In this document: piece after piece, positions 1 to 64,000 of the stretch
How positions within the stretch are numbered: the stretch's first letter is position 1
How the letters are laid out: each line of letters opens with the position of its first letter
Assembly: GCA_037444665.1 (NCBI GenBank)
Contig: JBBILZ010000006.1
Span: forward strand, 56-64,055
DNA: 64,000 nt
Source of the DNA: a candidate division WOR-3 bacterium
GTDB taxonomy: Bacteria; Hydrothermota; Tepidihabitantia; SM23-42; JAOAFX01
Reading direction: 5' to 3'
Program-made: the position numbers and the translations under genes
The notes under the pieces: model-generated
The model's input: the letters and a program-made list of their open reading frames with translations, nothing else
Database searches by the model: none
Told to the model about the DNA's origin: nothing

Positions 1-621
1 TAACACATCAGGGCATCGCCCTTCTTCTTGTTTCAGGTAATTATTAACCTCTTCTACTGGATGGAACGGAATCAGATATCTCAATTTCATTGAAATCGGA
101 AATAATCTCAAAATCCTGCCACCGTCCTCAGTAATAAAATAATTGTTCAAATCATCATTGCTCAACCCTGCATAGAGAAAATGTGTATCATCAAGTAGTG
201 TATAATCAATACCTGATTTTACAAACAAAGGTACCAATCCTGGCTCCCAGACCCGTTCAGTCAACCAGAGACCACGGGCTTCATAGCCGAACATTTTATA
301 AATGTATTCTTTGAAATACTTAATCTGTTCAACCACATCTTGGGATGGAATTAAAGAAAGGATTGGCTCACTATATGCTGAAACCAGAATCTCAGCCTGA
401 TCGTTCTTCAATGCCTCTCTTATGTAATCAAAATATTCAGGATGTTTTTTTGATAACCACTCACAGAGTGGACCTGAATTGTGAATACCAAATTTTATTG
501 AAGGATATTTTAACAATGTCTTAATTAAAGGAAGATATGACTGCTCATAGGCATACTGGAATACTTCATCAAAATTGCCTACGGGTTGATGATTATGTAT
601 ATAAAATGCAAATTTTACCAT
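1..621 (-). CDS. Glycoside hydrolase family 57 protein, N-terminal part (gene continues beyond window start)
   Basis: The reverse-complement translation starts MVKFAFYIHNHQPVGNF and contains ...GLWLTERVWEPG, which are GH57 hallmark regions (H-Q-P and W-x-x-E). ATG at 619-621 with an upstream GGAG. Not in the ORF track because it is truncated by the window edge. Confidence 0.7.
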   Translation of the reverse strand, partial: MVKFAFYIHNHQPVGNFDEVFQYAYEQSYLPLIKTLLKYPSIKFGIHNSGPLCEWLSKKHPEYFDYIREALKNDQAEILVSAYSEPILSLIPSQDVVEQIKYFKEYIYKMFGYEARGLWLTERVWEPGLVPLFVKSGIDYTLLDDTHFLYAGLSNDDLNNYFITEDGGRILRLFPISMKLRYLIPFHPVEEVNNYLKQEEGRCPDVL

Positions 622-1095
622 TTATACTCCTGTTAGTTTTTTTATCACATCAACGGGCTGGGAATTGGGCAGTTGTTTCCCAATAATTTTGATGCCTAAT
701 TCATGTAATTTTGCGAGCACCTCTATATCCTCAGAGGTCAGGTAGATAAATGGAGCGATTGTGCGTGCATTTTGTCTATGGCTCAAACCACCGATATGCA
801 CTTCATTTATGCTCAGACCATTATTTATAAGATTGTAGACATCAATCACCTTTTCTACTACGACCATAATACGCCTTTTGTCCAACCCGTTCTTCAAGTA
901 TTCAACACAACTTTTAATATCAAAACAATGAAAACTTATATTTTCAGGTACGGCAAGCCGATAGGCATTACAGGCCCATTCATCTTGACTGATTGTATCA
1001 GAGGCAATAATCAATTCATTAATGCCAAGGGGTCGTGCCCAACCAGCAACAACCTGGCCATGAATCAATCTATCATCAATGCGTAATACAAACAT
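622..1095 (-). CDS. PTS mannose/fructose/sorbose-family EIIB component
   Basis: VLRIDDRLIHGQV is the signature of type-4 EIIB (phospho-His domain). Its stop abuts the GH57 start at 621/622. Confidence 0.8.
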   Translation of the reverse strand: MFVLRIDDRLIHGQVVAGWARPLGINELIIASDTISQDEWACNAYRLAVPENISFHCFDIKSCVEYLKNGLDKRRIMVVVEKVIDVYNLINNGLSINEVHIGGLSHRQNARTIAPFIYLTSEDIEVLAKLHELGIKIIGKQLPNSQPVDVIKKLTGV

Positions 1096-1096
1096 C

Positions 1097-2776
1097 TTAA
1101 TCCCAGAACTCCCATTTGATTTCTAAATTAAAACTTCTTTCAACATCAGGAAAATCAGCCGGTTTCTGGTCAAGAATATTATCAATCATCATATTCAATT
1201 TCAGGGTCAGGAATTTTATAGTTAAACCCGGAGCAATGGTCCAGAATTGACCATAGTGATTATCTGCGAGGTCATATCTATCTGAAACATAGTTGAATCT
1301 TGTAAACAGGCAAATCACTGAGCGTTCTGTTTTTCTTTGCCAGTTTAAATATAGTTTCGCATTCGTTCTGGGAAAGGTTGAAGATGGTCCATCCTTCAAC
1401 AGATAGTTAAATGCGCCTGCAAAAGAAAAATATCTTGCCAATGGAATATCATAAAATAATTCCAGACCTGCAATCTCACCATTTTCAAAATTTACCACAG
1501 AATAATAATTCGCACTATCCCTGTGATAGCCAATGGGATTTGTAATTGCACAGTGATAAAAATTGAAATTTAAAGTTTTTATCTGAAGACCAGCCTCTTT
1601 GCGAAAATATTTTTCGTCCTTTATATCAGGATTACCCAGTATATTAAAATCTTTAATTGCCAGATTTTCATTACCAAAGTGTGCGATAAAATTGGCTCTT
1701 CTATGGAACAGGCTCAATCCACCAAAAATGCGTATACTATCAAAAATGTCACATTTTATTTTTCCACTTGGATTAAAATATAAATTTTTATCTAATGCAT
1801 AATCTACACTATAAACGAATCCTGTACAAAATTTGTTTAAATTATAATTAATTCCTTGATAAAATTCTAAATTATTATCAGTTTCAAAACTATTAAACCC
1901 ATATTCAAATCTACTCGTTGTAGCATTAAAACCAAAGACATTTCCAATATTTTTATAAGAGAATACCATCTGCTGATTTGTGCCGTATGTGGTCAGGTGA
2001 TTTTGATACCTTACATTACTTAAGGTATCAAGATATTCAGTGCCATTTGCAGTTCTGAAAATGGCAAGTTTATAAAGGTCATTGCCTGCAGTAAATGTTA
2101 TATCACTAAAATCAATACTCCATAATGTTCCATAATCATTATCAGTAAAAATAATATCCAAACGTGAAGGAATGAATTGGTTATAATATATATTCGCATA
2201 ACCACCATTTGTGCGCAGGTAAACTTGCTCATAGTTTTTATACTGCCGTGAATACAAACCACTCAAATAAAATCCGATATCATTGGTAATGGCACGCGTA
2301 AAATCAATGTTATAAATAGTATTGCTACCAAACATAGTAAAATAAAGATAAGAGAATGGTTTTTCATAAGTATTTACTTTGGTATCAATCTCCAGTCTTT
2401 GAAAATTTTTTCCAAACCCATTATTCAACTTTGCTGTCTTTAAAAAGTGTATTGGTAGTAAAACAAGATTGAATGATTCAGTAAAATAATTATTCAAAGA
2501 ATGGGATTGTAAAAATACTTCTAAGGGATATGGCGTAATAATATCAAGGCAATAACCCCGGTCCTTAATAAGATAAGGTGTAAAATTGACAACCTCTTTA
2601 AATCCTGTAAAAAAAAGAACGGGTTCAATGACCCGTGTCTGTTTTAGTGAACTATCAAGCACGCCTGCCTGGCTAAAATTTACGACCGCAGGAACTTCAT
2701 ATTTTTTTACCGAATCAACAACAGATGAATCCTGGGCAATCTCATTGCCAGCTAAAATAAATAACCACAAAAACAC
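1097..2776 (-). CDS. Putative outer-membrane beta-barrel protein (porin-like)
   Basis: 559 aa, N-terminal signal-like segment, and a sequence rich in Tyr/Asn/Gly/Phe with alternating aromatic residues. Transcribed first in an apparent operon with the EIIB and GH57 genes. Confidence 0.4.
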   Translation of the reverse strand: MFLWLFILAGNEIAQDSSVVDSVKKYEVPAVVNFSQAGVLDSSLKQTRVIEPVLFFTGFKEVVNFTPYLIKDRGYCLDIITPYPLEVFLQSHSLNNYFTESFNLVLLPIHFLKTAKLNNGFGKNFQRLEIDTKVNTYEKPFSYLYFTMFGSNTIYNIDFTRAITNDIGFYLSGLYSRQYKNYEQVYLRTNGGYANIYYNQFIPSRLDIIFTDNDYGTLWSIDFSDITFTAGNDLYKLAIFRTANGTEYLDTLSNVRYQNHLTTYGTNQQMVFSYKNIGNVFGFNATTSRFEYGFNSFETDNNLEFYQGINYNLNKFCTGFVYSVDYALDKNLYFNPSGKIKCDIFDSIRIFGGLSLFHRRANFIAHFGNENLAIKDFNILGNPDIKDEKYFRKEAGLQIKTLNFNFYHCAITNPIGYHRDSANYYSVVNFENGEIAGLELFYDIPLARYFSFAGAFNYLLKDGPSSTFPRTNAKLYLNWQRKTERSVICLFTRFNYVSDRYDLADNHYGQFWTIAPGLTIKFLTLKLNMMIDNILDQKPADFPDVERSFNLEIKWEFWD

Positions 2777-2875
2777 CCTGGATTATAGATTAAAATTACC
2801 TTTTTGTCAATAGAAGTTTGCAGAGTTCAAGATATAGTATAGGAGTAGGGACTTTAGTCCTACTCCTCATTGTCC

Positions 2876-3150
2876 ATTTTGTAGTTGCCCGCTTGCAATG
2901 GCGAATTCCCCAATTGTAGTTGCCCGATTTATCGGGCATATCAAATATTCGTTTCCATATTATTTTATCATCATACCTGGTAAAAAATTTGTAGTAATGT
3001 AAAAATGTAGTGGCAGAGTTTACCCTGCCAAATTAAATCAAGCAAAGACATTTTTCTCCATTCCACAATTCCAAAATTGTAAAATAATCAAATGGATAAT
3101 TGCCCTGCAATATGTTATACTTTGCCGATTGGTCAACTACATTGATTTAA
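2876..3150. repeat. Cluster of REP-like elements (GTAG box + GC-rich hairpin), left flank of the accessory island
   Basis: ttGTAGttGCCCGATttATCGGGCat (2909-2939); partial copy ttGTAGttgcccgc (2876-2905); ttGTAGtaatg (2987-3000); atGTAGtgGCAGAGtttaCCCTGCc (3003-3028); inverted copy caatGTAGttgacc (RC of 3137-3150). Near-identical copies occur in opposite orientation at 13239-13342. Confidence 0.6.
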
Positions 3151-3217
3151 TTCCATTTTGGAATGGCTAACCTATTAAGTGTGAAAATTTGACCCAATCC
3201 GAATTATTATTGAAGGA

Positions 3218-3859
3218 CTAAATCCCCTCTGAGTTAGTTCTGGTGAACCACCAGCCGAGACCGATTGTAATACCAGCACCTATTTGAATACCGTAACCGG
3301 CACATGAACTCCAAGCACCATCCTTCCAGTTTTTAATAGCTCCAATACGAACTGTAAATCCCAATGTCAACGGTTTAATGATTTTGTGATTCAGTTCAAC
3401 CGCTCCTGAGGTAAACTTGCCGATATACGCAGAAAACCTCAATCTCACAGTACTCAGCGATAGAATGCTACAATGTAGCACATAGACTGTGTGAATCGAT
3501 ATCATGGATGCATAAAATGCCTTAGGAGAGTACGATACAAATTCGTCATCTACTAATTCCTGTACATTCATGCCGAATCCCCATCTTGAATTTTTTGGGA
3601 AATATGTTACTGTAATAAAACTCATTTCAGCACCATGTTTGATTTGATAAACAAGTGTATCATATGAAGTATAATCAACACGCTTATGATATCCTCCATA
3701 AAGTCCGAACCTAAGAATCTCAATATCCACCACCGGCATTATAACCTTGCGCTCATTCTGCAGTAACTTGTAGTTCTGAGCAGAGGACAGGTGCGCATAT
3801 GACAACACAACCGCAACAATGAACTTAATAATCAACAACCTAATCGAACTGCAACGCAT
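3218..3859 (-). CDS. Small outer-membrane beta-barrel protein, paralog A
   Basis: Signal peptide and beta-rich sequence. It shares a duplicated promoter and upstream element with the gene at 4783-5391. RBS AAGGGG precedes the ATG. Confidence 0.45.
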   Translation of the reverse strand: MRCSSIRLLIIKFIVAVVLSYAHLSSAQNYKLLQNERKVIMPVVDIEILRFGLYGGYHKRVDYTSYDTLVYQIKHGAEMSFITVTYFPKNSRWGFGMNVQELVDDEFVSYSPKAFYASMISIHTVYVLHCSILSLSTVRLRFSAYIGKFTSGAVELNHKIIKPLTLGFTVRIGAIKNWKDGAWSSCAGYGIQIGAGITIGLGWWFTRTNSEGI

Positions 3860-3893
3860 AATACCCCTTACCCCAATCCACTACATATTATGA

Positions 3894-3921
3894 GATTATA
3901 CAAATAATTTTTCCGCTGTCA
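3894..3921 (-). promoter_or_regulatory. Sigma70-type promoter TTGACA-16-TATAAT for 3218-3859
   Basis: Minus-strand sequence reads TTGACAgcggaaaaattatttgTATAAT, near-identical to the promoter at 5487-5514. It is preceded by a conserved element of about 38 nt (3922-3962). Confidence 0.6.
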
Positions 3922-4008
3922 ACTATAAAACAGCTAAATTATGCGGTAAAATGTTAAGCTCTGACCCGGGGCGTGCCTTCACACCATTATGATATTTGTT
4001 CTTAGATT

Positions 4009-4431
4009 TTAAGGCAGCAATAGTTCAATTGTTTGTTTACGGCGTTGGAACAATACATCAACATTTTCAAAAAAGTCTTTCTGCCCAAGTATAAATGAAA
4101 ACCCATGAAAATTAAATTGTCCAAAACCTACCTGGGCTGGTAGTCTATAGGTCCCATGCTCAATATCTATTGTTAATTTATAAATGAATATTTCACCGAG
4201 ACCTCCGATTCCGCTGACGGATTCCTTTGGGCATGAAGATAATGGAACCCCCAAAACTTCACCGATTTCAATCTGACAGAAGCAACGATTAGCACCTGAA
4301 TCGATGAGCGCTTCGACATTCATAAATTTTCCCTCAACGATGATAGTTATAGGAATGATTGGCATTAACTCATACCTGATGGGCGCCTGTGATATTGCAA
4401 TTGATTTATATTTGTATCGAACTTTGTGCAA
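4009..4431 (-). CDS. Retropepsin-like (clan AA) aspartic protease; the true start is probably the internal Met at 4365
   Basis: VEALIDSGANRCF matches the D-S/T-G-A active-site motif of retroviral-type aspartyl proteases. The protein is small and has a single domain. Confidence 0.6.
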   Translation of the reverse strand: MHKVRYKYKSIAISQAPIRYELMPIIPITIIVEGKFMNVEALIDSGANRCFCQIEIGEVLGVPLSSCPKESVSGIGGLGEIFIYKLTIDIEHGTYRLPAQVGFGQFNFHGFSFILGQKDFFENVDVLFQRRKQTIELLLP

Positions 4432-4448
4432 GTTTTATTGGGACTATG

Positions 4449-4646
4449 CTAACAATAAGAGAAGTTGCTGATTTCTTTAGAAACCATAACATAGATGGGA
4501 TTTTTTTCTTTAGTTTTCTGTGAATTTTTTATGGCTTCTGCAAGCGTACGACCAGAAGCGACAACTGTGGATTCATCCGAAGATAGAGCAACCCACTTAC
4601 CCAAATACTTGAGCAACATCTTCCCATAATTGTTATTATTCTTCAT
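4449..4646 (-). CDS. DUF5678-like small protein (65 aa)
   Basis: YLGKWVALSSDESTVVASGRTLAEAIKNS...NPIYVMV resembles the GKWVA...ASG...NP pattern of DUF5678 mini-proteins. It lies immediately upstream of the aspartic protease gene. Confidence 0.45.
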   Translation of the reverse strand: MKNNNNYGKMLLKYLGKWVALSSDESTVVASGRTLAEAIKNSQKTKEKNPIYVMVSKEISNFSYC

Positions 4647-4649
4647 GAA

Positions 4650-4680
4650 ATTATAATAACCATTTTTGGTTAAAAGTCAA
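4650..4680 (-). promoter_or_regulatory. Promoter TTGACT-16-TATTAT placed 6 nt from the ATG (predicted leaderless mRNA)
   Basis: Minus-strand sequence reads TTGACTtttaaccaaaaatggtTATTATaatttcATG. There is no SD, and the TSS is predicted at the A of the ATG. Confidence 0.5.
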
Positions 4681-4782
4681 GGGGCGGTTTTACTGTCGGA
4701 TTTATCTAACAAACAGCCAAAATAGAAAAATTATGTGGTAAAATGTATAATGTTGAGATCTGACCCCCTGACGGCCAAGAAA

Positions 4783-5391
4783 TTAAAACTCATACCATAA
4801 ACCAATTGAAAGATTAAAATCATAAATTGATATAGAAGCACCTACATCAGTAAGCACGGGATGGTTAGTTAGGTTATAATTAAAGGAAAACTCAGGTGAA
4901 ATCCTTAGTTTTGCCATCTTATTTTCCATACCAATACTTGCCGTAAAGTATAAATCGTTTCTGAGTTGTTCAATTGGCCGCTCTGTACCCAATTCTGTAT
5001 CTACTGCTTTACCATATATTTGAAAATTACTACCAATACCAATGCCCAGATAAGGCTTATTGGAAAGTTTTGCAAAGGGTTTAAATGTGGCTGTTATAGG
5101 TATGAACACATTTGTGTAATAACGATTTGTGCCCGGCCAATATTTTCTGATGTATGAACTTGTTTTAATTTGCGGCGTAAAATTGACTTCCCAACATGGA
5201 TTTAGATTAAAACCCATACCAATTCCACCATGCAAACCATTGCCCGAAACATCACTAAATGGTTTATCGTAATCTTCAATACACCAATTTCCTCCAACTT
5301 TTATACCAATATATGTAAGCAATGGCGCTGAAAAACAGAAAGGAAATACACCAATAAATTGAATTATGGTTAATAATATTAGCCTATTCAT
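4783..5391 (-). CDS. Small outer-membrane beta-barrel protein, paralog B
   Basis: Signal peptide, a C-terminus ...GLWYEF ending in an aromatic residue (typical of OMPs), and Gly/aromatic-rich beta strands. Confidence 0.5.
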   Translation of the reverse strand: MNRLILLTIIQFIGVFPFCFSAPLLTYIGIKVGGNWCIEDYDKPFSDVSGNGLHGGIGMGFNLNPCWEVNFTPQIKTSSYIRKYWPGTNRYYTNVFIPITATFKPFAKLSNKPYLGIGIGSNFQIYGKAVDTELGTERPIEQLRNDLYFTASIGMENKMAKLRISPEFSFNYNLTNHPVLTDVGASISIYDFNLSIGLWYEF

Positions 5392-5486
5392 TCTTGGTCC
5401 ACTCCCATCCCCTCTGCATCTAACTTAGCACTGGATTTGCAAGTCATCTTCATATCTCCTTAATTTAATCTACTACTCTATGCTAC

Positions 5487-5514
5487 ATTATACAAACAAT
5501 TTCTCCGCTGTCAA
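5487..5514 (-). promoter_or_regulatory. Sigma70-type promoter TTGACA-16-TATAAT for 4783-5391
   Basis: Minus-strand sequence reads TTGACAgcggagaaattgtttgTATAAT. The conserved upstream element lies at 5527-5575. Downstream, a 21-codon uORF (aaggagatATGaagATGact...) has its stop overlapping the main ATG (ATGA). Confidence 0.6.
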
Positions 5515-5598
5515 GGACAGGATAAAAAATTATGCGGTAAAATGTAAAATGTTAAGATCTGAGCCAAAGGCGTCCAAATTCCAATGTGAATGTGGGAT

Positions 5599-6903
5599 TT
5601 AAGCATCACCTCTATTCACTTCCTGTTCATTTTTATCTTGTTCGTGTTCTAATATTTGTGTCTTTTGGTCACTTTCCAACATTTTTATTTCAGCAATTGA
5701 TGCACCTGCTATACCTTTGATTGAACCATAAAAGTTTACTGCATTAATCAAGATCTTGTCGAGTTGTTTCTCTCGTTCCTTCCATATTTTCTGCATTTTT
5801 AGTTTTTCATCTTGGTAATTGTCTTGCAATGATTTAAAACCTTCAACAATCGCACCGAATTGACCTTTAAATTCTTGGCTTGTTAGATAATTGTAGAGCA
5901 TTTCCATTTTAATCTCTTTTCCATGCTGAGTAATCACAACTGAATGTATTTGTATCAATCCATGTCTAAGTGCAAGAGACAATCCTCTTATTTCAAAAAA
6001 CGAACAAATCCAAACACCATCTTTAAAGAAAAACTTATCTTCTTCTGCGGGCATTGTTTCTGTAACAAGCACCAAAAGATTGGCTTTTACTTCCAGATTG
6101 TCATCCCGCAATTTCTGCAGCCAGTTATAGTCAAAGCTTTTCGTTCGCTTGCTTTCATAATAAATCTTACCACATTCAGCACCGTCTTCATTTTTAACAA
6201 TCTGCAAAACATCGGCACCACGTTGTCCTTTCTTGATCTCCTTAATTTCATCATTAGGATATAACAACTTAAGCATGTTTTCGAGCGCTAATTCCTGAAT
6301 TTCGCCCTGAAGTTGCATAGATCCTTGCTCAGCCTTTCTTTTTGCTGCGCCAAGCTGCTCGGTTAGTTCTTCGATAATTTTGTCCTTTTCCTTGATTTTA
6401 AGGATATTTTCCTCATCAATTTGTTTTGCAATTTTTAACTTTTCGGCCTTTAGTTTCTCACTATATTCCTTTTCTTTCTCTAGAGCAATTTGGTCACGTA
6501 TTTCCTCCTTTTCTCTTTTTAATTTTTCTATTTCTGCCCTTGTCTTGTTTAACTCTTTTACTTGCTCTGATTTTTCCTCAAGTGCTTTTTGTAGTAGTGC
6601 AATTTGATCCGAGGTCTCGCCTTGAATCTCTTCTCGCAATGTCTTTTCTAATTTTAATTTCTCTGCTTTGATTTTGCTCTGAACTTCTGTATCAACAATT
6701 TCTTTGAGTGATTGTCTTTCTTTGTCTATTTTTTCTCTCTCTGTATTTATTTCTTGCAGTTTTAACTGCAGTTCTTTCTCTTTTCTCGCAATTTTTTTCT
6801 CAAAATCTTTTTTTATGTCGTTTTCAATTTGTCCATACAGAGCAGCATTAACATTTATTTCGGTGCCACATTTAGGGCATTTAATTATATTATCATTTTT
6901 CAT
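5599..6903 (-). CDS. Zn-ribbon / long coiled-coil / DUF2130-domain protein (PD-(D/E)xK-like C-terminal domain)
   Basis: N-terminal CPKCG zinc ribbon, about 200 aa of E/K-rich coiled coil, and a C-terminal ...GQRGADVLQIV...GKIYYESKRTKSF... that fits DUF2130 with a D...E-x-K nuclease-like motif. Confidence 0.55.
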   Translation of the reverse strand: MKNDNIIKCPKCGTEINVNAALYGQIENDIKKDFEKKIARKEKELQLKLQEINTEREKIDKERQSLKEIVDTEVQSKIKAEKLKLEKTLREEIQGETSDQIALLQKALEEKSEQVKELNKTRAEIEKLKREKEEIRDQIALEKEKEYSEKLKAEKLKIAKQIDEENILKIKEKDKIIEELTEQLGAAKRKAEQGSMQLQGEIQELALENMLKLLYPNDEIKEIKKGQRGADVLQIVKNEDGAECGKIYYESKRTKSFDYNWLQKLRDDNLEVKANLLVLVTETMPAEEDKFFFKDGVWICSFFEIRGLSLALRHGLIQIHSVVITQHGKEIKMEMLYNYLTSQEFKGQFGAIVEGFKSLQDNYQDEKLKMQKIWKEREKQLDKILINAVNFYGSIKGIAGASIAEIKMLESDQKTQILEHEQDKNEQEVNRGDA

Positions 6904-7020
6904 ATATTCCTCCTGTCACATTTTTCTAATCGGCGATTAAAATGTCATAATTTTAACCTGTAGCTATTATGTGCAATAAGAATTTTAGTAACTATAAGAA
7001 TTAAAATCGCTTTTAAAGTA

Positions 7021-7485
7021 TTATTCATTGTTGTTCATATTTCTTTTGAGGCGGTAATAACGGCGGGTGTAATAAGTCCAGGATTTTGCTGAATCCAATG
7101 ACAACTTATTGTTTACATTTTTTCTGAACATTAATAAACGTCTTATTGTCCTCTCTGAAACTTTTAAATCACGTGCAAAATGCTTGTTGGCATAATTTAA
7201 GAAAAAACCTGTTTTATCTGATATTGTTAGGAACTGCCATAGTTTATCTGCAATATCCCAATAAAGAAAAATTTTCTGTTGATTTGAAGTATTAGTAATT
7301 GCATTTAACTGCTGTTTGCAAAATTCAATAGTCTCCCTATAAAGGTTTTCAAGATGTTCTACTTTTGATGTCAATTCTGTATCGGCTCGTTTTTCTTTTA
7401 ACAGCTCGCTCATTTGAATCTTGGCAACATAAATTATTTCATTATTTTGCTTTCTTGGTTCAATTTCAAAAAATATCTTATCCAT
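7021..7485 (-). CDS. Hypothetical protein (154 aa), translationally coupled to the upstream GHKL ATPase gene
   Basis: Its start at 7485 abuts the GHKL stop at 7486. The segment ...VSERTIRRLL... could be an HTH. No confident family assignment. Confidence 0.4.
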   Translation of the reverse strand: MDKIFFEIEPRKQNNEIIYVAKIQMSELLKEKRADTELTSKVEHLENLYRETIEFCKQQLNAITNTSNQQKIFLYWDIADKLWQFLTISDKTGFFLNYANKHFARDLKVSERTIRRLLMFRKNVNNKLSLDSAKSWTYYTRRYYRLKRNMNNNE

Positions 7486-8997
7486 TTATTTAAGATTACC
7501 CCAATTAGTTAAATATTTATTCAAAATCAGCATCTTATCTTGGTCTTGCGGTAATTCCTTGATAAGAGCAAAACCGATAGCTAAGACATAATGATATGTG
7601 ATCTGCCCAGTTTTTTCGGCAGACTTAAATGCAGGATGTGCCTTGTTGATAAAGACTTTTTCTATTCCTTCAGTCCAACTAATATCTTCTCGTGTTTCAT
7701 CGCTAAGAAAACTTATTGTTGGGCCAAATTTAATGGATCTCGGTCTTTTAGTTATTGGTTGATCAGTGCCGGGTTGTATCAGTGTGTCACCAAAATCTGG
7801 AACTACTGTGGTTCCTGAACCAGAGGCAGTGCCACCGGATTCTTCGCTAACTGGCATTTCTTGCGTCTGACCCTCTACCAATTTAGCAGTATCCTCGCTT
7901 TCTTTAGCTGTTAATAACACATCTTTGACTTGTCTTGCACTATACAATATATGAAGCTCCGGAATATCCGCTATGATTTTACTTACAAGTTTGGTTAAAC
8001 TATTAGTAAGATCTGCATCTTTCTCTTCCTCCACTTTAATTTCTCTTTGACCTATTTCTTCAAGCCATTTGATGAAGTTTTGCTGCGCAATTCTGCTGAA
8101 ACTGTAATATTTTTGTCCACAATAACCATCCTTGCGAAAAGCCGTCTTTGAAGTTACCAAGCAGTCAACGAGTTCGGGAACCTCAATAATACCGGAGATT
8201 TTTTCTGGGTTTTTTGGCTGTTGCTTAAACAATTCTTTTTGCTCGGTATTGATAATCTTCCCAAAGCATGATATTCCGATGCCCTGAAATTCTTCTGCGA
8301 TTGGCTCTTTACACAAAGAAAACTTGCATATTCCAAAAGGTTTCTTTTTTCTTCCCCTTGTTAGGAAAATCCGAGGTGATTCTTTTTCCGTATCAATCGT
8401 GGGCAATTTTATGACATCACCATTTAAAACAAAAGTAACACCAGCCGGGTAAACTTTGGCAAGTTTATAAAAATCCTCAAATAAAAATAGAGGCTGATAG
8501 TGCTTTAACATTATAGATTCAATCTTTTTATCGTCTAAAAGCAAAGATTCTCGGGACTTTAAATATATTCTTACTAATGTTCCTTGTGTATCAATCAAAG
8601 ATGGTTTAATATCTTCCCATTCCGGTTCTTTGCCAACAAATTCCCAATTAGATGTAAATTTGTATTTACCAGTGCAAGTCTCAGTGACAATTTTTTCAGC
8701 AATTCTTAGTGCCAATTTGGCACCCAACCCCGCAAAACCAATTCCTTTGCCTTTTTCTTTGAAGGTCATTGAAAAATTGTGGTAATTTTCAAATTCTTTT
8801 TCATTCATTCCCTTTCCGTTATCTTGTATTTCGAAAACCTTGGACTCTTTATTAGTATTTATTTTAATAACACTTGCCTTTGCATCTAAAGAATTAGCGA
8901 TTGTTTCTACCAAAACTGCTTCTTCAACTGAAAATGGGTACATACCTGCAAGGTCTTCTAAAAAGTGTTGATAATCAGTTGTGCTTTTATGCCTCAT
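7486..8997 (-). CDS. GHKL-superfamily ATPase (HATPase_c_3 / prokaryotic MORC-like)
   Basis: Bergerat-fold motifs are present: E..ANSLDA (N-box), DNGKGM (G1) and GIGFAGLGAK (G2). It lies 2 nt downstream of the Type IIG RM gene on the same strand. Confidence 0.65.
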   Translation of the reverse strand: MRHKSTTDYQHFLEDLAGMYPFSVEEAVLVETIANSLDAKASVIKINTNKESKVFEIQDNGKGMNEKEFENYHNFSMTFKEKGKGIGFAGLGAKLALRIAEKIVTETCTGKYKFTSNWEFVGKEPEWEDIKPSLIDTQGTLVRIYLKSRESLLLDDKKIESIMLKHYQPLFLFEDFYKLAKVYPAGVTFVLNGDVIKLPTIDTEKESPRIFLTRGRKKKPFGICKFSLCKEPIAEEFQGIGISCFGKIINTEQKELFKQQPKNPEKISGIIEVPELVDCLVTSKTAFRKDGYCGQKYYSFSRIAQQNFIKWLEEIGQREIKVEEEKDADLTNSLTKLVSKIIADIPELHILYSARQVKDVLLTAKESEDTAKLVEGQTQEMPVSEESGGTASGSGTTVVPDFGDTLIQPGTDQPITKRPRSIKFGPTISFLSDETREDISWTEGIEKVFINKAHPAFKSAEKTGQITYHYVLAIGFALIKELPQDQDKMLILNKYLTNWGNLK

Positions 8998-8998
8998 C

Positions 8999-11900
8999 TT
9001 ATTCCTCCGTTTTCATTACTTCCTGCCACAGAAGGTGTAGTACTTCACGCTGGGTTTTAGGACTCAAGATAGATAGAACCTCCTCTTCAATGACCTTGTC
9101 AATTTTTTCTCTTAATGCAGATAACTCAGGCAATATTTTTTTAAGATATTTTTCGTCATTGGGAATTTTTATAGTATCTAACCCCATTCCAATAAAATTT
9201 TTGAGATATTCGGCTTCAATTTCAGTTTCACATTCAATAAAAGCATTAGTCCCCCTAAGACGCCACTTAAATAGGTCTTTTTCAATTTTAATTTTTCCTT
9301 CAATTTCGGGTAAAGTTTTTTCATAGCAAGGTTTTGTTAAAATCTTTTCCCTATAGAATCTGCCCAAAGTATTATCGCCAAGTTGTGAGACAAGATTTTT
9401 TACTAACAATTCAATATCTATCCCTTCTTTGCTCTTTTTCTTCTTACCTTTGTCTTTTGCCTTTTTAATACGTGAATTAACTAAATCCACCACTGCCCGA
9501 TAAATCTCAAGTTGTTCTTCATCGGTAAGCCCGAGTATCTCACCCATAATAATTTTATCCAATTCCCTGCGGTCTGGTTTGATTTTGTCTAGTGTTACAT
9601 CTTTAGATTGAGTACTCCCCAGTTCATCAAAAACAGTCCCAAAATCTCTGCTTTTAAATGTTTCAAACATTGCGAGTAGAGTTTTTTTAGTGTTTTCCAA
9701 AATCTTGCGAGGATTTAATACGGGGAGTTTTTCAACTTCATAAACCATGAATCCAGTGGGAGCACCACCTCCTCCATAACTTCTGCCTAAAATATCTGGA
9801 TACAGAAATGCTATAGTTGAGTTAAAATATAACACAATTATCTTATTTATATCATCTACACTACTTTCGCATTCATACAATGTATGATCAACAAAACAAT
9901 TAAACAAATTCAGATGATATTTATAACTCTGTTGAAAGTACATTGTGAAAAGTACCTTGTAAGGATACCATTCTCCCAAATCATACCATCTGTTTCTACT
10001 CGCACAAGTTGGTCTTTTATGATAGCCTTTTCGTTCGCCCCACTGAATATATTTTAAGACATTTGTGCCTTTTAAATCTTTTTTATCTTTATGAATCATC
10101 AGGACTCGGTATTTTAAGTCTTCTGGTTTAACTATGATTGTTTTACATTCCCGGGGGCTTTTAATCACATAATTGGGAACCCAGTTGCCTTTATCGTCCT
10201 TATGCATCCAGAACTCTTTTTCAATTTTCTACTTTTTGATTTCTTCTTCGGTCAGATAGAAAAACTCATTGGCACCGGTTTTGATACCGAATCTCACTTC
10301 TGCAAGTTCCTTTAATGGCAAAAGTTTGTCTTTGCCCTTCTCTAAAATCTTAAAGAAAATCTGCGGCGCCCTTATATATTTGCCCCATTTTGAACCAACA
10401 TATTTCTGTTCTTCTGGGTCAAAGCCTTCGTCCCAGAGTTCTTTTTGTTTTTTGGGAATATTCTCAAATCTTCATTCTCATAAAGCTCATTATGGAAAAG
10501 TATGGTCTTTATTAATTCATCTATTTTGTTAAATCGTTCTTTCTCTTTTGCCCAATTATTAACCAGGGGGGGTATAAAATCCGATAGTTTCTTTTTTAAA
10601 TAAACAAACCTTACTAAATTTTCATCACGTTCCTGTGCATTTTTACATTTCTGAAGAATAACAATGCAGGTGTTAATATCTGCATCCTCAAACCAGCGCT
10701 CAACTTTGGATTCAATGATTGTAACTATCTTATAGTTTTTCAGAAAAAATTCTTGAAGACCCTTACCATAATCCACATCAAGCCAGGAATTGGATACGAT
10801 AAAACCAAAATACCCAGTATCTTTCAAAAATTTTGTGCCGTGGATAAAAAAGTAGGTATGAATACCCGCCCGTTTTGAAATATCGGCAAGTTTTTGATTA
10901 TTTAAAAAAAGCGCCTTTTTTATAAGACTGCCTTTCTCTACGCCAGTCTCTGGAATCTCTTCTTGTCGGGTATAAGGAGGATTACCAACAATGCAATCAA
11001 ACCATCGTGGATAAGTTACTTCTTTACCCATCTTACCGAGGGCTACCGTAACCACCTTACGCCATTTTTCGGGTAGTTCTAAACCCTCGGGTGAAGATAA
11101 TAGGTTAAAGAAGTCATCATGGACAATCATCGGATAATTCTTGTCCACAGATAAATCTCTAATAGCCAGATTTATTGTTGATAGGTGGGCTGGGAATTTA
11201 GCGATATCAACACCCCATAAATCCTTTAAGATTTCCTCATGTTGAAGCATTGAATTCATCAATTTCTTATGTTGATATGCCCTGACTAAAAAAGTTCCTG
11301 CGCCGCAAGCAGGGTCAAGAACTTTGTCCTTTTCATGATGCATACAGAACCTTAAAATAATGTCGACGATATTGGTGTTTGTAAAGTATTGACCCAGATT
11401 ATGACGTTCTTCAGCCGGAATTAACTGTTCAAAAATATAACCGATTATGTCATAAGTTAGATTGGAAAAATTGTAGCGCCTTAATATTTTCACCAAATTT
11501 TTTATTTCTGTTACGACTGCTGCATTATCAGGGAAAGCTAACTCATCAATAAAATCACTTGAATATACGGTCTCGTAGTCTATTTCTAGGACATCATTAA
11601 AATAGTTTTGCAAATGATTCTTAAGTAATCCACCTTTGGTTAAATCATCTGGAATATTTAATGGATCAAGTTTACGCTGTCTTTTAGCCTGAAGTGCATT
11701 ATAAAAGACAATTTTATTAACCAGAAGATAGGCGGTTTGCCGTGCAGCTTTAACAAAGTCTATATCTTGACCATTAAATTCCCATAATTGTTCATTGAAC
11801 CAATTTTTCAATTGCTGGCGAAATTCTTTATTCTTGTGATATTCATCTTCAATGATGACTTTGTAATATCGTGCAAGACGATTGACCTTTTCTTGCAAAC

Positions 11901-12480
11901 GCCAAACCAATAATTGATTTATTTCAATTAAAGGCTCAGATTTTTCCCCGGTGACAAACTGCGCAATATCTAAAATTAATTTCTCCAACCCTGCGTAGAT
12001 GCTGTTACGAAATTTTGGAAGTTCAATTTCATTCAGATCGGCAATCTGAGAAAGTTCATATCTGCCGACCAATTGCTCTTCAATAGGCTTCATCTCATTT
12101 ACTTTAATAGTGTTGAACAAAAAAAGGGACTGGAAATTAGATATCGCAAAATAACGGGCTTTTCTTCGGGCGGCTTTTTTGCGTGCAGGTTCTTTTAAAT
12201 TCTCCTCGTCGTCAGGTTCGTAAAAAGGTGCCTTGAATTCCAAAAGGCAAATAATTTCTTCATCTACCCTGCCTTTATATAATACAACATCGGGACGGGC
12301 GCGGTCACCAGGATGTTTTGTTTCAACTTCAGCAATACCAAGGGGAATATTCTTCTCTTTTATAATTTCATTAATCCATTCCATTATTTTGGCGGTTGCA
12401 GTCCATTCGGTTTTAATGACAAAATCTTCTATGGGACTCGGTGTTCGCTGGGTGCTTTTCAGAAGTTTACTTTTTTTCAT
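8999..12480 (-). pseudogene. MmeI-like Type IIG restriction-modification enzyme (PD-ExK nuclease + gamma-class N6-adenine MTase + TRD), disrupted
   Basis: The N-terminus has RPDVVLY...LLEFKAP (PD-ExK). MTase motif I is DPACGAGTFL and motif IV is GNPPY. After a -1 shift in the A/T homopolymer around 10440-10456, the reading continues as ...ELWDEGFDPEEQKYVGSKWGKYIRAPQ...VRFGIKTGANEFFYLTEEEIKK. An in-frame TAG follows at 10229-10231. The 402-aa downstream ORF (8999-10207) is in the same frame and has a TRD-like sequence. Confidence 0.6.
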
Positions 12481-12820
12481 CTTCCTTTTCTTTTAAGACC
12501 TCTTGAACTATACGGCGGGCGATTTCAAAGGTGGCGGCAATCCTGATAATTTTTACATCACCTAACCCTTTTATTTCAAGAAATTTTTTGAGCGGCTGAC
12601 CGAACATACCACGAAAAGAACCAAATTTTTCTAAAATCTCCTTCGCAATCGTTTCAGCAGATTTACCTTTTATTCCAGAACCAATGATGATTGATAATAA
12701 TTCGGCTTCGGTTAAATGCCCTGCTCCTAAGTCGCGCAATTTACCCCCTGGATGTGTCCAATAGGGGAATTTTGAATCGCGCAAAAGATTAGCTACTATT
12801 TTAGATTTTTTAGATGGCAA
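12467..12820 (-). CDS. radC: RadC-like protein, N-terminal HhH domain only (truncated; the JAB/MPN domain is missing)
   Basis: LTEAELLSIIIGSGIKGKSAETIAKEILEKFGSFRGMF...IKGLGDVKIIRIAATFEIARR matches the RadC N-terminal helix-hairpin-helix region. The ORF ends where the JAB domain should begin, and it overlaps the RM gene start. Confidence 0.6.
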   Translation of the reverse strand: MPSKKSKIVANLLRDSKFPYWTHPGGKLRDLGAGHLTEAELLSIIIGSGIKGKSAETIAKEILEKFGSFRGMFGQPLKKFLEIKGLGDVKIIRIAATFEIARRIVQEVLKEKEDEKK

Positions 12821-12929
12821 AGTATACCTCCACAGTTCTCCATTGATTGCCTCTATTATGCACCAAAAACATCAAAAAGTCAAGGATTTTTTGTGGTATA
12901 TGGGGGTGGGCTTTTGATGGTGTAAAGTA

Positions 12930-13230
12930 GGCGACATTTTTGGTGAGATGCTGAGTGGTTGCGTGAATAGGATAAGTGGAGTAAGTAGTAGGCAGTAGGT
13001 AGTATGTAGTAGGTAGCTCCGCCTTGAAAAGGCGAGAGTTCGCGTCCGAAGGACGGAATAAGTAGTAAGTAGTAAATATCCAGTATCGATTATCAGTTAT
13101 CGAGTATCAAGAAAGCATCAACGCCCAATATAATTAAAATACCTAAAAGTCCAAAATGCCTAAATGCCTAAAAGTTAAAATGCCTAAAAGCCCTAAACCT
13201 GTCCTGAACTCGGTTCAGGATACCTAAAAA
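12930..13230. repeat. GTAG-rich microsatellite-like tract with several short hairpins and ATGCCTAAA(A)G tandem repeats
   Basis: agtaaGTAGtagGcaGTAGGTAGtatGTAGtagGTAG. Hairpins: ccgccttgaaaaggcg, cgtccgaaggacg and cctgaactcggttcagg. atgcctaaa occurs 3 times. Non-coding. Confidence 0.5.
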
Positions 13231-13238
13231 TTTAATCT

Positions 13239-13342
13239 ATGCCCGATGAATCGGGCAACTACAATTGGGAAAATAATCTTACCTACTGATGTTTTATCTT
13301 AGCAGAGTAAACTCTGCCACTACATTGTCGCATTACTACAAT
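13239..13342. repeat. REP-like element cluster (inverted orientation relative to 2909-3028), right flank of the island
   Basis: The RC of 13239-13269 is cccaattgtagttgcccgattcatcgggcat (1 mismatch to 2909-2939). The RC of 13302-13326 is aatgtagtggcagagtttactctgc (matches 3003-3028). The RC of 13331-13341 is ttgtagtaatg. Confidence 0.6.
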
Positions 13343-13393
13343 AATTCAATTAGTTAATTGACTATCGTTACGCAGTCCATTTAGGGATGGTTA

Positions 13394-13426
13394 TTGACTT
13401 TGTGAATTTATTGCATAGAATTCTCT
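13394..13426 (+). promoter_or_regulatory. Promoter TTGACT-16-TAGAAT, 5 nt from the recR ATG (leaderless configuration)
   Basis: TTGACTttgtgaatttattgcaTAGAATtctctATG. Confidence 0.5.
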
Positions 13427-14014
13427 ATGCCCCTTTTAAATGACCTGATTGAAAAACTTCAGTGGTTACCAGGTATTGGTAGAAAAACAGCACAACGACT
13501 CGCCTTTTTTCTTCAGAAAATGGAAGTATCCCAGGTAAAAGAACTCACTGATGCCATCTTAAAGGCAAGATTGGAATTAAAAGAATGCTCAATCTGCCAC
13601 AACCTTGGCGAAACAAATCCCTGTGAAATCTGTGGTTCATCCAACCGAAATAAGGAACAGATATGTGTAGTGGAACAACCCGCAGATGTGATGGTGATAG
13701 AAAAGATTGGTGAGTACAAGGGTCTATACCATATCTTGCACGGCGCCATATCACCGATTGACAATGTCGGTCCTGAAGATTTACGCATCAATAGTTTAAT
13801 AGAAAGGGTAAAAACACAAAATATTAGTGAGGTCATTATCGCTACGAACCCGACAACCGAAGGTGATGTTACTGCATTGTATATTGCTAAATTACTAAAG
13901 CCACTAAATATTAAGGTGACGAGGATTGCCCGTGGACTGCCTATGGGCAGTGACCTCGGACTGGCTGATGGTGTAACGATTTTAAGGTCATTTGAAGGAA
14001 GGCGGGAATTATAA
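13427..14014 (+). CDS. recR: Recombination protein RecR
   Basis: HhH N-terminus, C4 zinc finger (CSICHNLGETNPCEIC) and a Toprim domain. Strong family match. Confidence 0.9.
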   Translation: MPLLNDLIEKLQWLPGIGRKTAQRLAFFLQKMEVSQVKELTDAILKARLELKECSICHNLGETNPCEICGSSNRNKEQICVVEQPADVMVIEKIGEYKGLYHILHGAISPIDNVGPEDLRINSLIERVKTQNISEVIIATNPTTEGDVTALYIAKLLKPLNIKVTRIARGLPMGSDLGLADGVTILRSFEGRREL

Positions 14015-14081
14015 TGATAAACAGATTGTTATTGACTTCAGTCTAAATTTAAGTATAATTAAAGGTTAAAGGAGTAAAATA

Positions 14082-14396
14082 ATGGAATTTCTATATGGAC
14101 AGACATCGGGTCAATCCCAGAGCAATCCGCTTTTCAGTCTTTTGCCATTAATTCTTATTTTTGTTGTTTTTTATTTTCTGCTCATCCTTCCCCAACAAAA
14201 GAAACAGAAACAACACCAGCAATTGCTCAATTCCCTGAAAAAAGGTGACCGTGTCATCACCTCTTCAGGCATATACGGCACAATTGCCAATTTAAAGGAG
14301 AACATTGTTAGTCTGGTAATTGCTGATGGTGTAAAGGTTGACATTGAAAGAAGCCATATTCTTTCAAAGGTTGGCTCTGTAGAGGAAGGCAAGTAA
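14082..14396 (+). CDS. yajC: Preprotein translocase subunit YajC
   Basis: Single TM segment, then LPQQKK...LKKGDRVITSSGIYGTI...GVKV, which is the YajC consensus. Promoter TTGACT-16-TATAAT at 14032-14059 and RBS AAAGGAG. Confidence 0.85.
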   Translation: MEFLYGQTSGQSQSNPLFSLLPLILIFVVFYFLLILPQQKKQKQHQQLLNSLKKGDRVITSSGIYGTIANLKENIVSLVIADGVKVDIERSHILSKVGSVEEGK

Positions 14397-14500
14397 GTAT
14401 TGAATTGATTGTAATTAATGCAATTTTAATAATGGAATTAGAAAAGTATACCTGTGATTAATATGGGATAAATTAATAAAAATTCTTAGGGAAAAATTTT

Positions 14501-14995
14501 ATGACGATAATTAAGTATCCTGAAAAGGTGCTGAGGCAAAAAGCAAAGCCTGTTGATAAAATCACCAGAGAGGTATTTGACCTTGCTGAGGCAATGACAA
14601 CGACGATGCTGGAAAATGAAGGTGTAGGGCTGGCAGCAAATCAGGTTGGCAGTCTAATCAATCTATTTATTATAAACTTAAAGCCCTTTGATGATAAACC
14701 TGAACCGATTGTGGCTATTAATCCAAGAATAATTAAACAAAATGAACCCGAAGAGGATGAAGAGGGTTGCCTCAGTTTTCCAGGATTATTTCTTCACATC
14801 CCACGGTATAAATATATTGTGCTCCATTACCAGAATCTCTATAACGAAAAGATAATCATAGAGGCTGAAGGCATTGTTGCCCGTGCAATCCAGCACGAAT
14901 ATGACCACTTAAATGGTGTTCTTTTTATTGATTATGTTGCAGAAAAAGAAAAGGAAAGATTGAATGAGTATCTTTCAAATCTGAACATAGTATGA
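14501..14995 (+). CDS. def: Peptide deformylase
   Basis: Motifs GVGLAANQVG, EGCLSFPG and QHEYDHLNG. Confidence 0.9.
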   Translation: MTIIKYPEKVLRQKAKPVDKITREVFDLAEAMTTTMLENEGVGLAANQVGSLINLFIINLKPFDDKPEPIVAINPRIIKQNEPEEDEEGCLSFPGLFLHIPRYKYIVLHYQNLYNEKIIIEAEGIVARAIQHEYDHLNGVLFIDYVAEKEKERLNEYLSNLNIV

Positions 14996-15912
14996 AGATT
15001 GTATTCTTTGGCTCTACTGATTTTTCTCTACCCATCGTTAAAAAAATCTCAGAACAATATGAACTATTTGGTGTTGTAATTTCAAAACCAAAACCCAAGG
15101 GCAGGGGCTTAAAAATTGAATTGTCTGAAATCGGAAAATGGGCGATGGAAAAAAATATAAAAATATTTGACCCTGAAAATCCTAATGACCCTTCATTTAT
15201 AAAAACATTATCTGAACTCCAGCCTGACCTGTTTGTGCTCTCTGCGTATGGTTATATCCTGAGCAGTGAACTGCTCAGAGTGCCAAAATTTGGTGGCATA
15301 AATATCCACCCCTCACTTTTACCCAAATATCGTGGTGCAGCACCTATTCAAAGGGCAATAATGGCGGGTGAAAAGATTACTGGTGTAACCATCTTTTTTA
15401 TGGACGAAAAGATTGACCATGGCAGACTTCTGATGAAAAAGGAACTCACAATTGATGAAAATGAAACCTATGGTTCATTATCAAATCGCTTATCCCTACT
15501 CGGCGCAGAAATTATTAATGAAGCAATTAAAAAGATTGAAACTGCTGATTACACCTTGATTGAGCAGGATGAATCTGAAAGGACCTATGCCGGAAAAATT
15601 AAAAAAGAGGAAATGTTTATTAACTGGTCAGATTCCAGTGAAAAGATACATAATTTAGTCCGCGCCCTGAATCCCAGCCCTGGTGCACGAACTATATTTC
15701 GGAATAAAGAATTGATTATTCTTGAAACCGAAATTGGCGACAAAAAAATTGAACCAGGTGTATGCAGTATTGTAGATAAAAATCTTTATGTGGGCACTGG
15801 TGATGGTTCAATAATTATCAAACTTTTAAAACCAGAAAATCGCCGTGCAATTACAGCACGGGATTTTATTAATGGATTTCGTATAAAGACCGGTGAAAGG
15901 ATTGACCAATGA
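14992..15912 (+). CDS. fmt: Methionyl-tRNA formyltransferase
   Basis: The formyltransferase N-domain contains SLLPKYRGAAPIQ. The gene overlaps def by 4 nt. Confidence 0.9.
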   Translation: MKIVFFGSTDFSLPIVKKISEQYELFGVVISKPKPKGRGLKIELSEIGKWAMEKNIKIFDPENPNDPSFIKTLSELQPDLFVLSAYGYILSSELLRVPKFGGINIHPSLLPKYRGAAPIQRAIMAGEKITGVTIFFMDEKIDHGRLLMKKELTIDENETYGSLSNRLSLLGAEIINEAIKKIETADYTLIEQDESERTYAGKIKKEEMFINWSDSSEKIHNLVRALNPSPGARTIFRNKELIILETEIGDKKIEPGVCSIVDKNLYVGTGDGSIIIKLLKPENRRAITARDFINGFRIKTGERIDQ

Positions 15913-17165
15913 ATGCACGAGAAGCTTGTTTAAGTGCACTTTGTGAAGTAGATGATGGCACCAATCTCAAGGTTGCCTTAGGAAAGATCTTTGAAAAAGA
16001 TGAATTGTCTGAGGATGACCGCGCCCTGGCAAACGAAATTGCATTTGGCACACTACGCCATCGTGAAGAGATTGACCAGATTATTAAAGAGACATTTACT
16101 GGCGACTTCAATGCCTCTGACCCGATACTGAAAAACATTCTCCGTATTGCAGTTTATCAATATCTATTCCTTGACCGCATTCCAGTCTATGCCGTGGTAA
16201 ATGAAGCGGTCAATTTAGGAAGGACTGTAAAAGAAAAGGCTTTAATCAATGCGGTATTGCGGGGCGTTATTCGGAATAAAAAGGTCCAATCAATGCGTGA
16301 ACCACAGGTATGGGTACTGCGCAAAATAAATGAAGCCTATCCAGTAGAAGGTGAAAAAATCATTGAAGCGTTTAAGAATCGACCAATTCCATATATCAGG
16401 ATAAATATTTTGAAGACAAATCCAGATATGGTTGAGCAAAAATTAAAAGAGATGGGGATTGAGTCAAAACCCGGGAACTGGCTCATTGAATATCGCAGCA
16501 TCAGCCGATTAGGAGCGATCGTTAATAATTCCTTATTAAAACAGGGATGGATTTCAATCCACGATGAGGCACAGGGTATGATCTGCCGCCTTTTAGACCC
16601 CAAACCAAAAGAGCGGATTGTAGATGTATGTTCTGCACCAGGCAGTAAGACGACCTATATGGCAGAATTGATGCAGAATCAAGGAGTCATCATTGCCTGT
16701 GAGGTGAGTTCGGCACGGCTCAAACTCGTTGTAGAAAATGTTGAAAGATTGGGACTATCCATTGTAAACTATGTGCTTGCTGATGGACAGCGTTATCTGG
16801 TCAATGATTTTGACAAAGTGCTGGTTGATGCACCCTGCACAAATTCCGGAGTAATTGCCAAAAGGCCCGAGGTCAAAGAAAGGGTAAATAAAAAAGTGCT
16901 CGCCCGATTATCCAATCTTCAATATAATCTATTATCCAATGCTTCAAAATTTTTAAGGGTTGGGGGCTCAATTGTCTATTCAACCTGTAGTATTTTGCCC
17001 CGCGAAAATGAAGAGGTTGTAGAAAAATTTCTTAAAAATAATGAAAATTTTGTTGTAGAACCAGCAAAAAATTTTGTTGCCAGTGCTGAGCAGTATTTAA
17101 AAATCTTGCCGGGTTTTTATAACACTGATGGTATCTTTGCCGCACGATTAAAAAGAATAAAATAA
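15909..17165 (+). CDS. rsmB: 16S rRNA (cytosine967-C5)-methyltransferase RsmB/Sun
   Basis: NusB-like N-terminus plus a SAM MTase (DVCSAPGSKT, DAPCTNSG, STCS). Confidence 0.85.
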   Translation: MNAREACLSALCEVDDGTNLKVALGKIFEKDELSEDDRALANEIAFGTLRHREEIDQIIKETFTGDFNASDPILKNILRIAVYQYLFLDRIPVYAVVNEAVNLGRTVKEKALINAVLRGVIRNKKVQSMREPQVWVLRKINEAYPVEGEKIIEAFKNRPIPYIRINILKTNPDMVEQKLKEMGIESKPGNWLIEYRSISRLGAIVNNSLLKQGWISIHDEAQGMICRLLDPKPKERIVDVCSAPGSKTTYMAELMQNQGVIIACEVSSARLKLVVENVERLGLSIVNYVLADGQRYLVNDFDKVLVDAPCTNSGVIAKRPEVKERVNKKVLARLSNLQYNLLSNASKFLRVGGSIVYSTCSILPRENEEVVEKFLKNNENFVVEPAKNFVASAEQYLKILPGFYNTDGIFAARLKRIK

Positions 17166-17178
17166 TTAAAATTTAATA

Positions 17179-17207
17179 TTGACTTTTCAGTAGATTTGAA
17201 TTATAAT
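17179..17207 (+). promoter_or_regulatory. Promoter TTGACT-17-TATAAT, 8 nt before the ATG at 17216
   Basis: TTGACTtttcagtagatttgaatTATAATtcagtattATG. Confidence 0.5.
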
Positions 17208-17215
17208 TCAGTATT

Positions 17216-17623
17216 ATGGCAGGACCTACTGTGGCAATTAGTTTAACGAGTGAAAAGATTGAAAAACTTGAAAAATTACTTAATGAATTCTTCAGCCAGT
17301 CAAATGTGGTATGGTCAATGCTCATTACCAGTGCTGGACACCTTCTGGTTCAGAGGGGGTTTACACATACATTTGATACCCTTGCTATTGCTGCCCTTAC
17401 CTGTAATATATTCAATTCTACAATGGAACTGGCAAAGATTATCGGCGAAAAAAATTTTTATGAATTACTCCAGGAAGGGAAAAAGGCGAGTGTTTACTAT
17501 GTATCACTCAATGGAAACTACTTACTGGTTTCACTTTTTGATGACCGCACTATTCCCGGGGTCGTTAAGGTTGCATCAGAAGAATTTTCAAAAAATGTTA
17601 CAAATATTCTGAGGACAATATGA
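17216..17623 (+). CDS. Roadblock/LC7 (MglB-like) domain protein
   Basis: 135 aa. The sequence pattern (...SMLITSAGHLLVQ...LAIAALTCNIFN...SLNGNYLLVSLFDD...) fits the Roadblock/LC7 fold. Confidence 0.65.
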   Translation: MAGPTVAISLTSEKIEKLEKLLNEFFSQSNVVWSMLITSAGHLLVQRGFTHTFDTLAIAALTCNIFNSTMELAKIIGEKNFYELLQEGKKASVYYVSLNGNYLLVSLFDDRTIPGVVKVASEEFSKNVTNILRTI

Positions 17624-19524
17624 TTAAGAAAACAATAGACTTTCAAAATCTCTATATTTACGAAGGCAATAAAGTTGCTTTTATGGCAGCACAGAAGATT
17701 ATTGAATTTCCCGGTGAGATATTCAATCCTTTCTATGTTTATGCCACAAGCAGTTATGGTAAAACCTATTTTCTCTGGGCATTATATGGAGAATTTACCA
17801 AAAAAGAGCCTGCCCTGTTTTTTACACCCAAAGAATTTGAAGATTATTTGCAAAGCACAAATCAATTTGACTCAGCAATCTTTGTGGATGATATAAATCG
17901 CATTGCGGAAAGATTCCAGGAACAGATGCTCACACTCGTTGATATCTTAATATCAAAGAACAAACAACTATGTTTTTCTGGAAATGTTGCACCGCGTGAA
18001 CTGAAAAATTTGAGTTCAAAGATTATATCCCGTATTGAAGGCGGATTGGTCTGTGACATCCAGGCACCAAGAGAGATGGCATTGGTTGATTTTATAAAAA
18101 AGAAATCTGAGGAAAGGGGCATAATTCTTCCTGACGAGATTGCGCTTGAACTCACCCAGCTTTCTGCAGGTTCTTTCAGAACAATTGATGGTATGCTAAA
18201 CCGTCTCGTCGCCTATGCCTCGCTGGGCAATATCACATTTGATTTAAATACAGTGCGTTTGATCTTAAAAGAATTTTACCCGCGCGGCATTTATAGTCCT
18301 GTTGCTTCTCTGGTAGAAGAATTGAAAAAGAGTGCGGATGCAATCCTGCCAGAAATTTCCGAGAAAAAAGACCCATACAGTGAATATAAAGAAAAAATCT
18401 ATATCTGGGAAATGAAAGGATTTGATACCTCAGAGCTAAAACCCCTACTTGATGGTAATATTGAAACACTTGCTGATGCCTATAATAAATTCATTAAAAA
18501 AGTTGAGAAATTGATAGAATTACAGAAAGAATTTGGTGCTATTGATACTTCAAAATTTCCTGAAGAGGCGATGAGAATAGAGACTATGCTCTTTTCTCCT
18601 GACAAAATTGAAGAGATTGAAAATCTGCTTTCCAACATAAAAGAAAGACTCAAGGCTGAAGAGAAAAAACCCTTTGAAAATTATCTTATTGGTGAATGTA
18701 ATAGAACCGTGCTTGAACTATATGAAAAATCAATATTGCCCAATCTGGGCAAAAAATTTAATCCGTATGTAATATTTGGACCTCCAGGAACCGGCAAGAC
18801 CTTTCTCTGTGCAGAAATATTTTCAGACCTGAAAATAAAAGGGTACAGACCTGTAGTAATTGATTTTGAACAACAATTACCTGAACTACAACAGACCCTG
18901 GATGCGAAAAATGCATTATTGATTGACAATTTTCATAAAATCCTGCAGATAGAACTAGAACTGCGTAATAAATATACAGAAATTATTCTTGATTATATAA
19001 AGCAGGAGTATCCAGTATTTATATTTTCTGAGCCATTTTCCCAAGATGTGCAATTGACTGAAAATGAAAAACTCTTATTTGAATTTGGCGTAGAAGCCAG
19101 ACTAAATGAGCCTGACCCGGAAATAACAAAGACCATACTCAGTGCAAAACTAACACCTGAGGAATTTGAGGAAGTGCAGGGCAAAGGCATTCCCCAATTT
19201 AAAAACTTTAATGAATTTGATGATTTTATTAAAAATTTAAGGACGTCTCAACCGGTTACTGAAGTACCAGAAACAGAGACAGTGGTCAGTCTGGGACTTC
19301 CAGGAGAAGAAACTATCATACCTGCACCTGCGCCTGAGGAAATCAAAGAACCTGAACCGCAACAATTAGCGACAACCGAATTGGTTGAACCTGTGAAAAC
19401 ACCTGAACCGACTGTTTCCGTAGAAGAACCGCTCAAGAAACTAAAAGAACAGAGACTTCTTGTCCAAGAAATCCTTGATGAACTACTGGAAGAAAGTTAT
19501 GAACCACTAAACAAGAAGGCATAG
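17620..19524 (+). CDS. Protein with two tandem DnaA/Hda-like AAA+ domains and a Pro/Glu-rich tail (not a replication initiator)
   Basis: Domain 1: TIDFQNLYIYEGNKVAFMAAQ...FNPFYVYATSSYGKTYFL...AIFVDDINRIAERFQEQ...SRIEGGLVCDIQAP. Domain 2: FENYLIGECNRTVLELYEK...FNPYVIFGPPGTGKTFL...LLIDNFHKI. There is no DnaA domain IV. The C-terminus is a PAPAPEEIKEPEP... tail. Confidence 0.6.
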   Translation: MIKKTIDFQNLYIYEGNKVAFMAAQKIIEFPGEIFNPFYVYATSSYGKTYFLWALYGEFTKKEPALFFTPKEFEDYLQSTNQFDSAIFVDDINRIAERFQEQMLTLVDILISKNKQLCFSGNVAPRELKNLSSKIISRIEGGLVCDIQAPREMALVDFIKKKSEERGIILPDEIALELTQLSAGSFRTIDGMLNRLVAYASLGNITFDLNTVRLILKEFYPRGIYSPVASLVEELKKSADAILPEISEKKDPYSEYKEKIYIWEMKGFDTSELKPLLDGNIETLADAYNKFIKKVEKLIELQKEFGAIDTSKFPEEAMRIETMLFSPDKIEEIENLLSNIKERLKAEEKKPFENYLIGECNRTVLELYEKSILPNLGKKFNPYVIFGPPGTGKTFLCAEIFSDLKIKGYRPVVIDFEQQLPELQQTLDAKNALLIDNFHKILQIELELRNKYTEIILDYIKQEYPVFIFSEPFSQDVQLTENEKLLFEFGVEARLNEPDPEITKTILSAKLTPEEFEEVQGKGIPQFKNFNEFDDFIKNLRTSQPVTEVPETETVVSLGLPGEETIIPAPAPEEIKEPEPQQLATTELVEPVKTPEPTVSVEEPLKKLKEQRLLVQEILDELLEESYEPLNKKA

Positions 19525-21111
19525 ATGGCGATTAAAGGCTCATTGAGTGAAGCAACCTTGCCCGATGTGATTCAACTTTTGAGTTATTCATTGAGGTCAG
19601 GATGCCTGTCTGTAACTGATGGAAAGAATTTTGGAAATATTTTTATCAAAGATGGAAAGATAATCTATGCTACACTTCTCAATCGCAAGGACAGATTAGG
19701 TGATATTCTTGTGCGCAAACAGAAGATTGATGAAACGATTTTGAAATCAGCACTTGATGAACAACGCCAGACCAATAAACGGTTAGGAGAGATACTCGTA
19801 GAAAAGGGCTATATTACCAGAGAAATCTTAGAGAGTGAATTAGCAAACCAGATCTCTGAAACAATCTTCACCATGCTCACCTGGGAGACCGGCTATTTCA
19901 ATTTTGAAGCTGACCTATTACCGGGTAGTGAAGATTTTCTCGTTCAATTATCACCGCAGGAATTACTCCTTGAAGGTGCCCGCCGTATAGATGAATGGCG
20001 CAAGATTGAAAAAAGGTTACCTCCATTTGAGACGGTGCTGGCAGTAAAAAAGGATTATACTGGTATTCCGTTAACTTTTGAAGAAGAAAAAATTTTAACC
20101 CTTATTGATGGAAATCGGACCATTGATGATATTCTGAAACTCTCAGAATTTGATTTTTTTGAAACCTGCCGAACAATCTATGCCTTAATCTCTGCCGGCA
20201 TCGTTGAAAAACCTGAAAAGACTGAACTTGTTAGAAAAACTGCTGGCGATATTACAGAATATAAAAATCTTGGCTTTGCCTTTTTCAAAACAGGAATGCT
20301 GGACGAAGCAGAAAGGGAATTCAATAAAATTCTGGAAATTGTGCCTGACAATACTGAAGCACTTATGTATTGTGGACTTATAGAAATAAAACGGAATAAT
20401 TTCACCAGGGCAAAAGATTTTTTACTTAAAGCAGTAAATATAGAAAAGAATCCTTCAATTTTAAATAACCTTGCTTATATTTACAACAAAACAAATCTAT
20501 TTGATGATGCGCTCACTAACCTCAATCAGGCACTGGAACAGGCACCAGAAAATCCCCGTATCAACTGCAATTTAGGTATTGCATTGTTCCATAAAGGAGA
20601 ATTAGAAAATGCCCGTAATCTATTTAAACAACTCATAGAGAAAAAACCAGAATATATAACCGGCTATATATATCTTTCATTAATATATATAAAATCTAAT
20701 GAGATACAATTGGCAGTAGATTTTTTAAAAGAATGCATAAATAAATTTCCCCGCCTCGCTGTTTTCAAAAATAATCTCGCGGTCGTTTATGAAGCAATTG
20801 ACCTACCCGAAGAAGCAGAAAGATATTATCGTCTGGCACTGAATGATGAACCCCAAAATTACTCTATCTGCAGGAATTTAGCCGATTTTTATTATGAATC
20901 GCAGATCCTGGGTGCGGCAAAAGAATTGTATGAAAAGATTCCTGATGAAGAAAAGAACTGGGAGAGTCTGTTTAAATTAGGTAATATCCTTATGCGTTTA
21001 GGTGATGCTGATTCAGCACTCAATTACTGGGAAAAGGCAAAAAATTTAAATCCCGAAAATCAGGTGATAACCCAGAACATTGAACTACTCAAGAAGTCTC
21101 GTGGAAATTAA
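19525..21111 (+). CDS. DUF4388 / MshEN (T2SS-E N-terminal-like) / TPR repeat protein
   Basis: N-terminus GSLSEATLPDVIQLLSYSLRSGCLSV (DUF4388-like). LGEILVEKGYITREILESELANQ matches the MshEN / GspE-N motif. Multiple TPRs follow at the C-terminus. Its ATG follows the TAG stop of the preceding gene directly. Confidence 0.55.
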   Translation: MAIKGSLSEATLPDVIQLLSYSLRSGCLSVTDGKNFGNIFIKDGKIIYATLLNRKDRLGDILVRKQKIDETILKSALDEQRQTNKRLGEILVEKGYITREILESELANQISETIFTMLTWETGYFNFEADLLPGSEDFLVQLSPQELLLEGARRIDEWRKIEKRLPPFETVLAVKKDYTGIPLTFEEEKILTLIDGNRTIDDILKLSEFDFFETCRTIYALISAGIVEKPEKTELVRKTAGDITEYKNLGFAFFKTGMLDEAEREFNKILEIVPDNTEALMYCGLIEIKRNNFTRAKDFLLKAVNIEKNPSILNNLAYIYNKTNLFDDALTNLNQALEQAPENPRINCNLGIALFHKGELENARNLFKQLIEKKPEYITGYIYLSLIYIKSNEIQLAVDFLKECINKFPRLAVFKNNLAVVYEAIDLPEEAERYYRLALNDEPQNYSICRNLADFYYESQILGAAKELYEKIPDEEKNWESLFKLGNILMRLGDADSALNYWEKAKNLNPENQVITQNIELLKKSRGN

Positions 21112-21886
21112 TTTTCAGAATTTAATAAAACTCATTGAAGAGAAAACCGGATTTAAATGTGGCAGTTATAAAGAAAAACCACTCACCCGTCGCATCCGAG
21201 TCCGTATGCGTGCCCTTGGTCTGTCAGAATTCTCTCAATACTACAATTATCTAACGAGCAACCCTGAAGAATTTACAAAATTGCTTGATACCCTGACCAT
21301 AAAATTATCATATTTTTTTAGAAATACAGAAACCTTTGATTATTTAAAAAATGAAATTTTTCCGAGTTTTAAAAATAATGAAAAAATTATTATCTGGAGT
21401 GCTGGCTGTGCCCAGGGTGAAGAACCATATTCCCTGGCAATAATTGCTGCAGAATCGGGAATTTTAGACCGGGTTATGATCTATGCGACCGACATTGATG
21501 ACCATGCCCTAAAAAAAGCAAAGGCAGGTGATTATCCATCAATCGTGTTTCAATATACTCCCCAATTATATATTGAAAAATATTTTGAAAAGATTGGTGA
21601 GAATTACCGGATAAAAGACCATCTTAAATCAATTATTCAGTTCATCCATCTTGACCTTTTTGATAATTGTCCCTTCCCATTATGTGATGTCATTATGTGC
21701 CGCAATGTTTTAATTTATATGGACCGCAATGCCCAATCAGTTCTCGTGCGGAAATTCCTTGATAATTTAAAGCCGGGCGGATATCTGGTAATTGGCAAGG
21801 TTGAATTACTCCTTGGTATTCCTGAGGCAAAGTTTTTTTCTATTGTCAATCGTTCTGAACGCGTATACCAGAAGATCAAGGCATAA
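21080..21886 (+). CDS. cheR: Chemotaxis protein methyltransferase CheR
   Basis: CheR N-terminal domain plus a SAM MTase (IWSAGCAQGEEPYSLAI). Confidence 0.8.
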   Translation: MNYSRSLVEINFQNLIKLIEEKTGFKCGSYKEKPLTRRIRVRMRALGLSEFSQYYNYLTSNPEEFTKLLDTLTIKLSYFFRNTETFDYLKNEIFPSFKNNEKIIIWSAGCAQGEEPYSLAIIAAESGILDRVMIYATDIDDHALKKAKAGDYPSIVFQYTPQLYIEKYFEKIGENYRIKDHLKSIIQFIHLDLFDNCPFPLCDVIMCRNVLIYMDRNAQSVLVRKFLDNLKPGGYLVIGKVELLLGIPEAKFFSIVNRSERVYQKIKA

Positions 21887-21912
21887 AATGAACCCATTCA
21901 TTAAAAAAGCAG

Positions 21913-22374
21913 ATGGCAATTGAACAAAAAGTTGGCATAGGTGAAATAAAGATTGCAAAAGGTGATGTTGTCCTTTCTGCGTATGGTGTTGGTTCCTGCG
22001 TGGTCTTAACTTTCTATGATGCGGAAACCAAGACCGGTGGGCTCGCCCATATTCTATTGCCCCATGGTGCAGATGGCAGTTTCAAACATCCCAGAGGTGC
22101 AATTGAAGAGATGCTTAGACAATTTAGTGCCCTGGGCATTGACCGAAAAAAGATTGTAGCAAAAATTGCTGGTGGTTCCACAATGTTCGGAGAATTGATA
22201 CAAACTTCTATTGGGCAAAGAAATGTTGCTGAAACCAGGGAACAATTGAAAAAATTCTCTATTTTTCTCGCGGCAGAAGATGTCTATGGAAATTGGGGCA
22301 GAACTATCTTTTTTAATCTGAATACCGGTGATGTAGTAATCAGCTCATACCGCCACGGAGAAAAAATTATATAA
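21913..22374 (+). CDS. cheD: Chemoreceptor glutamine deamidase CheD
   Basis: VLSAYGVGSCVVLTFYD...GGLAHILLP matches the CheD family. Confidence 0.8.
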   Translation: MAIEQKVGIGEIKIAKGDVVLSAYGVGSCVVLTFYDAETKTGGLAHILLPHGADGSFKHPRGAIEEMLRQFSALGIDRKKIVAKIAGGSTMFGELIQTSIGQRNVAETREQLKKFSIFLAAEDVYGNWGRTIFFNLNTGDVVISSYRHGEKII

Positions 22375-23387
22375 TGAAAAAGAAAGTATTAATTGTAGAA
22401 GACTCGGTATTAATGCAAAGGGTAATAGGTGATATAATCCAGTCTTCAGGAGAATTTGAAGTATGCGGTTACGCGCGGGACGTGAGTGAGGCGTGGGCAA
22501 AATTTAGTAAATTAAGACCCGACCTTATTACCCTTGATTTTGAACTACCTGGTGAAAATGGGCTTGTCTTTTTACAAAAGATTATGGCAAATAATCCGAC
22601 GCCTGTTTTGATGCTTTCCGCACACACCCGACAGGGTGCAGAGATTACCATCAAGTCACTGGAACTGGGTGCAGTAGATTTTTTCCCTAAACCATCTGGT
22701 CCAATCTCTATTGACCTCTATGACTTCAAAGAGGAGTTGCTCTTAAAATTGCGGGGAGTTGCGCGAGCAAATCTTAGACCAGTTTTACCTGCACCTCAAA
22801 TCAAACCGATAACCAGGAAGATTGATTATGTAATCGGTATTGCTGCATCTACTGGTGGTGTTAAGGCATTGAACTTTTTAGTATCTTCTTTAAGCAGTGA
22901 AACAGGCTACAGAATTATTATTGTCCAGCATATGCCCAAATTCTTTACGGCGAGTCTGGCATTACATTTAGATGAGAAATCAAGCCTTTCTGTAAAAGAG
23001 GCAATAAATGGTGACCCTCTCTCCTGTGATACAGTATTCATCGCACCTGGCGGCAATCATATAAAGGTTCATCCTTCAGGTCAGATGGTCATTTTAACTG
23101 ATGAACCACCCAGGCATGGATTAAAACCCTGTGCTGACCTGCTCTTTGAATCAATGGCTGAAGTTTACAAAAACAGAGCTCTGGGCATTGTCCTCTCTGG
23201 TATGGGACACGATGGAACTGCTGGATTGAAAAAAATTAAAGCGATGGGTGGACTGACAATTGCCCAGGACCCATCTGAGGCAACTATCGGAAGCATGCCC
23301 CAGTCTGCAATAGATGCGGGTGTTGTGGATTATGTATTACCATTGCCTTTGATAGTAAATAAATTGACCGAATTGGCGCAGATATGA
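22374..23387 (+). CDS. cheB: Protein-glutamate methylesterase CheB (receiver + methylesterase)
   Basis: Receiver domain (VLIVEDS...ITLDFELPGENG) and methylesterase domain (IGIAASTGG, HMP, GMGHDG). Confidence 0.85.
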   Translation: MKKKVLIVEDSVLMQRVIGDIIQSSGEFEVCGYARDVSEAWAKFSKLRPDLITLDFELPGENGLVFLQKIMANNPTPVLMLSAHTRQGAEITIKSLELGAVDFFPKPSGPISIDLYDFKEELLLKLRGVARANLRPVLPAPQIKPITRKIDYVIGIAASTGGVKALNFLVSSLSSETGYRIIIVQHMPKFFTASLALHLDEKSSLSVKEAINGDPLSCDTVFIAPGGNHIKVHPSGQMVILTDEPPRHGLKPCADLLFESMAEVYKNRALGIVLSGMGHDGTAGLKKIKAMGGLTIAQDPSEATIGSMPQSAIDAGVVDYVLPLPLIVNKLTELAQI

Positions 23388-24250
23388 TTGAAAAGATTAA
23401 ACACCAGTTAGATGAACTTAATAGATTGATAAAAGAGTATACCCCTGCCCAGGATAAAACGATTAAGGAATTGATAAAAAAGTTATACATTGATATTGCG
23501 AATGGGATAAAATATTTGAATCAAGCACAGGATGACCTGTATCGCCTTGCTCGCGATTTACGAGATAGAAAAACGAACCGTGTTGATATGGACCGCTTTT
23601 ATTCATTCATTAAAGCAAAGGCTTCTCCTGAACTTGACATTGCTACATATCTTGACCGCGCCTGGAATTTAATCGTTATGGAAGAATATGATGAAGCAAT
23701 AAATATTCTAAAAAAGGTGCTTGAAATTGACCCGAAAAATCTGCGCGGACTTGGTCTGATCGGCCTTGGCTTGATGCATAAAGAGATGTATGATGATGCA
23801 ATGTTATATTTTCAAAAAGTTCTATTGATTGAGCCGAGCAATCCATTTGCCTTGAATAACTTAGGATTTATTTGCTACAAAAAAGGAATCTGGGGTGAGG
23901 CAATTGAACATTTGAGCAAGGTTGCGAAACAGACCAGGGACAGGATGGCAAGGCTCTATGCCAATTACTATCTTGGCCTGGTCTACTACGAAAGGGGTAT
24001 GGTTGCTGATGCCATAAAGTTTTTTGAAGAAGCACTCAAGCTCGGTCCTAACCTCCAGGAAGTTTCTTATTATCTTGGTCTTGCTGAATTAAAAAGATAT
24101 GAATTCCATAAGGCAGTTGAATATTTTGAAAAGTGTATAAAGATTGACCGGGAATCAAAATATGGAAAACTTGCTCAGGAAGAGGCAGAAAAGATCAAAC
24201 CCATTATTGAACCAATGTCAATAAAAAATCGCAATAAACAAGATTCTTGA
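23384..24250 (+). CDS. TPR repeat protein
   Basis: Multiple TPR motifs. Overlaps cheB by 4 nt. Confidence 0.5.
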   Translation: MIEKIKHQLDELNRLIKEYTPAQDKTIKELIKKLYIDIANGIKYLNQAQDDLYRLARDLRDRKTNRVDMDRFYSFIKAKASPELDIATYLDRAWNLIVMEEYDEAINILKKVLEIDPKNLRGLGLIGLGLMHKEMYDDAMLYFQKVLLIEPSNPFALNNLGFICYKKGIWGEAIEHLSKVAKQTRDRMARLYANYYLGLVYYERGMVADAIKFFEEALKLGPNLQEVSYYLGLAELKRYEFHKAVEYFEKCIKIDRESKYGKLAQEEAEKIKPIIEPMSIKNRNKQDS

Positions 24251-25029
24251 TGTATTTAAATAAAATATTAAAAAAGGCAGAAGAGATTGTAGTCCATACT
24301 GGAGACCATATCCATCGGCTCTCCAGCCAGAAGAAAAATATTGCATACAAAGGTGCGGTCAATCTAATAACCCAATTTGATAATATGGCACAAACAATGA
24401 TTGTAAAATTTCTTTTGAAAAATTTTCCTGATTATGGAATCTTAAGTGAAGAAAATGTCAATCATAATATAGACAGACCCATTAAATGGCTCCTTGACCC
24501 ACTTGATGGCACAACCAATTTTGCCCATAACTTACCGATCTGGGCAATCTCACTCGGTCTGGAAGTAGAGGGCTCGGTAATGCTTGGCATTGTCTATGAC
24601 CCAACAAGAAAAGAGTTGTTTACCGCAATTAAGGGCAAGGGGGCATTTCTGAATAAGAGAAAAATTCAGGTCTCTAAAATTAAAAATCTTGGAAAGAGCC
24701 TTCTCGTAACTGGTTTTCCTTATGATATTAGAGAGAGTAAAGAAAATAATCTTGACCATTTTGCACGATTCTGTGTGCGTGCCCAGGCAGTAAGAAGATT
24801 GGGCTCGGCAGCACTTGACCTCTGTTATACTGCCTGCGGCAGATTTGATGGATACTGGGAACTAAAACTCTCACCCTGGGACCAGGCAGCAGGCTCATTG
24901 ATTCTGCAAGAAGCAGGCGGAAACATTACTGATTTCAAGGGTAAACCATTCTGCATCTATGGCAAAGAGGTGCTTGGCACAAACGGACTTATCCACAAGC
25001 AGATGATGCAGGTTTTAAATTTTAGATAA
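24247..25029 (+). CDS. Inositol monophosphatase family protein (SuhB-like)
   Basis: WLLDPLDGTTNF and WDQAAG motifs. Confidence 0.8.
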   Translation: MMYLNKILKKAEEIVVHTGDHIHRLSSQKKNIAYKGAVNLITQFDNMAQTMIVKFLLKNFPDYGILSEENVNHNIDRPIKWLLDPLDGTTNFAHNLPIWAISLGLEVEGSVMLGIVYDPTRKELFTAIKGKGAFLNKRKIQVSKIKNLGKSLLVTGFPYDIRESKENNLDHFARFCVRAQAVRRLGSAALDLCYTACGRFDGYWELKLSPWDQAAGSLILQEAGGNITDFKGKPFCIYGKEVLGTNGLIHKQMMQVLNFR

Positions 25030-25032
25030 TTA

Positions 25033-26076
25033 TTATCTTTTGTATTTTTTCAATTGCAAAATTTGATGCGGCTTTTTTACAATCCCCTTTTCTGTTATAA
25101 TACCTGAAATCAACTTTGCTGGTGTCACATCAAATGCAGGATTACAGACCTTTGCCTTTTTTGCTACAATACATCTTTTATTAAAATAGGCAACCTCTGC
25201 TCCATCCCTGCATTCAATTGGAATATCAGCACCTGATTTGATATTGAAATCAAATGTAGAGAGCGGTGCAGCAACATAAAAAGGAATTTTATAATAATGG
25301 GCAATAATTGCCAGCCCTTTTGTGCCAATCTTATTTGCAGTATCGCCATTCAGCGCAATGCGGTCTGCACCGACCAGAACCATATCCATCTCTGGCATAT
25401 AGGTTCCTGCCATATTATCACAGATGGTATATGTCTCAATTCCATTCTTTGTCAATTCCCATGCCGTAAGCCTTGCGCCCTGTAACAAAGGCCTTGTTTC
25501 GCAGGAATAGACAGAAAATCTTTTGCCCATTTCCTTGGCAGTATATAATACACCCAGTGCAGTGCCTATACCACTTGTTGCCAGGGCACCAGCATTACAG
25601 TGAACCATAATTTTACTATTATCTTTTACAAGTCGGGCGCCATACTTCCCAATCATTATACAGGACTCTTTATCTTCATTTTCAATCATCTGTGCCTCTT
25701 TAAGCAAAATTTGATAAAGTATCCTGCGCTCTTTATCTTTATCCAGCATTTTCTCAACTTTTTTAATACACTTCTCCATCCTATCAATTGCCCAGGCAAG
25801 GTTGACTGCAGTAGGCCTTGCAGACTTTAAATATTCGGCATCTTTTAATATTTTTGAACGATTATTTTTAAAACTGGATAACACTACGCCATAGCCGGCA
25901 GTCACACCAATAAGTGGTGCACCACGCACCTGTAATGTCTTTATTGCATGATAAACATCGCTGACTGTTTTTAATCTTATATAAACTTCTTTCTCTGGTA
26001 ATCGGGTCTGGTCCAGCACAATAATTTCGTTCCTTTGTTTATCATATTTAATGGTTTTAAAGGCAATCATAGGCAT
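25033..26076 (-). CDS. mtnA: Methylthioribose-1-phosphate isomerase (eIF-2B alpha/beta/delta family)
   Basis: Hallmarks of the MtnA/eIF2B family are present (LDQTRLP, RGAPLIGVTAGYG). Confidence 0.75.
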   Translation of the reverse strand: MPMIAFKTIKYDKQRNEIIVLDQTRLPEKEVYIRLKTVSDVYHAIKTLQVRGAPLIGVTAGYGVVLSSFKNNRSKILKDAEYLKSARPTAVNLAWAIDRMEKCIKKVEKMLDKDKERRILYQILLKEAQMIENEDKESCIMIGKYGARLVKDNSKIMVHCNAGALATSGIGTALGVLYTAKEMGKRFSVYSCETRPLLQGARLTAWELTKNGIETYTICDNMAGTYMPEMDMVLVGADRIALNGDTANKIGTKGLAIIAHYYKIPFYVAAPLSTFDFNIKSGADIPIECRDGAEVAYFNKRCIVAKKAKVCNPAFDVTPAKLISGIITEKGIVKKPHQILQLKKYKR

Positions 26077-26093
26077 TTGAATTGGTCGCGCAC

Positions 26094-26981
26094 CTACTTA
26101 ATACCTTTGTGCCTCTTTGCTGAAATGATGGTATTATACAAAAGCATGGTTATGGTCATAGGTCCAACACCACCAGGCACTGGTGAAATGGCACTCGCCT
26201 TTTTACTAACTTCATCAAACTCCACATCACCAATCAATCTGAATCCACTCTTTTTTGTTGAATCCTCAATACGATTAACACCCACATCAATAACAACTGC
26301 ACCTTCCTTAACCATATCTCCATTAACAGTATGGGGTCTACCCGCTGCCACCACAAGGATATCTGCCTGTTTAGTATAATCACCCATATTCTTTGTGCCA
26401 GTATGGCACATCGTGACCGTTGCATTTGCTCCGGGTTTCTTCTGAACAAGAATCATTGCCAGTGGTTTGCCCACGATATTACTTCTTCCAACAATTACTA
26501 CATGTTTACCCGAAACCTCTATGCCATTGCGGATTAATAATTGTTGAATGCCATGGGGTGTGCAGGGTAGAAAGCAATCAGCACCGATCATCAATTTACC
26601 TACATTTACCGGATGGAATCCATCCACATCCTTGTCCGGGTCAATTGCGTATAAAACCTTTTCTTCATTAATATGGTCAGGCAATGGCAATTGAACGAGG
26701 ATACCATGAATTGTATCATCTTTATTGAGATTATCAATAAGTTTTAGAAGTTCAGATTCCTGATAATCAGCAGCAAATTTATATTCCCGCGACATAATCC
26801 CGACCTCAGCACATGCCTTTTCTTTTCCTTTCACATAAGAAATAGAAGCAGGATTATCACCAACCAGGACCACTGCCAATCCCGGCACAAGGTTATACTT
26901 CTCTTTAAGTTCTACAATCTCTTTTTTCATCTCCTCGCGCATCTTTTCTGCAAGTTCAGTCCCGCTTAAAATTTTTGCCAT
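26094..26981 (-). CDS. folD: Bifunctional methylenetetrahydrofolate dehydrogenase/cyclohydrolase FolD
   Basis: ASISYVKGKEKAC and VGRSNIVGKP motifs, 295 aa. Confidence 0.9.
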   Translation of the reverse strand: MAKILSGTELAEKMREEMKKEIVELKEKYNLVPGLAVVLVGDNPASISYVKGKEKACAEVGIMSREYKFAADYQESELLKLIDNLNKDDTIHGILVQLPLPDHINEEKVLYAIDPDKDVDGFHPVNVGKLMIGADCFLPCTPHGIQQLLIRNGIEVSGKHVVIVGRSNIVGKPLAMILVQKKPGANATVTMCHTGTKNMGDYTKQADILVVAAGRPHTVNGDMVKEGAVVIDVGVNRIEDSTKKSGFRLIGDVEFDEVSKKASAISPVPGGVGPMTITMLLYNTIISAKRHKGIK

Positions 26982-27078
26982 TTCTCTCCTTTCTATGAAA
27001 ATTTGAAATATGGTTATTATATATTTTACACCACCAAAGTCAATGGAAAAAAGCAGAGTTTTACCTGTTCACCTAAAT

Positions 27079-27108
27079 ATTGTAGTTGCCTCATTTATGA
27101 GGCATTAT
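27079..27108. repeat. Solo REP-like element (GTAG box + hairpin with a compensatory stem variant)
   Basis: attGTAGttGCCTCATttATGAGGCat has the same architecture as 2909-2939, with stem ctcat/atgag instead of ccgat/atcgg. Confidence 0.5.
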
Positions 27109-27168
27109 ATTTTGGCAAAAACCAGACGATAAATCAGAAAAGTGGTGAATAATCAAAATATCATATAG

Positions 27169-27203
27169 TTGACTTTGTCCATTTTTTCATTATAATTGAC
27201 ATT
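27169..27203 (+). promoter_or_regulatory. Promoter TTGACT-16-TATAAT, 7 nt from the tdh ATG (leaderless configuration)
   Basis: TTGACTttgtccattttttcatTATAATtgacattATG. Confidence 0.55.
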
Positions 27204-28241
27204 ATGACAACGATGAAGGCAGTAGTTAAGACAAAACCAGAACCCGGGGCAGAATTAATTGATGTCCCGGTCCCGACACCAGGACCCAACGAGGTCCTGG
27301 TAAAAGTTTTAGCAAGTTCAATCTGCGGCACTGACCTCCATATCTTTCAATGGAATGAATGGGCACAAAAAAGGCTCAAAAAAATTCCTAAGATAATGGG
27401 CCATGAATTATGCGGTCAGGTCGTAGAGGTGGGCAGCAATGTCCAAAATATAAAAAAGGATGATATTATCTCAGCAGAGACACATATTGCCTGTGGCTAT
27501 TGTTTTCTCTGCAGAAATGGTCTTGCCCATATCTGTGAAAATGTGCGGATTTTTGGTGTTGATATTGATGGTGTTTTTGCCGAATATGCAGTTGTGCCCG
27601 CCACAAATGCCTGGGTTATTGAAGAAAAAATACCCAAAGATTATATCTCAGTAATGGAACCGCTGGGCAATGCAATCCACACCGTGCTTGCTGGTGAGAT
27701 TGCGGGTAATAGTGTACTGATTACTGGTTGCGGACCCATCGGGATTATGTCTGTTGCTGTGTGTAAAATTTGTGGTGCAACAAAAATCATTGCAACCGAA
27801 ATCAATGAATACCGATTGCAGCTGGCAAAAAAGATGGGCGCAGATGTAATTTTGAATCCAAAAAAGAATAAAATTCTGGATGCAATTATGCAGCACACAA
27901 ATGGAAAAGGTGTGGATGTGGTCTTAGAGATGTCTGGCAATCAAACTGCAATAACTGATGGATTGAAGGCTTTAAGGCCTGGTGGCAGGTATTCAATTCT
28001 TGGCATCCCTGAGCGTCCAGTAAAGATAGACCTTGCTGAGATAGTCTTCAAATACTTTACAATCCAGGGTATCAATGGCAGGCTAATGTTCTCTACCTGG
28101 TATAAGGCAACACGATTCCTTGCTTCAGGTAAACTTGACCTTGAACAGGTTATTACGCATCGGCTACGACTGGAAGAATTCCAAAAAGGTATGGGATTGA
28201 TGGAAAGCGGGAATTGTGGAAAGATTCTCCTTTATCCTTAA
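27204..28241 (+). CDS. tdh: L-threonine 3-dehydrogenase (Zn-dependent MDR family)
   Basis: GHELCGQVVEVG and a Cys-rich structural Zn site (CGYCFLCRNGLAHIC). Confidence 0.85.
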   Translation: MTTMKAVVKTKPEPGAELIDVPVPTPGPNEVLVKVLASSICGTDLHIFQWNEWAQKRLKKIPKIMGHELCGQVVEVGSNVQNIKKDDIISAETHIACGYCFLCRNGLAHICENVRIFGVDIDGVFAEYAVVPATNAWVIEEKIPKDYISVMEPLGNAIHTVLAGEIAGNSVLITGCGPIGIMSVAVCKICGATKIIATEINEYRLQLAKKMGADVILNPKKNKILDAIMQHTNGKGVDVVLEMSGNQTAITDGLKALRPGGRYSILGIPERPVKIDLAEIVFKYFTIQGINGRLMFSTWYKATRFLASGKLDLEQVITHRLRLEEFQKGMGLMESGNCGKILLYP

Positions 28242-28244
28242 TCA

Positions 28245-28604
28245 GTGATGATAAAAGGCATCGGCATTGACCTCGTTGAATTGAGCCGATTTTCAAAGAT
28301 TTCCGAAGACTTTCTTACACAGGTCTTTAATACCGAGGAGATAGAATCCATTAAAAATAGTCCTTTGAGCTCAGGTATAAAATTTGCTTTAAAAGAGTCA
28401 ATTTTAAAGGCACTGGGTAAAGGACTATATTTTGGTTCTTTCTGGCATAATATTATATTAAAAAATAATAAAGCAACTGTCAAGGGCGTGCTCAGAGATA
28501 ATTTATCTGACCGTGACCATATTCATACCGCAAACTGCCATTCAAAGCAATATGCCTGTGCGATTGCAATAATTGAAGATAGTATTAACTGGAGCCCATC
28601 TTGA
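28245..28604 (+). CDS. acpS: Holo-[acyl-carrier-protein] synthase (4'-phosphopantetheinyl transferase)
   Basis: An N-terminus of GIGIDLVEL..R and about 120 aa overall fit AcpS. Confidence 0.7.
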   Translation: MMIKGIGIDLVELSRFSKISEDFLTQVFNTEEIESIKNSPLSSGIKFALKESILKALGKGLYFGSFWHNIILKNNKATVKGVLRDNLSDRDHIHTANCHSKQYACAIAIIEDSINWSPS

Positions 28605-28637
28605 AGGTTCAATTTAAAACCAAAACGCAGAGAGGTT

Positions 28638-30353
28638 ATGATGTCAAAACAACCATCTAATATTGGTTCTTATGAAAAAAGATATAGAAATTTTAATTGG
28701 CAGCAGAGTGAAGAAGAACTTGAATATGGAAAGAATGGTAATTATAACATAGGATATTTTTGCAGTGATAGAATCTGCGAACTTGGATTCGGTAGTAAAC
28801 TTGCCTTAATATGGCAGGGGTTCAGTGGCGAAATAAAACAATATACATACGATGATGTACGAATCAATAGTAATAAATTTGCACATTTTCTTAACTCGCT
28901 CGGAATTAAACCGGGTGAACGGGTGTGCATATTTATGGACCGAATTCCAGAATTGTATATCTCTTTTATTGGAGTCCTTAAGGCAGGATTTATTGTCCAG
29001 CCCCTTTTTTCAGCATTTGGTGAAGAGGCATTATTCACCCGTCTTGATGATGCAAAAACCTGTGCTATTCTGACCACACGCAAACATCTTTCTAAGATCC
29101 GTAAGATCAAAGCACAGTTACCAGCATTGAAACACATAATTGTCCTGCATAATGAAGGCAAACCACTTGAGGAAAGAGAGATAGAATTTAATATGGACGA
29201 TTACCAGAAGATTGAAAACTTTCCTGTGTATAAAGTAGACAAAGAGACCCCTTCTGTTTTACACTATACTTCAGGGACAACAGGTAAACCCAAAGGTGCG
29301 CTCCATGTCCATTCTTCAATCATTGCACAATACATTACAGCAAAATGGGTCCTTGACCTGAAACCAGATGATCTCTACTGGTGCACTGCTGACCCGGGCT
29401 GGGTTACTGGCACTTCTTATGGCATCATTGGTCCCTGGTCACTCGGCATTACCCAGGCAGTATACGACATTGGATTCAATACAGAAAAGTGGTATGCATT
29501 TATTGAAAAGCACAAAATAACAGTATGGTATACTGCACCCACTGCAATCAGACTTTTAATGAAAGAGGGCGAAGCAGTTGTAAAAAAATACAATCTAACA
29601 TCTTTACGCCATCTTATCAGCGTAGGCGAACCATTGAATGCTGAGGCAGTCATCTGGTCAGAAAAGGTATTTGGATTACCATTCCATGACTCTTACTGGC
29701 AGACAGAGACTGGCTCAATTGTTATCTCAAACTATCCAGGGATGAAGATAAAACCAGGCTCAATGGGCAAAGCCTTTCCTGGTATTGTCGCAGTTGTTGT
29801 TGACCCTAAAAAATATGAGCCAATAAACACACCTGGTTCAATTGGATTGATTGCCTTAAAACCGGGTTGGCCATCAATGACGAGGGCATACTGGAACAAC
29901 AAAGAAACTTATGATAATAAATTTAAGAATGGCTGGTATATCTGTGGAGACCGTGCCTATCTTGATAATGAAGGATACTTCTGGTTTGTGGGCAGGGATG
30001 ATGATGTGATAAATACTGCAGGCCATTTGGTTGGACCATTTGAAATAGAATCTGCCCTGCTTGAACATCCTGCAGTTGCTGAATCTGCAGCAGTGGGAAA
30101 ACCAGACCAGGTGAATATGGAGGTAGTTAAGGCATTCGTTGCCTTGAAACCAGGTTATAAACCAAGCAATGACCTGGAACTTGATATTATGAACTTCATC
30201 AGAAAAAAATTATCACCCCTGGCAATGCCTCAGGAAATTGAATTTGTTGATTCTCTGCCCAAGACAAGAAGCGGTAAAATTATGCGCCGCCTCTTAAGGG
30301 CAAGAGAATGGGGTGAAGAGATTGGTGATATATCCACCTTAGAAAATGATTAA
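28638..30353 (+). CDS. AMP-forming acyl-CoA / acyl-ACP synthetase
   Basis: YTSGTTGKPKG AMP-binding motif, with GDRAY and ...TRSGKIMRR at the C-terminus. Confidence 0.75.
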   Translation: MMSKQPSNIGSYEKRYRNFNWQQSEEELEYGKNGNYNIGYFCSDRICELGFGSKLALIWQGFSGEIKQYTYDDVRINSNKFAHFLNSLGIKPGERVCIFMDRIPELYISFIGVLKAGFIVQPLFSAFGEEALFTRLDDAKTCAILTTRKHLSKIRKIKAQLPALKHIIVLHNEGKPLEEREIEFNMDDYQKIENFPVYKVDKETPSVLHYTSGTTGKPKGALHVHSSIIAQYITAKWVLDLKPDDLYWCTADPGWVTGTSYGIIGPWSLGITQAVYDIGFNTEKWYAFIEKHKITVWYTAPTAIRLLMKEGEAVVKKYNLTSLRHLISVGEPLNAEAVIWSEKVFGLPFHDSYWQTETGSIVISNYPGMKIKPGSMGKAFPGIVAVVVDPKKYEPINTPGSIGLIALKPGWPSMTRAYWNNKETYDNKFKNGWYICGDRAYLDNEGYFWFVGRDDDVINTAGHLVGPFEIESALLEHPAVAESAAVGKPDQVNMEVVKAFVALKPGYKPSNDLELDIMNFIRKKLSPLAMPQEIEFVDSLPKTRSGKIMRRLLRAREWGEEIGDISTLEND

Positions 30354-30365
30354 AGGGAGGAATTT

Positions 30366-30626
30366 ATGGGTGAAGATTTAAAAAAAATAATCATTGATTA
30401 TGTAAAGAAAGAGTATCTTGACGAAGATTCAGACCAGGAGATTACTGAAAATACTCCTTTGATTTCCAGTGGAATTGTGGACTCATTCTCTATGGTTTCA
30501 CTCAAAACATTTCTGGAGAAAAAATTTAATATAAAGATTCCTGATGAGAAAGCAACGACCGATGCCTTTGATACTGTGAACAATATTATCAAACTCCTTG
30601 GCGAATTTGTAAAGATTGATACATAA
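30366..30626 (+). CDS. Acyl carrier protein-like (phosphopantetheine attachment)
   Basis: 86 aa and acidic, with an IVDSFSMVSL (D-S-x) attachment-site-like motif. Confidence 0.55.
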   Translation: MGEDLKKIIIDYVKKEYLDEDSDQEITENTPLISSGIVDSFSMVSLKTFLEKKFNIKIPDEKATTDAFDTVNNIIKLLGEFVKIDT

Positions 30627-30664
30627 AAATTCTTTAAGATTAAAAATTTATCAGCGGAGGAATT

Positions 30665-31912
30665 ATGGCGTTTGACAACAAAATAAGAGAATTTTTTTCA
30701 AATGAATTAAAAGGCATTAAGGAAAAAGGACTTTTCAAAGAAGAAAGATTTATTGCCTCACCACAGTCCGCAATGATAAAGGTTGAATATCCTGCTGGTG
30801 CACCACCAAAAGAAGTTATAAATTTCTGTGCCAATAATTATTTGGGATTATCAAGCCATCCTGAGGTAGTGAAGGCAGCGCACGAAGGGCTTGAAAATCG
30901 TGGTTATGGTATGTCCTCGGTCCGTTTTATCTGCGGCACACAAGATATTCATCGTGAACTTGAGAAAAAACTTACTGAATTCTTAGGAACTGAAGACACG
31001 GTCCTTTTTCCATCTTGTATGGATGCCAATGCCGGAGTATTTGATGTTGTCTTAGATAAAGAAGATGCAATGATTGCAGACCGTCTTGTCCACGCATCCA
31101 TTGTTGATGGAATGAAACTCTGCAAAGCACAGCTTTACAATTACAAACACCTCAATATGGCACATCTTGAAGAAAAATTACAGGAAACACAAAACTGCCG
31201 TTTTAGAATGATTATTACTGATGGTGTATTTTCAATGGATGGGGATATTGCACCCCTTGATAAGATCTGCGAGCTTGCTGAAAAGTATAATGCAATGGTA
31301 ATGGTTGACGATTCACATGCTACTGGATTTTTAGGAAAAAGTGGCAGAGGCACACATGAACATTGTGGTGTTGTGGGCAAGATTGATATCATCACTACCA
31401 CTTTGGGCAAGGCAATGGGTGGTGCATCAGGTGGATGTGTGAGCGGTCGTAAGGAGATTGTTGAGATGTGCCGTCAGCGCGCCCGCCCCTATCTTTTTTC
31501 CAATACTATTCCGCCCGTAGTAGTGGCAGCAGCAAATAAGGTGGTTGACCTGATTGCCAGTACTACAAAACTGCGCGACAAATTAGAAGAGAACACCAAA
31601 TATTTTCGTGCAAAGATGAAAGAAGCAGGTCTGGATATAAGAGAAGGGGTCCACCCTATTGTGCCCGTAATGTTATATAATGCAAAACTCGCTCAGGATA
31701 TGGCGCGCGATTTGTATGACGAAGGTATATATGTGGTCGGTTTCTTCTTCCCGGTTGTGCCACAAGGTCAGGCAAGGATTCGTGTTCAAATTTCAGCGGT
31801 CCACGAAAAAGAGCACCTTGATAAGGCGATTGAGGCATTCAAAAAGGTTGGCGCAAAGTATAATATCCTTGGCAAAAAGAAAGAAGAGATTATTGCGATG
31901 TATGGACTATAA
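30665..31912 (+). CDS. kbl: 2-amino-3-ketobutyrate CoA ligase (glycine C-acetyltransferase)
   Basis: Long stretches are near-identical to canonical Kbl: GLFKEER, NFCANNYLGL, SVRFICGTQD, DGVFSMDG, MVDDSHA and GFFFPVVPQGQARIR. Confidence 0.9.
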   Translation: MAFDNKIREFFSNELKGIKEKGLFKEERFIASPQSAMIKVEYPAGAPPKEVINFCANNYLGLSSHPEVVKAAHEGLENRGYGMSSVRFICGTQDIHRELEKKLTEFLGTEDTVLFPSCMDANAGVFDVVLDKEDAMIADRLVHASIVDGMKLCKAQLYNYKHLNMAHLEEKLQETQNCRFRMIITDGVFSMDGDIAPLDKICELAEKYNAMVMVDDSHATGFLGKSGRGTHEHCGVVGKIDIITTTLGKAMGGASGGCVSGRKEIVEMCRQRARPYLFSNTIPPVVVAAANKVVDLIASTTKLRDKLEENTKYFRAKMKEAGLDIREGVHPIVPVMLYNAKLAQDMARDLYDEGIYVVGFFFPVVPQGQARIRVQISAVHEKEHLDKAIEAFKKVGAKYNILGKKKEEIIAMYGL

Positions 31913-32028
31913 AACAAGGGAGATAAAGGGATATTAAGGGATATCAGGGGTAATCACGGAACGCTTGATAATTTTTACCCTTAATTACCCATTATAACCC
32001 CTAATTCCCCTTAATAACCCCTGTTAAA
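31913..32028. repeat. Imperfect palindromic array of GGG(A/T)TAT / TTAA(T)NACCCC repeats
   Basis: aagggatattaagggatatcagggg ... ttaccc ttaattaccc attataacccc taattcccc ttaataacccc forms inverted halves around about 31970. Confidence 0.45.
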
Positions 32029-33156
32029 ATGAATACCTCTGATGTAATCATCATTGGTGGTGGAATTATTGGTTGTGCAACTGGTTATTATTTAACTAAA
32101 AAGGGTTTAAAGGTCTATCTCTTTGAAAAGGATTACCTAACTGCTGGTTCAACAGGACGCTGTATTGGTGGTATAAGACAGCAATTTTCAACAGAATTGA
32201 GTATAAAAATTGCAATGGAATCAGTAAAAAAATTTAAGGTGATGGAACAAGAACTTGGGATGGATGTGGAGTTTGAGCAGGATGGTTATCTATTCCTTGC
32301 ACACAATAAAGAAAAAGAAGAAACTTATAAAGGTTTGATTGCACTACAGCAAAGAATGGGTCTGGATGTTGAGTATGTGGATGTTCAAACAATTCAAAAG
32401 ATCGTGCCAGGCATAAATACGGAAGGTCTTTTAGGTGGTGCTTATTGTCCTTCAGATGGACAGGCAAATCCATTTTTAGTAGTTGATGGTTATGCCCGCA
32501 GAATAAAAGAAAAGGGTAAAATCTTTAGCCATTGTGCAGTAACAAAAATAAATCTACAGGGGAATAAAGTAAATTCAATTACTACAATTAATGGTGAGAC
32601 ATACTATGCACCGATTATTGTCAATGCCACAGGACCGTTTATCAGAGATTTCTCGCGCCATTTAGGAATTGACATTCCAGTCTATCCAGAACGGCATGAA
32701 TCACTGATTACCGAGCCCATAGAAGTTTTTTTCCGTCCAATGGTTGTTGATTATCGTCCTGATGGTTGTTATTTCCATCAAAAGGCAAAACAGGGAAGTA
32801 TTATTGGATGTTATACACCAGTTCCGAATGTGCCAGGCAATGACCTTGGTTCTTCTTTTGAATTTATAAAAGAGATGGGCAGAAGAATGGCACGGTTAAT
32901 CCCCAAACTTGAAAATATAAAGATTATCAGGCAATGGTCAGGCAGTTATGAGATGACCCCTGATGGCAATCCGATTCTGGATAAAACGCCAATTGATGGA
33001 TTATGGATTATCAGTGGATTCTGTGGTCATGGCTTTATGCTCGGTCCAGAAATTGGCTATGTCTCTGCAGAATATATTACTGCGGGCAAACCCCCTTATG
33101 ATATAAGTGAATTTGCACTCAATCGCGACTTCTCCCGACGGGAATTAATGAAATAG
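32029..33156 (+). CDS. FAD-dependent oxidoreductase (DAO family; glycine/D-amino-acid oxidase-like)
   Basis: N-terminus VIIIGGGIIGCATGYYL...YLFEK (Rossmann FAD-binding), 375 aa. Confidence 0.7.
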   Translation: MNTSDVIIIGGGIIGCATGYYLTKKGLKVYLFEKDYLTAGSTGRCIGGIRQQFSTELSIKIAMESVKKFKVMEQELGMDVEFEQDGYLFLAHNKEKEETYKGLIALQQRMGLDVEYVDVQTIQKIVPGINTEGLLGGAYCPSDGQANPFLVVDGYARRIKEKGKIFSHCAVTKINLQGNKVNSITTINGETYYAPIIVNATGPFIRDFSRHLGIDIPVYPERHESLITEPIEVFFRPMVVDYRPDGCYFHQKAKQGSIIGCYTPVPNVPGNDLGSSFEFIKEMGRRMARLIPKLENIKIIRQWSGSYEMTPDGNPILDKTPIDGLWIISGFCGHGFMLGPEIGYVSAEYITAGKPPYDISEFALNRDFSRRELMK

Positions 33157-33159
33157 ATA

Positions 33160-34578
33160 CTACGCATAATTTTTAACCATTTTCCACAGAGTATTTATTT
33201 TTTTGAGAAAAATTCTATTTTTTATATGGGCGAAGAATTTTTGGGATTTTTCAAGATATCCCTTTGCTTCTTTATACCTTTTTTGTAGTAACAAAAATTC
33301 TGCATAAGAATAATAGATCCTTGCCAGTTCGTATTTATCATTCAATTTTTTGTGAGTTTTAATTGCTAATTTAAAATATTTCTCCGCCCCATCTAAATTT
33401 CCTTTCTCGTATTCAAATTTTGCCCGCAGGTGCATTACCATTGCAAGTTCTTTTTTAAAATTCAGTGTGTTGACAATTTTTTGAGCTTTGCTCAAACATC
33501 TTCCTGCACCTTCAAGATTTTTTTCTGCCAGTTCAAGTTCGCCCATCAGAACTGAAATCCAGAGTGCAAATATCTTGTTGGATCTCGCCGCTTCCAGAAT
33601 CTTTGCCCTGGTAAAATAATCCCTTGCTTTTTTAAAGTTTCCTAATTCCTGATAAACCCCACCTGCATCAAGATAGACAATAACCTGACCCCTCATATCA
33701 TTTATTTCTTTATATATTTGTAGCGAACTATGAAAATAGTTTAATGCCTTTTTATAACTACCAAATTCGTTATGAATATTTCCAAGATTGTAATAACATA
33801 AACCTATACCGCGTCGGTAATTGATTTCTTTAAATATCAATAATGCCCTTTCAAAATGTCTTAATGATTGTGTATAATCGCCAAGCACTTGACAGATATT
33901 TCCTATATTGATAACTGCAAGTCCTATTGCAATACGGTCTCCTATTTTTTCAACTATCTTTAATGATTCGCGGTAAAAATCTAATGCCTTTGCATAATTA
34001 CCAAGGTCCGTCTGAATAATCCCTAAATTATTTAGCGTTAAGCCCAAACCACGACTGTCCCTGGTCTTCATTTTCAGTTTTATTGATTCTGAATAACATT
34101 TTAGCGCCCTTTGATAATTACCGAGGAAATGATACACATTACCAAGATTATTATATACGGTTGCCACACCCTGTGAATCCTTAAGTTTTTTATATATATT
34201 CAAAGATTTTTGATAAACCTTAAAAGCCAACGCGTAATTACCGGTTCTAAAAAATATATTTCCAAGACGGCTAAAACAAGTAGCCTTAATCTTTTTACCA
34301 GCAATTTTATTGGATAATTGTAGTGCCTCCATAGTAATTTCTTTCGCCTCATTATATTTACTTATTGAAAAATAGACTTGAGATAATCTTAAAAAGGCTG
34401 AAATTATCCAGTCTATATTATCTGTTTTCTTTGATTCAATTACTGCCCGCTCTGCATCGTTGAATGCTGAATTATTTGCCCCAATTAAATTATAGACACC
34501 TGACCTGCCCTCAAGTGCCTTGATGAGTAATTCTTTTCTTAAATTTTTAATTGAAGGAATATTAACTAAGTTGGTCAT
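33160..34578 (-). CDS. TPR repeat protein
   Basis: About 10 consecutive TPRs (xLGNxYxxxGNYxxAL). Confidence 0.5.
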   Translation of the reverse strand: MTNLVNIPSIKNLRKELLIKALEGRSGVYNLIGANNSAFNDAERAVIESKKTDNIDWIISAFLRLSQVYFSISKYNEAKEITMEALQLSNKIAGKKIKATCFSRLGNIFFRTGNYALAFKVYQKSLNIYKKLKDSQGVATVYNNLGNVYHFLGNYQRALKCYSESIKLKMKTRDSRGLGLTLNNLGIIQTDLGNYAKALDFYRESLKIVEKIGDRIAIGLAVINIGNICQVLGDYTQSLRHFERALLIFKEINYRRGIGLCYYNLGNIHNEFGSYKKALNYFHSSLQIYKEINDMRGQVIVYLDAGGVYQELGNFKKARDYFTRAKILEAARSNKIFALWISVLMGELELAEKNLEGAGRCLSKAQKIVNTLNFKKELAMVMHLRAKFEYEKGNLDGAEKYFKLAIKTHKKLNDKYELARIYYSYAEFLLLQKRYKEAKGYLEKSQKFFAHIKNRIFLKKINTLWKMVKNYA

Positions 34579-34682
34579 TATGATTCTTAAAATAACTTAT
34601 GCGCCAAATATTTTAATTAATCCTGACAAAAAGTCAACCATTTACCTTTATATTAATTGAGAAAACCCAGCAATCTCTTATC

Positions 34683-34710
34683 TTGACAGAAATTTTTCCT
34701 TCATTATAAT
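34683..34710 (+). promoter_or_regulatory. Promoter TTGACA-16-TATAAT, 9 nt before the ATG at 34720
   Basis: TTGACAgaaatttttccttcatTATAATcataaaactATG. Confidence 0.5.
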
Positions 34711-34719
34711 CATAAAACT

Positions 34720-36444
34720 ATGCGTGGGAAAAAGATTCTGGATAAATCAAAAATTATTCACCAAAAATCTACTTCTACAAAAAAATCTTTAATACTGATA
34801 TTAATAGTAATAATTGGATTAGGCTCTTTTCTAAGGGTATGGGGTTTTAACTGGGGTATACCACAAAAACCATACTGGCGGCCTTTGTATCAAGATGAAG
34901 CATTTATAATAGGGATGCTATTGCGTATGAATCCTCAGGATTTAAATCCGCATTATTTTATAAATCCTTCTTTCCATTACTACACAATTTTAATCTCAAT
35001 AAAAATAGCGCAGGCTTTTGGCTATGCAAAAACCTTCTCTCAACCTGTGAAACTTAATCTTTATGGCTTGCCCACGGAGAAGACCATAGTTAAGGACTAT
35101 CGAGAAATCTTTATTATTGCACGATTACTGGCAGTAATAGAGGGGATATTATCACTATTGTTAGTCTATTATATTGCGACAAAACTGTATGGTCAAAAAA
35201 CAGGCATACTGACAACCGCCATTTTTTCTATCCTTCCCACGCCCGCATTTCAAATGCACTTCTTTGTTGCAGATGGTCCCGCATTATTCTGGGCATTGCT
35301 GGCATTGGCATATTTAGTAAAAGTTCATCAAAAATCTGATATCCCTAAAACATGGTTTGTAGTCTCAGGAATCTTTCTTGGCTTAGCAATTGGTGCAAAA
35401 TATTTGAATATTTTATTGATTTTCCCGTTTTTAACAATATTGCTATTAAATTTACGATTACCTAAAAGAAAATTGATTTTTAATTTAATCATTTCCTTAT
35501 TTATCATAATCTTAGTTTTTTTAATAACCACTCCGCATGCACTAATTTCCTGGAAAGAATTCCTTTTTGGAAACGAAGAAGAATTTGGCGGCATATTTGG
35601 TAGTGCTGGTTTACTTGCATACAATCGTTATCCGGCAAATTTTTTAAAACCATTCACTGTTGGACTCTATTATTCATTGAGATTGCCACTGTTTTTAATT
35701 GCTATTTGTAGTCTCTTTTTTTCTTTATATTTTCGTAGACCAGCATCATTGATTCTCCTTTCATTTATTATCCCCTTTTATGTAATAATGATAATCAGCC
35801 CTTCACCCCATTTAAGGCATACCTTGCCGGTATTGCCATTCTTTGCAATAATGATGGCACACTTTATCACAGCAATATTGCGTATGCTTAAAAATTTTTA
35901 TCTCAAATATCTGGTGGGTTTCTGTTTATTAATTTCTCTTTTGTATACATTTTTTTACACCTTAGCTTTTATTCAAAGGATGACCCACAAAGACACGCGT
36001 ATCGCATGTGCTGATTGGTTTTTTTATAATATCTTATATGGTACAAGTATTGGTGCACCGACAATAATGCCATTTCGTTATACACCTCCTCTTGAATGGC
36101 GAGAATATAACGGCAACAAATTGGCACCAAAAGATGATGACCTTCTGGCAAACCCACCTTTTGCAGGAATAAAGACAAATTATGATTATGAATTTCTTAA
36201 AGCTTTAGCTCCTGAATACTTTATTATCACCCAGACTGAAATTGAGGAACATCCATACACAACATTCAGTAAATTTCAGAGCAGGGCATTTGTGAAACGC
36301 TTATTTAAAGAAGAAGATTACCAATTAATAAAGGTATTTAAACAAGACTTTAAAATTCTAAGTATTAAATGCAAACCCGATTTTCCAAATATAGATTGGA
36401 ATCCAGTAAGTCAAGAAATTTATCTTTTCAAATTAAAATATTGA
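34720..36444 (+). CDS. GT-C family membrane glycosyltransferase (ArnT/PMT-like)
   Basis: Polytopic membrane protein with an early DE motif (YQDEAF) in the first loop and a large C-terminal soluble domain. Confidence 0.45.
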   Translation: MRGKKILDKSKIIHQKSTSTKKSLILILIVIIGLGSFLRVWGFNWGIPQKPYWRPLYQDEAFIIGMLLRMNPQDLNPHYFINPSFHYYTILISIKIAQAFGYAKTFSQPVKLNLYGLPTEKTIVKDYREIFIIARLLAVIEGILSLLLVYYIATKLYGQKTGILTTAIFSILPTPAFQMHFFVADGPALFWALLALAYLVKVHQKSDIPKTWFVVSGIFLGLAIGAKYLNILLIFPFLTILLLNLRLPKRKLIFNLIISLFIIILVFLITTPHALISWKEFLFGNEEEFGGIFGSAGLLAYNRYPANFLKPFTVGLYYSLRLPLFLIAICSLFFSLYFRRPASLILLSFIIPFYVIMIISPSPHLRHTLPVLPFFAIMMAHFITAILRMLKNFYLKYLVGFCLLISLLYTFFYTLAFIQRMTHKDTRIACADWFFYNILYGTSIGAPTIMPFRYTPPLEWREYNGNKLAPKDDDLLANPPFAGIKTNYDYEFLKALAPEYFIITQTEIEEHPYTTFSKFQSRAFVKRLFKEEDYQLIKVFKQDFKILSIKCKPDFPNIDWNPVSQEIYLFKLKY

Positions 36445-36512
36445 ATAAAATATTCCACTAATTTACAATAAAATAATTAGCCACAAAATTTTTATTTTTA
36501 TTCATCAAATTA

Positions 36513-36546
36513 TTGACATAATAAAAGAAATGTATATTATATAGAT
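36513..36546 (+). promoter_or_regulatory. Promoter TTGACA-16-TATTAT, 6 nt from the tgt ATG (leaderless configuration)
   Basis: TTGACAtaataaaagaaatgtaTATTATatagatATG. Confidence 0.5.
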
Positions 36547-37661
36547 ATGTTTAGAGTTCTCAAGAAAGACCAGAACACGATGGCACGTGTTGGTCTTTTG
36601 AAAACCAAATCTTTCTCTGTGACAACACCAAATTTTATGCCGGTTGCAACGCAGGGAACAGTAAAAACACTTTCACCATATGATTTAAAAAAGATTGGCG
36701 TAGAAATTATTGTGTGCAATACCTATCATCTGATGCAAAGGCCCGGAACTGCCCTGATAAAAAAGTTGGGAGGATTGCACAAATTTATTGGTTGGACAGG
36801 AGCAATTCTTACAGACTCAGGAGGGTTCCAGGCTTATTCTTTAAGTGAATTGAGAAAAGTAAATGATGATGCTTTAACATTCTCTTCGCATATAGATGGT
36901 TCTCGTATTACATTGAGCCCGGAAACAGCCATAGGAATACAAAGAGATTTAGGAACTGATATTGCAATGTGCCTTGATTTTTTTACACCCTATCCATCAG
37001 AATTTATTGAAGCAAGAATTGCCGTTGAAAGAACCGTAAAATGGGCAAAACAGAGTCTGAAGGTAAAAAAAAACCGCGTTTATTTGCGATTATACAGGGC
37101 GCGACATTCAAAGATTTACGCAGGGAATGTGCCCAGCGCCTTCTGGAATTAAAGTTCCCTGGTTATGGCATCGGTGGATTGATGATTGGTGAACCATCAA
37201 CCCTAACCATGGAAATGGTAAAAGAAACAAATCAGGTCATTCCTGAAAACAAGGTTCGCTATTTAATGGGATGTGGATATCCTGAAGATATTGTTGAGGC
37301 AGTAAGTCTTGGGGTTGACCTATTTGATTGTGTCTTACCCACCAGAAATGGTAGAACCGGTATGGCATTTACCTCAGAAGGAAAGATTATTATCAAGAGT
37401 AGCCGCTATGCCCAGGACAAAAGTCCTCTGGATAAGAACTGCCAATGTTATACCTGCCAGAATTTTTCCCGTGCTTATCTACGACATCTCTTTAATGCAG
37501 GCGAAGCGCTGGCTGGCAGACTGGTAAGCTATCACAATATCAAATTTTATATTGACCTTATGCACAAAATCCATTATTACATAAAAAGAGGCGAATACGA
37601 TAATTTTCTGCAAAAAACAAGGAAATTGTTTAACTTTCGTCAGGAAGGCAATAATGTTTAA
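36547..37661 (+). pseudogene. tgt: Queuine tRNA-ribosyltransferase (tgt), split by a 1-nt deficit in an A9 tract (37065-37073)
   Basis: ORF 36547-37152 carries DSGGFQ. ORF 37041-37661 continues ...KKKPRLFAIIQGATFKDLR...GYGIGGL with the Zn site (C..CYTC..H). The two frames join if the tract is A10. Confidence 0.8.
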
Positions 37662-37669
37662 CTTGCCTC

Positions 37670-37697
37670 TTGACATTCTTGTAATTATATATATAAT
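37670..37697 (+). promoter_or_regulatory. Promoter TTGACA-16-TATAAT for the pilMNOPQ operon
   Basis: TTGACAttcttgtaattatatataTAATAT region, followed by a leader with RBS AAAGGAG before 37773. Confidence 0.5.
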
Positions 37698-37766
37698 ATT
37701 AAAATTTAATTGGGGGAATTGCCCCGTGCGAAGTTTGTTAAATAATTTAGACAAAAAAGCAAAGGA

Positions 37767-38813
37767 GTGAATATGTTCGGGAAAAAGAAAAGAGTGATCG
37801 GTCTTGATATTGGATCAAGTCAAACAAAGATTGTTGAGCTTTCGCCAGGTAAAACTAAAAAACTTATTAATTATGGCATTTCAAAAATATTGCCAGATGC
37901 GATTGTAGAAGGTGAAATCATTGACCGGGAAGCGGTCCTTGATTCAATCAGAACACTGCTTGAATCCCGCAATATCACCACCAAGGATGTGGTAATTGGC
38001 CTTGCAGGAAGAGATGTGATTATTAAACGAATTGTAATGGACCGGCTTAGTGAAGCAGAAACGAGGGAGCACATAAAATGGGAAGCAGAACAGTATGTTC
38101 CTTTTGATATTCAAGAGGTAGAACTTGATTTTTATGTTATCAATCCAAACTTTGGCGAAAATCAACAAGAAATCGTTATTGTTGCGGCAAAAAAAGAATT
38201 GATCAATAATCTGACAACTTTACTAAAAGACCTGAATCTCAACCCGGTAATCATTGACACTGCCGCATTTGCCCTGCAGAATGCTTACGAATACAATTAT
38301 CAACCAAGCCCTGATGAATCCATTGGGTTATTGAATATCGGCGCGGGAATGACAATAATTAATGTAATAAAGGGTGGTAGTTCATTGTTGGCACGAGATG
38401 TGTACTATGGCGTGAACTCTTATATCAATAAATTACAAAAAGAGATCGGTTTTAATTACGAAGATGCCGCAAATGCAGTGAAAGGGACAATACCAGTAGG
38501 TGCTTCTCAGGATTCTATCCAGGGTGTATTTGAATCATTTGTGAATGACCTGAGCACCCAGATTGAAAGAAGTTTGCAGTTTCTTTCAACTGTAACCGGT
38601 GAAGAAAAGGTTAATAAGATGTTCATCACTGGTGGTGGTGCATTAATCCCAAATCTTGTTGAATATTTGAAACGCAGGTTAAATGTAAATGTTGAAGTCT
38701 TTAACCCGTTCAAAAATATTCTTTATGACCCCACAATATTCGCACCCGAAGGGGTTGATGTGATTGGTCCAATTTTAACCCAGGCAGTTGGTCTTGCATT
38801 AAGGGGGGACTAA
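37767..38813 (+). CDS. pilM: Type IV pilus assembly protein PilM
   Basis: Actin-like ATPase fold (IGLDIGSSQTKIVEL). Confidence 0.85.
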   Translation: MNMFGKKKRVIGLDIGSSQTKIVELSPGKTKKLINYGISKILPDAIVEGEIIDREAVLDSIRTLLESRNITTKDVVIGLAGRDVIIKRIVMDRLSEAETREHIKWEAEQYVPFDIQEVELDFYVINPNFGENQQEIVIVAAKKELINNLTTLLKDLNLNPVIIDTAAFALQNAYEYNYQPSPDESIGLLNIGAGMTIINVIKGGSSLLARDVYYGVNSYINKLQKEIGFNYEDAANAVKGTIPVGASQDSIQGVFESFVNDLSTQIERSLQFLSTVTGEEKVNKMFITGGGALIPNLVEYLKRRLNVNVEVFNPFKNILYDPTIFAPEGVDVIGPILTQAVGLALRGD

Positions 38814-39418
38814 TGATAAAAATAGATCTATCGCCAAGCCCTAAAAAGGGTAAGGCACCAAAAGCCAAACCTGCAAAACCCGGTGCACCTCCAATTAAGT
38901 TACCATCCATAAAATTAGGTGCTGTCTATATTCTGGGTATTGCAGTAGTTGTGGTTATAATCGCCATTTTGCTGATTATTCAATCCAGTAAAATTGGCGG
39001 GCTAAATCGTAATATTAACGAATTAAGGACACGGCTTGATGAATTAAAGGTTTATGTTGCTACTGTCGATAGTCTTAAAAAACGAGAAAAAGAATTGACC
39101 GCACTCATTTCACCGATTCGTGAACTGAATCAAAATCGTTTTTTAATTGCCCATATCCTTGACGAAATTTCAGCCCGCATTCCAGAATTCACCTGGCTAA
39201 CAATGTTAAATGTGACTTCCCAGAATATAAGTATAAAAGGTACGACTGCTTCAAATCTCCTGGTTGCTGATTTTATGAATCGACTTGAAGAATCTCCCTA
39301 CATCGCAAATGTTGACCTTACAGTTCTGGAAAAGAAGACGATTGAAAAACAAGAGATGATGGAATTTACCCTTACCGCAAATGTTAAGATAGATACAATA
39401 CAGGGAGGTAGCAAATGA
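38813..39418 (+). CDS. pilN: Type IV pilus assembly protein PilN
   Basis: Single TM segment plus coiled coil. Position and size are typical of PilN. Confidence 0.7.
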   Translation: MIKIDLSPSPKKGKAPKAKPAKPGAPPIKLPSIKLGAVYILGIAVVVVIIAILLIIQSSKIGGLNRNINELRTRLDELKVYVATVDSLKKREKELTALISPIRELNQNRFLIAHILDEISARIPEFTWLTMLNVTSQNISIKGTTASNLLVADFMNRLEESPYIANVDLTVLEKKTIEKQEMMEFTLTANVKIDTIQGGSK

Positions 39419-39987
39419 AATTAAAGGAACCTAAAACTCAGCAGACCATCGTATTTTTTGTGGTTTTAATTTTGGTGCTAATTCTGTTCTTCAGGTTTCC
39501 CTATACTTCAAATCAGCACAAAATAAAAAGTCTTGTAGCAAAAAAGGATTCATTACAGATAAAAGTTCAAGAGGCTGAAGCAGCAAAGGCACGTTTACCT
39601 GAATTACAGGCAAGAATTGCACGACTTGAAGCAGAATGGGAAATTGCCAAAGAAATGTTGCCGCAGGAAAAAGAAATCCCCAAATTAATTCAACAGATCT
39701 CTAATTCCGGAACAAAAGCAGGTGTAAGTTTTCTCCTGTTCAAACCGAGTGGTCCTGTTCCCAAGGCAAATTACTCAGAAATTCCAGTACAGATAAAAAT
39801 TGCATGCGGTTATCATCAACTGGGTAAATTCCTCTCTAATGTTGGAAACCTATCACGAATTGTAAATGTTCCGGCAATAAAGATTGCTCCAGGTAAGGAC
39901 CGCAGTACTGAAGCAGAATTGCAAACAATAACATACACAGTTGCAAAAAAACAGGAGGTGCCAAGTGGTGCTCCACGCCGTCGGTAG
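39415..39987 (+). CDS. pilO: Type IV pilus assembly protein PilO
   Basis: TM segment plus coiled coil. PilO-like C-terminal domain. Confidence 0.7.
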   Translation: MKLKEPKTQQTIVFFVVLILVLILFFRFPYTSNQHKIKSLVAKKDSLQIKVQEAEAAKARLPELQARIARLEAEWEIAKEMLPQEKEIPKLIQQISNSGTKAGVSFLLFKPSGPVPKANYSEIPVQIKIACGYHQLGKFLSNVGNLSRIVNVPAIKIAPGKDRSTEAELQTITYTVAKKQEVPSGAPRRR

Positions 39988-40363
39988 TATTCTTTCATTA
40001 CTTGTAATCTTCAATCAAGCACCCGCTGGTGATTCACTATTCCCCGTAGAAAAGTACAATTATGAAGCGGCAGGACGTAGAGATCCATTTGTACCTCTTC
40101 TTGGTCTGGAACTGGGTGGTGGTAAGACCGGACATCTCAGTCCCGAAAATCTCCGTCTCATTGGTGTGCTATGGGGCGACCGCGGTTATTATGCACTGGT
40201 AAAGGATGGACAGGATAATGGTTATATCTTGAAACGGGGAGATCGTGTTGCTGGTGGTCATGTGAGTGAAGTTAATCGCCAGGCAATAATATTTGAAATT
40301 ATGCATGCAGGTGTAGTAACAAAATATGAGTTAAGGCTTCAAGAGGAAAAAGAAAGGAGGTAG
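39941..40363 (+). CDS. pilP: Type IV pilus assembly protein PilP-like (the true start is probably downstream of 39941)
   Basis: RDPFVPL motif and a beta-rich C-terminus. The ORF overlaps pilO by 47 nt. Confidence 0.55.
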   Translation: MQKNRRCQVVLHAVGSILSLLVIFNQAPAGDSLFPVEKYNYEAAGRRDPFVPLLGLELGGGKTGHLSPENLRLIGVLWGDRGYYALVKDGQDNGYILKRGDRVAGGHVSEVNRQAIIFEIMHAGVVTKYELRLQEEKERR

Positions 40364-40366
40364 ATT

Positions 40367-41962
40367 ATGAGATTTTTGTTGACCATTCTCTCAATACTCT
40401 CTCTTTTGAACGGTGTAGTTATAAAAGATGTAATTGTAAAGTCTGAGGGAGTAAATACAAAATTAATTCTTGAAGCAGATGGTTCATTTATTGCCAATGC
40501 CTTCAGTCTTAAAGACCCGTCACGGATGGTTGTTGATTGTTCAGGTGTATCCAGCGACCTCGTAGGCAAAACATATGCAGTTAATGCTGGAGGTATAAAA
40601 CAAATATCTTTGACCGGGTTTGCGGGACAACCTGACCTGATTAGAGTAGTTGCACAATTAAATCAAGACTATTCTTTCCTAACCGCCACCGAAGGAAATA
40701 ATTTTGTAGTAACATTGCTCACCGGGCTCACTGCACCCATACCTCAGTGGCAGGCAGCGGTTGCCCAGGCAACAGCATCTGCTCCTACAGAAGCACCTCC
40801 GCCAGTGGTTCCTACCTCAAGACCGCCTGTGAGTATTACTGGACGCCCAATAAGCATTGACCTTGAGAACGCTGATATCTTAACTGTTTTAAGGGCGTTA
40901 TCTGAATATGCTGGTGTTAATATTGTTGCGGGCAAGGATGTAAAAGGAACAGTCACAGTAAGATTACATAATGTTCCCTGGCATCAGGCACTGGAAATTA
41001 TTCTGCGTGCTGCTGGCTTTGCATACCGTGAAGACCCGGGAGTGATCCGCGTTGACACCGCAGAAAACCTTGATAAACAGGATTTTGATTTACCACTCAT
41101 TTCAAATATTTATAAACTTGAATTTGCAAATCCCAGTGAGATGCTGAATAAAATTCAGGCAATGCTCTCGCCAAAAGGCAAGGCAAATGTTGATGAAAGA
41201 ACAAATTCCGTAGTGGTAACCGAAGTTGAACCCATTCATGATAAAATCAAACAGTTGGTAAAATTACTTGATACACCAACACCACAAGTAGAAATTATGG
41301 TAAAAGTGGTTGATGTGGATGCTTCACAGTCCCAGGGGCTCGGTATAAACTGGACTGTAAAGGGATTGGAAAGCAGACTGCTCCGTGCCGACCTAACAAG
41401 TAATCCCAGTCCTGCCATTGCCGGCTATGGTGTATTTAATATCGGTTCTGTTCCTTCTCTTGCCCAGGTATCAGCAACAATTAATCTACTTGAAGAAAAT
41501 GGCAAAGCCAACACAATCTCTGCTCCGCGCGTATCTGCAGTTGATAATAAGAGAGCATCAATCCTCGGTGGACAGCGCTTTGGTATACCAACCAGGGATA
41601 TGGCAGGAAATACCGTAATCCAGTTCTATACTGTGGGTACTAAACTTGAGGTAACACCGCACATAAATTCACTGGAAGAAATAACGATGGAAATCCATGC
41701 TGAAGTGAGTGAACTTGACCGTGCTTCAGCCCTTGCTGGCAGACCCATCATTACTACCTCAGAGGCAGATTCCAAAGTTCTCGTAAAAGATGGAAATACC
41801 GTAGTTATCGGTGGCTTTATTAGAAAAAAGGAAACCAAAAATGTCAAGGGAATACCAATTCTTAAGAGCATTCCAATTCTCGGTGCCCTGTTTAGAGAAA
41901 CAACCACAACCTATGAAGACCGGGAATTATTGATATTTATTACGCCGACAATAATCAAGTAA
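40367..41962 (+). CDS. pilQ: Type IV pilus secretin PilQ
   Basis: AMIN-like N-terminus, a secretin N-domain (GVNIVAGKDVKGTVTV) and a secretin C-domain (GIPILKSIPILGALF). Confidence 0.85.
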   Translation: MRFLLTILSILSLLNGVVIKDVIVKSEGVNTKLILEADGSFIANAFSLKDPSRMVVDCSGVSSDLVGKTYAVNAGGIKQISLTGFAGQPDLIRVVAQLNQDYSFLTATEGNNFVVTLLTGLTAPIPQWQAAVAQATASAPTEAPPPVVPTSRPPVSITGRPISIDLENADILTVLRALSEYAGVNIVAGKDVKGTVTVRLHNVPWHQALEIILRAAGFAYREDPGVIRVDTAENLDKQDFDLPLISNIYKLEFANPSEMLNKIQAMLSPKGKANVDERTNSVVVTEVEPIHDKIKQLVKLLDTPTPQVEIMVKVVDVDASQSQGLGINWTVKGLESRLLRADLTSNPSPAIAGYGVFNIGSVPSLAQVSATINLLEENGKANTISAPRVSAVDNKRASILGGQRFGIPTRDMAGNTVIQFYTVGTKLEVTPHINSLEEITMEIHAEVSELDRASALAGRPIITTSEADSKVLVKDGNTVVIGGFIRKKETKNVKGIPILKSIPILGALFRETTTTYEDRELLIFITPTIIK

Positions 41963-42000
41963 TAGGATTTTATATCGACTGAATAAAAAAGCAAATAACA

Positions 42001-42040
42001 ATTTCTGATAAACCCCGGGCACACAGTTGTGGTGTTCGGG
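42001..42040 (+). terminator. Putative rho-independent terminator after pilQ
   Basis: Stem aaccccg...cggggtt followed by tataaat. Confidence 0.4.
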
Positions 42041-42065
42041 GTTTATAAATATAAAGCACTGAACA

Positions 42066-42611
42066 ATGAAGATTATCAGTGGTTCTAACAAGGGCCAATA
42101 CCTCAAGGTCGCACGAAAAGGCATAAGACCAACAAAAGGAATTGTCCGCTCAGCAATATTTAATATATTGAGTAAACAAGTTAATAACGCCTGTGTGATT
42201 GATATTTTTGCCGGAACTGGTGCACTGGGCATTGAAGCACTATCCCGTGGTGCAAAATTCTGTATTTTTATTGAAAATCATCCATCAACCCTGATAAAAA
42301 ATATAAAGAAACTGAATCTTCAAACGAAAACAAAAATAATAAAAAAGGATTTTAGACCCGCATTAAAACAATTGCGTGAAACAAAATTTGATATCATCTT
42401 CATTGACCCACCCTATAAAAAAAATTATCTTGTTCAGGCTCTAAAATTACTTTGTTCTTATTCGCTTATTGCAAAAAATGGAGTTATCGTTGCTGAATAT
42501 TCCCATCACAATCCCCGGACAATCCCTTCCGAATATATCGTCCTTAAAGAAAAAAAATATGGTGATACATTTGTATCATTTCTAACATTAAAAGAAAACA
42601 GTAAGGAGTAA
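42066..42611 (+). CDS. rsmD: 16S rRNA (guanine966-N2)-methyltransferase RsmD
   Basis: DIFAGTGALGIEALSRGA and FIDPPY motifs. Confidence 0.85.
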   Translation: MKIISGSNKGQYLKVARKGIRPTKGIVRSAIFNILSKQVNNACVIDIFAGTGALGIEALSRGAKFCIFIENHPSTLIKNIKKLNLQTKTKIIKKDFRPALKQLRETKFDIIFIDPPYKKNYLVQALKLLCSYSLIAKNGVIVAEYSHHNPRTIPSEYIVLKEKKYGDTFVSFLTLKENSKE

Positions 42612-42615
42612 AAAA

Positions 42616-43098
42616 ATGAAAAAGGCAGTCTATGCTGGAACATTTGACCCGATTACTTATGGGCACATTGATGTCATTGAACGGGCAACAAAAATTTTTG
42701 ATAAAATAATTATCGGCGTGAGTGGAACTCCTAAAAAAACTTTTTTTACTCTTGATGAAAGAATATCTATGATAAAAACCATTTACCAAAATCATCCGAA
42801 GATTATTGTTCAGGGGTTTTCAACATTATTGGTAGATTTTGTTAAATCTGTTTCTGCTAAAACTATTATCCGTGGTATCAGAGCAGTATCTGATTTTGAT
42901 TATGAGTTTCAGCTCGCCTTAATGAACAGAAAATTAAATCCTGAAATTGATACACTTTTTCTAATGCCTTCAGAAAAATATATATTTATTAGTTCATCAC
43001 TGGTTAAGGAGATTGCTTATTTGGGTGGTGATATTTCAAAATTGGTGCCACCAGTAGTCAGCCGTAGTTTAGCAAAAAAATTACATCTCAGACCTTAA
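42616..43098 (+). CDS. coaD: Phosphopantetheine adenylyltransferase
   Basis: AVYAGTFDPITYGHIDVI. Confidence 0.9.
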   Translation: MKKAVYAGTFDPITYGHIDVIERATKIFDKIIIGVSGTPKKTFFTLDERISMIKTIYQNHPKIIVQGFSTLLVDFVKSVSAKTIIRGIRAVSDFDYEFQLALMNRKLNPEIDTLFLMPSEKYIFISSSLVKEIAYLGGDISKLVPPVVSRSLAKKLHLRP

Positions 43099-44725
43099 AA
43101 CTACGTTCAATAAACATATGCCGTTTTATCTTTTGCGTAGTTGTTTTTGGAAATTCTTCTTCTCTGATTTCATATTGTGTGATCTTCTTGTATGCGGGTA
43201 ATTTTTCATTAACTTTTTGTATTTCGTCTTTATATATTTTCCAAACATCATCTTCACTTAAAGTAATATTCTTTGAAATACTATATTGTTCAAGGAATTC
43301 ATAGTCAGGGAAAATTAAAGCACACACTTCTTCTTTTTTTGTTTTAGGGTCAATGCGGGGAACAACAAGCACCTCTTTAATCCATTCACTTTTTATTAAT
43401 TGTTCTTCAAGTTCTTCAGGATAAATATTTTTGCCGGTCTGGGTCACAATAACACTCTTTTTTCTGCCGGTAATATGAAGATAACCATCTGCATCAAAAT
43501 AGCCCAGGTCGCCCGTGTATAACCAACCATCTTTCAAAACTTCATCTGTTGCCTTCTTGTTATTATAATAACCAAGCATAATATTGGGTCCCCTTGCAAT
43601 AATTTCTCCAATCCCTTTTTCATCAGGCTGAGCAATTTTAATTTCAACCCCGGGTATGGGAAATCCAACTGATTGATTCATGGGTCTATTCATTGGATTA
43701 ACAGCGAGCACAGGAGAAGCTTCTGTCAAACCATATCCCTGGAGCACGGGTATACCAAAAAGTTCTAAACCATATATTACCTTTTCAGGTATTGCGGCTG
43801 CACCAGATACACAGAGCCTTAAATTATCCAAGCCCATCTCTTTTCGGACACGTGCAAAGAGCGGCCGTCGTAAGAATGGTAATACCGAACCGATTCCAGT
43901 TATTGTTGAAAAAATAACACGCGTGGGCAGTGTTGCACTGGCGATTTTCCTTTGCACTCCTGCAAGCAGTTTTTCAAAAAGTAGTGGAACTGCAATTAAA
44001 CAGGTAACCCCGGCTTCTTTAAAAGTTGTTAGCAGTTCATTTGGTTTCAAACTATTAGAATAATATATTGCTACACCACAGTAAAGTGGATATAGAAAAC
44101 CACAGGTTGCTTCAAAGGTATGGTGCATCGGAACAATTGAAACCATTGTATCACTGGGAAATAAAGGAATACACTGGCTAATGGAGCTAATGTTAGAAAT
44201 TATATTTTTATGGCTCAACATAACCGCCTTTGCTGTGCCAGTCGTGCCCGAAGTAAATATTAAAACTGCCAGGTCATCAGGACTCATTGGTCTTTCTGGA
44301 TATTGTTTATCAGATTTCAAGTCTTTGATTTCATTCATTCTGATTATCCATTTGAAATGTTTTAATTCACCTTTAATGCCTTCAATCTTATATAAATGGT
44401 TTTCTGAACAGATTACACCCCTCGCCTCACTCTCTCTGAGAATATGGAGTAATTCACCCTCAGAAAGCAGCGGGTCAAGTGGAACACAAACAAGCCCTGC
44501 TCGTAAAATAGCAAGGTATCCAATTGCCCATTCAGGACGATTCTCACCTAATACAGCAAATCGCTCACCTTTTTCTACACCCAATTTCTGTAAATAATCT
44601 TTCAATTGAATTACAGTATCCTTCAATTGTTGATAAGTGTATTGATTCAATCCTTTTTTCAGTGCCAGTTTATCTGGATAATTCTTTGCCGAATTTTCAA
44701 AAATTTCACCGATTGTTTCCAACAT
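43088..44725 (-). CDS. Long-chain-fatty-acid--CoA ligase (AMP-binding)
   Basis: FTSGTTGTAKAV and GYGLTE motifs. Confidence 0.8.
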   Translation of the reverse strand: MLETIGEIFENSAKNYPDKLALKKGLNQYTYQQLKDTVIQLKDYLQKLGVEKGERFAVLGENRPEWAIGYLAILRAGLVCVPLDPLLSEGELLHILRESEARGVICSENHLYKIEGIKGELKHFKWIIRMNEIKDLKSDKQYPERPMSPDDLAVLIFTSGTTGTAKAVMLSHKNIISNISSISQCIPLFPSDTMVSIVPMHHTFEATCGFLYPLYCGVAIYYSNSLKPNELLTTFKEAGVTCLIAVPLLFEKLLAGVQRKIASATLPTRVIFSTITGIGSVLPFLRRPLFARVRKEMGLDNLRLCVSGAAAIPEKVIYGLELFGIPVLQGYGLTEASPVLAVNPMNRPMNQSVGFPIPGVEIKIAQPDEKGIGEIIARGPNIMLGYYNNKKATDEVLKDGWLYTGDLGYFDADGYLHITGRKKSVIVTQTGKNIYPEELEEQLIKSEWIKEVLVVPRIDPKTKKEEVCALIFPDYEFLEQYSISKNITLSEDDVWKIYKDEIQKVNEKLPAYKKITQYEIREEEFPKTTTQKIKRHMFIERSFKV

Positions 44726-45110
44726 TGCCTCCTAACATTATGATATTGTCCTTCCCCTTTTTTATCAAAATCGGCACAAGTTCATCAACTTTATATTTTT
44801 CACGCAAAAGAAAGAATTCTATAAGCATTGGAAGGTTGACGCCACACAATATCTTTAATTCTTTATAGGTTTTCAACAAGTTTGAGCAAGATATCGCACA
44901 GCTACCACCAGGCAGGTCAACAAAAATTATTTTTTCTTGTTGATCATTAGTTATTGAGGATTTTAAAACTTCAACAATTGCCTCACAGGATAATTTTTCG
45001 TTGGAAAAGACTTCCACCATTTCCTGTTTTCCCAAAATCTTTTCTACGGCATTAAGCAATGAAAAAGCAAAATCGCCATGTCCTATTATAATTCCTTTAA
45101 TCATATTCAA
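44706..45110 (-). CDS. PTS EIIA component, mannose family
   Basis: IKGIIIGHGDFA (active-site His) and ...VDLPGGS...GVNLPMLIE. Confidence 0.7.
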   Translation of the reverse strand: MNMIKGIIIGHGDFAFSLLNAVEKILGKQEMVEVFSNEKLSCEAIVEVLKSSITNDQQEKIIFVDLPGGSCAISCSNLLKTYKELKILCGVNLPMLIEFFLLREKYKVDELVPILIKKGKDNIIMLGGNVGNNR

Positions 45111-45154
45111 ACCTCACTCCTTGAGAAATATTCATTATTTTCAGACTTCCTTTT

Positions 45155-46135
45155 CTATTCTATGTCATCATCAAAATATACACCGGGTAATTCTTTTTTG
45201 AAAATAACGCGCTTAAGTTCTTCGTTATATTCACGCGCCGCATTAATTCCTCTTAACCCCAGGAGATAATTCATTGCCACAACCTCAGCAATTACTGATA
45301 TATTTTTACCCGGTGTGAGTGGCAATTGAATATGAGGAATCTTAACCCCCAGAATTTCTTTTAACTTCTTTGTCAAACCGAGACGCTCATATTCTCCTTT
45401 TGTTTCCTCCCAGAACACTAGTTCAATTATTATTTCAATACGTTTGCGCAAACGAACTGCTTTAACCCCAAAGATTCTAAAAATATCCACAATCCCCACT
45501 CCCCGGATTTCCAGGTGATGTTTTAATTTCTTACTTTTTTCTGCACCAGTACCTATCAACACTTCACCGCGTCGGATAATTTTTACCAAATCATCTGCAA
45601 CAAGGCGGTGCCCCCTCTCTACTAGGTCAAGTGCACACTCACTCTTGCCAATGCCAGGCTCACCTAAAAATAGCACACCTACTCCATAGATATCCATTAA
45701 TGTTCCGTGCAAAAATATACTTGGTGCAAGTTTATAATCCAAATAATTTGACAGGGCGTGAATAAATGGCGTTGTTGACAGAGGGGTTTTTAATACCGGT
45801 ATCTTTCTCTTCTCTGCCTCTTTAATAATTTTTTTGTCAATCTTTAAATCTTTTGTCACAATAATACAGGGAGTTCCTAATTTCATAACCGTAGTGATTC
45901 TCTTTTCTTTTGTTTTTTCTTCCAGCGTCTTCAAATAAGATGTTTCAGTTTTACCAATAATCATTATCCGTTCACTCAAAAAATATCCTGTATAACCTGC
46001 CAGAGCAAGACCGGGACGGAAAATATCGCAACTTGTGATCTCTTTTTGTTGTAAATATTTTTCGCCACAGATAATTTTAAAAGAAAAATCATCCTTTTTC
46101 TCTTTGTATAAAGTAAGGGCGGTAATCTTATTCAT
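45155..46135 (-). CDS. hprK: HPr kinase/phosphorylase
   Basis: GVGVLFLGEPGIGKSECALDLVERGHRLVADD. Confidence 0.85.
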   Translation of the reverse strand: MNKITALTLYKEKKDDFSFKIICGEKYLQQKEITSCDIFRPGLALAGYTGYFLSERIMIIGKTETSYLKTLEEKTKEKRITTVMKLGTPCIIVTKDLKIDKKIIKEAEKRKIPVLKTPLSTTPFIHALSNYLDYKLAPSIFLHGTLMDIYGVGVLFLGEPGIGKSECALDLVERGHRLVADDLVKIIRRGEVLIGTGAEKSKKLKHHLEIRGVGIVDIFRIFGVKAVRLRKRIEIIIELVFWEETKGEYERLGLTKKLKEILGVKIPHIQLPLTPGKNISVIAEVVAMNYLLGLRGINAAREYNEELKRVIFKKELPGVYFDDDIE

Positions 46136-46137
46136 AT

Positions 46138-46455
46138 CTATACTCTTTTTGTTTTGGCAGCAATCCTTTTCCGTTCTTTAAATTTATCTTCGTACTTTTG
46201 CAATTGTCTTTCCGCCTTTCTTGTCACATCTATTATTCCCTGATAAATATCCTGAGTACTAACTTTACAGAGAACAGTAGAATGTTTTACCTGCAGGGTA
46301 AGTTCAACAATACTTATTGATTTATCTTTTTCCAGAATCAAATTACCATTTATAATGTGGTGCTCAAATCTTTTTAACTTTGCCAATTTTTTTCCGGCAA
46401 ATTCGGTCAAAGCATCGGTCAATTCAAAGTTCCTCGCCGAGATTGTTAAATTCAT
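46138..46455 (-). CDS. hpf: Ribosome hibernation promoting factor (HPF / RaiA family)
   Basis: MNLTISARNFELTDALTEFAGKKLAKL... matches the S30AE family. Confidence 0.8.
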   Translation of the reverse strand: MNLTISARNFELTDALTEFAGKKLAKLKRFEHHIINGNLILEKDKSISIVELTLQVKHSTVLCKVSTQDIYQGIIDVTRKAERQLQKYEDKFKERKRIAAKTKRV

Positions 46456-46464
46456 AACACCCCC

Positions 46465-47487
46465 TTAATTAAAAATTCTTTTTTTAAATGTTAATGACCG
46501 AATATTTCTTTGCAAATCACCTTCAAAAAGATATGATGCAACAGCAATGCCTGAAGCACCGGCTCTGATAACTTTTTGATAATTCTTATTATTTATACCA
46601 CCAATACCAATTATTGGTATCTTTATTTTCTTGCTGAGCCGATTTACCAAATCCAGACCACAAACCTTAGCATCATATTTGGTCATAGTGGGGAAAATAG
46701 CACCCACCCCAAGATAATCTGCCCCTGCATTTTGAGCATCAATTGCCTGTTTAACATTATGAGCCGATGCCCCAATAATAAATTTCTCACCCAGAATTTT
46801 CCTTGCATGGCTGACCGGTATATCATCCTGTCCAAGATGCACGCCATCGGCATTAATTCCCAGGACAATATCCACACGGTTGTTAATAATAAATTTTAAG
46901 TGCGGACTCCGAATTAATTTTTTTATCTTTATTGCATAATTGTAGAATTCCCTGTCCGACAGATGCTTTATTCTTAATTGCAACATTGTTACACCATTAT
47001 TTTCAAGAATGTCAATCATTTTTTTAAGCGGTAACCTATTGAGATACTTTTCATCAATAATCGCATATAATTGAGGATTAAATTTTTTTTGTCTTGTTTC
47101 AATTACTAATTTCTCAAGGTCGTAAATCTGGAATCTTATCTTTTTTATGTTTTTCATAAGTTTTTTATTTCTCTGACGGAGGATTTCTTCAATAATCCTT
47201 GCTGATTCCTTTGCCCTGCTGAAATTTGCAAATATTAAGTCCTGCTCATCTGTCCTGGGGATATTGTCAAAAGTAGATTTTCTACCAGGGTCAATTTCAC
47301 TTTTCCGATGACTAATTAAATTTTCAATAGGCAACATTTTTTTTAATTCAAAAAATTCTTTTCGCATAATTCTTATACGACTGAGTAATACAGGAGCCTT
47401 CATTTCAAATCTTATATAATCTTCAAGTAATTTCAAAGATTCAGTGAGTCTATTTAGATTCACATCAAGAACAGATTCCCACGGCAC
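46465..47487 (-). CDS. thiE: Thiamine-phosphate synthase ThiE with an N-terminal extension of about 130 aa
   Basis: The C-terminal 210 aa (YAIIDEKY...GADYLGVGAIFPT.TK) match ThiE. The N-terminal segment is unassigned. Confidence 0.75.
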   Translation of the reverse strand: MPWESVLDVNLNRLTESLKLLEDYIRFEMKAPVLLSRIRIMRKEFFELKKMLPIENLISHRKSEIDPGRKSTFDNIPRTDEQDLIFANFSRAKESARIIEEILRQRNKKLMKNIKKIRFQIYDLEKLVIETRQKKFNPQLYAIIDEKYLNRLPLKKMIDILENNGVTMLQLRIKHLSDREFYNYAIKIKKLIRSPHLKFIINNRVDIVLGINADGVHLGQDDIPVSHARKILGEKFIIGASAHNVKQAIDAQNAGADYLGVGAIFPTMTKYDAKVCGLDLVNRLSKKIKIPIIGIGGINNKNYQKVIRAGASGIAVASYLFEGDLQRNIRSLTFKKRIFN

Positions 47488-47554
47488 AATTAATTATATT
47501 AAAATATCATTTATTGTCAAGCAAGAATCTGCGGTGACAGATTATAAGGTATAT

Positions 47555-48850
47555 TTATAAGAACAGTGAAATGAGTAAAATTACTGCGATTCCACCAAGA
47601 ATGCCAATAGCAATAAAAATAAATTTAAATAATTTTTTGGTATGGGATTCTTGATTAAGAAAATATTTTAACAACGCTTCATTAATATTTTGAATGCCCG
47701 CTTTGGTTTCGTTCCCGATTTTAAGCAAAGATTGCGTTGCCTGACGATTTTCATCAACTTTGGCACAAATATTCTGACTTGTAGATTCATAACATACCGT
47801 AAGATTTTTTAAATCAGTTAGCATCTTCTGGGTGGCTGATTCATACTTTACTCCTATCTGGTCAAGAGTATTTGTTATTTCCTGGACAATCAATTTTTGA
47901 TTGTTGTTAATATCAGAAATGGAGCGGTTTAATTGAGCAACAATTGTTTCTATACTATTTATATTCTTTTTTGAGCCTTCCTGCAGTTCAGATATCGCTT
48001 TCCTTAAATTTTCCAGATTAACCTGCAATGATTTATGGAGCAAATTAATCGCTTCTTTTTGCTGCTGGGAGAAAACAGATAATGATTTGTCTACTGCAAT
48101 AACGACTTCATCAATACGCATTGCCCGGCGTAATTCTCCAGTAACCCTTTCTATCTCATCAGTGAGCTTCTCAAGGCGATTTAGTGATTCAGCATCAAGG
48201 ATATTCTGTGTAATTGTTTTAGGTTGTGAAGTTTCAGATTTTTTTTCAAGCGAAACTGGATGAATTTCCGGCATCACTGATTTTACTTCTGTAGATTTAC
48301 CAATTACTGCTTCTCCTGCTTCCTGTTTTATCTCCTCAGCCTTCTTCTTTTCTCCAACTGTATCATAGATTGTTGCCATTTTATCTGCCATTGTTCGGTC
48401 ACCGACTTTAAGATTTTTAAGAATTTCCATCGCCTTCATAACTTCTTTTTTATTCCCGGTAGACATCTGCCTTTCTATGTAAGAGAACAGATATATTGCT
48501 GCATCACTTTTTTCATCCAATTCAATAAGTAATTGGGCAATTGTAAAATTTATATCAATATTACCCGGGTCATAACGCAGAACCTTTTTACAAAGGGCAA
48601 GGGCATTGCGTAAAAAATTATCATTTTTAAAAGCCACAATGCCCTTTTGATAAGCAACCAATGCTTCTTTTGGTTTGCTCATTTTTATATAAAGGTCGCC
48701 GAGCCGATTGAGTAAATTGCCATCATTAGGATTTAATTTTATTGCCCTCTCCAGAATACTGATGGCTTCCTTAAATTTGCCGGATAACTCTAAATTGACG
48801 GCGTTTTTAAGTAGTTCTTTTATTTCATCAGTTTTTTTTTCAGGAGCCAT
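47555..48850 (-). CDS. TPR + coiled-coil protein with a C-terminal TM anchor
   Basis: N-terminal TPRs, a long coiled coil and the C-terminus LFKFIFIAIGILGGIAVILLISLFL. Confidence 0.4.
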   Translation of the reverse strand: MAPEKKTDEIKELLKNAVNLELSGKFKEAISILERAIKLNPNDGNLLNRLGDLYIKMSKPKEALVAYQKGIVAFKNDNFLRNALALCKKVLRYDPGNIDINFTIAQLLIELDEKSDAAIYLFSYIERQMSTGNKKEVMKAMEILKNLKVGDRTMADKMATIYDTVGEKKKAEEIKQEAGEAVIGKSTEVKSVMPEIHPVSLEKKSETSQPKTITQNILDAESLNRLEKLTDEIERVTGELRRAMRIDEVVIAVDKSLSVFSQQQKEAINLLHKSLQVNLENLRKAISELQEGSKKNINSIETIVAQLNRSISDINNNQKLIVQEITNTLDQIGVKYESATQKMLTDLKNLTVCYESTSQNICAKVDENRQATQSLLKIGNETKAGIQNINEALLKYFLNQESHTKKLFKFIFIAIGILGGIAVILLISLFL

Positions 48851-48919
48851 ATTTAAATATCAAAGGAAAATATGGAGCCTGGTTTTACCCAGGCTCCATA
48901 TCTGGATTCAATGAATCCA

Positions 48920-49171
48920 TTATTCATTTGCAGTGCGTTCGACCTTAATGGCTTTGTCTCCTTTCGGAGTTTGCGTAATTTCAAATTTAACTCGTTCGCC
49001 TTCTCTAAGAACCCGATAACCTTCACCCACTATATCTTGATAATGGACAAAGACATCACCGGATCCATCTTCTTTCTCTATAAAACCATAGCCCTTCTTT
49101 CCATCGAACCACTTTACTTTTCCGTAGACCAAATTTCCTCCTTTCGAGCCTTCATCGCCCTTGAAGTTCAT
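48920..49171 (-). CDS. csp: Cold-shock protein (CspA family) with a short C-terminal tail
   Basis: GKVKWFDGKKGYGFI...DVFVHY. The ATG at 49171 is taken as the start (the ORF track begins at an upstream TTG at 49192). Promoter TTGACA-16-TATAAT at 49213-49240. Confidence 0.8.
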   Translation of the reverse strand: MNFKGDEGSKGGNLVYGKVKWFDGKKGYGFIEKEDGSGDVFVHYQDIVGEGYRVLREGERVKFEITQTPKGDKAIKVERTANE

Positions 49172-49291
49172 AAGGGCAACCTCTACGGTCAAAGCTTATA
49201 ATATTATATTTAATTAATGATGTGTGTCAATAGGCAAGTGCAGAGTTTCAAGACAGGGTATCCACCTCCAGAATATCTTCTAGGTTTAAAT

Positions 49292-49321
49292 AAAAAGAGG
49301 GAGGCGAACCTCCCTCTTTTT
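49292..49321. terminator. Bidirectional intrinsic-terminator-like hairpin
   Basis: aaaaagagggagg-cgaa-cctccctcttttt is a perfect 13-bp stem flanked by A and T runs on both strands. Confidence 0.55.
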
Positions 49322-49327
49322 ATTTTG

Positions 49328-49384
49328 TTACTTTTTTTTCTTTTTACTTTTCTTCTTTGTTTTCTTCGTGCCGCATTTAGGCAT
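49328..49384 (-). other. Micro-ORF encoding an 18-aa polylysine peptide (MPKCGTKKTKKKSKKKKK) with a strong SD
   Basis: aaaggaggaataATG on the minus strand, with a TAA stop 6 nt before the terminator hairpin. Confidence 0.3.
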
Positions 49385-49484
49385 TATTCCTCCTTTTTAT
49401 TTTTAATTATATACATTATTTCTCTTTTGTCAATAATTTTGTGCTTGACTTTTACTCAATTATCAATATAATCAAATGTAAAAA

Positions 49485-50552
49485 ATGAAAGGACTAATTC
49501 TTGCTGGTGGTTTTGGCACAAGGTTGAGACCTTTGACCTATACAAGTGCGAAGCAATTGATTCCCATCGCCAATAAACCGATAATCTTTTATGGCATTGA
49601 ATCACTGGTCAACTGTGGTATCAAAGAGATCGGTATTGTGGTTGGAGAGACTGCTGAAGAAGTAAAAAAAACTGTAGGCTATGGTGAAAATTGGAATATC
49701 AAAATTGAATATATCTATCAATCTGCACCATTGGGACTTGCCCATGCAATAAAGATTTCGACTGATTTTTTAAAAGATGAACAGTTTATTATGTATCTCG
49801 GTGATAATATATTAAAGGAAGGAGTGAATGATTTTGTAAAAAAATTCGTAGATATTAACCCCGATGCACTAATCTTATTAACCGAGGTCAGCAATCCACA
49901 GGAATTCGGCGTTGCAATTGTAGATGAGAAAGGAACTGTTAAAAAATTGATTGAAAAACCAAAAGAGCCACCTTCAAATTTAGCCCTGGTCGGTATTTAT
50001 TTATTTAATAAAAATATATTCACTGCAATTGAGCATATCAAACCATCCTGGCGCAATGAATTGGAAATTACAGATGCAATTCAATGGCTTCTGGACAACG
50101 GATTTAATGTAATATCAGACCGTGTTAAAGGATGGTGGAAAGATACAGGTAAACCAGAAGATATCATTGAGGCCAATTTATTGATCCTTGAAGGGATTGA
50201 ATCTTCTCATCAGGGTCTCTTAATTGATACAACAGTAAATGGTAGAACCAGAATTGGGCAGGGAACAAAAATTGAAAAAAGTGTGATACGGGGACCGGTG
50301 GTAATTGGTAATAATGTGCAAATTAAAAATGGTTTTATTGGACCATTTACATCCATTGGCGACAATGTCATTATAAACAATTCAGAGATAGAATGCAGTG
50401 TGATAATGGAAGGCGCTCAGATAAACAATCTCAATAAGCGTATTGACCGTTCAATCATTGGCAAGAATGTAGTAATCAACCAAACCAATATCTCACCACG
50501 CACACATCGTTTTTATATTGGTGACCAGAGTTTTGTGGAGTTAGTTGAATGA
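49485..50552 (+). CDS. Glucose-1-phosphate thymidylyltransferase-like sugar nucleotidyltransferase (long form with a C-terminal LbH domain)
   Basis: LILAGGFGTRLRPLT... with C-terminal hexapeptide repeats. Promoter TTGACT-16-TATAAT upstream. Confidence 0.75.
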   Translation: MKGLILAGGFGTRLRPLTYTSAKQLIPIANKPIIFYGIESLVNCGIKEIGIVVGETAEEVKKTVGYGENWNIKIEYIYQSAPLGLAHAIKISTDFLKDEQFIMYLGDNILKEGVNDFVKKFVDINPDALILLTEVSNPQEFGVAIVDEKGTVKKLIEKPKEPPSNLALVGIYLFNKNIFTAIEHIKPSWRNELEITDAIQWLLDNGFNVISDRVKGWWKDTGKPEDIIEANLLILEGIESSHQGLLIDTTVNGRTRIGQGTKIEKSVIRGPVVIGNNVQIKNGFIGPFTSIGDNVIINNSEIECSVIMEGAQINNLNKRIDRSIIGKNVVINQTNISPRTHRFYIGDQSFVELVE

Positions 50553-51037
50553 AAGAAATTATTGGATTCAAAGGCAAGAAATTAATTGATGGTGTTCAGA
50601 TTAAAACATTAAGGTTATTACCTGATGAACGCGGCAGATTAATGGAAATCTTAAGAAAGGACGATGCTATTTTTGAAAAATTTGGTCAGGCTTATATTAC
50701 CTCTGCCTATCCTGGTGTAGTAAAAGCCTGGCACTATCACAAATTGCAGAATGACAATATGACCGTAGTTCAGGGGATGGCGAAGATTGTTCTCTATGAT
50801 GACCGCGCAGGCAGTGAAACAAAAGGCTTAATAAATGAATTCTTCGTGGGGGAACATAATCATCTTTTAATTCATATTCCAAAATTGGTCTGGCACGGTT
50901 TCAAATGTATTAGTGAAAAAGAATGTATCATATTAAATGTTGTTACCGAGTGTTACAATTATAAAAATCCTGATGAATACCGCAAAGACCCACACAATTC
51001 AGATATCCCTTATGACTGGACAAGAAAAGATGGTTAA
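50549..51037 (+). CDS. dTDP-4-dehydrorhamnose 3,5-epimerase-like cupin (RmlC family)
   Basis: LPDERG...KAWHYHK... motifs. Confidence 0.6.
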   Translation: MKEIIGFKGKKLIDGVQIKTLRLLPDERGRLMEILRKDDAIFEKFGQAYITSAYPGVVKAWHYHKLQNDNMTVVQGMAKIVLYDDRAGSETKGLINEFFVGEHNHLLIHIPKLVWHGFKCISEKECIILNVVTECYNYKNPDEYRKDPHNSDIPYDWTRKDG

Positions 51038-51079
51038 TCTTTCAAACCCGCAATACGCAATACAAAATAAGAACCAAAT

Positions 51080-52102
51080 ATGAAAGTCTTAATCACTGGT
51101 GGCTGTGGCTTCATTGGCTCAAACTTCATTCGCTATTTTAACAGCAAGCACGCTTATTATAAAATCTTAAATGTTGATAAACTGACATATGCCGGAAATT
51201 TAGAAAACTTAAGAGGATTGGAGAGAAAGGGTAATTATCATTTTGTCCGCGCCGATATAAGTTGTGCTTCAATTATGCATCGCATATTTGAGAAATTTCG
51301 TCCGGAAATGGTAATTAATTTCGCTGCCGAGACGCATGTTGACCGGAGTATAATGAGTCCTGCCCCATTTATCAAAACCAATGTTATTGGTGTAGGTGTT
51401 TTATTGAACCTTGCTTTGAAATATAACATCAAAAAATTCCTGCAAATTTCTACTGATGAAGTATATGGTTCAATTTTACACGGTAGTTTCCGTGAAGACA
51501 GTCCGCTTGACCCCTCAAGTCCTTATGCTGCAAGTAAGGCAGCAGCAGACGCGCTGGTGATTTCATATTATAAAACCCATGGTTTACCTATATTGATTAC
51601 CCGTTCTTCAAACAATTATGGACCTTATCAGTTTCCAGAAAAATTGATTCCGCTTGTTATTCTTAATGCCCTCAATAATAAAAAGGTTCCAGTCTATGGT
51701 GATGGGATGAATGTCAGAGATTGGCTCTATGTAGAAGATAATTGTGAAGCCATTGATTTAGTGCTTCATGAAGGCAAGCTCGGTGAAATATATAATATTG
51801 GTGGCGAGAATGAGTTGACCAACCTTTTTGTGGTTAAGTTTATCCTGAAAAAATTAAACCGACCCGAGAAACTAATTACCTTTGTCAAAGACCGACCCGG
51901 ACATGACCGAAGATATTCTTTATCTTTGAATAAAATCAGAAGGCAGATTGGCTGGCATCCCAAAACCTCTTTTGAAACTGGTTTAAGAAAGACTATTGAG
52001 TGGTACCGGAAGAATCAAAAATGGCTGAAAAATACCCAGAGCGGTGAGTATCGTGAATTTTACAAAAAGCATTATTCCCGGCTGGGATTGAAAGAATTTT
52101 AA
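51080..52102 (+). CDS. rmlB: dTDP-glucose 4,6-dehydratase
   Basis: VLITGGCGFIGSNF and YAASKAAAD (Y-x-x-x-K). Confidence 0.9.
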   Translation: MKVLITGGCGFIGSNFIRYFNSKHAYYKILNVDKLTYAGNLENLRGLERKGNYHFVRADISCASIMHRIFEKFRPEMVINFAAETHVDRSIMSPAPFIKTNVIGVGVLLNLALKYNIKKFLQISTDEVYGSILHGSFREDSPLDPSSPYAASKAAADALVISYYKTHGLPILITRSSNNYGPYQFPEKLIPLVILNALNNKKVPVYGDGMNVRDWLYVEDNCEAIDLVLHEGKLGEIYNIGGENELTNLFVVKFILKKLNRPEKLITFVKDRPGHDRRYSLSLNKIRRQIGWHPKTSFETGLRKTIEWYRKNQKWLKNTQSGEYREFYKKHYSRLGLKEF

Positions 52103-52785
52103 TGAAGGGTTTTGTCGTTGCCATTGATGGCAAGGCAGGTTCAGGAAAGAGCACAACTGCCCGTGGTGTTGCTAAAAAATTAAATTTTTTCTATCTGGAT
52201 ACAGGTGCAATGTATCGCGCCTTCACCCTGAAGTATCTCTTGAATACACGCAATTATAAAAATATTGATATAAAACTGGTCAATAAATTATTGAAGAATA
52301 CAAAGATTGAGTTAATAAAGGATGGCGATGACCTTAAGATAATGCTTGACGGGAAGGATGTATCACGGGAAATCAGAAGCCCATTGATAAATAATCTTGT
52401 TTCGCAAATCTCAGCAATTAAAAAAGTTCGCGAATGGATGGTAAAGAGACAAAGGGCAATTGCCCGTGGTAAAAATATTGTCTGCGAGGGCAGGGATATG
52501 ACAACTGTGGTTTTTCCAAAAGCACAGGTCAAAATCTTTATGGACGCAGATTTAAAGACCAGGGCTAAACGGAGAAAAAAAGAATTGAATGAGAAAAATA
52601 TTAAAATCAATATGACAGAAATTATAAATAATTTAAAATTTCGTGATACATTTGATTCAACAAGAAAACACTCACCGTTGAAAAAGGCAGATGATGCTAT
52701 TTTTATTGATACCACAAATTTAACAATTGAAGAAGAGATTGCACTGGTAGAAAAAATTGTGCGCAATAGATTAAATAAATTCTAA
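52102..52785 (+). CDS. cmk: Cytidylate kinase
   Basis: VAIDGKAGSGKST and DTGAMYRA. Confidence 0.9.
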   Translation: MKGFVVAIDGKAGSGKSTTARGVAKKLNFFYLDTGAMYRAFTLKYLLNTRNYKNIDIKLVNKLLKNTKIELIKDGDDLKIMLDGKDVSREIRSPLINNLVSQISAIKKVREWMVKRQRAIARGKNIVCEGRDMTTVVFPKAQVKIFMDADLKTRAKRRKKELNEKNIKINMTEIINNLKFRDTFDSTRKHSPLKKADDAIFIDTTNLTIEEEIALVEKIVRNRLNKF

Positions 52786-52798
52786 AGTAATAAAATTT

Positions 52799-53710
52799 TT
52801 AAAAAGACGAAATTATTTGCTGGATATTTTCTACTATATCTTTCTCGTCTGTTTTAAACCATTTTATTTCAGGGATTCTTTTGAACCAGGTTATCTGCCT
52901 TTTGGCAAAATTTCGTGTATGCTGTTTTGCCTTGTTGATTGCCTCGGGCAATGTCAATTTACCCTGTATAAATGCGACAATCTCTTTATAACCAATGGTT
53001 CTTAAACCATTACAATCTGGTGTATAACCCATTTTCAAAATTGATACAACTTCATCAACCAGACCACTTTTCACCATACTGTCAAAACGGTCATTAATTC
53101 TTTTATATAGTTCGGCACGGTCTAAATATAAACCAATGTAATAAGGCTGGTATTTTGGCTTAGGTTTTCCGTTTTTAATCATTGTTGTTAAAGGCTTACC
53201 GGCAATTTCATAGACCTCAAGCCCTCTTAAAATACGCTGTTTATCCCTTGGTTTTATGACCCTTGCCCATTCCGGGTCTACTTCCCATAACTTCTGATAA
53301 AGATATTCAACCCCTTTTTGTTTTAGCATCTCTTCCAGTCTTTCTTTTATTCGTTTATCAGATTCGGGTAAATAATGCAGGGGGTTGAATAATGCCCTGA
53401 TATAAAGACCTGTTCCTCCACAAATAATGGGTAATCTGCCTCCTGCTATTATTTCTTCAATCAGATTTTCTGCATCACGGGCAAATTGACCACAGGAATA
53501 ATGCTGGTCAGGTTCTAAAAAATCTATTAAATGAAATACTGCTTTTTTACGCTCTTCAGCATCTGGTTTGGCAGTGCCGATATTGAGATATTTATATATC
53601 TGCCTTGAATCAGCAGAGATGATCTCTCCATTATATTTGCTGACTATTTCAATGGCGAGATGTGTCTTACCCACTGCAGTGGGACCAACAATTGTAATAA
53701 TCCTGTTCAT
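52799..53710 (-). CDS. miaA: tRNA dimethylallyltransferase
   Basis: IITIVGPTAVGKT and DSRQIY. Confidence 0.9.
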   Translation of the reverse strand: MNRIITIVGPTAVGKTHLAIEIVSKYNGEIISADSRQIYKYLNIGTAKPDAEERKKAVFHLIDFLEPDQHYSCGQFARDAENLIEEIIAGGRLPIICGGTGLYIRALFNPLHYLPESDKRIKERLEEMLKQKGVEYLYQKLWEVDPEWARVIKPRDKQRILRGLEVYEIAGKPLTTMIKNGKPKPKYQPYYIGLYLDRAELYKRINDRFDSMVKSGLVDEVVSILKMGYTPDCNGLRTIGYKEIVAFIQGKLTLPEAINKAKQHTRNFAKRQITWFKRIPEIKWFKTDEKDIVENIQQIISSF

Positions 53711-53898
53711 TAAAATAGATTATAGACAAATCTTTCACCAAAGCAAGCACCATTTTTACTGAACCCTCTTGACGATTGACCAAACGCGTTTCGCAACCGT
53801 ATAACAAAGGACGATTAACAAAATGGTCTAAGGTTGTAGGGCAATAAGGCAACTACTAAAATGTTCTTTTTAGTAACCTTATTTTCTAAAAAATTCCC

Positions 53899-53934
53899 TT
53901 GATTATTGAAAGAAATAGACTATAATTCTATGGA
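53899..53934 (+). promoter_or_regulatory. Promoter TTGATT-16-TATAAT, 8 nt before the ATG at 53935
   Basis: TTGATTattgaaagaaatagacTATAATtctatggaATG. Confidence 0.45.
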
Positions 53935-54837
53935 ATGAAAGAGAAACATATCCATCACAGAATAGTCAATACACGCAATATCTTTCTGGTAATCTTTTTA
54001 AATTTATTTATTACCATTGCCGAGGTAATAGGTGGTCTGCTCGCTGGCAGTTTAGCACTACTCTCTGATGCGCTACACAATTTTAGTGACGGTATTGCAA
54101 TATTAATAAGTTACATTGCCCTGCGTCTGGGGCATCGCAAAAGCACAGTGCAAATGACATTCGGCTTTAAAAGGGCAGAGATACTTGCGGCATTCTTTAA
54201 TTCTTCGGTTCTAATTATTATTATATTCTTTCTTTTTAAGGAAGCAATCAATAGATTTTTTAACCCACACAAGATAGATAGTTTATTAATGATGACCGTC
54301 GCAGTAATTGGATTAATCGCCAATCTCATCAGTGTAGTATTATTAAAAAAGGACGCCCATCATAATCTCAATATCAAGTCTGCGTATCTACACCTGATTG
54401 CGGATTCCCTGTCTTCAATGGCAGTAGTGGTTGCCAGCCTTTTTATCAAATTATTCAATTTTTATCTGCTTGACCCGATACTTACCATAGTTATCGGAAT
54501 ATATATCTTACGCGAAAGTTATCTCATTGTCCGCGATACAATAAATATCCTGATGCAGTCAACTCCTCCCGGCATTGACCTTATGAAAATTAAATGTGCC
54601 ATTGAAGAAATTCCTGAAGTCCATAATCTCCATCATGTCCATATCTGGCAGATGACAGATAAAGAGATACACTTTGAAGGGCATATTGATGTATGTGAAG
54701 ACTACCGAACAAGCGAGGTCGCCAGCATCATTGAAAAAATAGACAATCTGCTTGCGGAAAAATTTGGAATCAGCCACACCACAATCCAGGTTGAGTTTGG
54801 GACATGCACTGATAAAGAGATAATAAAAAATTGCTAA
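53935..54837 (+). CDS. Cation diffusion facilitator family transporter (CzcD/ZitB-like)
   Basis: Six TM segments, HNFSDG and HLIADSLSS motifs, and a His-rich metal-binding C-terminal domain. Confidence 0.85.
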   Translation: MKEKHIHHRIVNTRNIFLVIFLNLFITIAEVIGGLLAGSLALLSDALHNFSDGIAILISYIALRLGHRKSTVQMTFGFKRAEILAAFFNSSVLIIIIFFLFKEAINRFFNPHKIDSLLMMTVAVIGLIANLISVVLLKKDAHHNLNIKSAYLHLIADSLSSMAVVVASLFIKLFNFYLLDPILTIVIGIYILRESYLIVRDTINILMQSTPPGIDLMKIKCAIEEIPEVHNLHHVHIWQMTDKEIHFEGHIDVCEDYRTSEVASIIEKIDNLLAEKFGISHTTIQVEFGTCTDKEIIKNC

Positions 54838-54840
54838 ATC

Positions 54841-57800
54841 TTATTCTATCTTTAATTTCTGTCCGCGGTTATTTTCAAGATAGAGCAAAACTGCCTGAAT
54901 TTTAAAATCAGAATATATTACTTTAAGACCCTGTTTATACATCTCAATCTGATGTTTATAATCTTTTTTTTCCGCGCCGGTCTTATAGTCAATTACAAAA
55001 ACTTTTTGAGGTTCAAGGATCAAACGGTCAATATGCACTGAGACATCCTTCTTTTCATCTTCAAAATAAAGGGCAAGTTCATTTTTGAATTTCACATCTC
55101 TGCCCTCTCTATAGAATATGAACCCCAGGTCAGGGTCAGTAAAAGTCTCATACAAAAGTGGTTTCAATTTTTTTTCAATATCCTCAAAATCTTTTTTGGT
55201 TCGCGCAAGGTTGTCTTTTGTGAACTTCAATAGTTCTTCAACAACTTCATCAATTTCCAAACCATCAAGCCATTCTATTTTACTCAATACCTTGTGCACG
55301 GTTTCACCAAATTTCATACCGCGACGCCGTGCAAATTCAATAATCTCAAGACCCCGCTCGGTCGGCGAGTAGATTTCTCTCTCCTCAGTAACTTTTTGGA
55401 CTTCTTTAAATTCCTTTTTATATTCTTTTACAGGTGTTTCTTTTACTATTGATTCTACGTGCTTTCTCGGAATCTTATCTAAAGGCAAGGGTTCGCCATT
55501 AAATTTTTCTTTAATATATTCAAGCCAGAAACCAGGATTCTTTCCTCTGGTCTTGAAACCTAACATATAGACACCAGATTTAGCACGGGTAAGCGCAACA
55601 TACAGTAGATTCAAATTGTCAATCTGCTCAAGTTCTTTTTCTCTTTCAAGTAGACCCGGAAGATATTTTCCATAGTTACGCCAGTAGATCTTATCAGGCC
55701 TTGCATTTGATTTGTATGAAAATATGATTTTTTCCTTATTACTGCCAGACTCAAAATTTGTTTCAGGTAAGATTACTATTTCAAATTCTAAACCTTTTGC
55801 TTTATGAATCGTCATTATGCGTACACCTTCAAATTGTGCTTCTTTGATTTCAATTGCTGGACCATTATACTCAAGCCATTTGATAAAATCAGACAGAGAA
55901 CCATAACCCTCACCCATATATGTAATCGTTGCATCAAGCAGTGTTGCAATGGGATAAGACATTCTTGCAATCAGAGACTTATATATATTAAAAATTAACT
56001 GGTATGGGTTCATAAAATGCACAAATGAAAGCAATTCCTGAAGTTTTTTAGTGATCTCCAGATGAGCATAATCGTCCAAAAGAACCATATATAAACTTTT
56101 ATTCGTTCTCTTTTTAATATCTACCATCTCGTAAATCAAATCCTCATCAAGTTTTGCGATTTTTGATTCAAGAATATGGAGAAGACTAAAATCATCTTCA
56201 GGATTATCTAAAAATTTTAATAAATGTATAACCAATTGCACATCCGGCTCATCCATAATACTTGTCCGTGACCTGCTTATACAGGGAATTCCGTTCCTGG
56301 ATAATATTCCAGCCAGATTTGCGGCAAAGATATTTTTTCTTGTTAATATTGCAATATCGCTCTCTCTGTATCCAGCACTTTTTAAATCTTTTATTATCTC
56401 AACGACGCGCTCCATAGTTTTTTCAATACCTTCATCTTTCTTATCAAAGTCACCCACTTCTTCAATACGCACCCACCCACCAACATTTTGTGGTTCTGTT
56501 TTATCATTTTTATCAAGAACCTTATTTACAAAATCTATTATTTCTTTTTTGGTCCGATAATTTATCTCCAGTCGTTCACTAACAATCTTCTCGCCATATT
56601 TTTTCTTTAATTCATCAAACAACTCGGGTGCACCCTGGCGCCATCTAAAGATTGCCTGGTTAGGGTCACCAACATAAAACAGGCTCTTCTCCTCTGGTTC
56701 ACCTGCGGTTATCTCATCCAAAATTGGCTCAAGAATATCAATCTGTTTATAACTTGTATCCTGAAATTCATCAATCATTAAGTGATTTATATTAGCACCC
56801 AATTTATAGTATAGATAGTCCACTTCAGAAGTTTTTTCAAAAACAGAAAGAACATAATCTTCAATATCGCTAAAAGATATCACATTCTTTTTCTTCTTTT
56901 CTGTCTGGAATATTTCCTGAACTTCAATAAGCGGTAGAAAGTAAAGAATGAGTTTATTGTCTGAACACGCTTTAAGATAGGAGATGATATTTTCTCTGAT
57001 TTCCTTAATATTATTCCTATATTCCTGCGGGTCAGGGATGTTTTTAATAAATTTAGTAAAATAACCCTTGCCCATTGCAGACTCCTCTGTGAAGTAGTGA
57101 AGAAAGGTAAATAATGAATCATCATCCTTATTTGAAATAAATGTATCTATTTTATCTAAAAAAACATGCCAGTTTGCATTAATTTTGCCTGCATTTGTAT
57201 ATGTTGCAGAAATGTTTTCATCAACAAAATCTCTAAATTTTTTAAATGCAGATATCAGGTCTTTCTGGCATTCTTTAAGCCCTTCTCTAAGTTTTTCTCT
57301 TTTTTTATTTAACTGTTGTAGCATAGAAAACCAGGGGCTCAGCTTTAAATATAATTCTTTTATTAATTTTTTTGCATCAGTCTGCTCCGAATGAATAAGT
57401 TTTAAAAGTGCATCTTTAGACTCACTATTTTTATGTGCATATTCAAAATACTGTTCAATGGACTGTTCAAAAATTAATGCCTCTTCCGGCTCATCAATAA
57501 TCTTATAACCAGGCAGAATACCTGCTTGAAATGGAATGACCGAAAGAAATGATGCGAACATACTATGGAATGTTGAAACATTCAAAGCAGAAAGATTATT
57601 TAACAGATAATCCCTTCTGCGTGAGGTGATTTCTTTTATTTCCTTTTCAGAGTAGATTTTAGTAAAGTATTCAAAAACATCTTTTTCTTGTTTTGTCAGA
57701 ACTCTGTCCATGGCTAAAACTTCAAGATATCGCATAATCCTTGATTTCATTTCATATGCAGCAGCATTGGTAAAAGTAATGGCATAGAGCGATTCTAAAG

Positions 57801-57921
57801 GAAAATTTTTTTTATGTAAATAAAGTAATAAAAATCTTTTGGTGAGGGCATGGGTCTTTCCTGAACCAGCAGCAGAAATGAGGGCAATATTCTTAATCTC
57901 CTTCATATTCTCTCCTTCCAC
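54841..57921 (-). CDS. UvrD/AddA-like helicase with a C-terminal PD-(D/E)xK nuclease
   Basis: Walker A ISAAGSGKTH, UvrD helicase motifs, and a C-terminus FVIDYKTG. Confidence 0.75.
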   Translation of the reverse strand: MEGENMKEIKNIALISAAGSGKTHALTKRFLLLYLHKKNFPLESLYAITFTNAAAYEMKSRIMRYLEVLAMDRVLTKQEKDVFEYFTKIYSEKEIKEITSRRRDYLLNNLSALNVSTFHSMFASFLSVIPFQAGILPGYKIIDEPEEALIFEQSIEQYFEYAHKNSESKDALLKLIHSEQTDAKKLIKELYLKLSPWFSMLQQLNKKREKLREGLKECQKDLISAFKKFRDFVDENISATYTNAGKINANWHVFLDKIDTFISNKDDDSLFTFLHYFTEESAMGKGYFTKFIKNIPDPQEYRNNIKEIRENIISYLKACSDNKLILYFLPLIEVQEIFQTEKKKKNVISFSDIEDYVLSVFEKTSEVDYLYYKLGANINHLMIDEFQDTSYKQIDILEPILDEITAGEPEEKSLFYVGDPNQAIFRWRQGAPELFDELKKKYGEKIVSERLEINYRTKKEIIDFVNKVLDKNDKTEPQNVGGWVRIEEVGDFDKKDEGIEKTMERVVEIIKDLKSAGYRESDIAILTRKNIFAANLAGILSRNGIPCISRSRTSIMDEPDVQLVIHLLKFLDNPEDDFSLLHILESKIAKLDEDLIYEMVDIKKRTNKSLYMVLLDDYAHLEITKKLQELLSFVHFMNPYQLIFNIYKSLIARMSYPIATLLDATITYMGEGYGSLSDFIKWLEYNGPAIEIKEAQFEGVRIMTIHKAKGLEFEIVILPETNFESGSNKEKIIFSYKSNARPDKIYWRNYGKYLPGLLEREKELEQIDNLNLLYVALTRAKSGVYMLGFKTRGKNPGFWLEYIKEKFNGEPLPLDKIPRKHVESIVKETPVKEYKKEFKEVQKVTEEREIYSPTERGLEIIEFARRRGMKFGETVHKVLSKIEWLDGLEIDEVVEELLKFTKDNLARTKKDFEDIEKKLKPLLYETFTDPDLGFIFYREGRDVKFKNELALYFEDEKKDVSVHIDRLILEPQKVFVIDYKTGAEKKDYKHQIEMYKQGLKVIYSDFKIQAVLLYLENNRGQKLKIE

Positions 57922-60676
57922 ATATTACACAATAAGGACAATACTCGCAGTTGTCTTTGTCTGCAGTCGGAGAAAATGGAATGTCCTTATCTAACATTTC
58001 ATCAATTGTCGGAATAAGTATTTTTTCTCTAAATCTATTTAAATAATCAATAACCTCCTCATCATTGCAAATATCAGAAGTCATTGGTTCACTGCCGATC
58101 TTATAGTAGATCAGCCCACCAATCTTTTTTTTACTATCTTTTAAAAACATAAGTGCATAAAGTGGCAACTGAAATTCTAAAAATTCCTCACCAATGGTAT
58201 AGGTCTTTTTATCCGGCACTTTACCAGTCTTATAATCAATAATGTAATATTTACCATCCTTTATATCAATACGGTCAATATAGCCTTTCAGGCCTATTGA
58301 TTTTCCGCCAATCTCAATACTATCCGTAACCTGCTCTTCAGCATATTCAGGAATAATCCTGTACCCTTCAGCAAATCGCTCCAGTTCATATTCTATAAAT
58401 TTTTCTATATGTATTCTGTATAACTCTAAATTAAAATAAGTAACAGGTTTAGGAGGAACAGCGATATATTCACGGGAATTAATTGCCTTGTTTAACAGTT
58501 CTTCAAACTTTTCTATTGCCTCATTCTTTTGACGCCGTTCAAATCTGCCCTTTGGAAAATGTTCTTTATAGAACTCCTTGGCAACTATATGAAATATTGA
58601 ACCCCAGATTCTCGCATCAAATTCTTCAGAAATCATATCGGGTTCTTGTATGTTCAGTAAATATTTCAAATAAAACTGATATGGGCAACCCTTGTAGGTA
58701 CTGAGTAAACTTTGACTCAAACCCCGCTGAGATATTTTTAGCAGCGCCTTCATTATTTTACTATTTTTCTCAACACTATGCTCTGGTATCTTTATTGCAC
58801 TACGTTCAAATATATCAGAGACACCATCTGCTTTATATCCAGCTGATTTAAGCATCATAATAAAACGGGATGGAATATCACTTTTTTCTTCGGCTATGTA
58901 TGAAAGGAAAACTTCTTTTTTACCACTGATTAATTGGGTAAAATAATAGTAGTAAAGATTTTCACGCTCCTGGCTTGTGATCAAACCCATCTCCTTACGC
59001 AATGCCGGATTGATAAAAATATCCTTTTCGCTCCGCCTCGGGAAAATTCCCTCATTCATTGAAGGTATGATTATACAATCAAAATCAAGGTTTCTTGCTT
59101 CAAGGATACCAATTATCTGAATACCTTTTAAAGGCTCCCCTTCAATACGATATCTTCCATCTTCCAGTACCCTGAGGATAAACTCAAACATATCTATGCC
59201 TGAATTAAAATGGTTATTTTCAATGCGCAATTGGGCAAGATGCTCCAATTCATCAAAAAATTCTTTTATTCCCGGCAAATTCTTTTTGATGATTTCGCTA
59301 TTATATAAAAGAACTTCGTTGAGCATATGATGGAGATTCTCTATATATTCATTAAGGGGCAAATTCTGCTGAACCGTAGTAAAGCATTTTTCCAGAAAAT
59401 TTAATAAAGGTGAAAAATCAGGCTCTTTACTGAAAAATTTTTTATCAAAATAACTCAGATTTTCTTTAATTATTTCATTTCTCAGCCGGTAAACTAAAGG
59501 ACGGAGCCGAACATTATCAATGACTGTATTTTTTACCAAGGGATGCTGGAGAAAAACAAAAAATTCTGTATGGTGAAAATTACTCTTAACTGTTTCATAC
59601 AACTGGTTCAAAAATGAGTAAAAGATTTGGTTGTTAAATGGAATACCAGCAGAGAGATTATATTCAAGACCATAAGATTTTAACATCTCAGTAATTGGAA
59701 ACAGAAGTGTCTGGTCAGTTAACACAATACCAATGCGATGGGGGTCTTTATATTTTTTTATTGCCTCAAGCACAACCTTAATCAGATAAAATGTCTGCTT
59801 GGTCATTGTCTCAAGGGAATTGATATGAATTACTGGACGCACCACAGGTTTATGGTTGAGGATTTCTACACGCTCAATATCAACATTGAGAAATTTTAAT
59901 AGTTCATAATGTAAAAAATATTTTCTGAAGACATCATCACTAACAGATAACTCCTTTATCGCGCCTGAATGGAGAACCAATTGTGCAGGTAGTTCTTCTA
60001 ACATCTTTTTAATGATAAATTTTTCAAAAGAAGTCAATGCAGCAATACCGGCAACTACAATAGATTCAAAATCAGCAAATATCTTTGAATCGTAATCTTT
60101 ATAGACTTTTTCAATTTTATCAATCTCATCTAAATAACCTGACTCTGCAATATTTTTTCGGTACTGCTGGTAGACCTTTTTCAGTATCGGTAGTTCTTCT
60201 GTAATATAACGTTCGGGAAAATGGAGTTCAGCAGACCTCTTTTCTATCTCACTAATATCTAACTTTTCCTGGCTCAATTCATCAAAAAATCCAAGGAGTC
60301 TATTCCCGATAGAAATAAACCGTAAAAAAGGCAGGTTCTGCCAGAAACTTACTTTTAAATCATCAATCGTTTTTTTAAGAATAAAATTTCTTTCAATACC
60401 GTGTAAAATATTTGCCTGTTTACCACCAATCTTTTCGTAAATATACCTGACCAGCTCATCCATCGTTAACATAATTGGCGGAATAATCCCTTTTACTTCT
60501 GCAGTTTCAAGCAAATATCTCCGAAAATAGAATTTATTCCGCTCACTCGGAAATATTACAAGTATCTTTGAAAAATCAGGGATATTAGCTTTAAATTTAG
60601 ATACAAAATATTGAGCCAGAATTTTTAAAAATGGTAATTCAATAGGTATAATTTTAATTTTCTCTTCGTTTATCAT
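57893..60676 (-). CDS. AddB-like helicase-nuclease subunit (PD-(D/E)xK nuclease with a C-terminal Cys cluster)
   Basis: IIDYKTGKVP, and a C-terminus CEYCPYCVICG resembling the AddB Fe-S cluster. Overlaps the addA-like gene. Confidence 0.7.
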   Translation of the reverse strand: MINEEKIKIIPIELPFLKILAQYFVSKFKANIPDFSKILVIFPSERNKFYFRRYLLETAEVKGIIPPIMLTMDELVRYIYEKIGGKQANILHGIERNFILKKTIDDLKVSFWQNLPFLRFISIGNRLLGFFDELSQEKLDISEIEKRSAELHFPERYITEELPILKKVYQQYRKNIAESGYLDEIDKIEKVYKDYDSKIFADFESIVVAGIAALTSFEKFIIKKMLEELPAQLVLHSGAIKELSVSDDVFRKYFLHYELLKFLNVDIERVEILNHKPVVRPVIHINSLETMTKQTFYLIKVVLEAIKKYKDPHRIGIVLTDQTLLFPITEMLKSYGLEYNLSAGIPFNNQIFYSFLNQLYETVKSNFHHTEFFVFLQHPLVKNTVIDNVRLRPLVYRLRNEIIKENLSYFDKKFFSKEPDFSPLLNFLEKCFTTVQQNLPLNEYIENLHHMLNEVLLYNSEIIKKNLPGIKEFFDELEHLAQLRIENNHFNSGIDMFEFILRVLEDGRYRIEGEPLKGIQIIGILEARNLDFDCIIIPSMNEGIFPRRSEKDIFINPALRKEMGLITSQERENLYYYYFTQLISGKKEVFLSYIAEEKSDIPSRFIMMLKSAGYKADGVSDIFERSAIKIPEHSVEKNSKIMKALLKISQRGLSQSLLSTYKGCPYQFYLKYLLNIQEPDMISEEFDARIWGSIFHIVAKEFYKEHFPKGRFERRQKNEAIEKFEELLNKAINSREYIAVPPKPVTYFNLELYRIHIEKFIEYELERFAEGYRIIPEYAEEQVTDSIEIGGKSIGLKGYIDRIDIKDGKYYIIDYKTGKVPDKKTYTIGEEFLEFQLPLYALMFLKDSKKKIGGLIYYKIGSEPMTSDICNDEEVIDYLNRFREKILIPTIDEMLDKDIPFSPTADKDNCEYCPYCVICGRREYEGD

Positions 60677-60815
60677 AGATAAATCCTTTTTTGTTTTTTA
60701 TATTCCCCCTTTTGATTTTGCACAAGTATATTATAATCAAATTTTGTCCAAAATCAATTACTATTTATCTTGACATCTTTGATATTTTGTATAATCTAAT
60801 ATTCTAATACTTGTT

Positions 60816-61547
60816 ATGTCGTTAGCAAATTTAAAAAAATATCTTACGCCGATCTTAAAACCATTTTCTTATCTTATTGATTTTGTCCTGCCCTGTTCCT
60901 GTATTGTCTGCAAAAAAGAGATAAACCAGGGGCTTGTCTGCAATGACTGCCTTGACCTTGTAGTATATCTTCGGCCACCTCTTTGCCCCCATTGTGGAAG
61001 GCCCATTGATAAAACAAAGACCTGTGAATATTGTAGATATGAAAAATATCTTGATTATGGCAGGGCATTCACACTCTATGTGCCACCAATTGACCAGATG
61101 ATACACCATCTGAAATATCGCGGCAAAACAAATCTTGCAAGATTTTTTGGGCTGGGTATGGCAGGCATAATAAAATCAGACTACTATTTTAAAAAAATAG
61201 ATTTTATCACACCTGTGCCACTCTTCTGGTGGAAAAGATTGCGCAGAACCTATAATCAGGCAGAAATCCTTTCAAGGATAATCCATCAGGAGACATCTAT
61301 TCCTTTGGTTGAATCCCTGATAAGGATCAAAAATACAAAGACCCAGACCAGACTTGACCATAAAAAGAGGCAGGAAAATGTGCGTAATGCCTTTGTTCTG
61401 AAAAAAGGGATGAATATTGATGGTAAAAAGGTGCTCGTTGTTGATGATGTGATGACCACGGGTGCGACCATAAAGGAGTGTGCAAGGGTATTAAAACAGG
61501 CAGGAGCAGAAAGTGTATATTCTCTTGTCGCTGCCATTACACCTTGA
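60816..61547 (+). CDS. comF: ComF family protein (double zinc ribbon + phosphoribosyltransferase domain)
   Basis: CxxC...CxxC pairs plus VLVVDDVMTTGATI. Confidence 0.8.
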   Translation: MSLANLKKYLTPILKPFSYLIDFVLPCSCIVCKKEINQGLVCNDCLDLVVYLRPPLCPHCGRPIDKTKTCEYCRYEKYLDYGRAFTLYVPPIDQMIHHLKYRGKTNLARFFGLGMAGIIKSDYYFKKIDFITPVPLFWWKRLRRTYNQAEILSRIIHQETSIPLVESLIRIKNTKTQTRLDHKKRQENVRNAFVLKKGMNIDGKKVLVVDDVMTTGATIKECARVLKQAGAESVYSLVAAITP

Positions 61548-61584
61548 TTCCTTGACTTTAATTATAAAATTGATAGAATAGTCT

Positions 61585-62379
61585 GTGGGATACCTGAAGA
61601 TAATCAGACCCTTAAATTGTGCAATTACATTTATCTCTGTGCTCTGTGGTGTCTGGGTGGGAAAAGAGATTATATTTACCAATAAAATTATATTTGCGGG
61701 TCTTGTCGGTTTTTTAGTGTGCGCCTTTGGCAATATTATAAACGACTTAAATGACATAGCAATTGACCGGATAAATAACCCCAAAAGGCCGCTCGTTGCA
61801 GGGCTGGTCAAAAAAAATATTGTGGTGATAATGGCGCTCATATTTATAATTTTATCATTAAGCATCACTACAGTGCTGGGATTAAAATCTTTTTTGCTCG
61901 TGCTGATTACAATAATATTGCTCTCACTCTATGCAGTATATTTTAAAAAAACTCCTTTTGCAAATTTTATTGTGGCAATCATTGCCGGACTAAGTTTTGT
62001 CTTTGGTGGATTCATAACAGAGAATATTATCTCTTTAATTCCCGCATTGTTTGCAATCTTGATTCACACGCCAAGGGAAATAATCAAAGATATAATGGAT
62101 ATAAAAGGAGACACAGAATTCAGTGTCGCATCATTACCCATAATTTATGGTGAACAAAATGCACGAAATGTTGCCCGCTTTTTTCTCATTTTATTCATCC
62201 TTACCTGTCCCCTGCCTTTTATCTTCGGTATTTTGAATATCAAATACTTAATTGTTGTCGGTGTTATTGTGATCCCTTTGACCATATTTACAATTGTGCA
62301 ACTTTATAATAGTTCTCGCGCAAGCAATTTATTAAAATTTATTATGTTTATTGGTCTCATTGCCTTTATTATCGGATGA
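61585..62379 (+). CDS. UbiA-family prenyltransferase
   Basis: NDLNDIAIDRIN (Asp-rich motif 1), a second Asp-rich motif, and 8-9 TM segments. Confidence 0.7.
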   Translation: MGYLKIIRPLNCAITFISVLCGVWVGKEIIFTNKIIFAGLVGFLVCAFGNIINDLNDIAIDRINNPKRPLVAGLVKKNIVVIMALIFIILSLSITTVLGLKSFLLVLITIILLSLYAVYFKKTPFANFIVAIIAGLSFVFGGFITENIISLIPALFAILIHTPREIIKDIMDIKGDTEFSVASLPIIYGEQNARNVARFFLILFILTCPLPFIFGILNIKYLIVVGVIVIPLTIFTIVQLYNSSRASNLLKFIMFIGLIAFIIG

Positions 62380-63128
62380 TTAAACTTATCATTCTTGGTA
62401 TAGTGCAGGGATTGACTGAGTTTTTGCCCATTTCAAGTTCAGGCCATCTTGCATTATTAGAAAATCTTTTCGGGATTGAAGAACCGGCTGCGCTCACTGC
62501 TTTTTTACACTTTGGCACATTCCTGGCAACTCTGATATTCTTTAGAAAAGAAATCATTGAAATTATTAAAGGTTTAATTAAATGGGAAACTCTGGCAAAA
62601 ACATATGTAGTAAATATTATTATTGGCAATATTCCGATTGTTATCTTTGCAATCTTCTTGAGAAATGTGATTGAATCTACATTTAGTGATGTAAATATTG
62701 TAATGATATTCTTAGGTATCACCGGTGCAATACTCCTGCTCACCTCAATCGTGCAAAAAGGCACTAAAGATGTTTCATTATTTAGGGCATTTTTCATTGG
62801 TATTGGACAGATGTTTGCAGTATTTCCGGGTCTATCGCGCTCAGGCTTGACCATCTCTTCAGGCATCTTCTGTGGTGTAAAACCTGCAGAGTCATTCAAA
62901 TTCTCATTCTTACTCTCTATACCTGCAGTGTTGGGTGCAAATATATTAGAATTAAAACAGATAACCCAATTGGGCAATTTAGTAGAACTTATCATCGGAA
63001 TGATAATAAGTTTTATTTCAGGGTATATTGCCCTGAAGATTCTCCGTGCACTTGTTCAAAAATGGTTCTATCTGTTTGGTTTCTATTGTTTGGTCATCAG
63101 TGTAGTATATTTGTTATTAAAAATTTGA
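62376..63128 (+). CDS. uppP: Undecaprenyl-diphosphatase
   Basis: GLTEFLPISSSGHL. Confidence 0.9.
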   Translation: MIKLIILGIVQGLTEFLPISSSGHLALLENLFGIEEPAALTAFLHFGTFLATLIFFRKEIIEIIKGLIKWETLAKTYVVNIIIGNIPIVIFAIFLRNVIESTFSDVNIVMIFLGITGAILLLTSIVQKGTKDVSLFRAFFIGIGQMFAVFPGLSRSGLTISSGIFCGVKPAESFKFSFLLSIPAVLGANILELKQITQLGNLVELIIGMIISFISGYIALKILRALVQKWFYLFGFYCLVISVVYLLLKI

Positions 63129-63145
63129 ATATAAAAGGGGGTCAT

Positions 63146-63625
63146 ATGTTAAAAGCACTCGTTGGATATTATTCGGCCACGGGCAATACAAAAAGGATGG
63201 CACAGGCAATTGCCCGGGGTATAAAAAAACAGGGGATTGAGGTTGACCTATTGCCCATAAAAGATATTAAACCAAAAGACCTGCTCAAATATCATCTTTT
63301 AATCTTTGGTTCTCCAACCTATTATGGATTAATGTGTGCAGAAATGAAAACATTGATTGACCAGAGTGTTAAGTATCATGGTAAATTATCAGGTAAGGTA
63401 GCCGGTGCATTTACTTCCAGTGGTGGTATTGGTGGTGGTAGTGAGACCACAATCTTGAGTATCCTTGAATCATTTCTGATCCATGGAATGATTGTAATGG
63501 GTGAGCATGGTGCTTATCATTATGGGCCCGTGAGCATTGAAAGACCTGATAAGAGAACGATTGTTACTTGTGAATTATATGGCAACAAAATGGCAAGGTT
63601 GACAAAAAAAATTTTTGAAGATTAA
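63146..63625 (+). CDS. Flavodoxin-like fold protein (start at MLKAL with RBS AAGGGGG)
   Basis: LVGYYSATGNTKRMAQ and FGSPTYYG (FMN-binding loop). Confidence 0.6.
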   Translation: MLKALVGYYSATGNTKRMAQAIARGIKKQGIEVDLLPIKDIKPKDLLKYHLLIFGSPTYYGLMCAEMKTLIDQSVKYHGKLSGKVAGAFTSSGGIGGGSETTILSILESFLIHGMIVMGEHGAYHYGPVSIERPDKRTIVTCELYGNKMARLTKKIFED

Positions 63626-63679
63626 ATAGGTATTGACTTTTTTAAAAAAATAATTATAATATAGTAGAAAAAGGAGGTA

Positions 63680-64000
63680 TTATGAAGCCATTAGCGCCTG
63701 AATCGGGGGTAATTCAGGATGACGAATATCAGAGAAGGTAATTTTTCTGTTGAGCAAGGTATAGAGGACGCGCAGGAGTTTGTTTGCGGTGGCGATAACG
63801 GCTTTTTTATGTTTCATTCCTTGTTTCCTTTTCCGTTCGTAGTAGATACGAAACATTTGGGTGTAAAGGATAACACCCTGGGTTATCTGATAGATTGTCC
63901 GGCGCAGATGGCGGTTACCTCGTTTGGAGATTCTGTATTGCCCTTTGAATTTTCCGGATTCCTGAATGATTGGATCAATGCCTGTGCCGGCAATGATTTT
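63680..64000 (-). mobile_element. IS110-family transposase, C-terminal part (Transposase_20 domain). The gene runs off the window end.
   Basis: The RC translation ...GIDPIIQESGKFKGQYRISKRGNRHLRRTIYQITQ...YYERKRKQGMKHKKAVIATANKLLRVLYTLLNRKITF* matches the IS110/IS116/IS902 C-terminal consensus. Local GC content is visibly higher than the surrounding sequence. Confidence 0.75.

Follow-up and report, generated by a model that had tools for sequence, protein, structure and literature searches.

An operon of a candidate division WOR-3 bacterium places the methylation-adaptation enzymes of chemotaxis beside a Roadblock protein, an ATPase and a TPR-bearing scaffold, and raises the question of what such enzymes serve where no receptor is encoded with them. 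The window, that is the whole stretch of 64,000 nucleotides that was analysed, was searched with Pfam over essentially all ORFs of at least 110 aa, with no CheA, CheW, MCP or MglA detected, and by tblastn with lineage-near CheA, CheW, MCP, CheY and MglA queries, which found no gene for CheA, CheW, MCP or MglA in the 64 kb; an earlier sequence-only reading, according to which the window holds no kinase, coupling protein, receptor or MglA-like GTPase, was confirmed by both methods. The interpretation favoured here, with a probability of about 0.6, is that a conserved chemosensory-plus-polarity system of WOR-3 and allied uncultured lineages has its distal half, uniting adaptation enzymes with a polarity output, in this operon.

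Gene content and layout

The operon extends over positions 17179-25029 of the + strand and comprises a near-consensus promoter-like site and, behind it, eight genes that overlap or nearly touch:

17179..17207, + strand: sigma-70-type promoter-like site TTGACT-17 nt-TATAAT, read directly, 8 nt 5' of the mglB-like ATG
17216..17623, + strand: MglB-type Roadblock/LC7 protein, 135 aa (Pfam Robl_LC7, 28.4 bits, cut-off 23)
17620..19524, + strand: two-AAA+ ATPase, 634 aa (Pfam Bac_DnaA, E 5e-24, two stretches; AAA matches at aa 380-470)
aa 1-220 of the ATPase, + strand: AAA1, DnaA domain III-like
18367..18660 (aa 250-347 of the ATPase), + strand: helical ~95-aa repeat module, one copy (phmmer)
aa 355-542 of the ATPase, + strand: AAA2, generic AAA+ with a D-N Walker B
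aa 544-634 of the ATPase, + strand: disordered, acidic tail with conserved short motifs
19525..21111, + strand: PATAN (DUF4388) protein with a C-terminal TPR array, 528 aa (Pfam)
19690..19851 (aa 56-109 of the PATAN/TPR protein), + strand: MshEN-like insert in PATAN, RLGDILVRKQKIDETILKSALDEQ-RQTNK-RLGEILVEKGYITREILESELANQ, putative c-di-GMP site
21080..21886, + strand: CheR methyltransferase (CheR_N and SAM domain), 268 aa (Pfam CheR E 2e-49, CheR_N E 2e-15)
21913..22374, + strand: CheD deamidase (Pfam CheD E 5e-22)
22374..23387, + strand: CheB methylesterase with N-terminal receiver (REC) (Pfam)
23384..24250, + strand: stand-alone TPR protein, 288 aa (Pfam TPR families)
24250..25029, + strand: inositol-monophosphatase-family gene (Pfam Inositol_P E 1e-63)

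The first seven genes and their order had been correctly recognised, as ORF positions and Pfam confirm. Their junctions measure -4, 0, -32, +26, -1 and -4 nt, the value of -32 nt between the PATAN/TPR and CheR genes assuming a TTG start of CheR at 21080, a start codon which is uncertain. In a scan of 16800-25400, TTGACT-17-TATAAT was the top promoter-like site (11/12 positions), its promoter function being putative, and no convincing internal terminator was seen within the operon. Junctions and scan bear out the description of a tightly packed block whose genes run in one direction and are coupled in translation, with a strong promoter-like site in front. The extent given for the operon did not stand: the ATG of the inositol-monophosphatase-family gene at 24250 overlaps the TPR stop codon (TGATG), its end is convergent with mtnA, and on sequence grounds it is most likely a translationally coupled eighth gene. 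It still adjoins the PATAN/TPR gene in related loci devoid of CheR, CheD and CheB (CheRDB), and its functional tie to the rest of the operon is uncertain.

As regards the adaptation enzymes, CheR, for which about 100 WOR-3-type orthologs were found, contains only CheR_N and CheR domains according to Pfam, with no TPR fused to it and the TPRs lying on neighbouring proteins. CheD presents candidate catalytic Cys and His residues by eye. The receiver residues D10, D55, S82 and K106 of CheB, as well as its esterase Ser, His and Asp, are invariant in 29 orthologs, and a kinase is implied by such an invariant phospho-acceptor site. The ortholog of the stand-alone TPR protein is always found 3' of CheB, in both WOR-3 and outgroup clusters, followed in the outgroups by CheW.

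MglB, the ATPase and the PATAN/TPR protein

A profile of 17 roadblock orthologs matched the M. xanthus MglB structures 6h5b, 6izw and 6hjm with E ~3e-24, aa 4-130 aligning to 4-130, and T. thermophilus MglB with E 4e-10, generic Robl structures appearing only at E >0.4. The MglB-like call thus survives profile searches, and the protein, judged by these alignments, is a true MglB homolog, specific as against generic Roadblock proteins. It is predicted to act as GAP or regulator of an MglA GTPase encoded elsewhere; directly 5' of the mglB ortholog in 13 related WOR-3 loci lies MglA, as DHH-MglA, a highly conserved gene in these relatives, which also adjoins in outgroup clusters.

The second gene had been described as a tandem DnaA-like ATPase, which holds for AAA1 but not for AAA2, a generic AAA+ domain with a D-N Walker B. 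AAA1 matched DnaA (8bv3) with E 9e-45 in a PDB profile search, AAA2 only weakly RuvB/DnaC, and Foldseek with an AF2 model of the protein (mean pLDDT 74.7) returned DnaA domain III with a TM of 0.81. AAA1 retains intact Walker A/B motifs, a box VII-like SRxEGG and arginine-finger-like and sensor II-like R positions; G47, K48, D90, D91, R138 and R187 are invariant in orthologs, as are G392 and D436 of AAA2, with N437 near-invariant, and in the tail L558, G559, G562, E563 and E621 are conserved. The likeness to the DnaA/Hda initiator clade of AAA+ proteins resides in the alignment of AAA1 with domain III. Unlike DnaA, the ATPase gives no Pfam match to DnaA_N or Bac_DnaA_C (domain I and the DNA-binding domain IV), and unlike Hda, a short protein of about 230 aa with one AAA+ domain, it comprises 634 aa with, in WOR-3, a second AAA+, the helical module and the disordered acidic tail; by this domain content it is filed here as neither. 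It differs also in its invariable genomic partners: in >40 loci of several lineages its neighbours are, without exception, mglB/MglA and PATAN/TPR genes, with overlapping stop/start codons. The ~95-aa helical repeat matches no Pfam family; an exhaustive phmmer search returned 165 matches, among them giant proteins in which 11-24 copies follow one another in tandem, as well as a protein of a Thermoplasmata archaeon. In the databases the ATPase is annotated as 'DnaA/Hda family'.

The third protein, with orthologs in all related loci, matches DUF4388 (PF14332) with E 1.2e-34 (aa 4-159 against profile positions 1-122, a helical insertion included), and TPR families cover aa ~237-515. The insertion consists of tandem 24-residue motifs with the 5-residue spacer RQTNK, conserved across orthologs. 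MshEN motifs, typical of pilus and secretion ATPases, have been defined as 24 residues of RLGxx(L/V/I)(L/V/I)xxG(L/V/I)(L/V/I)xxxxLxxxLxxQ type (PMC5013675). Motif 2 of the insert fits this pattern strictly, and motif 1 fits it except for positions 10-11, where Q-K replaces the turn glycine and the next hydrophobic residue. Among solved structures, phmmer matched PilF (6f8l, E 2.7e-8), the N-domain of V. cholerae MshE (5htl_A, E 2.9e-6, aa 55-115 to 7-67) and PilB (5zfr, E 4e-4), but Pfam T2SSE_N did not match the insert even at E up to 10, and the DUF4388 model itself spans it. Thus, of the MshEN domain postulated for this protein, the similarity stands, through phmmer and not through the Pfam T2SSE_N profile, and the separate domain does not: whereas the MshEN of MshE, PilB and PilF forms the N-terminus of a secretion ATPase, the version in the operon is a helical insert within PATAN. 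The insert probably binds c-di-GMP, as its motifs suggest.

Related loci and the proposed pathway

The block is conserved across the phylum, at about 30 WOR-3 loci and down to 36% ATPase identity. At about 27 WOR-3 loci CheRDB is attached to the ATPase-PATAN/TPR pair, with CheW/MCP not within 10 kb. Three loci (L019, L028, L035) keep the pair and have dropped CheRDB, mglB being present in L019 and L035, and a fourth (L036) retains CheR alone, beside PATAN/TPR; the adaptation enzymes therefore appear dispensable for the core. The proximal half, consisting of CheA, CheW, MCP and additional Roadblock and PATAN genes, is missing beside every WOR-3 locus examined, and no CheA/CheW/MCP lies within 10 kb at the other WOR-3 loci, with the exception of one clade: in L033 an MCPsignal-SBP_bac_5 receptor gene is found 6.5 kb upstream of mglB, and in its close relative L046 the ortholog of this gene is followed by CheW.

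In the nearest non-WOR-3 relatives (L041-L044) the block runs into CheW and HAMP-MCP genes, and individual metagenomic contigs show CheW-CheY-CheA-CheC-TPR-PATAN-Roadblock-MglA in front of it. Seven contigs (L054, L055, L059, L069, L070, L087, L088), referred to as CheA-anchored loci, carry CheA-CheC-TPR protein-PATAN-MglA-ATPase together; most also show CheW-CheY upstream and Roadblock genes, five of the seven reach PATAN2, and L088 goes on into CheD and CheB. Moreover, L045, L047 and L048 possess an MCPsignal-SBP_bac_5-CheW-CheY-CheA operon. Since the outgroup blocks are continuous with CheW/MCP and with CheW-CheY-CheA-CheC, the block in the window can be understood as the detached distal half of a supercluster. 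Read from gene order, this larger chemotaxis-plus-polarity (Che/MglA) supercluster is undescribed, and the WOR-3 block is its detached tail. The possibility that these genes merely end a neighbouring che operon fails in the window, where none occurs in the 17 kb upstream or the 39 kb downstream of the block, but holds in an evolutionary sense, as the outgroup clusters indicate; it is probably because the cluster was split that the methylation enzymes appear without a receptor. The polarity or motility role suggested for the module can be considered well founded at the level of sequence, because the block is coupled, its first gene encodes a true MglB, the PATAN protein carries the MshEN-like insert, the arrangement is conserved throughout the phylum and MglA lies upstream in relatives.

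In the proposed pathway, chemoreceptors encoded elsewhere in the genome, for which the MCPsignal-SBP_bac_5 protein paired with CheW in the related WOR-3 clade offers a model, would signal via a CheA kinase, and CheR, CheD and phospho-activated CheB would set the methylation and deamidation state of the receptors in the manner of ordinary adaptation. The stand-alone TPR protein would stand in for the fused TPRs of CheR-TPR enzymes. The output would be directed to the MglA GTPase switch, with MglB, the product of the first gene, as its GAP. The PATAN/TPR protein would act as scaffold: PATAN, by analogy, would contact the type IV pilus motor (PilB/PilC), the MshEN-like insert would sense c-di-GMP, and the TPRs would recruit partners. 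Speculatively, the DnaA-like ATPase might itself assemble in an ATP-dependent way, and might, equally speculatively, be tethered to a TPR or CheR partner via short motifs of its tail. The net effect would be on where and when type IV pili act, and thereby on twitching, reversals or adhesion. The analogy derives from Synechocystis, where PATAN domains have PilB1 and PilC as binding partners and are by themselves enough to switch pilus-based phototaxis, and from the neighbourhood of MglA/MglB and PATAN genes (bioRxiv 10.1101/2021.06.11.447907; PMC4316618); the type IV pilus is thus a target by analogy. With no CheA/CheW/MCP nearby outside the L033 clade, WOR-3 may have rewired the pathway or given up part of it.

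Alternatives and known systems

A more far-reaching proposal, which can be offered only tentatively, is that the ATPase and the PATAN(MshEN)/TPR protein constitute an unrecognised output or adaptor device, connecting receptor arrays and c-di-GMP to MglA/MglB and the pilus motor and working in WOR-3 with CheR/CheD/CheB, maybe without a dedicated adjacent kinase. Such a device may involve kinase-independent signalling from receptor to ATPase, or the adaptation enzymes may modify the device itself.

That the same signalling logic serves another target, such as gliding, division or pole identity, the envelope or secretion, with MglA as a general spatial switch, seems rather unlikely. The pilMNOPQ genes, reported 13 kb from the operon and confirmed by Pfam at 37767-41962, are present in the window, although they are common genes generally. 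MglA does run gliding, predation and other polar processes in various bacteria (PMC4316618; PMC3983030), motility was not observed in the first cultured WOR-3 strain (PMC12285271), and Pfam ORF scans revealed no pilB, pilT or pilC in or beside the operon within the window. On the other hand, PATAN alone has an experimentally shown partner, which is the pilus motor (bioRxiv 10.1101/2021.06.11.447907), MshEN motifs are characteristic of the ATPases of pili and secretion systems, L014 and L044 have PilT-like genes a few kb upstream, and pili are known in the phylum, having been seen in that same strain (PMC12285271).

It had also been suggested that the methylation enzymes have a non-canonical substrate, which here would mean that CheR/CheD/CheB modify an operon partner (the helical module or tail of the ATPase, or the PATAN/TPR scaffold) and tune the polarity module directly. 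The about 27 loci with CheRDB and the ATPase-PATAN/TPR pair but no CheW/MCP within 10 kb, and the CheR kept alone in L036, would agree with this, as would the ATPase, whose helical module is rich in glutamate and whose long acidic tail contains invariant residues. However, the receptor methylation consensus [ASTG][ASTG]xx[EQ][EQ]xx[ASTG][ASTG] had no match in any of the seven operon proteins, the outgroup orthologs of CheR/CheD/CheB adjoin ordinary HAMP-MCPs and CheW, an MCPsignal protein is encoded near the block in the L033 clade, with CheW after its L046 ortholog, and the CheB receiver is intact and invariant, as expected under CheA control. The suggestion did not hold up against these observations, and is improbable.

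A decaying leftover of a broken supercluster, with little function, is very improbable: the proximal half is missing beside every WOR-3 locus and CheRDB has been lost at some, but the eight ORFs are each intact, joined by overlapping junctions and headed by a strong promoter-like site, the block has been retained across divergence to 36% ATPase identity, and catalytic, receiver and nucleotide-binding residues are invariant. Finally, it is scarcely credible that the ATPase is a replication-related DnaA/Hda paralog placed by coincidence between mglB and the PATAN gene, as its best sequence and fold matches (DnaA domain III, Hda) and its database label might imply, in view of the missing domains I and IV, the constant flanks at >40 loci and the lineage-specific helical repeat module and tail.

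The chemosensory-plus-polarity system to which the block is assigned here as a detached distal half has one of its closest counterparts in the Frz and MglA/MglB (RomR) system of M. xanthus, in which a Che-type pathway with CheR/CheB-type adaptation is coupled to MglA and its Roadblock GAP MglB, to which the operon MglB is homologous over its full length. There, FrzF is a CheR with TPRs, and the Frz-MglA/MglB coupling controls the pole choice of the motility machines. To our knowledge, a link from chemosensory pathway to Ras-like switch has been outlined only for Myxococcus, with scattered genes and an indirect connection. The frz and mgl genes are unlinked in that organism and connected through response regulators (PMC4316618), whereas here Che genes, MglA, several Roadblocks, PATAN/TPR and the DnaA-like ATPase are clustered, most fully in the relatives, with CheD/CheC present and no RomR/RomX seen; the window itself is without MglA, CheA, CheW and MCP.

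The cyanobacterial Tax/Pix systems with PatA-type (PATAN-REC) regulators likewise encode PATAN in chemosensory clusters, where it forms the output, binding PilB1 and PilC and determining in which direction the pili move the cell (bioRxiv 10.1101/2021.06.11.447907). In contrast, the PATAN of the operon is fused to TPRs and has no receiver, so that it would not be directly phosphorylated, and the WOR-3 block is built around CheR/CheB, with MglB and an AAA+ ATPase added, whereas the cyanobacterial clusters are usually without CheR and CheB (bioRxiv 10.1101/2021.06.11.447907). CheR-TPR fusions, which occur in Tfp/ACF-class pathways that do not drive flagella (PMC3447774), share the association of TPR repeats with adaptation enzymes; in the operon the TPR protein is instead a separate gene after CheB, and a second TPR array is found on the PATAN protein just 5' of CheR.

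What is new here is the hard-wired Che-MglAB link, together with a DnaA-like ATPase with an undescribed ~95-aa repeat as middle module. Chemosensory and Ras-like polarity parts share a single gene cluster, found repeatedly among several uncultured lineages, which brings two unstudied components: an initiator-type AAA+ protein that lacks a DNA-binding domain, as an example of a DnaA-type ATPase taken into a role outside replication, and a PATAN/TPR scaffold in which a c-di-GMP site is probable. The cluster supplies a defined set of components for asking how pili might be placed by receptor signals, c-di-GMP and a GTPase switch in combination, and with a piliated WOR-3 isolate (PMC12285271) experiments are becoming possible.

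Gene content of the operon and its products

The gene string read from the sequence alone has been borne out on the forward strand by the ORF listing and Pfam scans, and the TTGACT-17-TATAAT sequence proposed as its promoter is present before it. The following features were located:

17179-17207, + strand, TTGACT-17-TATAAT promoter-like site (best such match in the region)
17216-17623, + strand, Roadblock/LC7 (MglB-like)
17620-19524, + strand, ATPase of 634 aa with two AAA+ regions
19525-21111, + strand, DUF4388 (PATAN) and TPR
21080-21886, + strand, CheR (TTG start uncertain)
21913-22374, + strand, CheD
22374-23387, + strand, CheB with receiver domain
23384-24250, + strand, TPR protein of 288 aa

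In gene order the junctions are -4, 0, -32 (from the uncertain TTG start), +26, -1 and -4 nt, and the operon region shows no convincing internal terminator. Since the ATG of an inositol-monophosphatase (IMPase) family gene overlaps the TPR stop (TGATG), and this gene ends 3 nt from the convergent mtnA, the transcription unit probably comprises eight genes. The housekeeping genes recR, yajC, def, fmt and rsmB lie 5' of it.

A profile built from 17 orthologs of the Roadblock protein matched the M. xanthus MglB structures over their full length (E ~3e-24) and Thermus MglB at ~1e-9 to 4e-10, with generic Roadblock structures far weaker, and the protein is therefore assigned by sequence to MglB, in keeping with the initial call. 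The MshEN domain proposed for the PATAN protein fared less uniformly. MshEN is defined by two 24-residue motifs joined by a 5-residue spacer (PMC5013675), and the PATAN insert, RLGDILVRKQKIDETILKSALDEQ-RQTNK-RLGEILVEKGYITREILESELANQ, follows this arrangement with the turn glycine of motif 1 as its sole departure. Pfam T2SSE_N matched neither the isolated insert nor aa 150-240, but phmmer against solved structures retrieved PilF, the V. cholerae MshE N-domain and PilB (E 3e-8 to 4e-4), so that the call stands on phmmer and motif matching. The motifs are kept among orthologs, and the insert likely adds a predicted c-di-GMP input.

The first AAA+ region of the ATPase resembles DnaA domain III in both sequence (E 9e-45) and fold (TM 0.81), and its Walker A/B, its SRxEGG and its sensor II-like arginine are invariant; DnaA domains I and IV are absent from the protein. 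The second region probably binds nucleotide without hydrolysing it, because its Walker B is D-N while Walker A is kept. In the AF2 model the two AAA+ domains are separated by a distinct helical module (aa 250-347), and there is a disordered tail of 90 residues. Invariant residues of this tail lie in a PLGLPGEE motif and at the C-terminus, which is acidic and aromatic (mostly ELIEENY among the orthologs); both stretches may be short docking motifs. Foldseek with this model returned generic AAA+ and DnaA matches only, and nothing for the helical module. The module region (window 18283-18690, ATPase aa ~222-357) corresponds to one unit of an undescribed ~95-aa repeat. This repeat matches no Pfam family and gave only 165 matches among 1.84 billion representatives; rare giant proteins of up to 3143 aa, including one from a Thermoplasmata archaeon, carry 2-24 units of it in tandem. 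No description of this ATPase family was found in the literature.

Conservation in WOR-3 and the larger chemosensory cluster

About 100 full-length relatives of the ATPase were found, nearly all in candidate division WOR-3 / Stahlbacteria MAGs and one in a genome labelled TA06, and a genome scan yielded 36 loci. One of these, JBBINQ010000061.1 (WOR-3 bin SLS170214_bin_26), encodes proteins 95-100% identical to those of the window. The synteny survey suggested by the sequence-only reading showed the order MglB-like, ATPase, PATAN/TPR, CheR, CheD, CheB, TPR, IMPase to be intact in ~27 loci, and to persist at ATPase identities as low as 36-38%. Three loci (L019, L028 and L035) retain ATPase-PATAN/TPR-IMPase and have no CheR, CheD, CheB or TPR, mglB being also detected in L019 and L035, and the Hydrothermales locus L036 retains CheR as its only adaptation enzyme. 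Thus, the ATPase and the PATAN/TPR protein form the core, in most cases with mglB before them, to which the adaptation enzymes are frequently added.

Within the Stahlbacteria branch, 13 loci have genes for a DHH phosphoesterase and for an MglA-type GTPase of 198 aa (~80% conserved) immediately 5' of the Roadblock gene, at the site occupied by fmt-rsmB in the window's own clade; the window is without MglA. In L001:5394-9429 (CP070664.1) and equivalent loci of this branch, the phosphoesterase (507 aa, DHH/DHHA1) is encoded by a gene overlapping mglA, and a PAS-HD (HD-GYP-like) protein is found 2 kb farther 5'; both neighbours are possible extra links to nucleotide second messengers.

No CheA, CheW, MCP or small GTPase was found by Pfam scans of essentially all other ORFs of the 64-kb window, and tblastn of the window with MglA, CheW, MCP, CheA, CheY, CheC, extra Roadblock and first-PATAN-gene queries from relatives matched only the operon's own genes, which upholds the absence of CheA, CheW, MCP and an MglA-like GTPase noted at the outset. 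Outside WOR-3, the nearest CheR homologs (43-47% identity) are located in larger clusters, whose gene orders are as follows:

L041-L043: PATAN/TPR, TPR-Roadblock, Roadblock, MglB-like, MglA, single-AAA DnaA-like ATPase, PATAN/TPR, CheR, CheD, CheB, TPR, CheW, MCP, MCP
L044: MglA, two-AAA ATPase, PATAN/TPR, CheR, CheD, CheB, TPR, AAA_22, CheW, MCP, CheW

The window Roadblock protein is orthologous to the MglB-like gene beside MglA in these clusters. L041 starts with CheC and an 896-aa TPR-rich protein, a pair which in L045 is preceded by MCPsignal-SBP_bac_5, CheW, CheY and CheA. Furthermore, a metagenome scan with generic CheA motifs gave 80 loci, for the most part unrelated CheA genes, with the supercluster in only ~12. 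Seven of its contigs (L054, L055, L059, L069, L070, L087 and L088) each combine CheA and CheC with the TPR-rich protein, PATAN, MglA and the DnaA-like ATPase, most of them with CheW and CheY upstream and with Roadblock genes. The second PATAN/TPR gene is included in five of these contigs, and L088 runs on into CheD and CheB. Since both the outgroup clusters and single CheA-anchored contigs join Che, MglA, ATPase and PATAN genes, the window block corresponds, as judged from gene order, to the distal half of a conserved chemosensory/MglA supercluster.

The outgroup supercluster ends with a PEGA-domain Ser/Thr kinase in L041:17623-19712, L042:18777-20507 and L043:17591-19677, accompanied in L041 and L043 by a small protein of ~125 aa; these may make up a further signalling layer, one that WOR-3 lacks.

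Methylation substrate and output of the module

The divergent WOR-3 locus L033 carries, 6.5 kb upstream of mglB and on the opposite strand, a protein of >1000 aa in which two MCPsignal stretches (Pfam 83 bits) are fused to SBP_bac_5. CheW follows its ortholog in L046, and more distant relatives are the first gene of MCP-CheW-CheY-CheA(-CheC) operons. Receptors of the kind found at the head of the supercluster in other lineages are thus present in at least one clade of WOR-3, that of L033. The small family (~1050 aa) was found at:

L033:1-3095, - strand
L045:10001-13246
L046:10001-13171
L047:105-3251
L048:566-3709

Its two MCPsignal-like hairpin regions fused to a solute-binding domain are an unusual receptor architecture; CheW comes next after the gene, joined in three of the loci by CheY-CheA.

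The proposal that the methylation enzymes work without any receptor, on a non-canonical substrate, is not supported. Receptors adjoin the block in relatives, the receptor methylation/deamidation consensus is absent from all operon proteins, and CheB, whose receiver residues D10, D55, S82 and K106 and Ser/His/Asp triad are kept in 29 of 29 orthologs, appears to be built for phosphorylation; for these reasons, CheR, CheD and CheB are most economically explained as acting on ordinary receptors.

Candidate substrates were also sought among the proteins next after CheR or CheB in divergent loci. In L036:14119-15939 the CheR stop overlaps the start of a 606-aa lysine-/glutamate-rich protein, in the place of CheD/CheB/TPR; it was rejected, since it matches no Pfam family and lacks the coiled-coil features of an MCP, as was a 525-aa protein of L033, which is a polytopic membrane protein.

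The interest of the module lies on its output side, where MglB suggests an MglA switch. In Synechocystis, PATAN domains bind both the ATPase that extends the pilus and its platform protein, and they determine in which direction the cell moves by its pili (bioRxiv 10.1101/2021.06.11.447907); pilMNOPQ lies within the window at 37767-41962, and pili, though no motility, have been observed in the first WOR-3 isolate (PMC12285271). Together with MglB and the likely c-di-GMP insert, these observations favour a module in which receptor signalling and c-di-GMP would be integrated to govern, through MglA, where type IV pili are placed or how active they are; the pilus target, like the role of the ATPase, is something that we infer. 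The part proposed for the DnaA-like ATPase is ATP-dependent assembly or remodelling, possibly with docking via its tail.

The supercluster shares its Che and MglAB logic with the Frz-Mgl system of Myxococcus, and PATAN is also present in cyanobacterial Che clusters. PATAN-MglB/MglA gene neighbourhoods have been noted previously (PMC4316618); beyond general remarks of this kind, no description of a MglB/PATAN/CheR cluster, nor anything on WOR-3 chemotaxis or motility, was found in the literature. Thus, parts and logic are of known kinds, and one component, the ATPase family, is new.

Other features of the window

The queuine tRNA-ribosyltransferase gene tgt (36547-37661) is split into two overlapping ORFs, corresponding to Pfam TGT positions 3-166 and 167-352, which could reflect a frameshift, a pseudogene or an assembly error. 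The - strand between 1097 and 12820 likely holds a restriction-modification/defence island, with an Eco57I/MmeI-type methylase-endonuclease (10372-12480), an M.Eco57I C-domain protein, a HATPase_c_3 protein, DUF2130, several ORFs without Pfam match and, at 12467-12820, a truncated UPF0758 (RadC-like) N-terminal fragment. Finally, PTS components (sorbose-family IIB, mannose/fructose-type IIA) and an HPr kinase/phosphorylase gene are found at 622-1095 and 44706-46135.

Follow-up and report, generated by a model that had tools for sequence, protein, structure and literature searches.

Domain III of DnaA is regarded as a module dedicated to the initiation of replication and its regulation, in DnaA itself and in Hda. 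In the stretch of candidate division WOR-3 DNA analysed here (64 kb; hereafter the window), one ORF had been annotated from its sequence as a protein with two tandem DnaA/Hda-like AAA+ modules, lying among genes for signalling proteins. The locus thus raises the question of what such a protein does and whether it has anything to do with replication. We conclude that this tandem ATPase is a non-replicative descendant of DnaA, in which domain III has been duplicated, stripped of the DNA-binding domains and joined to a helical domain not described before, and we consider what it may do in its operon.

Gene organization

The features of the locus and of the pilus genes found further downstream in the window are:

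17179..17207, + strand, promoter-like site with TTGACT and TATAAT elements separated by a 17-nt spacer, in the 50 nt that separate rsmB from the Roadblock gene
17216..17623, + strand, Roadblock/LC7 (MglB-like) protein of 135 aa (Robl_LC7, 28.4 bits; cut-off 23)
17620..19524, + strand, tandem DnaA-like ATPase, ATG start, 634 aa plus stop
19525..21111, + strand, PATAN (DUF4388) partner with two MshEN-type motifs and C-terminal TPR repeats (Pfam DUF4388, E 1.2e-34)
21080-21886, + strand, cheR, downstream of the PATAN-TPR gene
21913-22374, + strand, cheD, downstream of cheR
22374-23387, + strand, cheB, downstream of cheD
23384-24250, + strand, TPR protein, downstream of cheB
37767..41962, + strand, pilM-pilN-pilO-(pilP?)-pilQ, type IV pilus assembly (Pfam PilM_2, PilN, PilO and Secretin)

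The initial annotation had placed the ORF between a Roadblock and a DUF4388 gene and not near dnaN. Both neighbours are confirmed, and the ORF sits in a Roadblock / PATAN-TPR / cheRDB operon. The TGA stop of the Roadblock gene overlaps the ATG of the ATPase (ATGA), and the TAG stop of the latter directly abuts the ATG of the PATAN-TPR gene (TAGATG); Roadblock, ATPase and PATAN-MshEN-TPR are a translationally coupled trio with the ATPase in the middle. The cheR-cheD-cheB-TPR genes (21080..24250) share this strand and either overlap or are closely spaced. The promoter-like site, which agrees with the consensus at 11 of 12 positions and ranks among the top two in 13.5 kb, is a consensus match only and is likely to be the start of the operon.

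The Roadblock protein is also matched by the NCBIfam model for MglB (E 2.4e-13), under the equivalog cut-off. In the PATAN partner the MshEN-type c-di-GMP motifs occupy aa 57-80 and 86-109 (NF053729, 60.9 bits; cut-off 38), and the MshEN motif is retained across all related loci. No MglA-like GTPase was detected in the 64-kb window by tblastn (E<=1), nor were cheA, cheW or MCP genes found there. From their presence in the window we infer that the pilMNOPQ genes encode a candidate machine under the control of this module.

Domain architecture of the tandem ATPase

Approximately 100 full-length homologs were collected (identity 36-93%). The protein is laid out as follows:

17620..18264, + strand, N module, aa 1-215, AAA+ of the DnaA domain III type, lid included (profile and fold)
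18265..18354, + strand, linker, aa 216-245, motif EFYPKGIYSPV.SL.EELKK, predicted to be flexible (conservation and AF2)
18355..18654, + strand, M domain, aa 246-345, all-helical, ca. 100 aa, motif EKIYIWEMKGFDTS
18655..19245, + strand, C module, aa 346-542, degenerate DnaA domain III-like AAA+ (profiles)
19246..19437, + strand, acidic Pro/Glu-rich disordered tail, aa 543-606 (pI 4.1, 19% Pro, 22% Glu)
19438..19500, + strand, conserved C-terminal segment, aa 607-627, KEQRLLVQEILDELLEESY

Because the full-length AF2 model has a pTM of only 0.38 and places the two modules relative to each other with low reliability, the inter-module geometry is left uninterpreted. The domains that flank domain III in DnaA are missing. 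A Pfam scan of the ORF gave no match to DnaA_N (PF11638), i.e. there is no domain I; the protein starts three residues ahead of the domain III match, and domain II is likewise missing. The lack of the DNA-binding domain IV, noted from the sequence at the outset, extends to the whole family: Bac_DnaA_C (PF08299) was not matched at E<=1 by the ORF, and no member aligns past position ~362 of 447 in the DnaA model. Without the helix-turn-helix of domain IV, DnaA-box recognition is therefore impossible.

The linker motif is near-invariant and is the most highly conserved part of the protein (mean majority frequency 0.85), while the pLDDT of this region (aa 222-249) is below 50. The tail, described earlier as low-complexity and PEP-rich, has the composition expected from that description and a pLDDT of about 30 (<50), and includes a short conserved motif, LGLPGEE (aa 558-564). 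Most relatives terminate in hh[ED][ED]x[YF]-COOH, and members of the subclade to which the window belongs are seven residues longer; the motif is retained even at ~30% identity.

A duplicated DnaA module had been called highly unusual. We found no characterized precedent, and a literature search that paired DnaA-like or tandem DnaA proteins with PATAN, MglB, chemotaxis or WOR-3 gave no description of the family; the arrangement is, however, no isolated oddity, being conserved in 31 species-level genomes and in distant relatives.

The two AAA+ modules

Both halves of the protein match DnaA domain III best, in agreement with the initial reading. The N half is matched by Pfam Bac_DnaA (PF00308; E 5e-24, aa 4-146) and by the TIGR00362 DnaA model (E 4.8e-42 for aa 3-220, model positions 105-339). 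B. subtilis DnaA domain III matches the family profile with an E-value of 3.5e-43, Hda with only 5e-8, and profile-profile comparison of the N module with DnaA gave 2.6e-40. Structure prediction, which had been recommended as a check, yielded an N module that can be overlaid on domain III of B. subtilis DnaA (8bv3; Foldseek TMt 0.82, rmsd 2.8 A). The C half scanned alone is matched by TIGR00362 (E 1.3e-10, model 90-287) and by Bac_DnaA (26.3 bits; cut-off 23), its best PDB match is Aquifex DnaA (E 3.9e-10), and profile-profile comparison of the C module with DnaA gave 5.4e-20. Of the two profiles proposed earlier for testing the halves, Bac_DnaA thus matches each of them and DnaA_N neither. 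When the modules were compared with one another using hhalign they aligned over 159 columns (probability 99.4%, E 3.4e-21). The pre-Walker-A region had been reported for each half, and the strings quoted for it, FNPFYVYATSSYGKTYFL and FNPYVIFGPPGTGKTFL, are both present.

The catalytic residues of the N module are all kept: the Walker A lysine K48 (motif A42-T49), the Walker B pair D90 D91, the box VII arginine R138 and the sensor II arginine R187. The first four positions are conserved in 98/98 family members and R187 in 97/98. The first Walker A, ATSSYGKT, is peculiar to the subclade of the window, the family consensus being G.TGLGKTH. It is atypical, but "degenerate" overstated the case since it satisfies the minimal P-loop pattern [AG]x4GK[ST]; it is the C module which is degenerate. 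At the position of the initiator-specific insert (ISM), AF2 predicts one helix, aa 70-79, flanked by strands at 65-68 and 86-89, and the HMM alignment shows deletions of 4 and 8 residues relative to B. subtilis DnaA, making the region ~12 residues shorter; the insert therefore appears, as judged by this alignment, to be present but shortened. The N terminus of the protein, MIKKTIDFQNLY, is without a clamp-binding motif of the Hda type (QL[SP]LPL-like).

In the C module the Walker A is intact (G387-T394) and Walker B reads D436-N437. Where the arginine finger would lie there is a hydrophobic residue (L486), as elsewhere in the family, where I/L/V/F align, so that the box VII-like segments claimed for both halves are borne out in the N half (R138) and not in the C half. 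The sensor II arginine is replaced by F530, and three helices make up a short lid. Among the 98 members, D436 occurs in 97, N437 in 92 and K393 in 89. What the module retains is accordingly limited to the P-loop and the first aspartate of Walker B; it is without a catalytic acid, an arginine finger or sensor II.

Relationship to other AAA+ proteins

The whole protein scores 144.5 bits with TIGR00362, below the DnaA equivalog cut-off of 343.9, and 79.7 bits with the Hda model TIGR03420, for which the cut-off is 194.8. A DnaC/IstB-type loader was considered and rejected: PRK08116 gave E-values of 2e-6 to 3e-5, DnaC 2e-3 to 4e-3 and IstB 4e-3 to 7e-3, against 1e-10 to 5e-42 for DnaA in the same comparison. 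With the C half, DnaC-like, IstB and RuvB models are at least five orders of magnitude worse than DnaA. The initial annotation had named assignment to clades such as IstB or RuvB as the result that would overturn it, and the profile searches place both halves with DnaA. Relatives that evolve slowly have all motifs intact, and each of their two modules shares 43-51% identity with domain III of DnaA. Long branches dominate a neighbour-joining tree built from N modules, C modules and domain III of DnaA, and it does not date the duplication.

The tandem ATPase resembles DnaA in that both of its modules are homologous to domain III, lid included, and in that the P-loop lysine, both Walker B aspartates and the arginines of box VII and sensor II survive in the N module. 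Unlike DnaA, it has domain III twice with an unrelated M domain between the copies, the second of which is catalytically degenerate, its ISM appears shortened, and its genomic context is that of signalling rather than oriC/dnaN. With Hda/HdaA it shares the restriction to DnaA domain III, a functional arginine finger and the lack of a DNA-binding domain; Hda, however, consists of one module (~230 aa), carries a beta-clamp-binding motif at its N terminus and has a different genomic context, whereas the ATPase lacks such a motif and has a second module. A mixture of active and degenerate AAA+ sites also occurs in ORC/Cdc6 and clamp-loader assemblies. This is an analogy only, the ATPase having both modules on one polypeptide and no winged-helix or other DNA-binding domain. 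Proteins of the initiator (DnaA) clade form open spirals and have no classic pore loops. By analogy, the pairing of an active with a degenerate module of this clade points to an asymmetric ATP switch rather than a motor. The earlier view of the protein as a co-opted initiator-like ATPase holds up well, because of the DnaA profile matches, the missing domains I, II and IV, the sub-cut-off DnaA and Hda scores and the signalling operon.

Conservation of gene order

The order Roadblock, ATPase, PATAN-TPR, che is conserved in 31 species-level genomes of WOR-3, Stahlbacteria and TA06, in which the ATPase is a fixture of a chemosensory/PATAN/Roadblock operon. The Roadblock gene lies upstream of the ATPase in 30/31 of these, PATAN-TPR downstream in all 28 loci with downstream sequence, and cheRDB downstream in ~24 of the 26 loci which extend far enough. 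An MglA/Arf-like GTPase is encoded immediately upstream in 14 genomes (about half), including both complete WOR-3 chromosomes (CP070664.1 and CP070834.1). The locus in the MAG JBBINQ01 (L008) is 96% identical. Both the Roadblock and che genes are missing from TA06 DG_78, and the che genes from one further locus (L022). TPR/PATAN is the only universal partner of the ATPase among the loci compared, in none of which is the ATPase accompanied by dnaN, dnaA or ori-proximal genes.

Relatives down to ~30% identity retain a TPR or PATAN-TPR partner, and in the distant ones che genes, a PilT-like ATPase or a GTPase of Ras/MglA type are often encoded close by. In one (L041) a Ras-like GTPase gene overlaps the start of the ATPase and is followed, after it, by PATAN-TPR, cheRDB, cheW and MCP genes, with a pilT-like gene nearby. 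In another (L006) cheY-cheA-cheW-cheC/X precede TPR, PATAN and the ATPase; in a third (L007) the ATPase, with a pilT-like gene nearby, is followed by a PATAN-TPR-like protein and then cheRDB; and in a fourth, a JGI contig carrying P0270, PATAN-TPR follows the ATPase. The relatives include one in a Gemmatimonadota MAG (L040), where an 867-aa TPR protein is encoded directly upstream and no che or PATAN genes are present at the locus.

The association of PATAN, MglB and MglA genes has already been described (PMC4316618). A preprint on Synechocystis reports binding of PATAN response regulators to the pilus motor PilB (bioRxiv 10.1101/2021.06.11.447907). The MglA/MglB-PATAN polarity systems (Myxococcus, Thermus and the cyanobacterial PatA/PixG type) resemble the present locus in having a Roadblock/MglB-like and a PATAN protein, and che and type IV pilus genes occur near the tandem ATPase as well. 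Unlike in known PATAN systems, the PATAN domain of the partner is fused to TPR repeats rather than to a receiver domain, and the protein carries MshEN-type c-di-GMP motifs. We know of no MglA/MglB or PATAN system with a DnaA-derived ATPase.

Proposed role and alternatives

Since it is always encoded beside signalling genes (PATAN/TPR, Roadblock, Che), we read the ATPase as most likely an ATP switch for polarity or pilus control and not for replication. Stated more fully, and with a probability which we put at about 0.55, gene association points to an ATP-gated switch or scaffold in the output module of a chemosensory polarity/motility system. That module would most likely control type IV pili, the pilMNOPQ genes being in the window. 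Hydrolysis of ATP would fall to the N module, whose box VII arginine would mediate head-to-tail contacts of the DnaA type, either inside one protomer or from one to the next; in the C module ATP would be bound but not hydrolyzed, making it a structural or regulatory site; and the nucleotide state of the protein would control assembly. Roadblock is a fold that classically regulates NTPases, and the Roadblock protein may modulate the tandem ATPase and/or the neighbouring MglA-like GTPase. The TPR domain of the PATAN partner may be a docking site for the acidic tail with its hhEExY ending, although docking of the carboxylate-clamp type is weakened as an idea because hhEExY is not terminal in the subclade of the window. 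The MshEN motifs of the partner would add a c-di-GMP input. Several observations count against this reading: no MglA-like GTPase, cheA, cheW or MCP gene was detected in the window, TA06 DG_78 has neither Roadblock nor che genes, che genes are also missing at L022 and at the Gemmatimonadota locus, and one of two archaeal M-repeat loci has no archaellum genes close by. If correct, this would be a new type of ATP switch for bacterial polarity and type IV pilus control, and the widespread but poorly understood PATAN domain would gain a conserved enzymatic partner.

Given how far the N module is closer to DnaA than to other AAA+ proteins, a role in replication has to be weighed. The modules could co-oligomerize with genuine DnaA and couple initiation to chemosensory, c-di-GMP and polarity signals, either in the manner of Hda, with R138 as the arginine finger, or by acting on DnaA filaments as a cap or a titrant. 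The box VII and sensor II arginines serve DnaA-DnaA and Hda-DnaA contacts (RIDA), and their invariance or near-invariance here (R138, R187) argues for such a regulator, as does the identity to domain III seen in slow-evolving relatives. We nevertheless think it unlikely: the protein lacks the clamp-binding motif and domains I and IV, it falls far below the Hda cut-off, its ISM appears shorter than that of B. subtilis DnaA, its conservation is strongest in the linker and M domain and not on DnaA-like surfaces, and it is consistently surrounded by signalling genes. Less probable again is that the ATPase still recognizes genuine DnaA in mixed oligomers, so that the chemosensory/c-di-GMP/polarity pathway (PATAN-MshEN-TPR, Roadblock, MglA, Che) directly gates or spatially positions replication initiation, which would wire behavioural and polarity signalling straight to the initiator; judging by residue conservation, recognition may then proceed via the box VII and sensor II surfaces. 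It is hardly credible that the protein is the organism's actual, highly divergent initiator. JGI and UniRef do name some family members "chromosomal replication initiator protein DnaA", a label that can mislead origin prediction and metabolic reconstructions in uncultured phyla, and the sampled WOR-3 loci include no canonical DnaA. A scan of all sampled loci found one true DnaA only, on a Desulfobacteraceae contig (L039), and the best DnaA match (P0105), tried as a candidate WOR-3 DnaA, proved to be that of a member of the Vicinamibacterales (Acidobacteriota). There is no other DnaA-like ORF in the window, which is uninformative because the window covers just 64 kb. Against an initiator stand the absence of domains I and IV, the TIGR00362 score, the acidic tail and the location in a che/PATAN operon.

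The tandem layout also recalls the type II unfoldases and remodellers (ClpB, p97, NSF), whose stacked hexameric rings thread their substrates, and Foldseek matches the model to chains of Yta7, Hsp104, ClpA and p97 (E 1e-9 to 1e-7). With TM values of 0.2-0.29 and rmsd of 17-28 A, these matches reflect the generic AAA+ fold only; as both modules belong to the initiator clade by profile and the C module is without a catalytic acid, arginine finger or sensor II, we rate an unfoldase as very improbable. An NTPase of a mobile element or of anti-phage defence (STAND, IstB-like or Abi-type) might be suspected from weak P-loop-level matches to nSTAND3, IstB, AbiO, mad8 and DS8, and from a restriction-modification-like island 5 kb upstream. 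All of these matches are below cut-off and confined to the Walker A region, PADLOC returned weak P-loop and TPR matches only, there is no adjacent transposase or defence partner, and the gene order, vertically conserved across a phylum-level group and beside housekeeping genes, effectively refutes a defence system, leaving it next to no probability.

The M domain

Modelled alone with AF2, the M domain is well predicted (pLDDT 88.8, pTM 0.73), and it has no match in Pfam and none in the PDB by sequence or by fold. The M unit recurs in giant proteins of Thermoplasmata, where it is repeated 5-22 times. At the second of two such archaeal loci examined no archaellum genes are near; at the other (L042), in a Thermoplasmata MAG, a pair of M-repeat proteins is encoded within an archaellum operon, where M repeats are fused to a KaiC/ArlH-like ATPase, and this link, found at one of two loci, is offered as a lead only. 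Should the ATPase prove to be the switch for polarity and pilus control that we favour, the M domain would tie bacterial pilus regulation to archaeal proteins of an archaellum operon.

Gene organization and conserved neighbourhood

The tandem ATPase is encoded by the middle gene of a trio in a window of ~36% G+C, and its closest public match (96% protein identity) is from a candidate division WOR-3 MAG (locus L008).

Genes surrounding the tandem ATPase, in order
5' flank: recR, yajC, def, fmt, rsmB
Trio, first gene: Roadblock/LC7 protein (135 aa)
Trio, 17620-19524, plus strand: tandem ATPase (634 aa)
Trio, 19525-21111, plus strand: DUF4388 (PATAN) + TPR protein (528 aa)
Within the latter, 19693-19851 (aa 57-109): pair of MshEN-type motifs
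3' flank: cheR, cheD, cheB, TPR protein, inositol monophosphatase

The initial annotation had placed the gene between the Roadblock and DUF4388 genes, and both neighbours were seen. The Roadblock stop and the ATPase start overlap (ATGA), the PATAN start lies directly 3' of the ATPase stop (TAGATG), and the short gap 3' of rsmB contains a sequence match to TTGACT-17-TATAAT. A search of the 64-kb window revealed no Arf/MglA-like GTPase.

When GTDB species were sampled by one genome each, 31 genomes proved to carry the gene; their labels are WOR-3, Candidatus Stahlbacteria, TA06 or unclassified. The Roadblock gene lies 5' of it in 30 of these, PATAN-TPR follows it at every locus with downstream sequence (28/28), and cheR-cheD-cheB lies downstream at ~24 of 26 loci; in 14 genomes an Arf/MglA-like GTPase and a DHH phosphoesterase are encoded just 5' of the Roadblock gene. 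The tandem ATPase has a fixed place in a signalling operon.

Loci of the Stahlbacteria-type clade have a conserved three-gene set 5' of Roadblock, encoding a membrane protein of 142 aa, a DHH/DHHA1 phosphoesterase and the Arf/MglA-like GTPase, and seen at L001 (6917-9429), L005 and 12 other related loci; the window's clade carries rsmB at this position instead. Copies of the GTPase share 79-85% identity across loci whose tandem ATPase is only 43-50% identical to that of the window.

The helical insert of the PATAN domain contains two tandem 24-aa MshEN-type c-di-GMP motifs (RLGxxLVxxxxIxxxxLxxxLxxQ; NCBIfam NF053729, 60.9 bits, cut-off 38), with at least one copy in the PATAN-TPR orthologue of every related locus having one. 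This suggests a role for the PATAN-TPR protein as c-di-GMP receptor.

DnaA-like modules

The N half (residues 3-220) corresponds to DnaA domain III, matching the DnaA equivalog model TIGR00362 with an E value of 4.8e-42 (model positions 105-339 of 437) and Pfam Bac_DnaA with 5e-24; the family profile scored 3.5e-43 against domain III of B. subtilis DnaA as compared with ~5e-8 against Hda and DnaI. Scanned alone, the C half also has DnaA as its top match (TIGR00362, 1.3e-10, model positions 90-287; Bac_DnaA, 26.3 bits, cut-off 23; Aquifex DnaA, 3.9e-10). Assignment of this half to DnaC-like, IstB or RuvB proteins was rejected, their models being many orders of magnitude weaker. In profile-profile comparisons the two modules matched each other (probability 99.4%, E 3.4e-21) and DnaA (N module 2.6e-40, C module 5.4e-20). 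The structure prediction (AF2) has a mean pLDDT of 74.5, with 77-94 in both ATPase modules and the M domain, and superposes best on DnaA domain III (B. subtilis, 8bv3; TMt 0.82, rmsd 2.8 Å); the full-length model has a pTM of 0.38, and the relative placement of its modules is unreliable. Neither DnaA_N nor Bac_DnaA_C was found in the protein, and among 40 related loci no member's alignment passes DnaA model position ~362 of 447. These results thus bear out the two tandem DnaA modules and the missing domain IV proposed initially, and support the reading as a co-opted initiator-like ATPase. A canonical dnaA was not located in the 64-kb window or among the related WOR-3 loci scanned.

The protein is a DnaA-derived tandem AAA+ protein, predicted to be unable to bind DnaA boxes. 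We consider both its architecture and its context new for a DnaA AAA+ module; no paper describing the family was found in the literature library searched.

Among 98 family sequences, K48, D90, D91 and the box VII arginine finger R138 of the N module are invariant, and the sensor II residue R187 is present in 97. The first Walker A (ATSSYGKT) had been considered degenerate, which is overstated: it still conforms to [AG]x4GK[ST], occurring only in the window's subclade (family consensus G.TGLGKTH). The initiator-specific insert of this module is ~12 residues shorter than in B. subtilis DnaA. The C module retains its P-loop (G387, G390, K393 in 89/98, T394), but its Walker B reads D436-N437 (N in 92/98), the arginine-finger position is I, L, V or F, and F or Y replaces the sensor II arginine. 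Because of these losses it is the C module that is the degenerate one, and it is predicted to bind nucleotide without hydrolysing it or donating an arginine.

Linker, M domain and tail

In the same 98 sequences conservation is highest outside the ATPase modules. Mean majority frequency is 0.85 in the linker (aa 216-245, EFYPKGIYSPV...), which leads directly into the M domain, an all-helical unit of ~100 aa (aa 246-345; motif EKIYIWEMKGFDTS) which is confidently modelled (pLDDT 88.8, pTM 0.73) and has no match in Pfam, PDB sequences or PDB folds. The Pro/Glu-rich tail noted initially spans aa 543-606 (19% Pro, 22% Glu, pI 4.1), is predicted to be disordered and includes LGLPGEE as a conserved motif. 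Beyond the tail lies a further conserved segment, the C terminus being hh[ED][ED]x[YF] in most relatives, including those at ~30% identity.

When aa 220-634 were compared exhaustively with 1.8 billion cluster representatives by phmmer, the M unit was recovered in 5-22 tandem copies in giant Thermoplasmata archaeal proteins. At L042 (3186-11705; Thermoplasmata MAG JAWAQE010000003.1) two adjacent giant proteins, each with ~9-10 repeats and one with a KaiC/ArlH-like ATPase at its N terminus, are encoded directly 5' of an arlH-like gene, archaellin genes and arlC/D/E. Archaellum genes are not adjacent to the gene for a second archaeal M-repeat protein (P0232).

Distant relatives

The tandem DnaA plus M domain architecture recurs in more distant proteins of 550-1170 aa; both modules of a Gemmatimonadota MAG relative score 258-310 bits against the DnaA HMM, with all motifs retained. 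At L041 a Ras-like GTPase gene overlaps the ATPase start, followed by PATAN-TPR, cheRDB, TPR, AAA_22 ATPase, cheW and MCP genes, with a pilT-like gene nearby. L006 reads cheY-cheA-AAA_22-cheW-cheC/X-TPR-PATAN and then the tandem ATPase, while L007 has a pilT-like gene, the tandem ATPase, a PATAN-TPR-like protein and cheRDB. PATAN-TPR lies 3' of the tandem ATPase on the JGI contig encoding P0270, and in Gemmatimonadota (L040) an 867-aa TPR protein is encoded immediately 5'. From these neighbourhoods the universal partner is a TPR protein, usually PATAN-fused, and che genes as well as a small GTPase or Roadblock protein often occur alongside. The AAA_22 ATPase of these che clusters (268-272 aa; L006 2035-2853, L041 10813-11619) may be a further uncharacterised accessory component of that chemosensory class.

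Three relatives (P0017, P0229, P0381) are named "Chromosomal replication initiator protein DnaA" or "chromosomal replication initiation ATPase DnaA" in UniRef/JGI despite being without domains I and IV. The family is conserved, uncharacterised and sometimes mis-annotated, and such labels could misdirect the annotation of origins and replication in these phyla.

Proposed role

A Frz-MglA/MglB circuit operates in Myxococcus. By analogy with this circuit, with PATAN/MglB/MglA gene neighbourhoods and with the binding of PilB by PATAN proteins, we infer that the tandem ATPase is an ATP-gated switch or scaffold of a chemosensory polarity/motility output module, the output probably being type IV pili. 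Such neighbourhoods have already been described (PMC4316618), and binding of PilB by PATAN regulators has been reported in Synechocystis (bioRxiv 10.1101/2021.06.11.447907). The asymmetric pair of a predicted active N and a predicted hydrolysis-dead C module suggests regulated assembly rather than work as a motor. The invariant TPR partner, taken with the acidic tail and its terminal motif, points to docking of the tail on this partner, and the Roadblock protein may regulate the tandem ATPase and/or MglA.

That the protein instead regulates replication by acting on DnaA is plausible in so far as DnaA-like interaction residues are conserved, but synteny, the missing clamp-binding motif and the pattern of conservation argue against it, and we regard it as unlikely. 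An unfoldase of the ClpB/p97 type is more improbable still, and we give hardly any credence to a true replication initiator or to a defence or mobile-element NTPase.

Other features of the window

5599-12480, minus strand: restriction-modification or defence-like island with negative GC skew (DUF2130 protein, HATPase_c_3 protein, M.Eco57I C-terminal domain protein, 702-aa Eco57I/MmeI-type N6-adenine methylase)
36547-37661: tgt (queuine tRNA-ribosyltransferase), in two overlapping ORFs (36547-37152 and 37041-37661)
37767-41962: type IV pilus assembly cluster pilM-N-O-(P)-Q (possible pilP at 39941-40363; pilQ, secretin)
54841-60676, minus strand: AddA/AddB-type helicase-nuclease pair (UvrD helicase + PD-(D/E)XK nuclease; AddB_N + PD-(D/E)XK nuclease)

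The two tgt ORFs cover positions 3-166 and 167-352, respectively, of the Pfam TGT model, and the split suggests that the gene is frameshifted, misassembled or a pseudogene.
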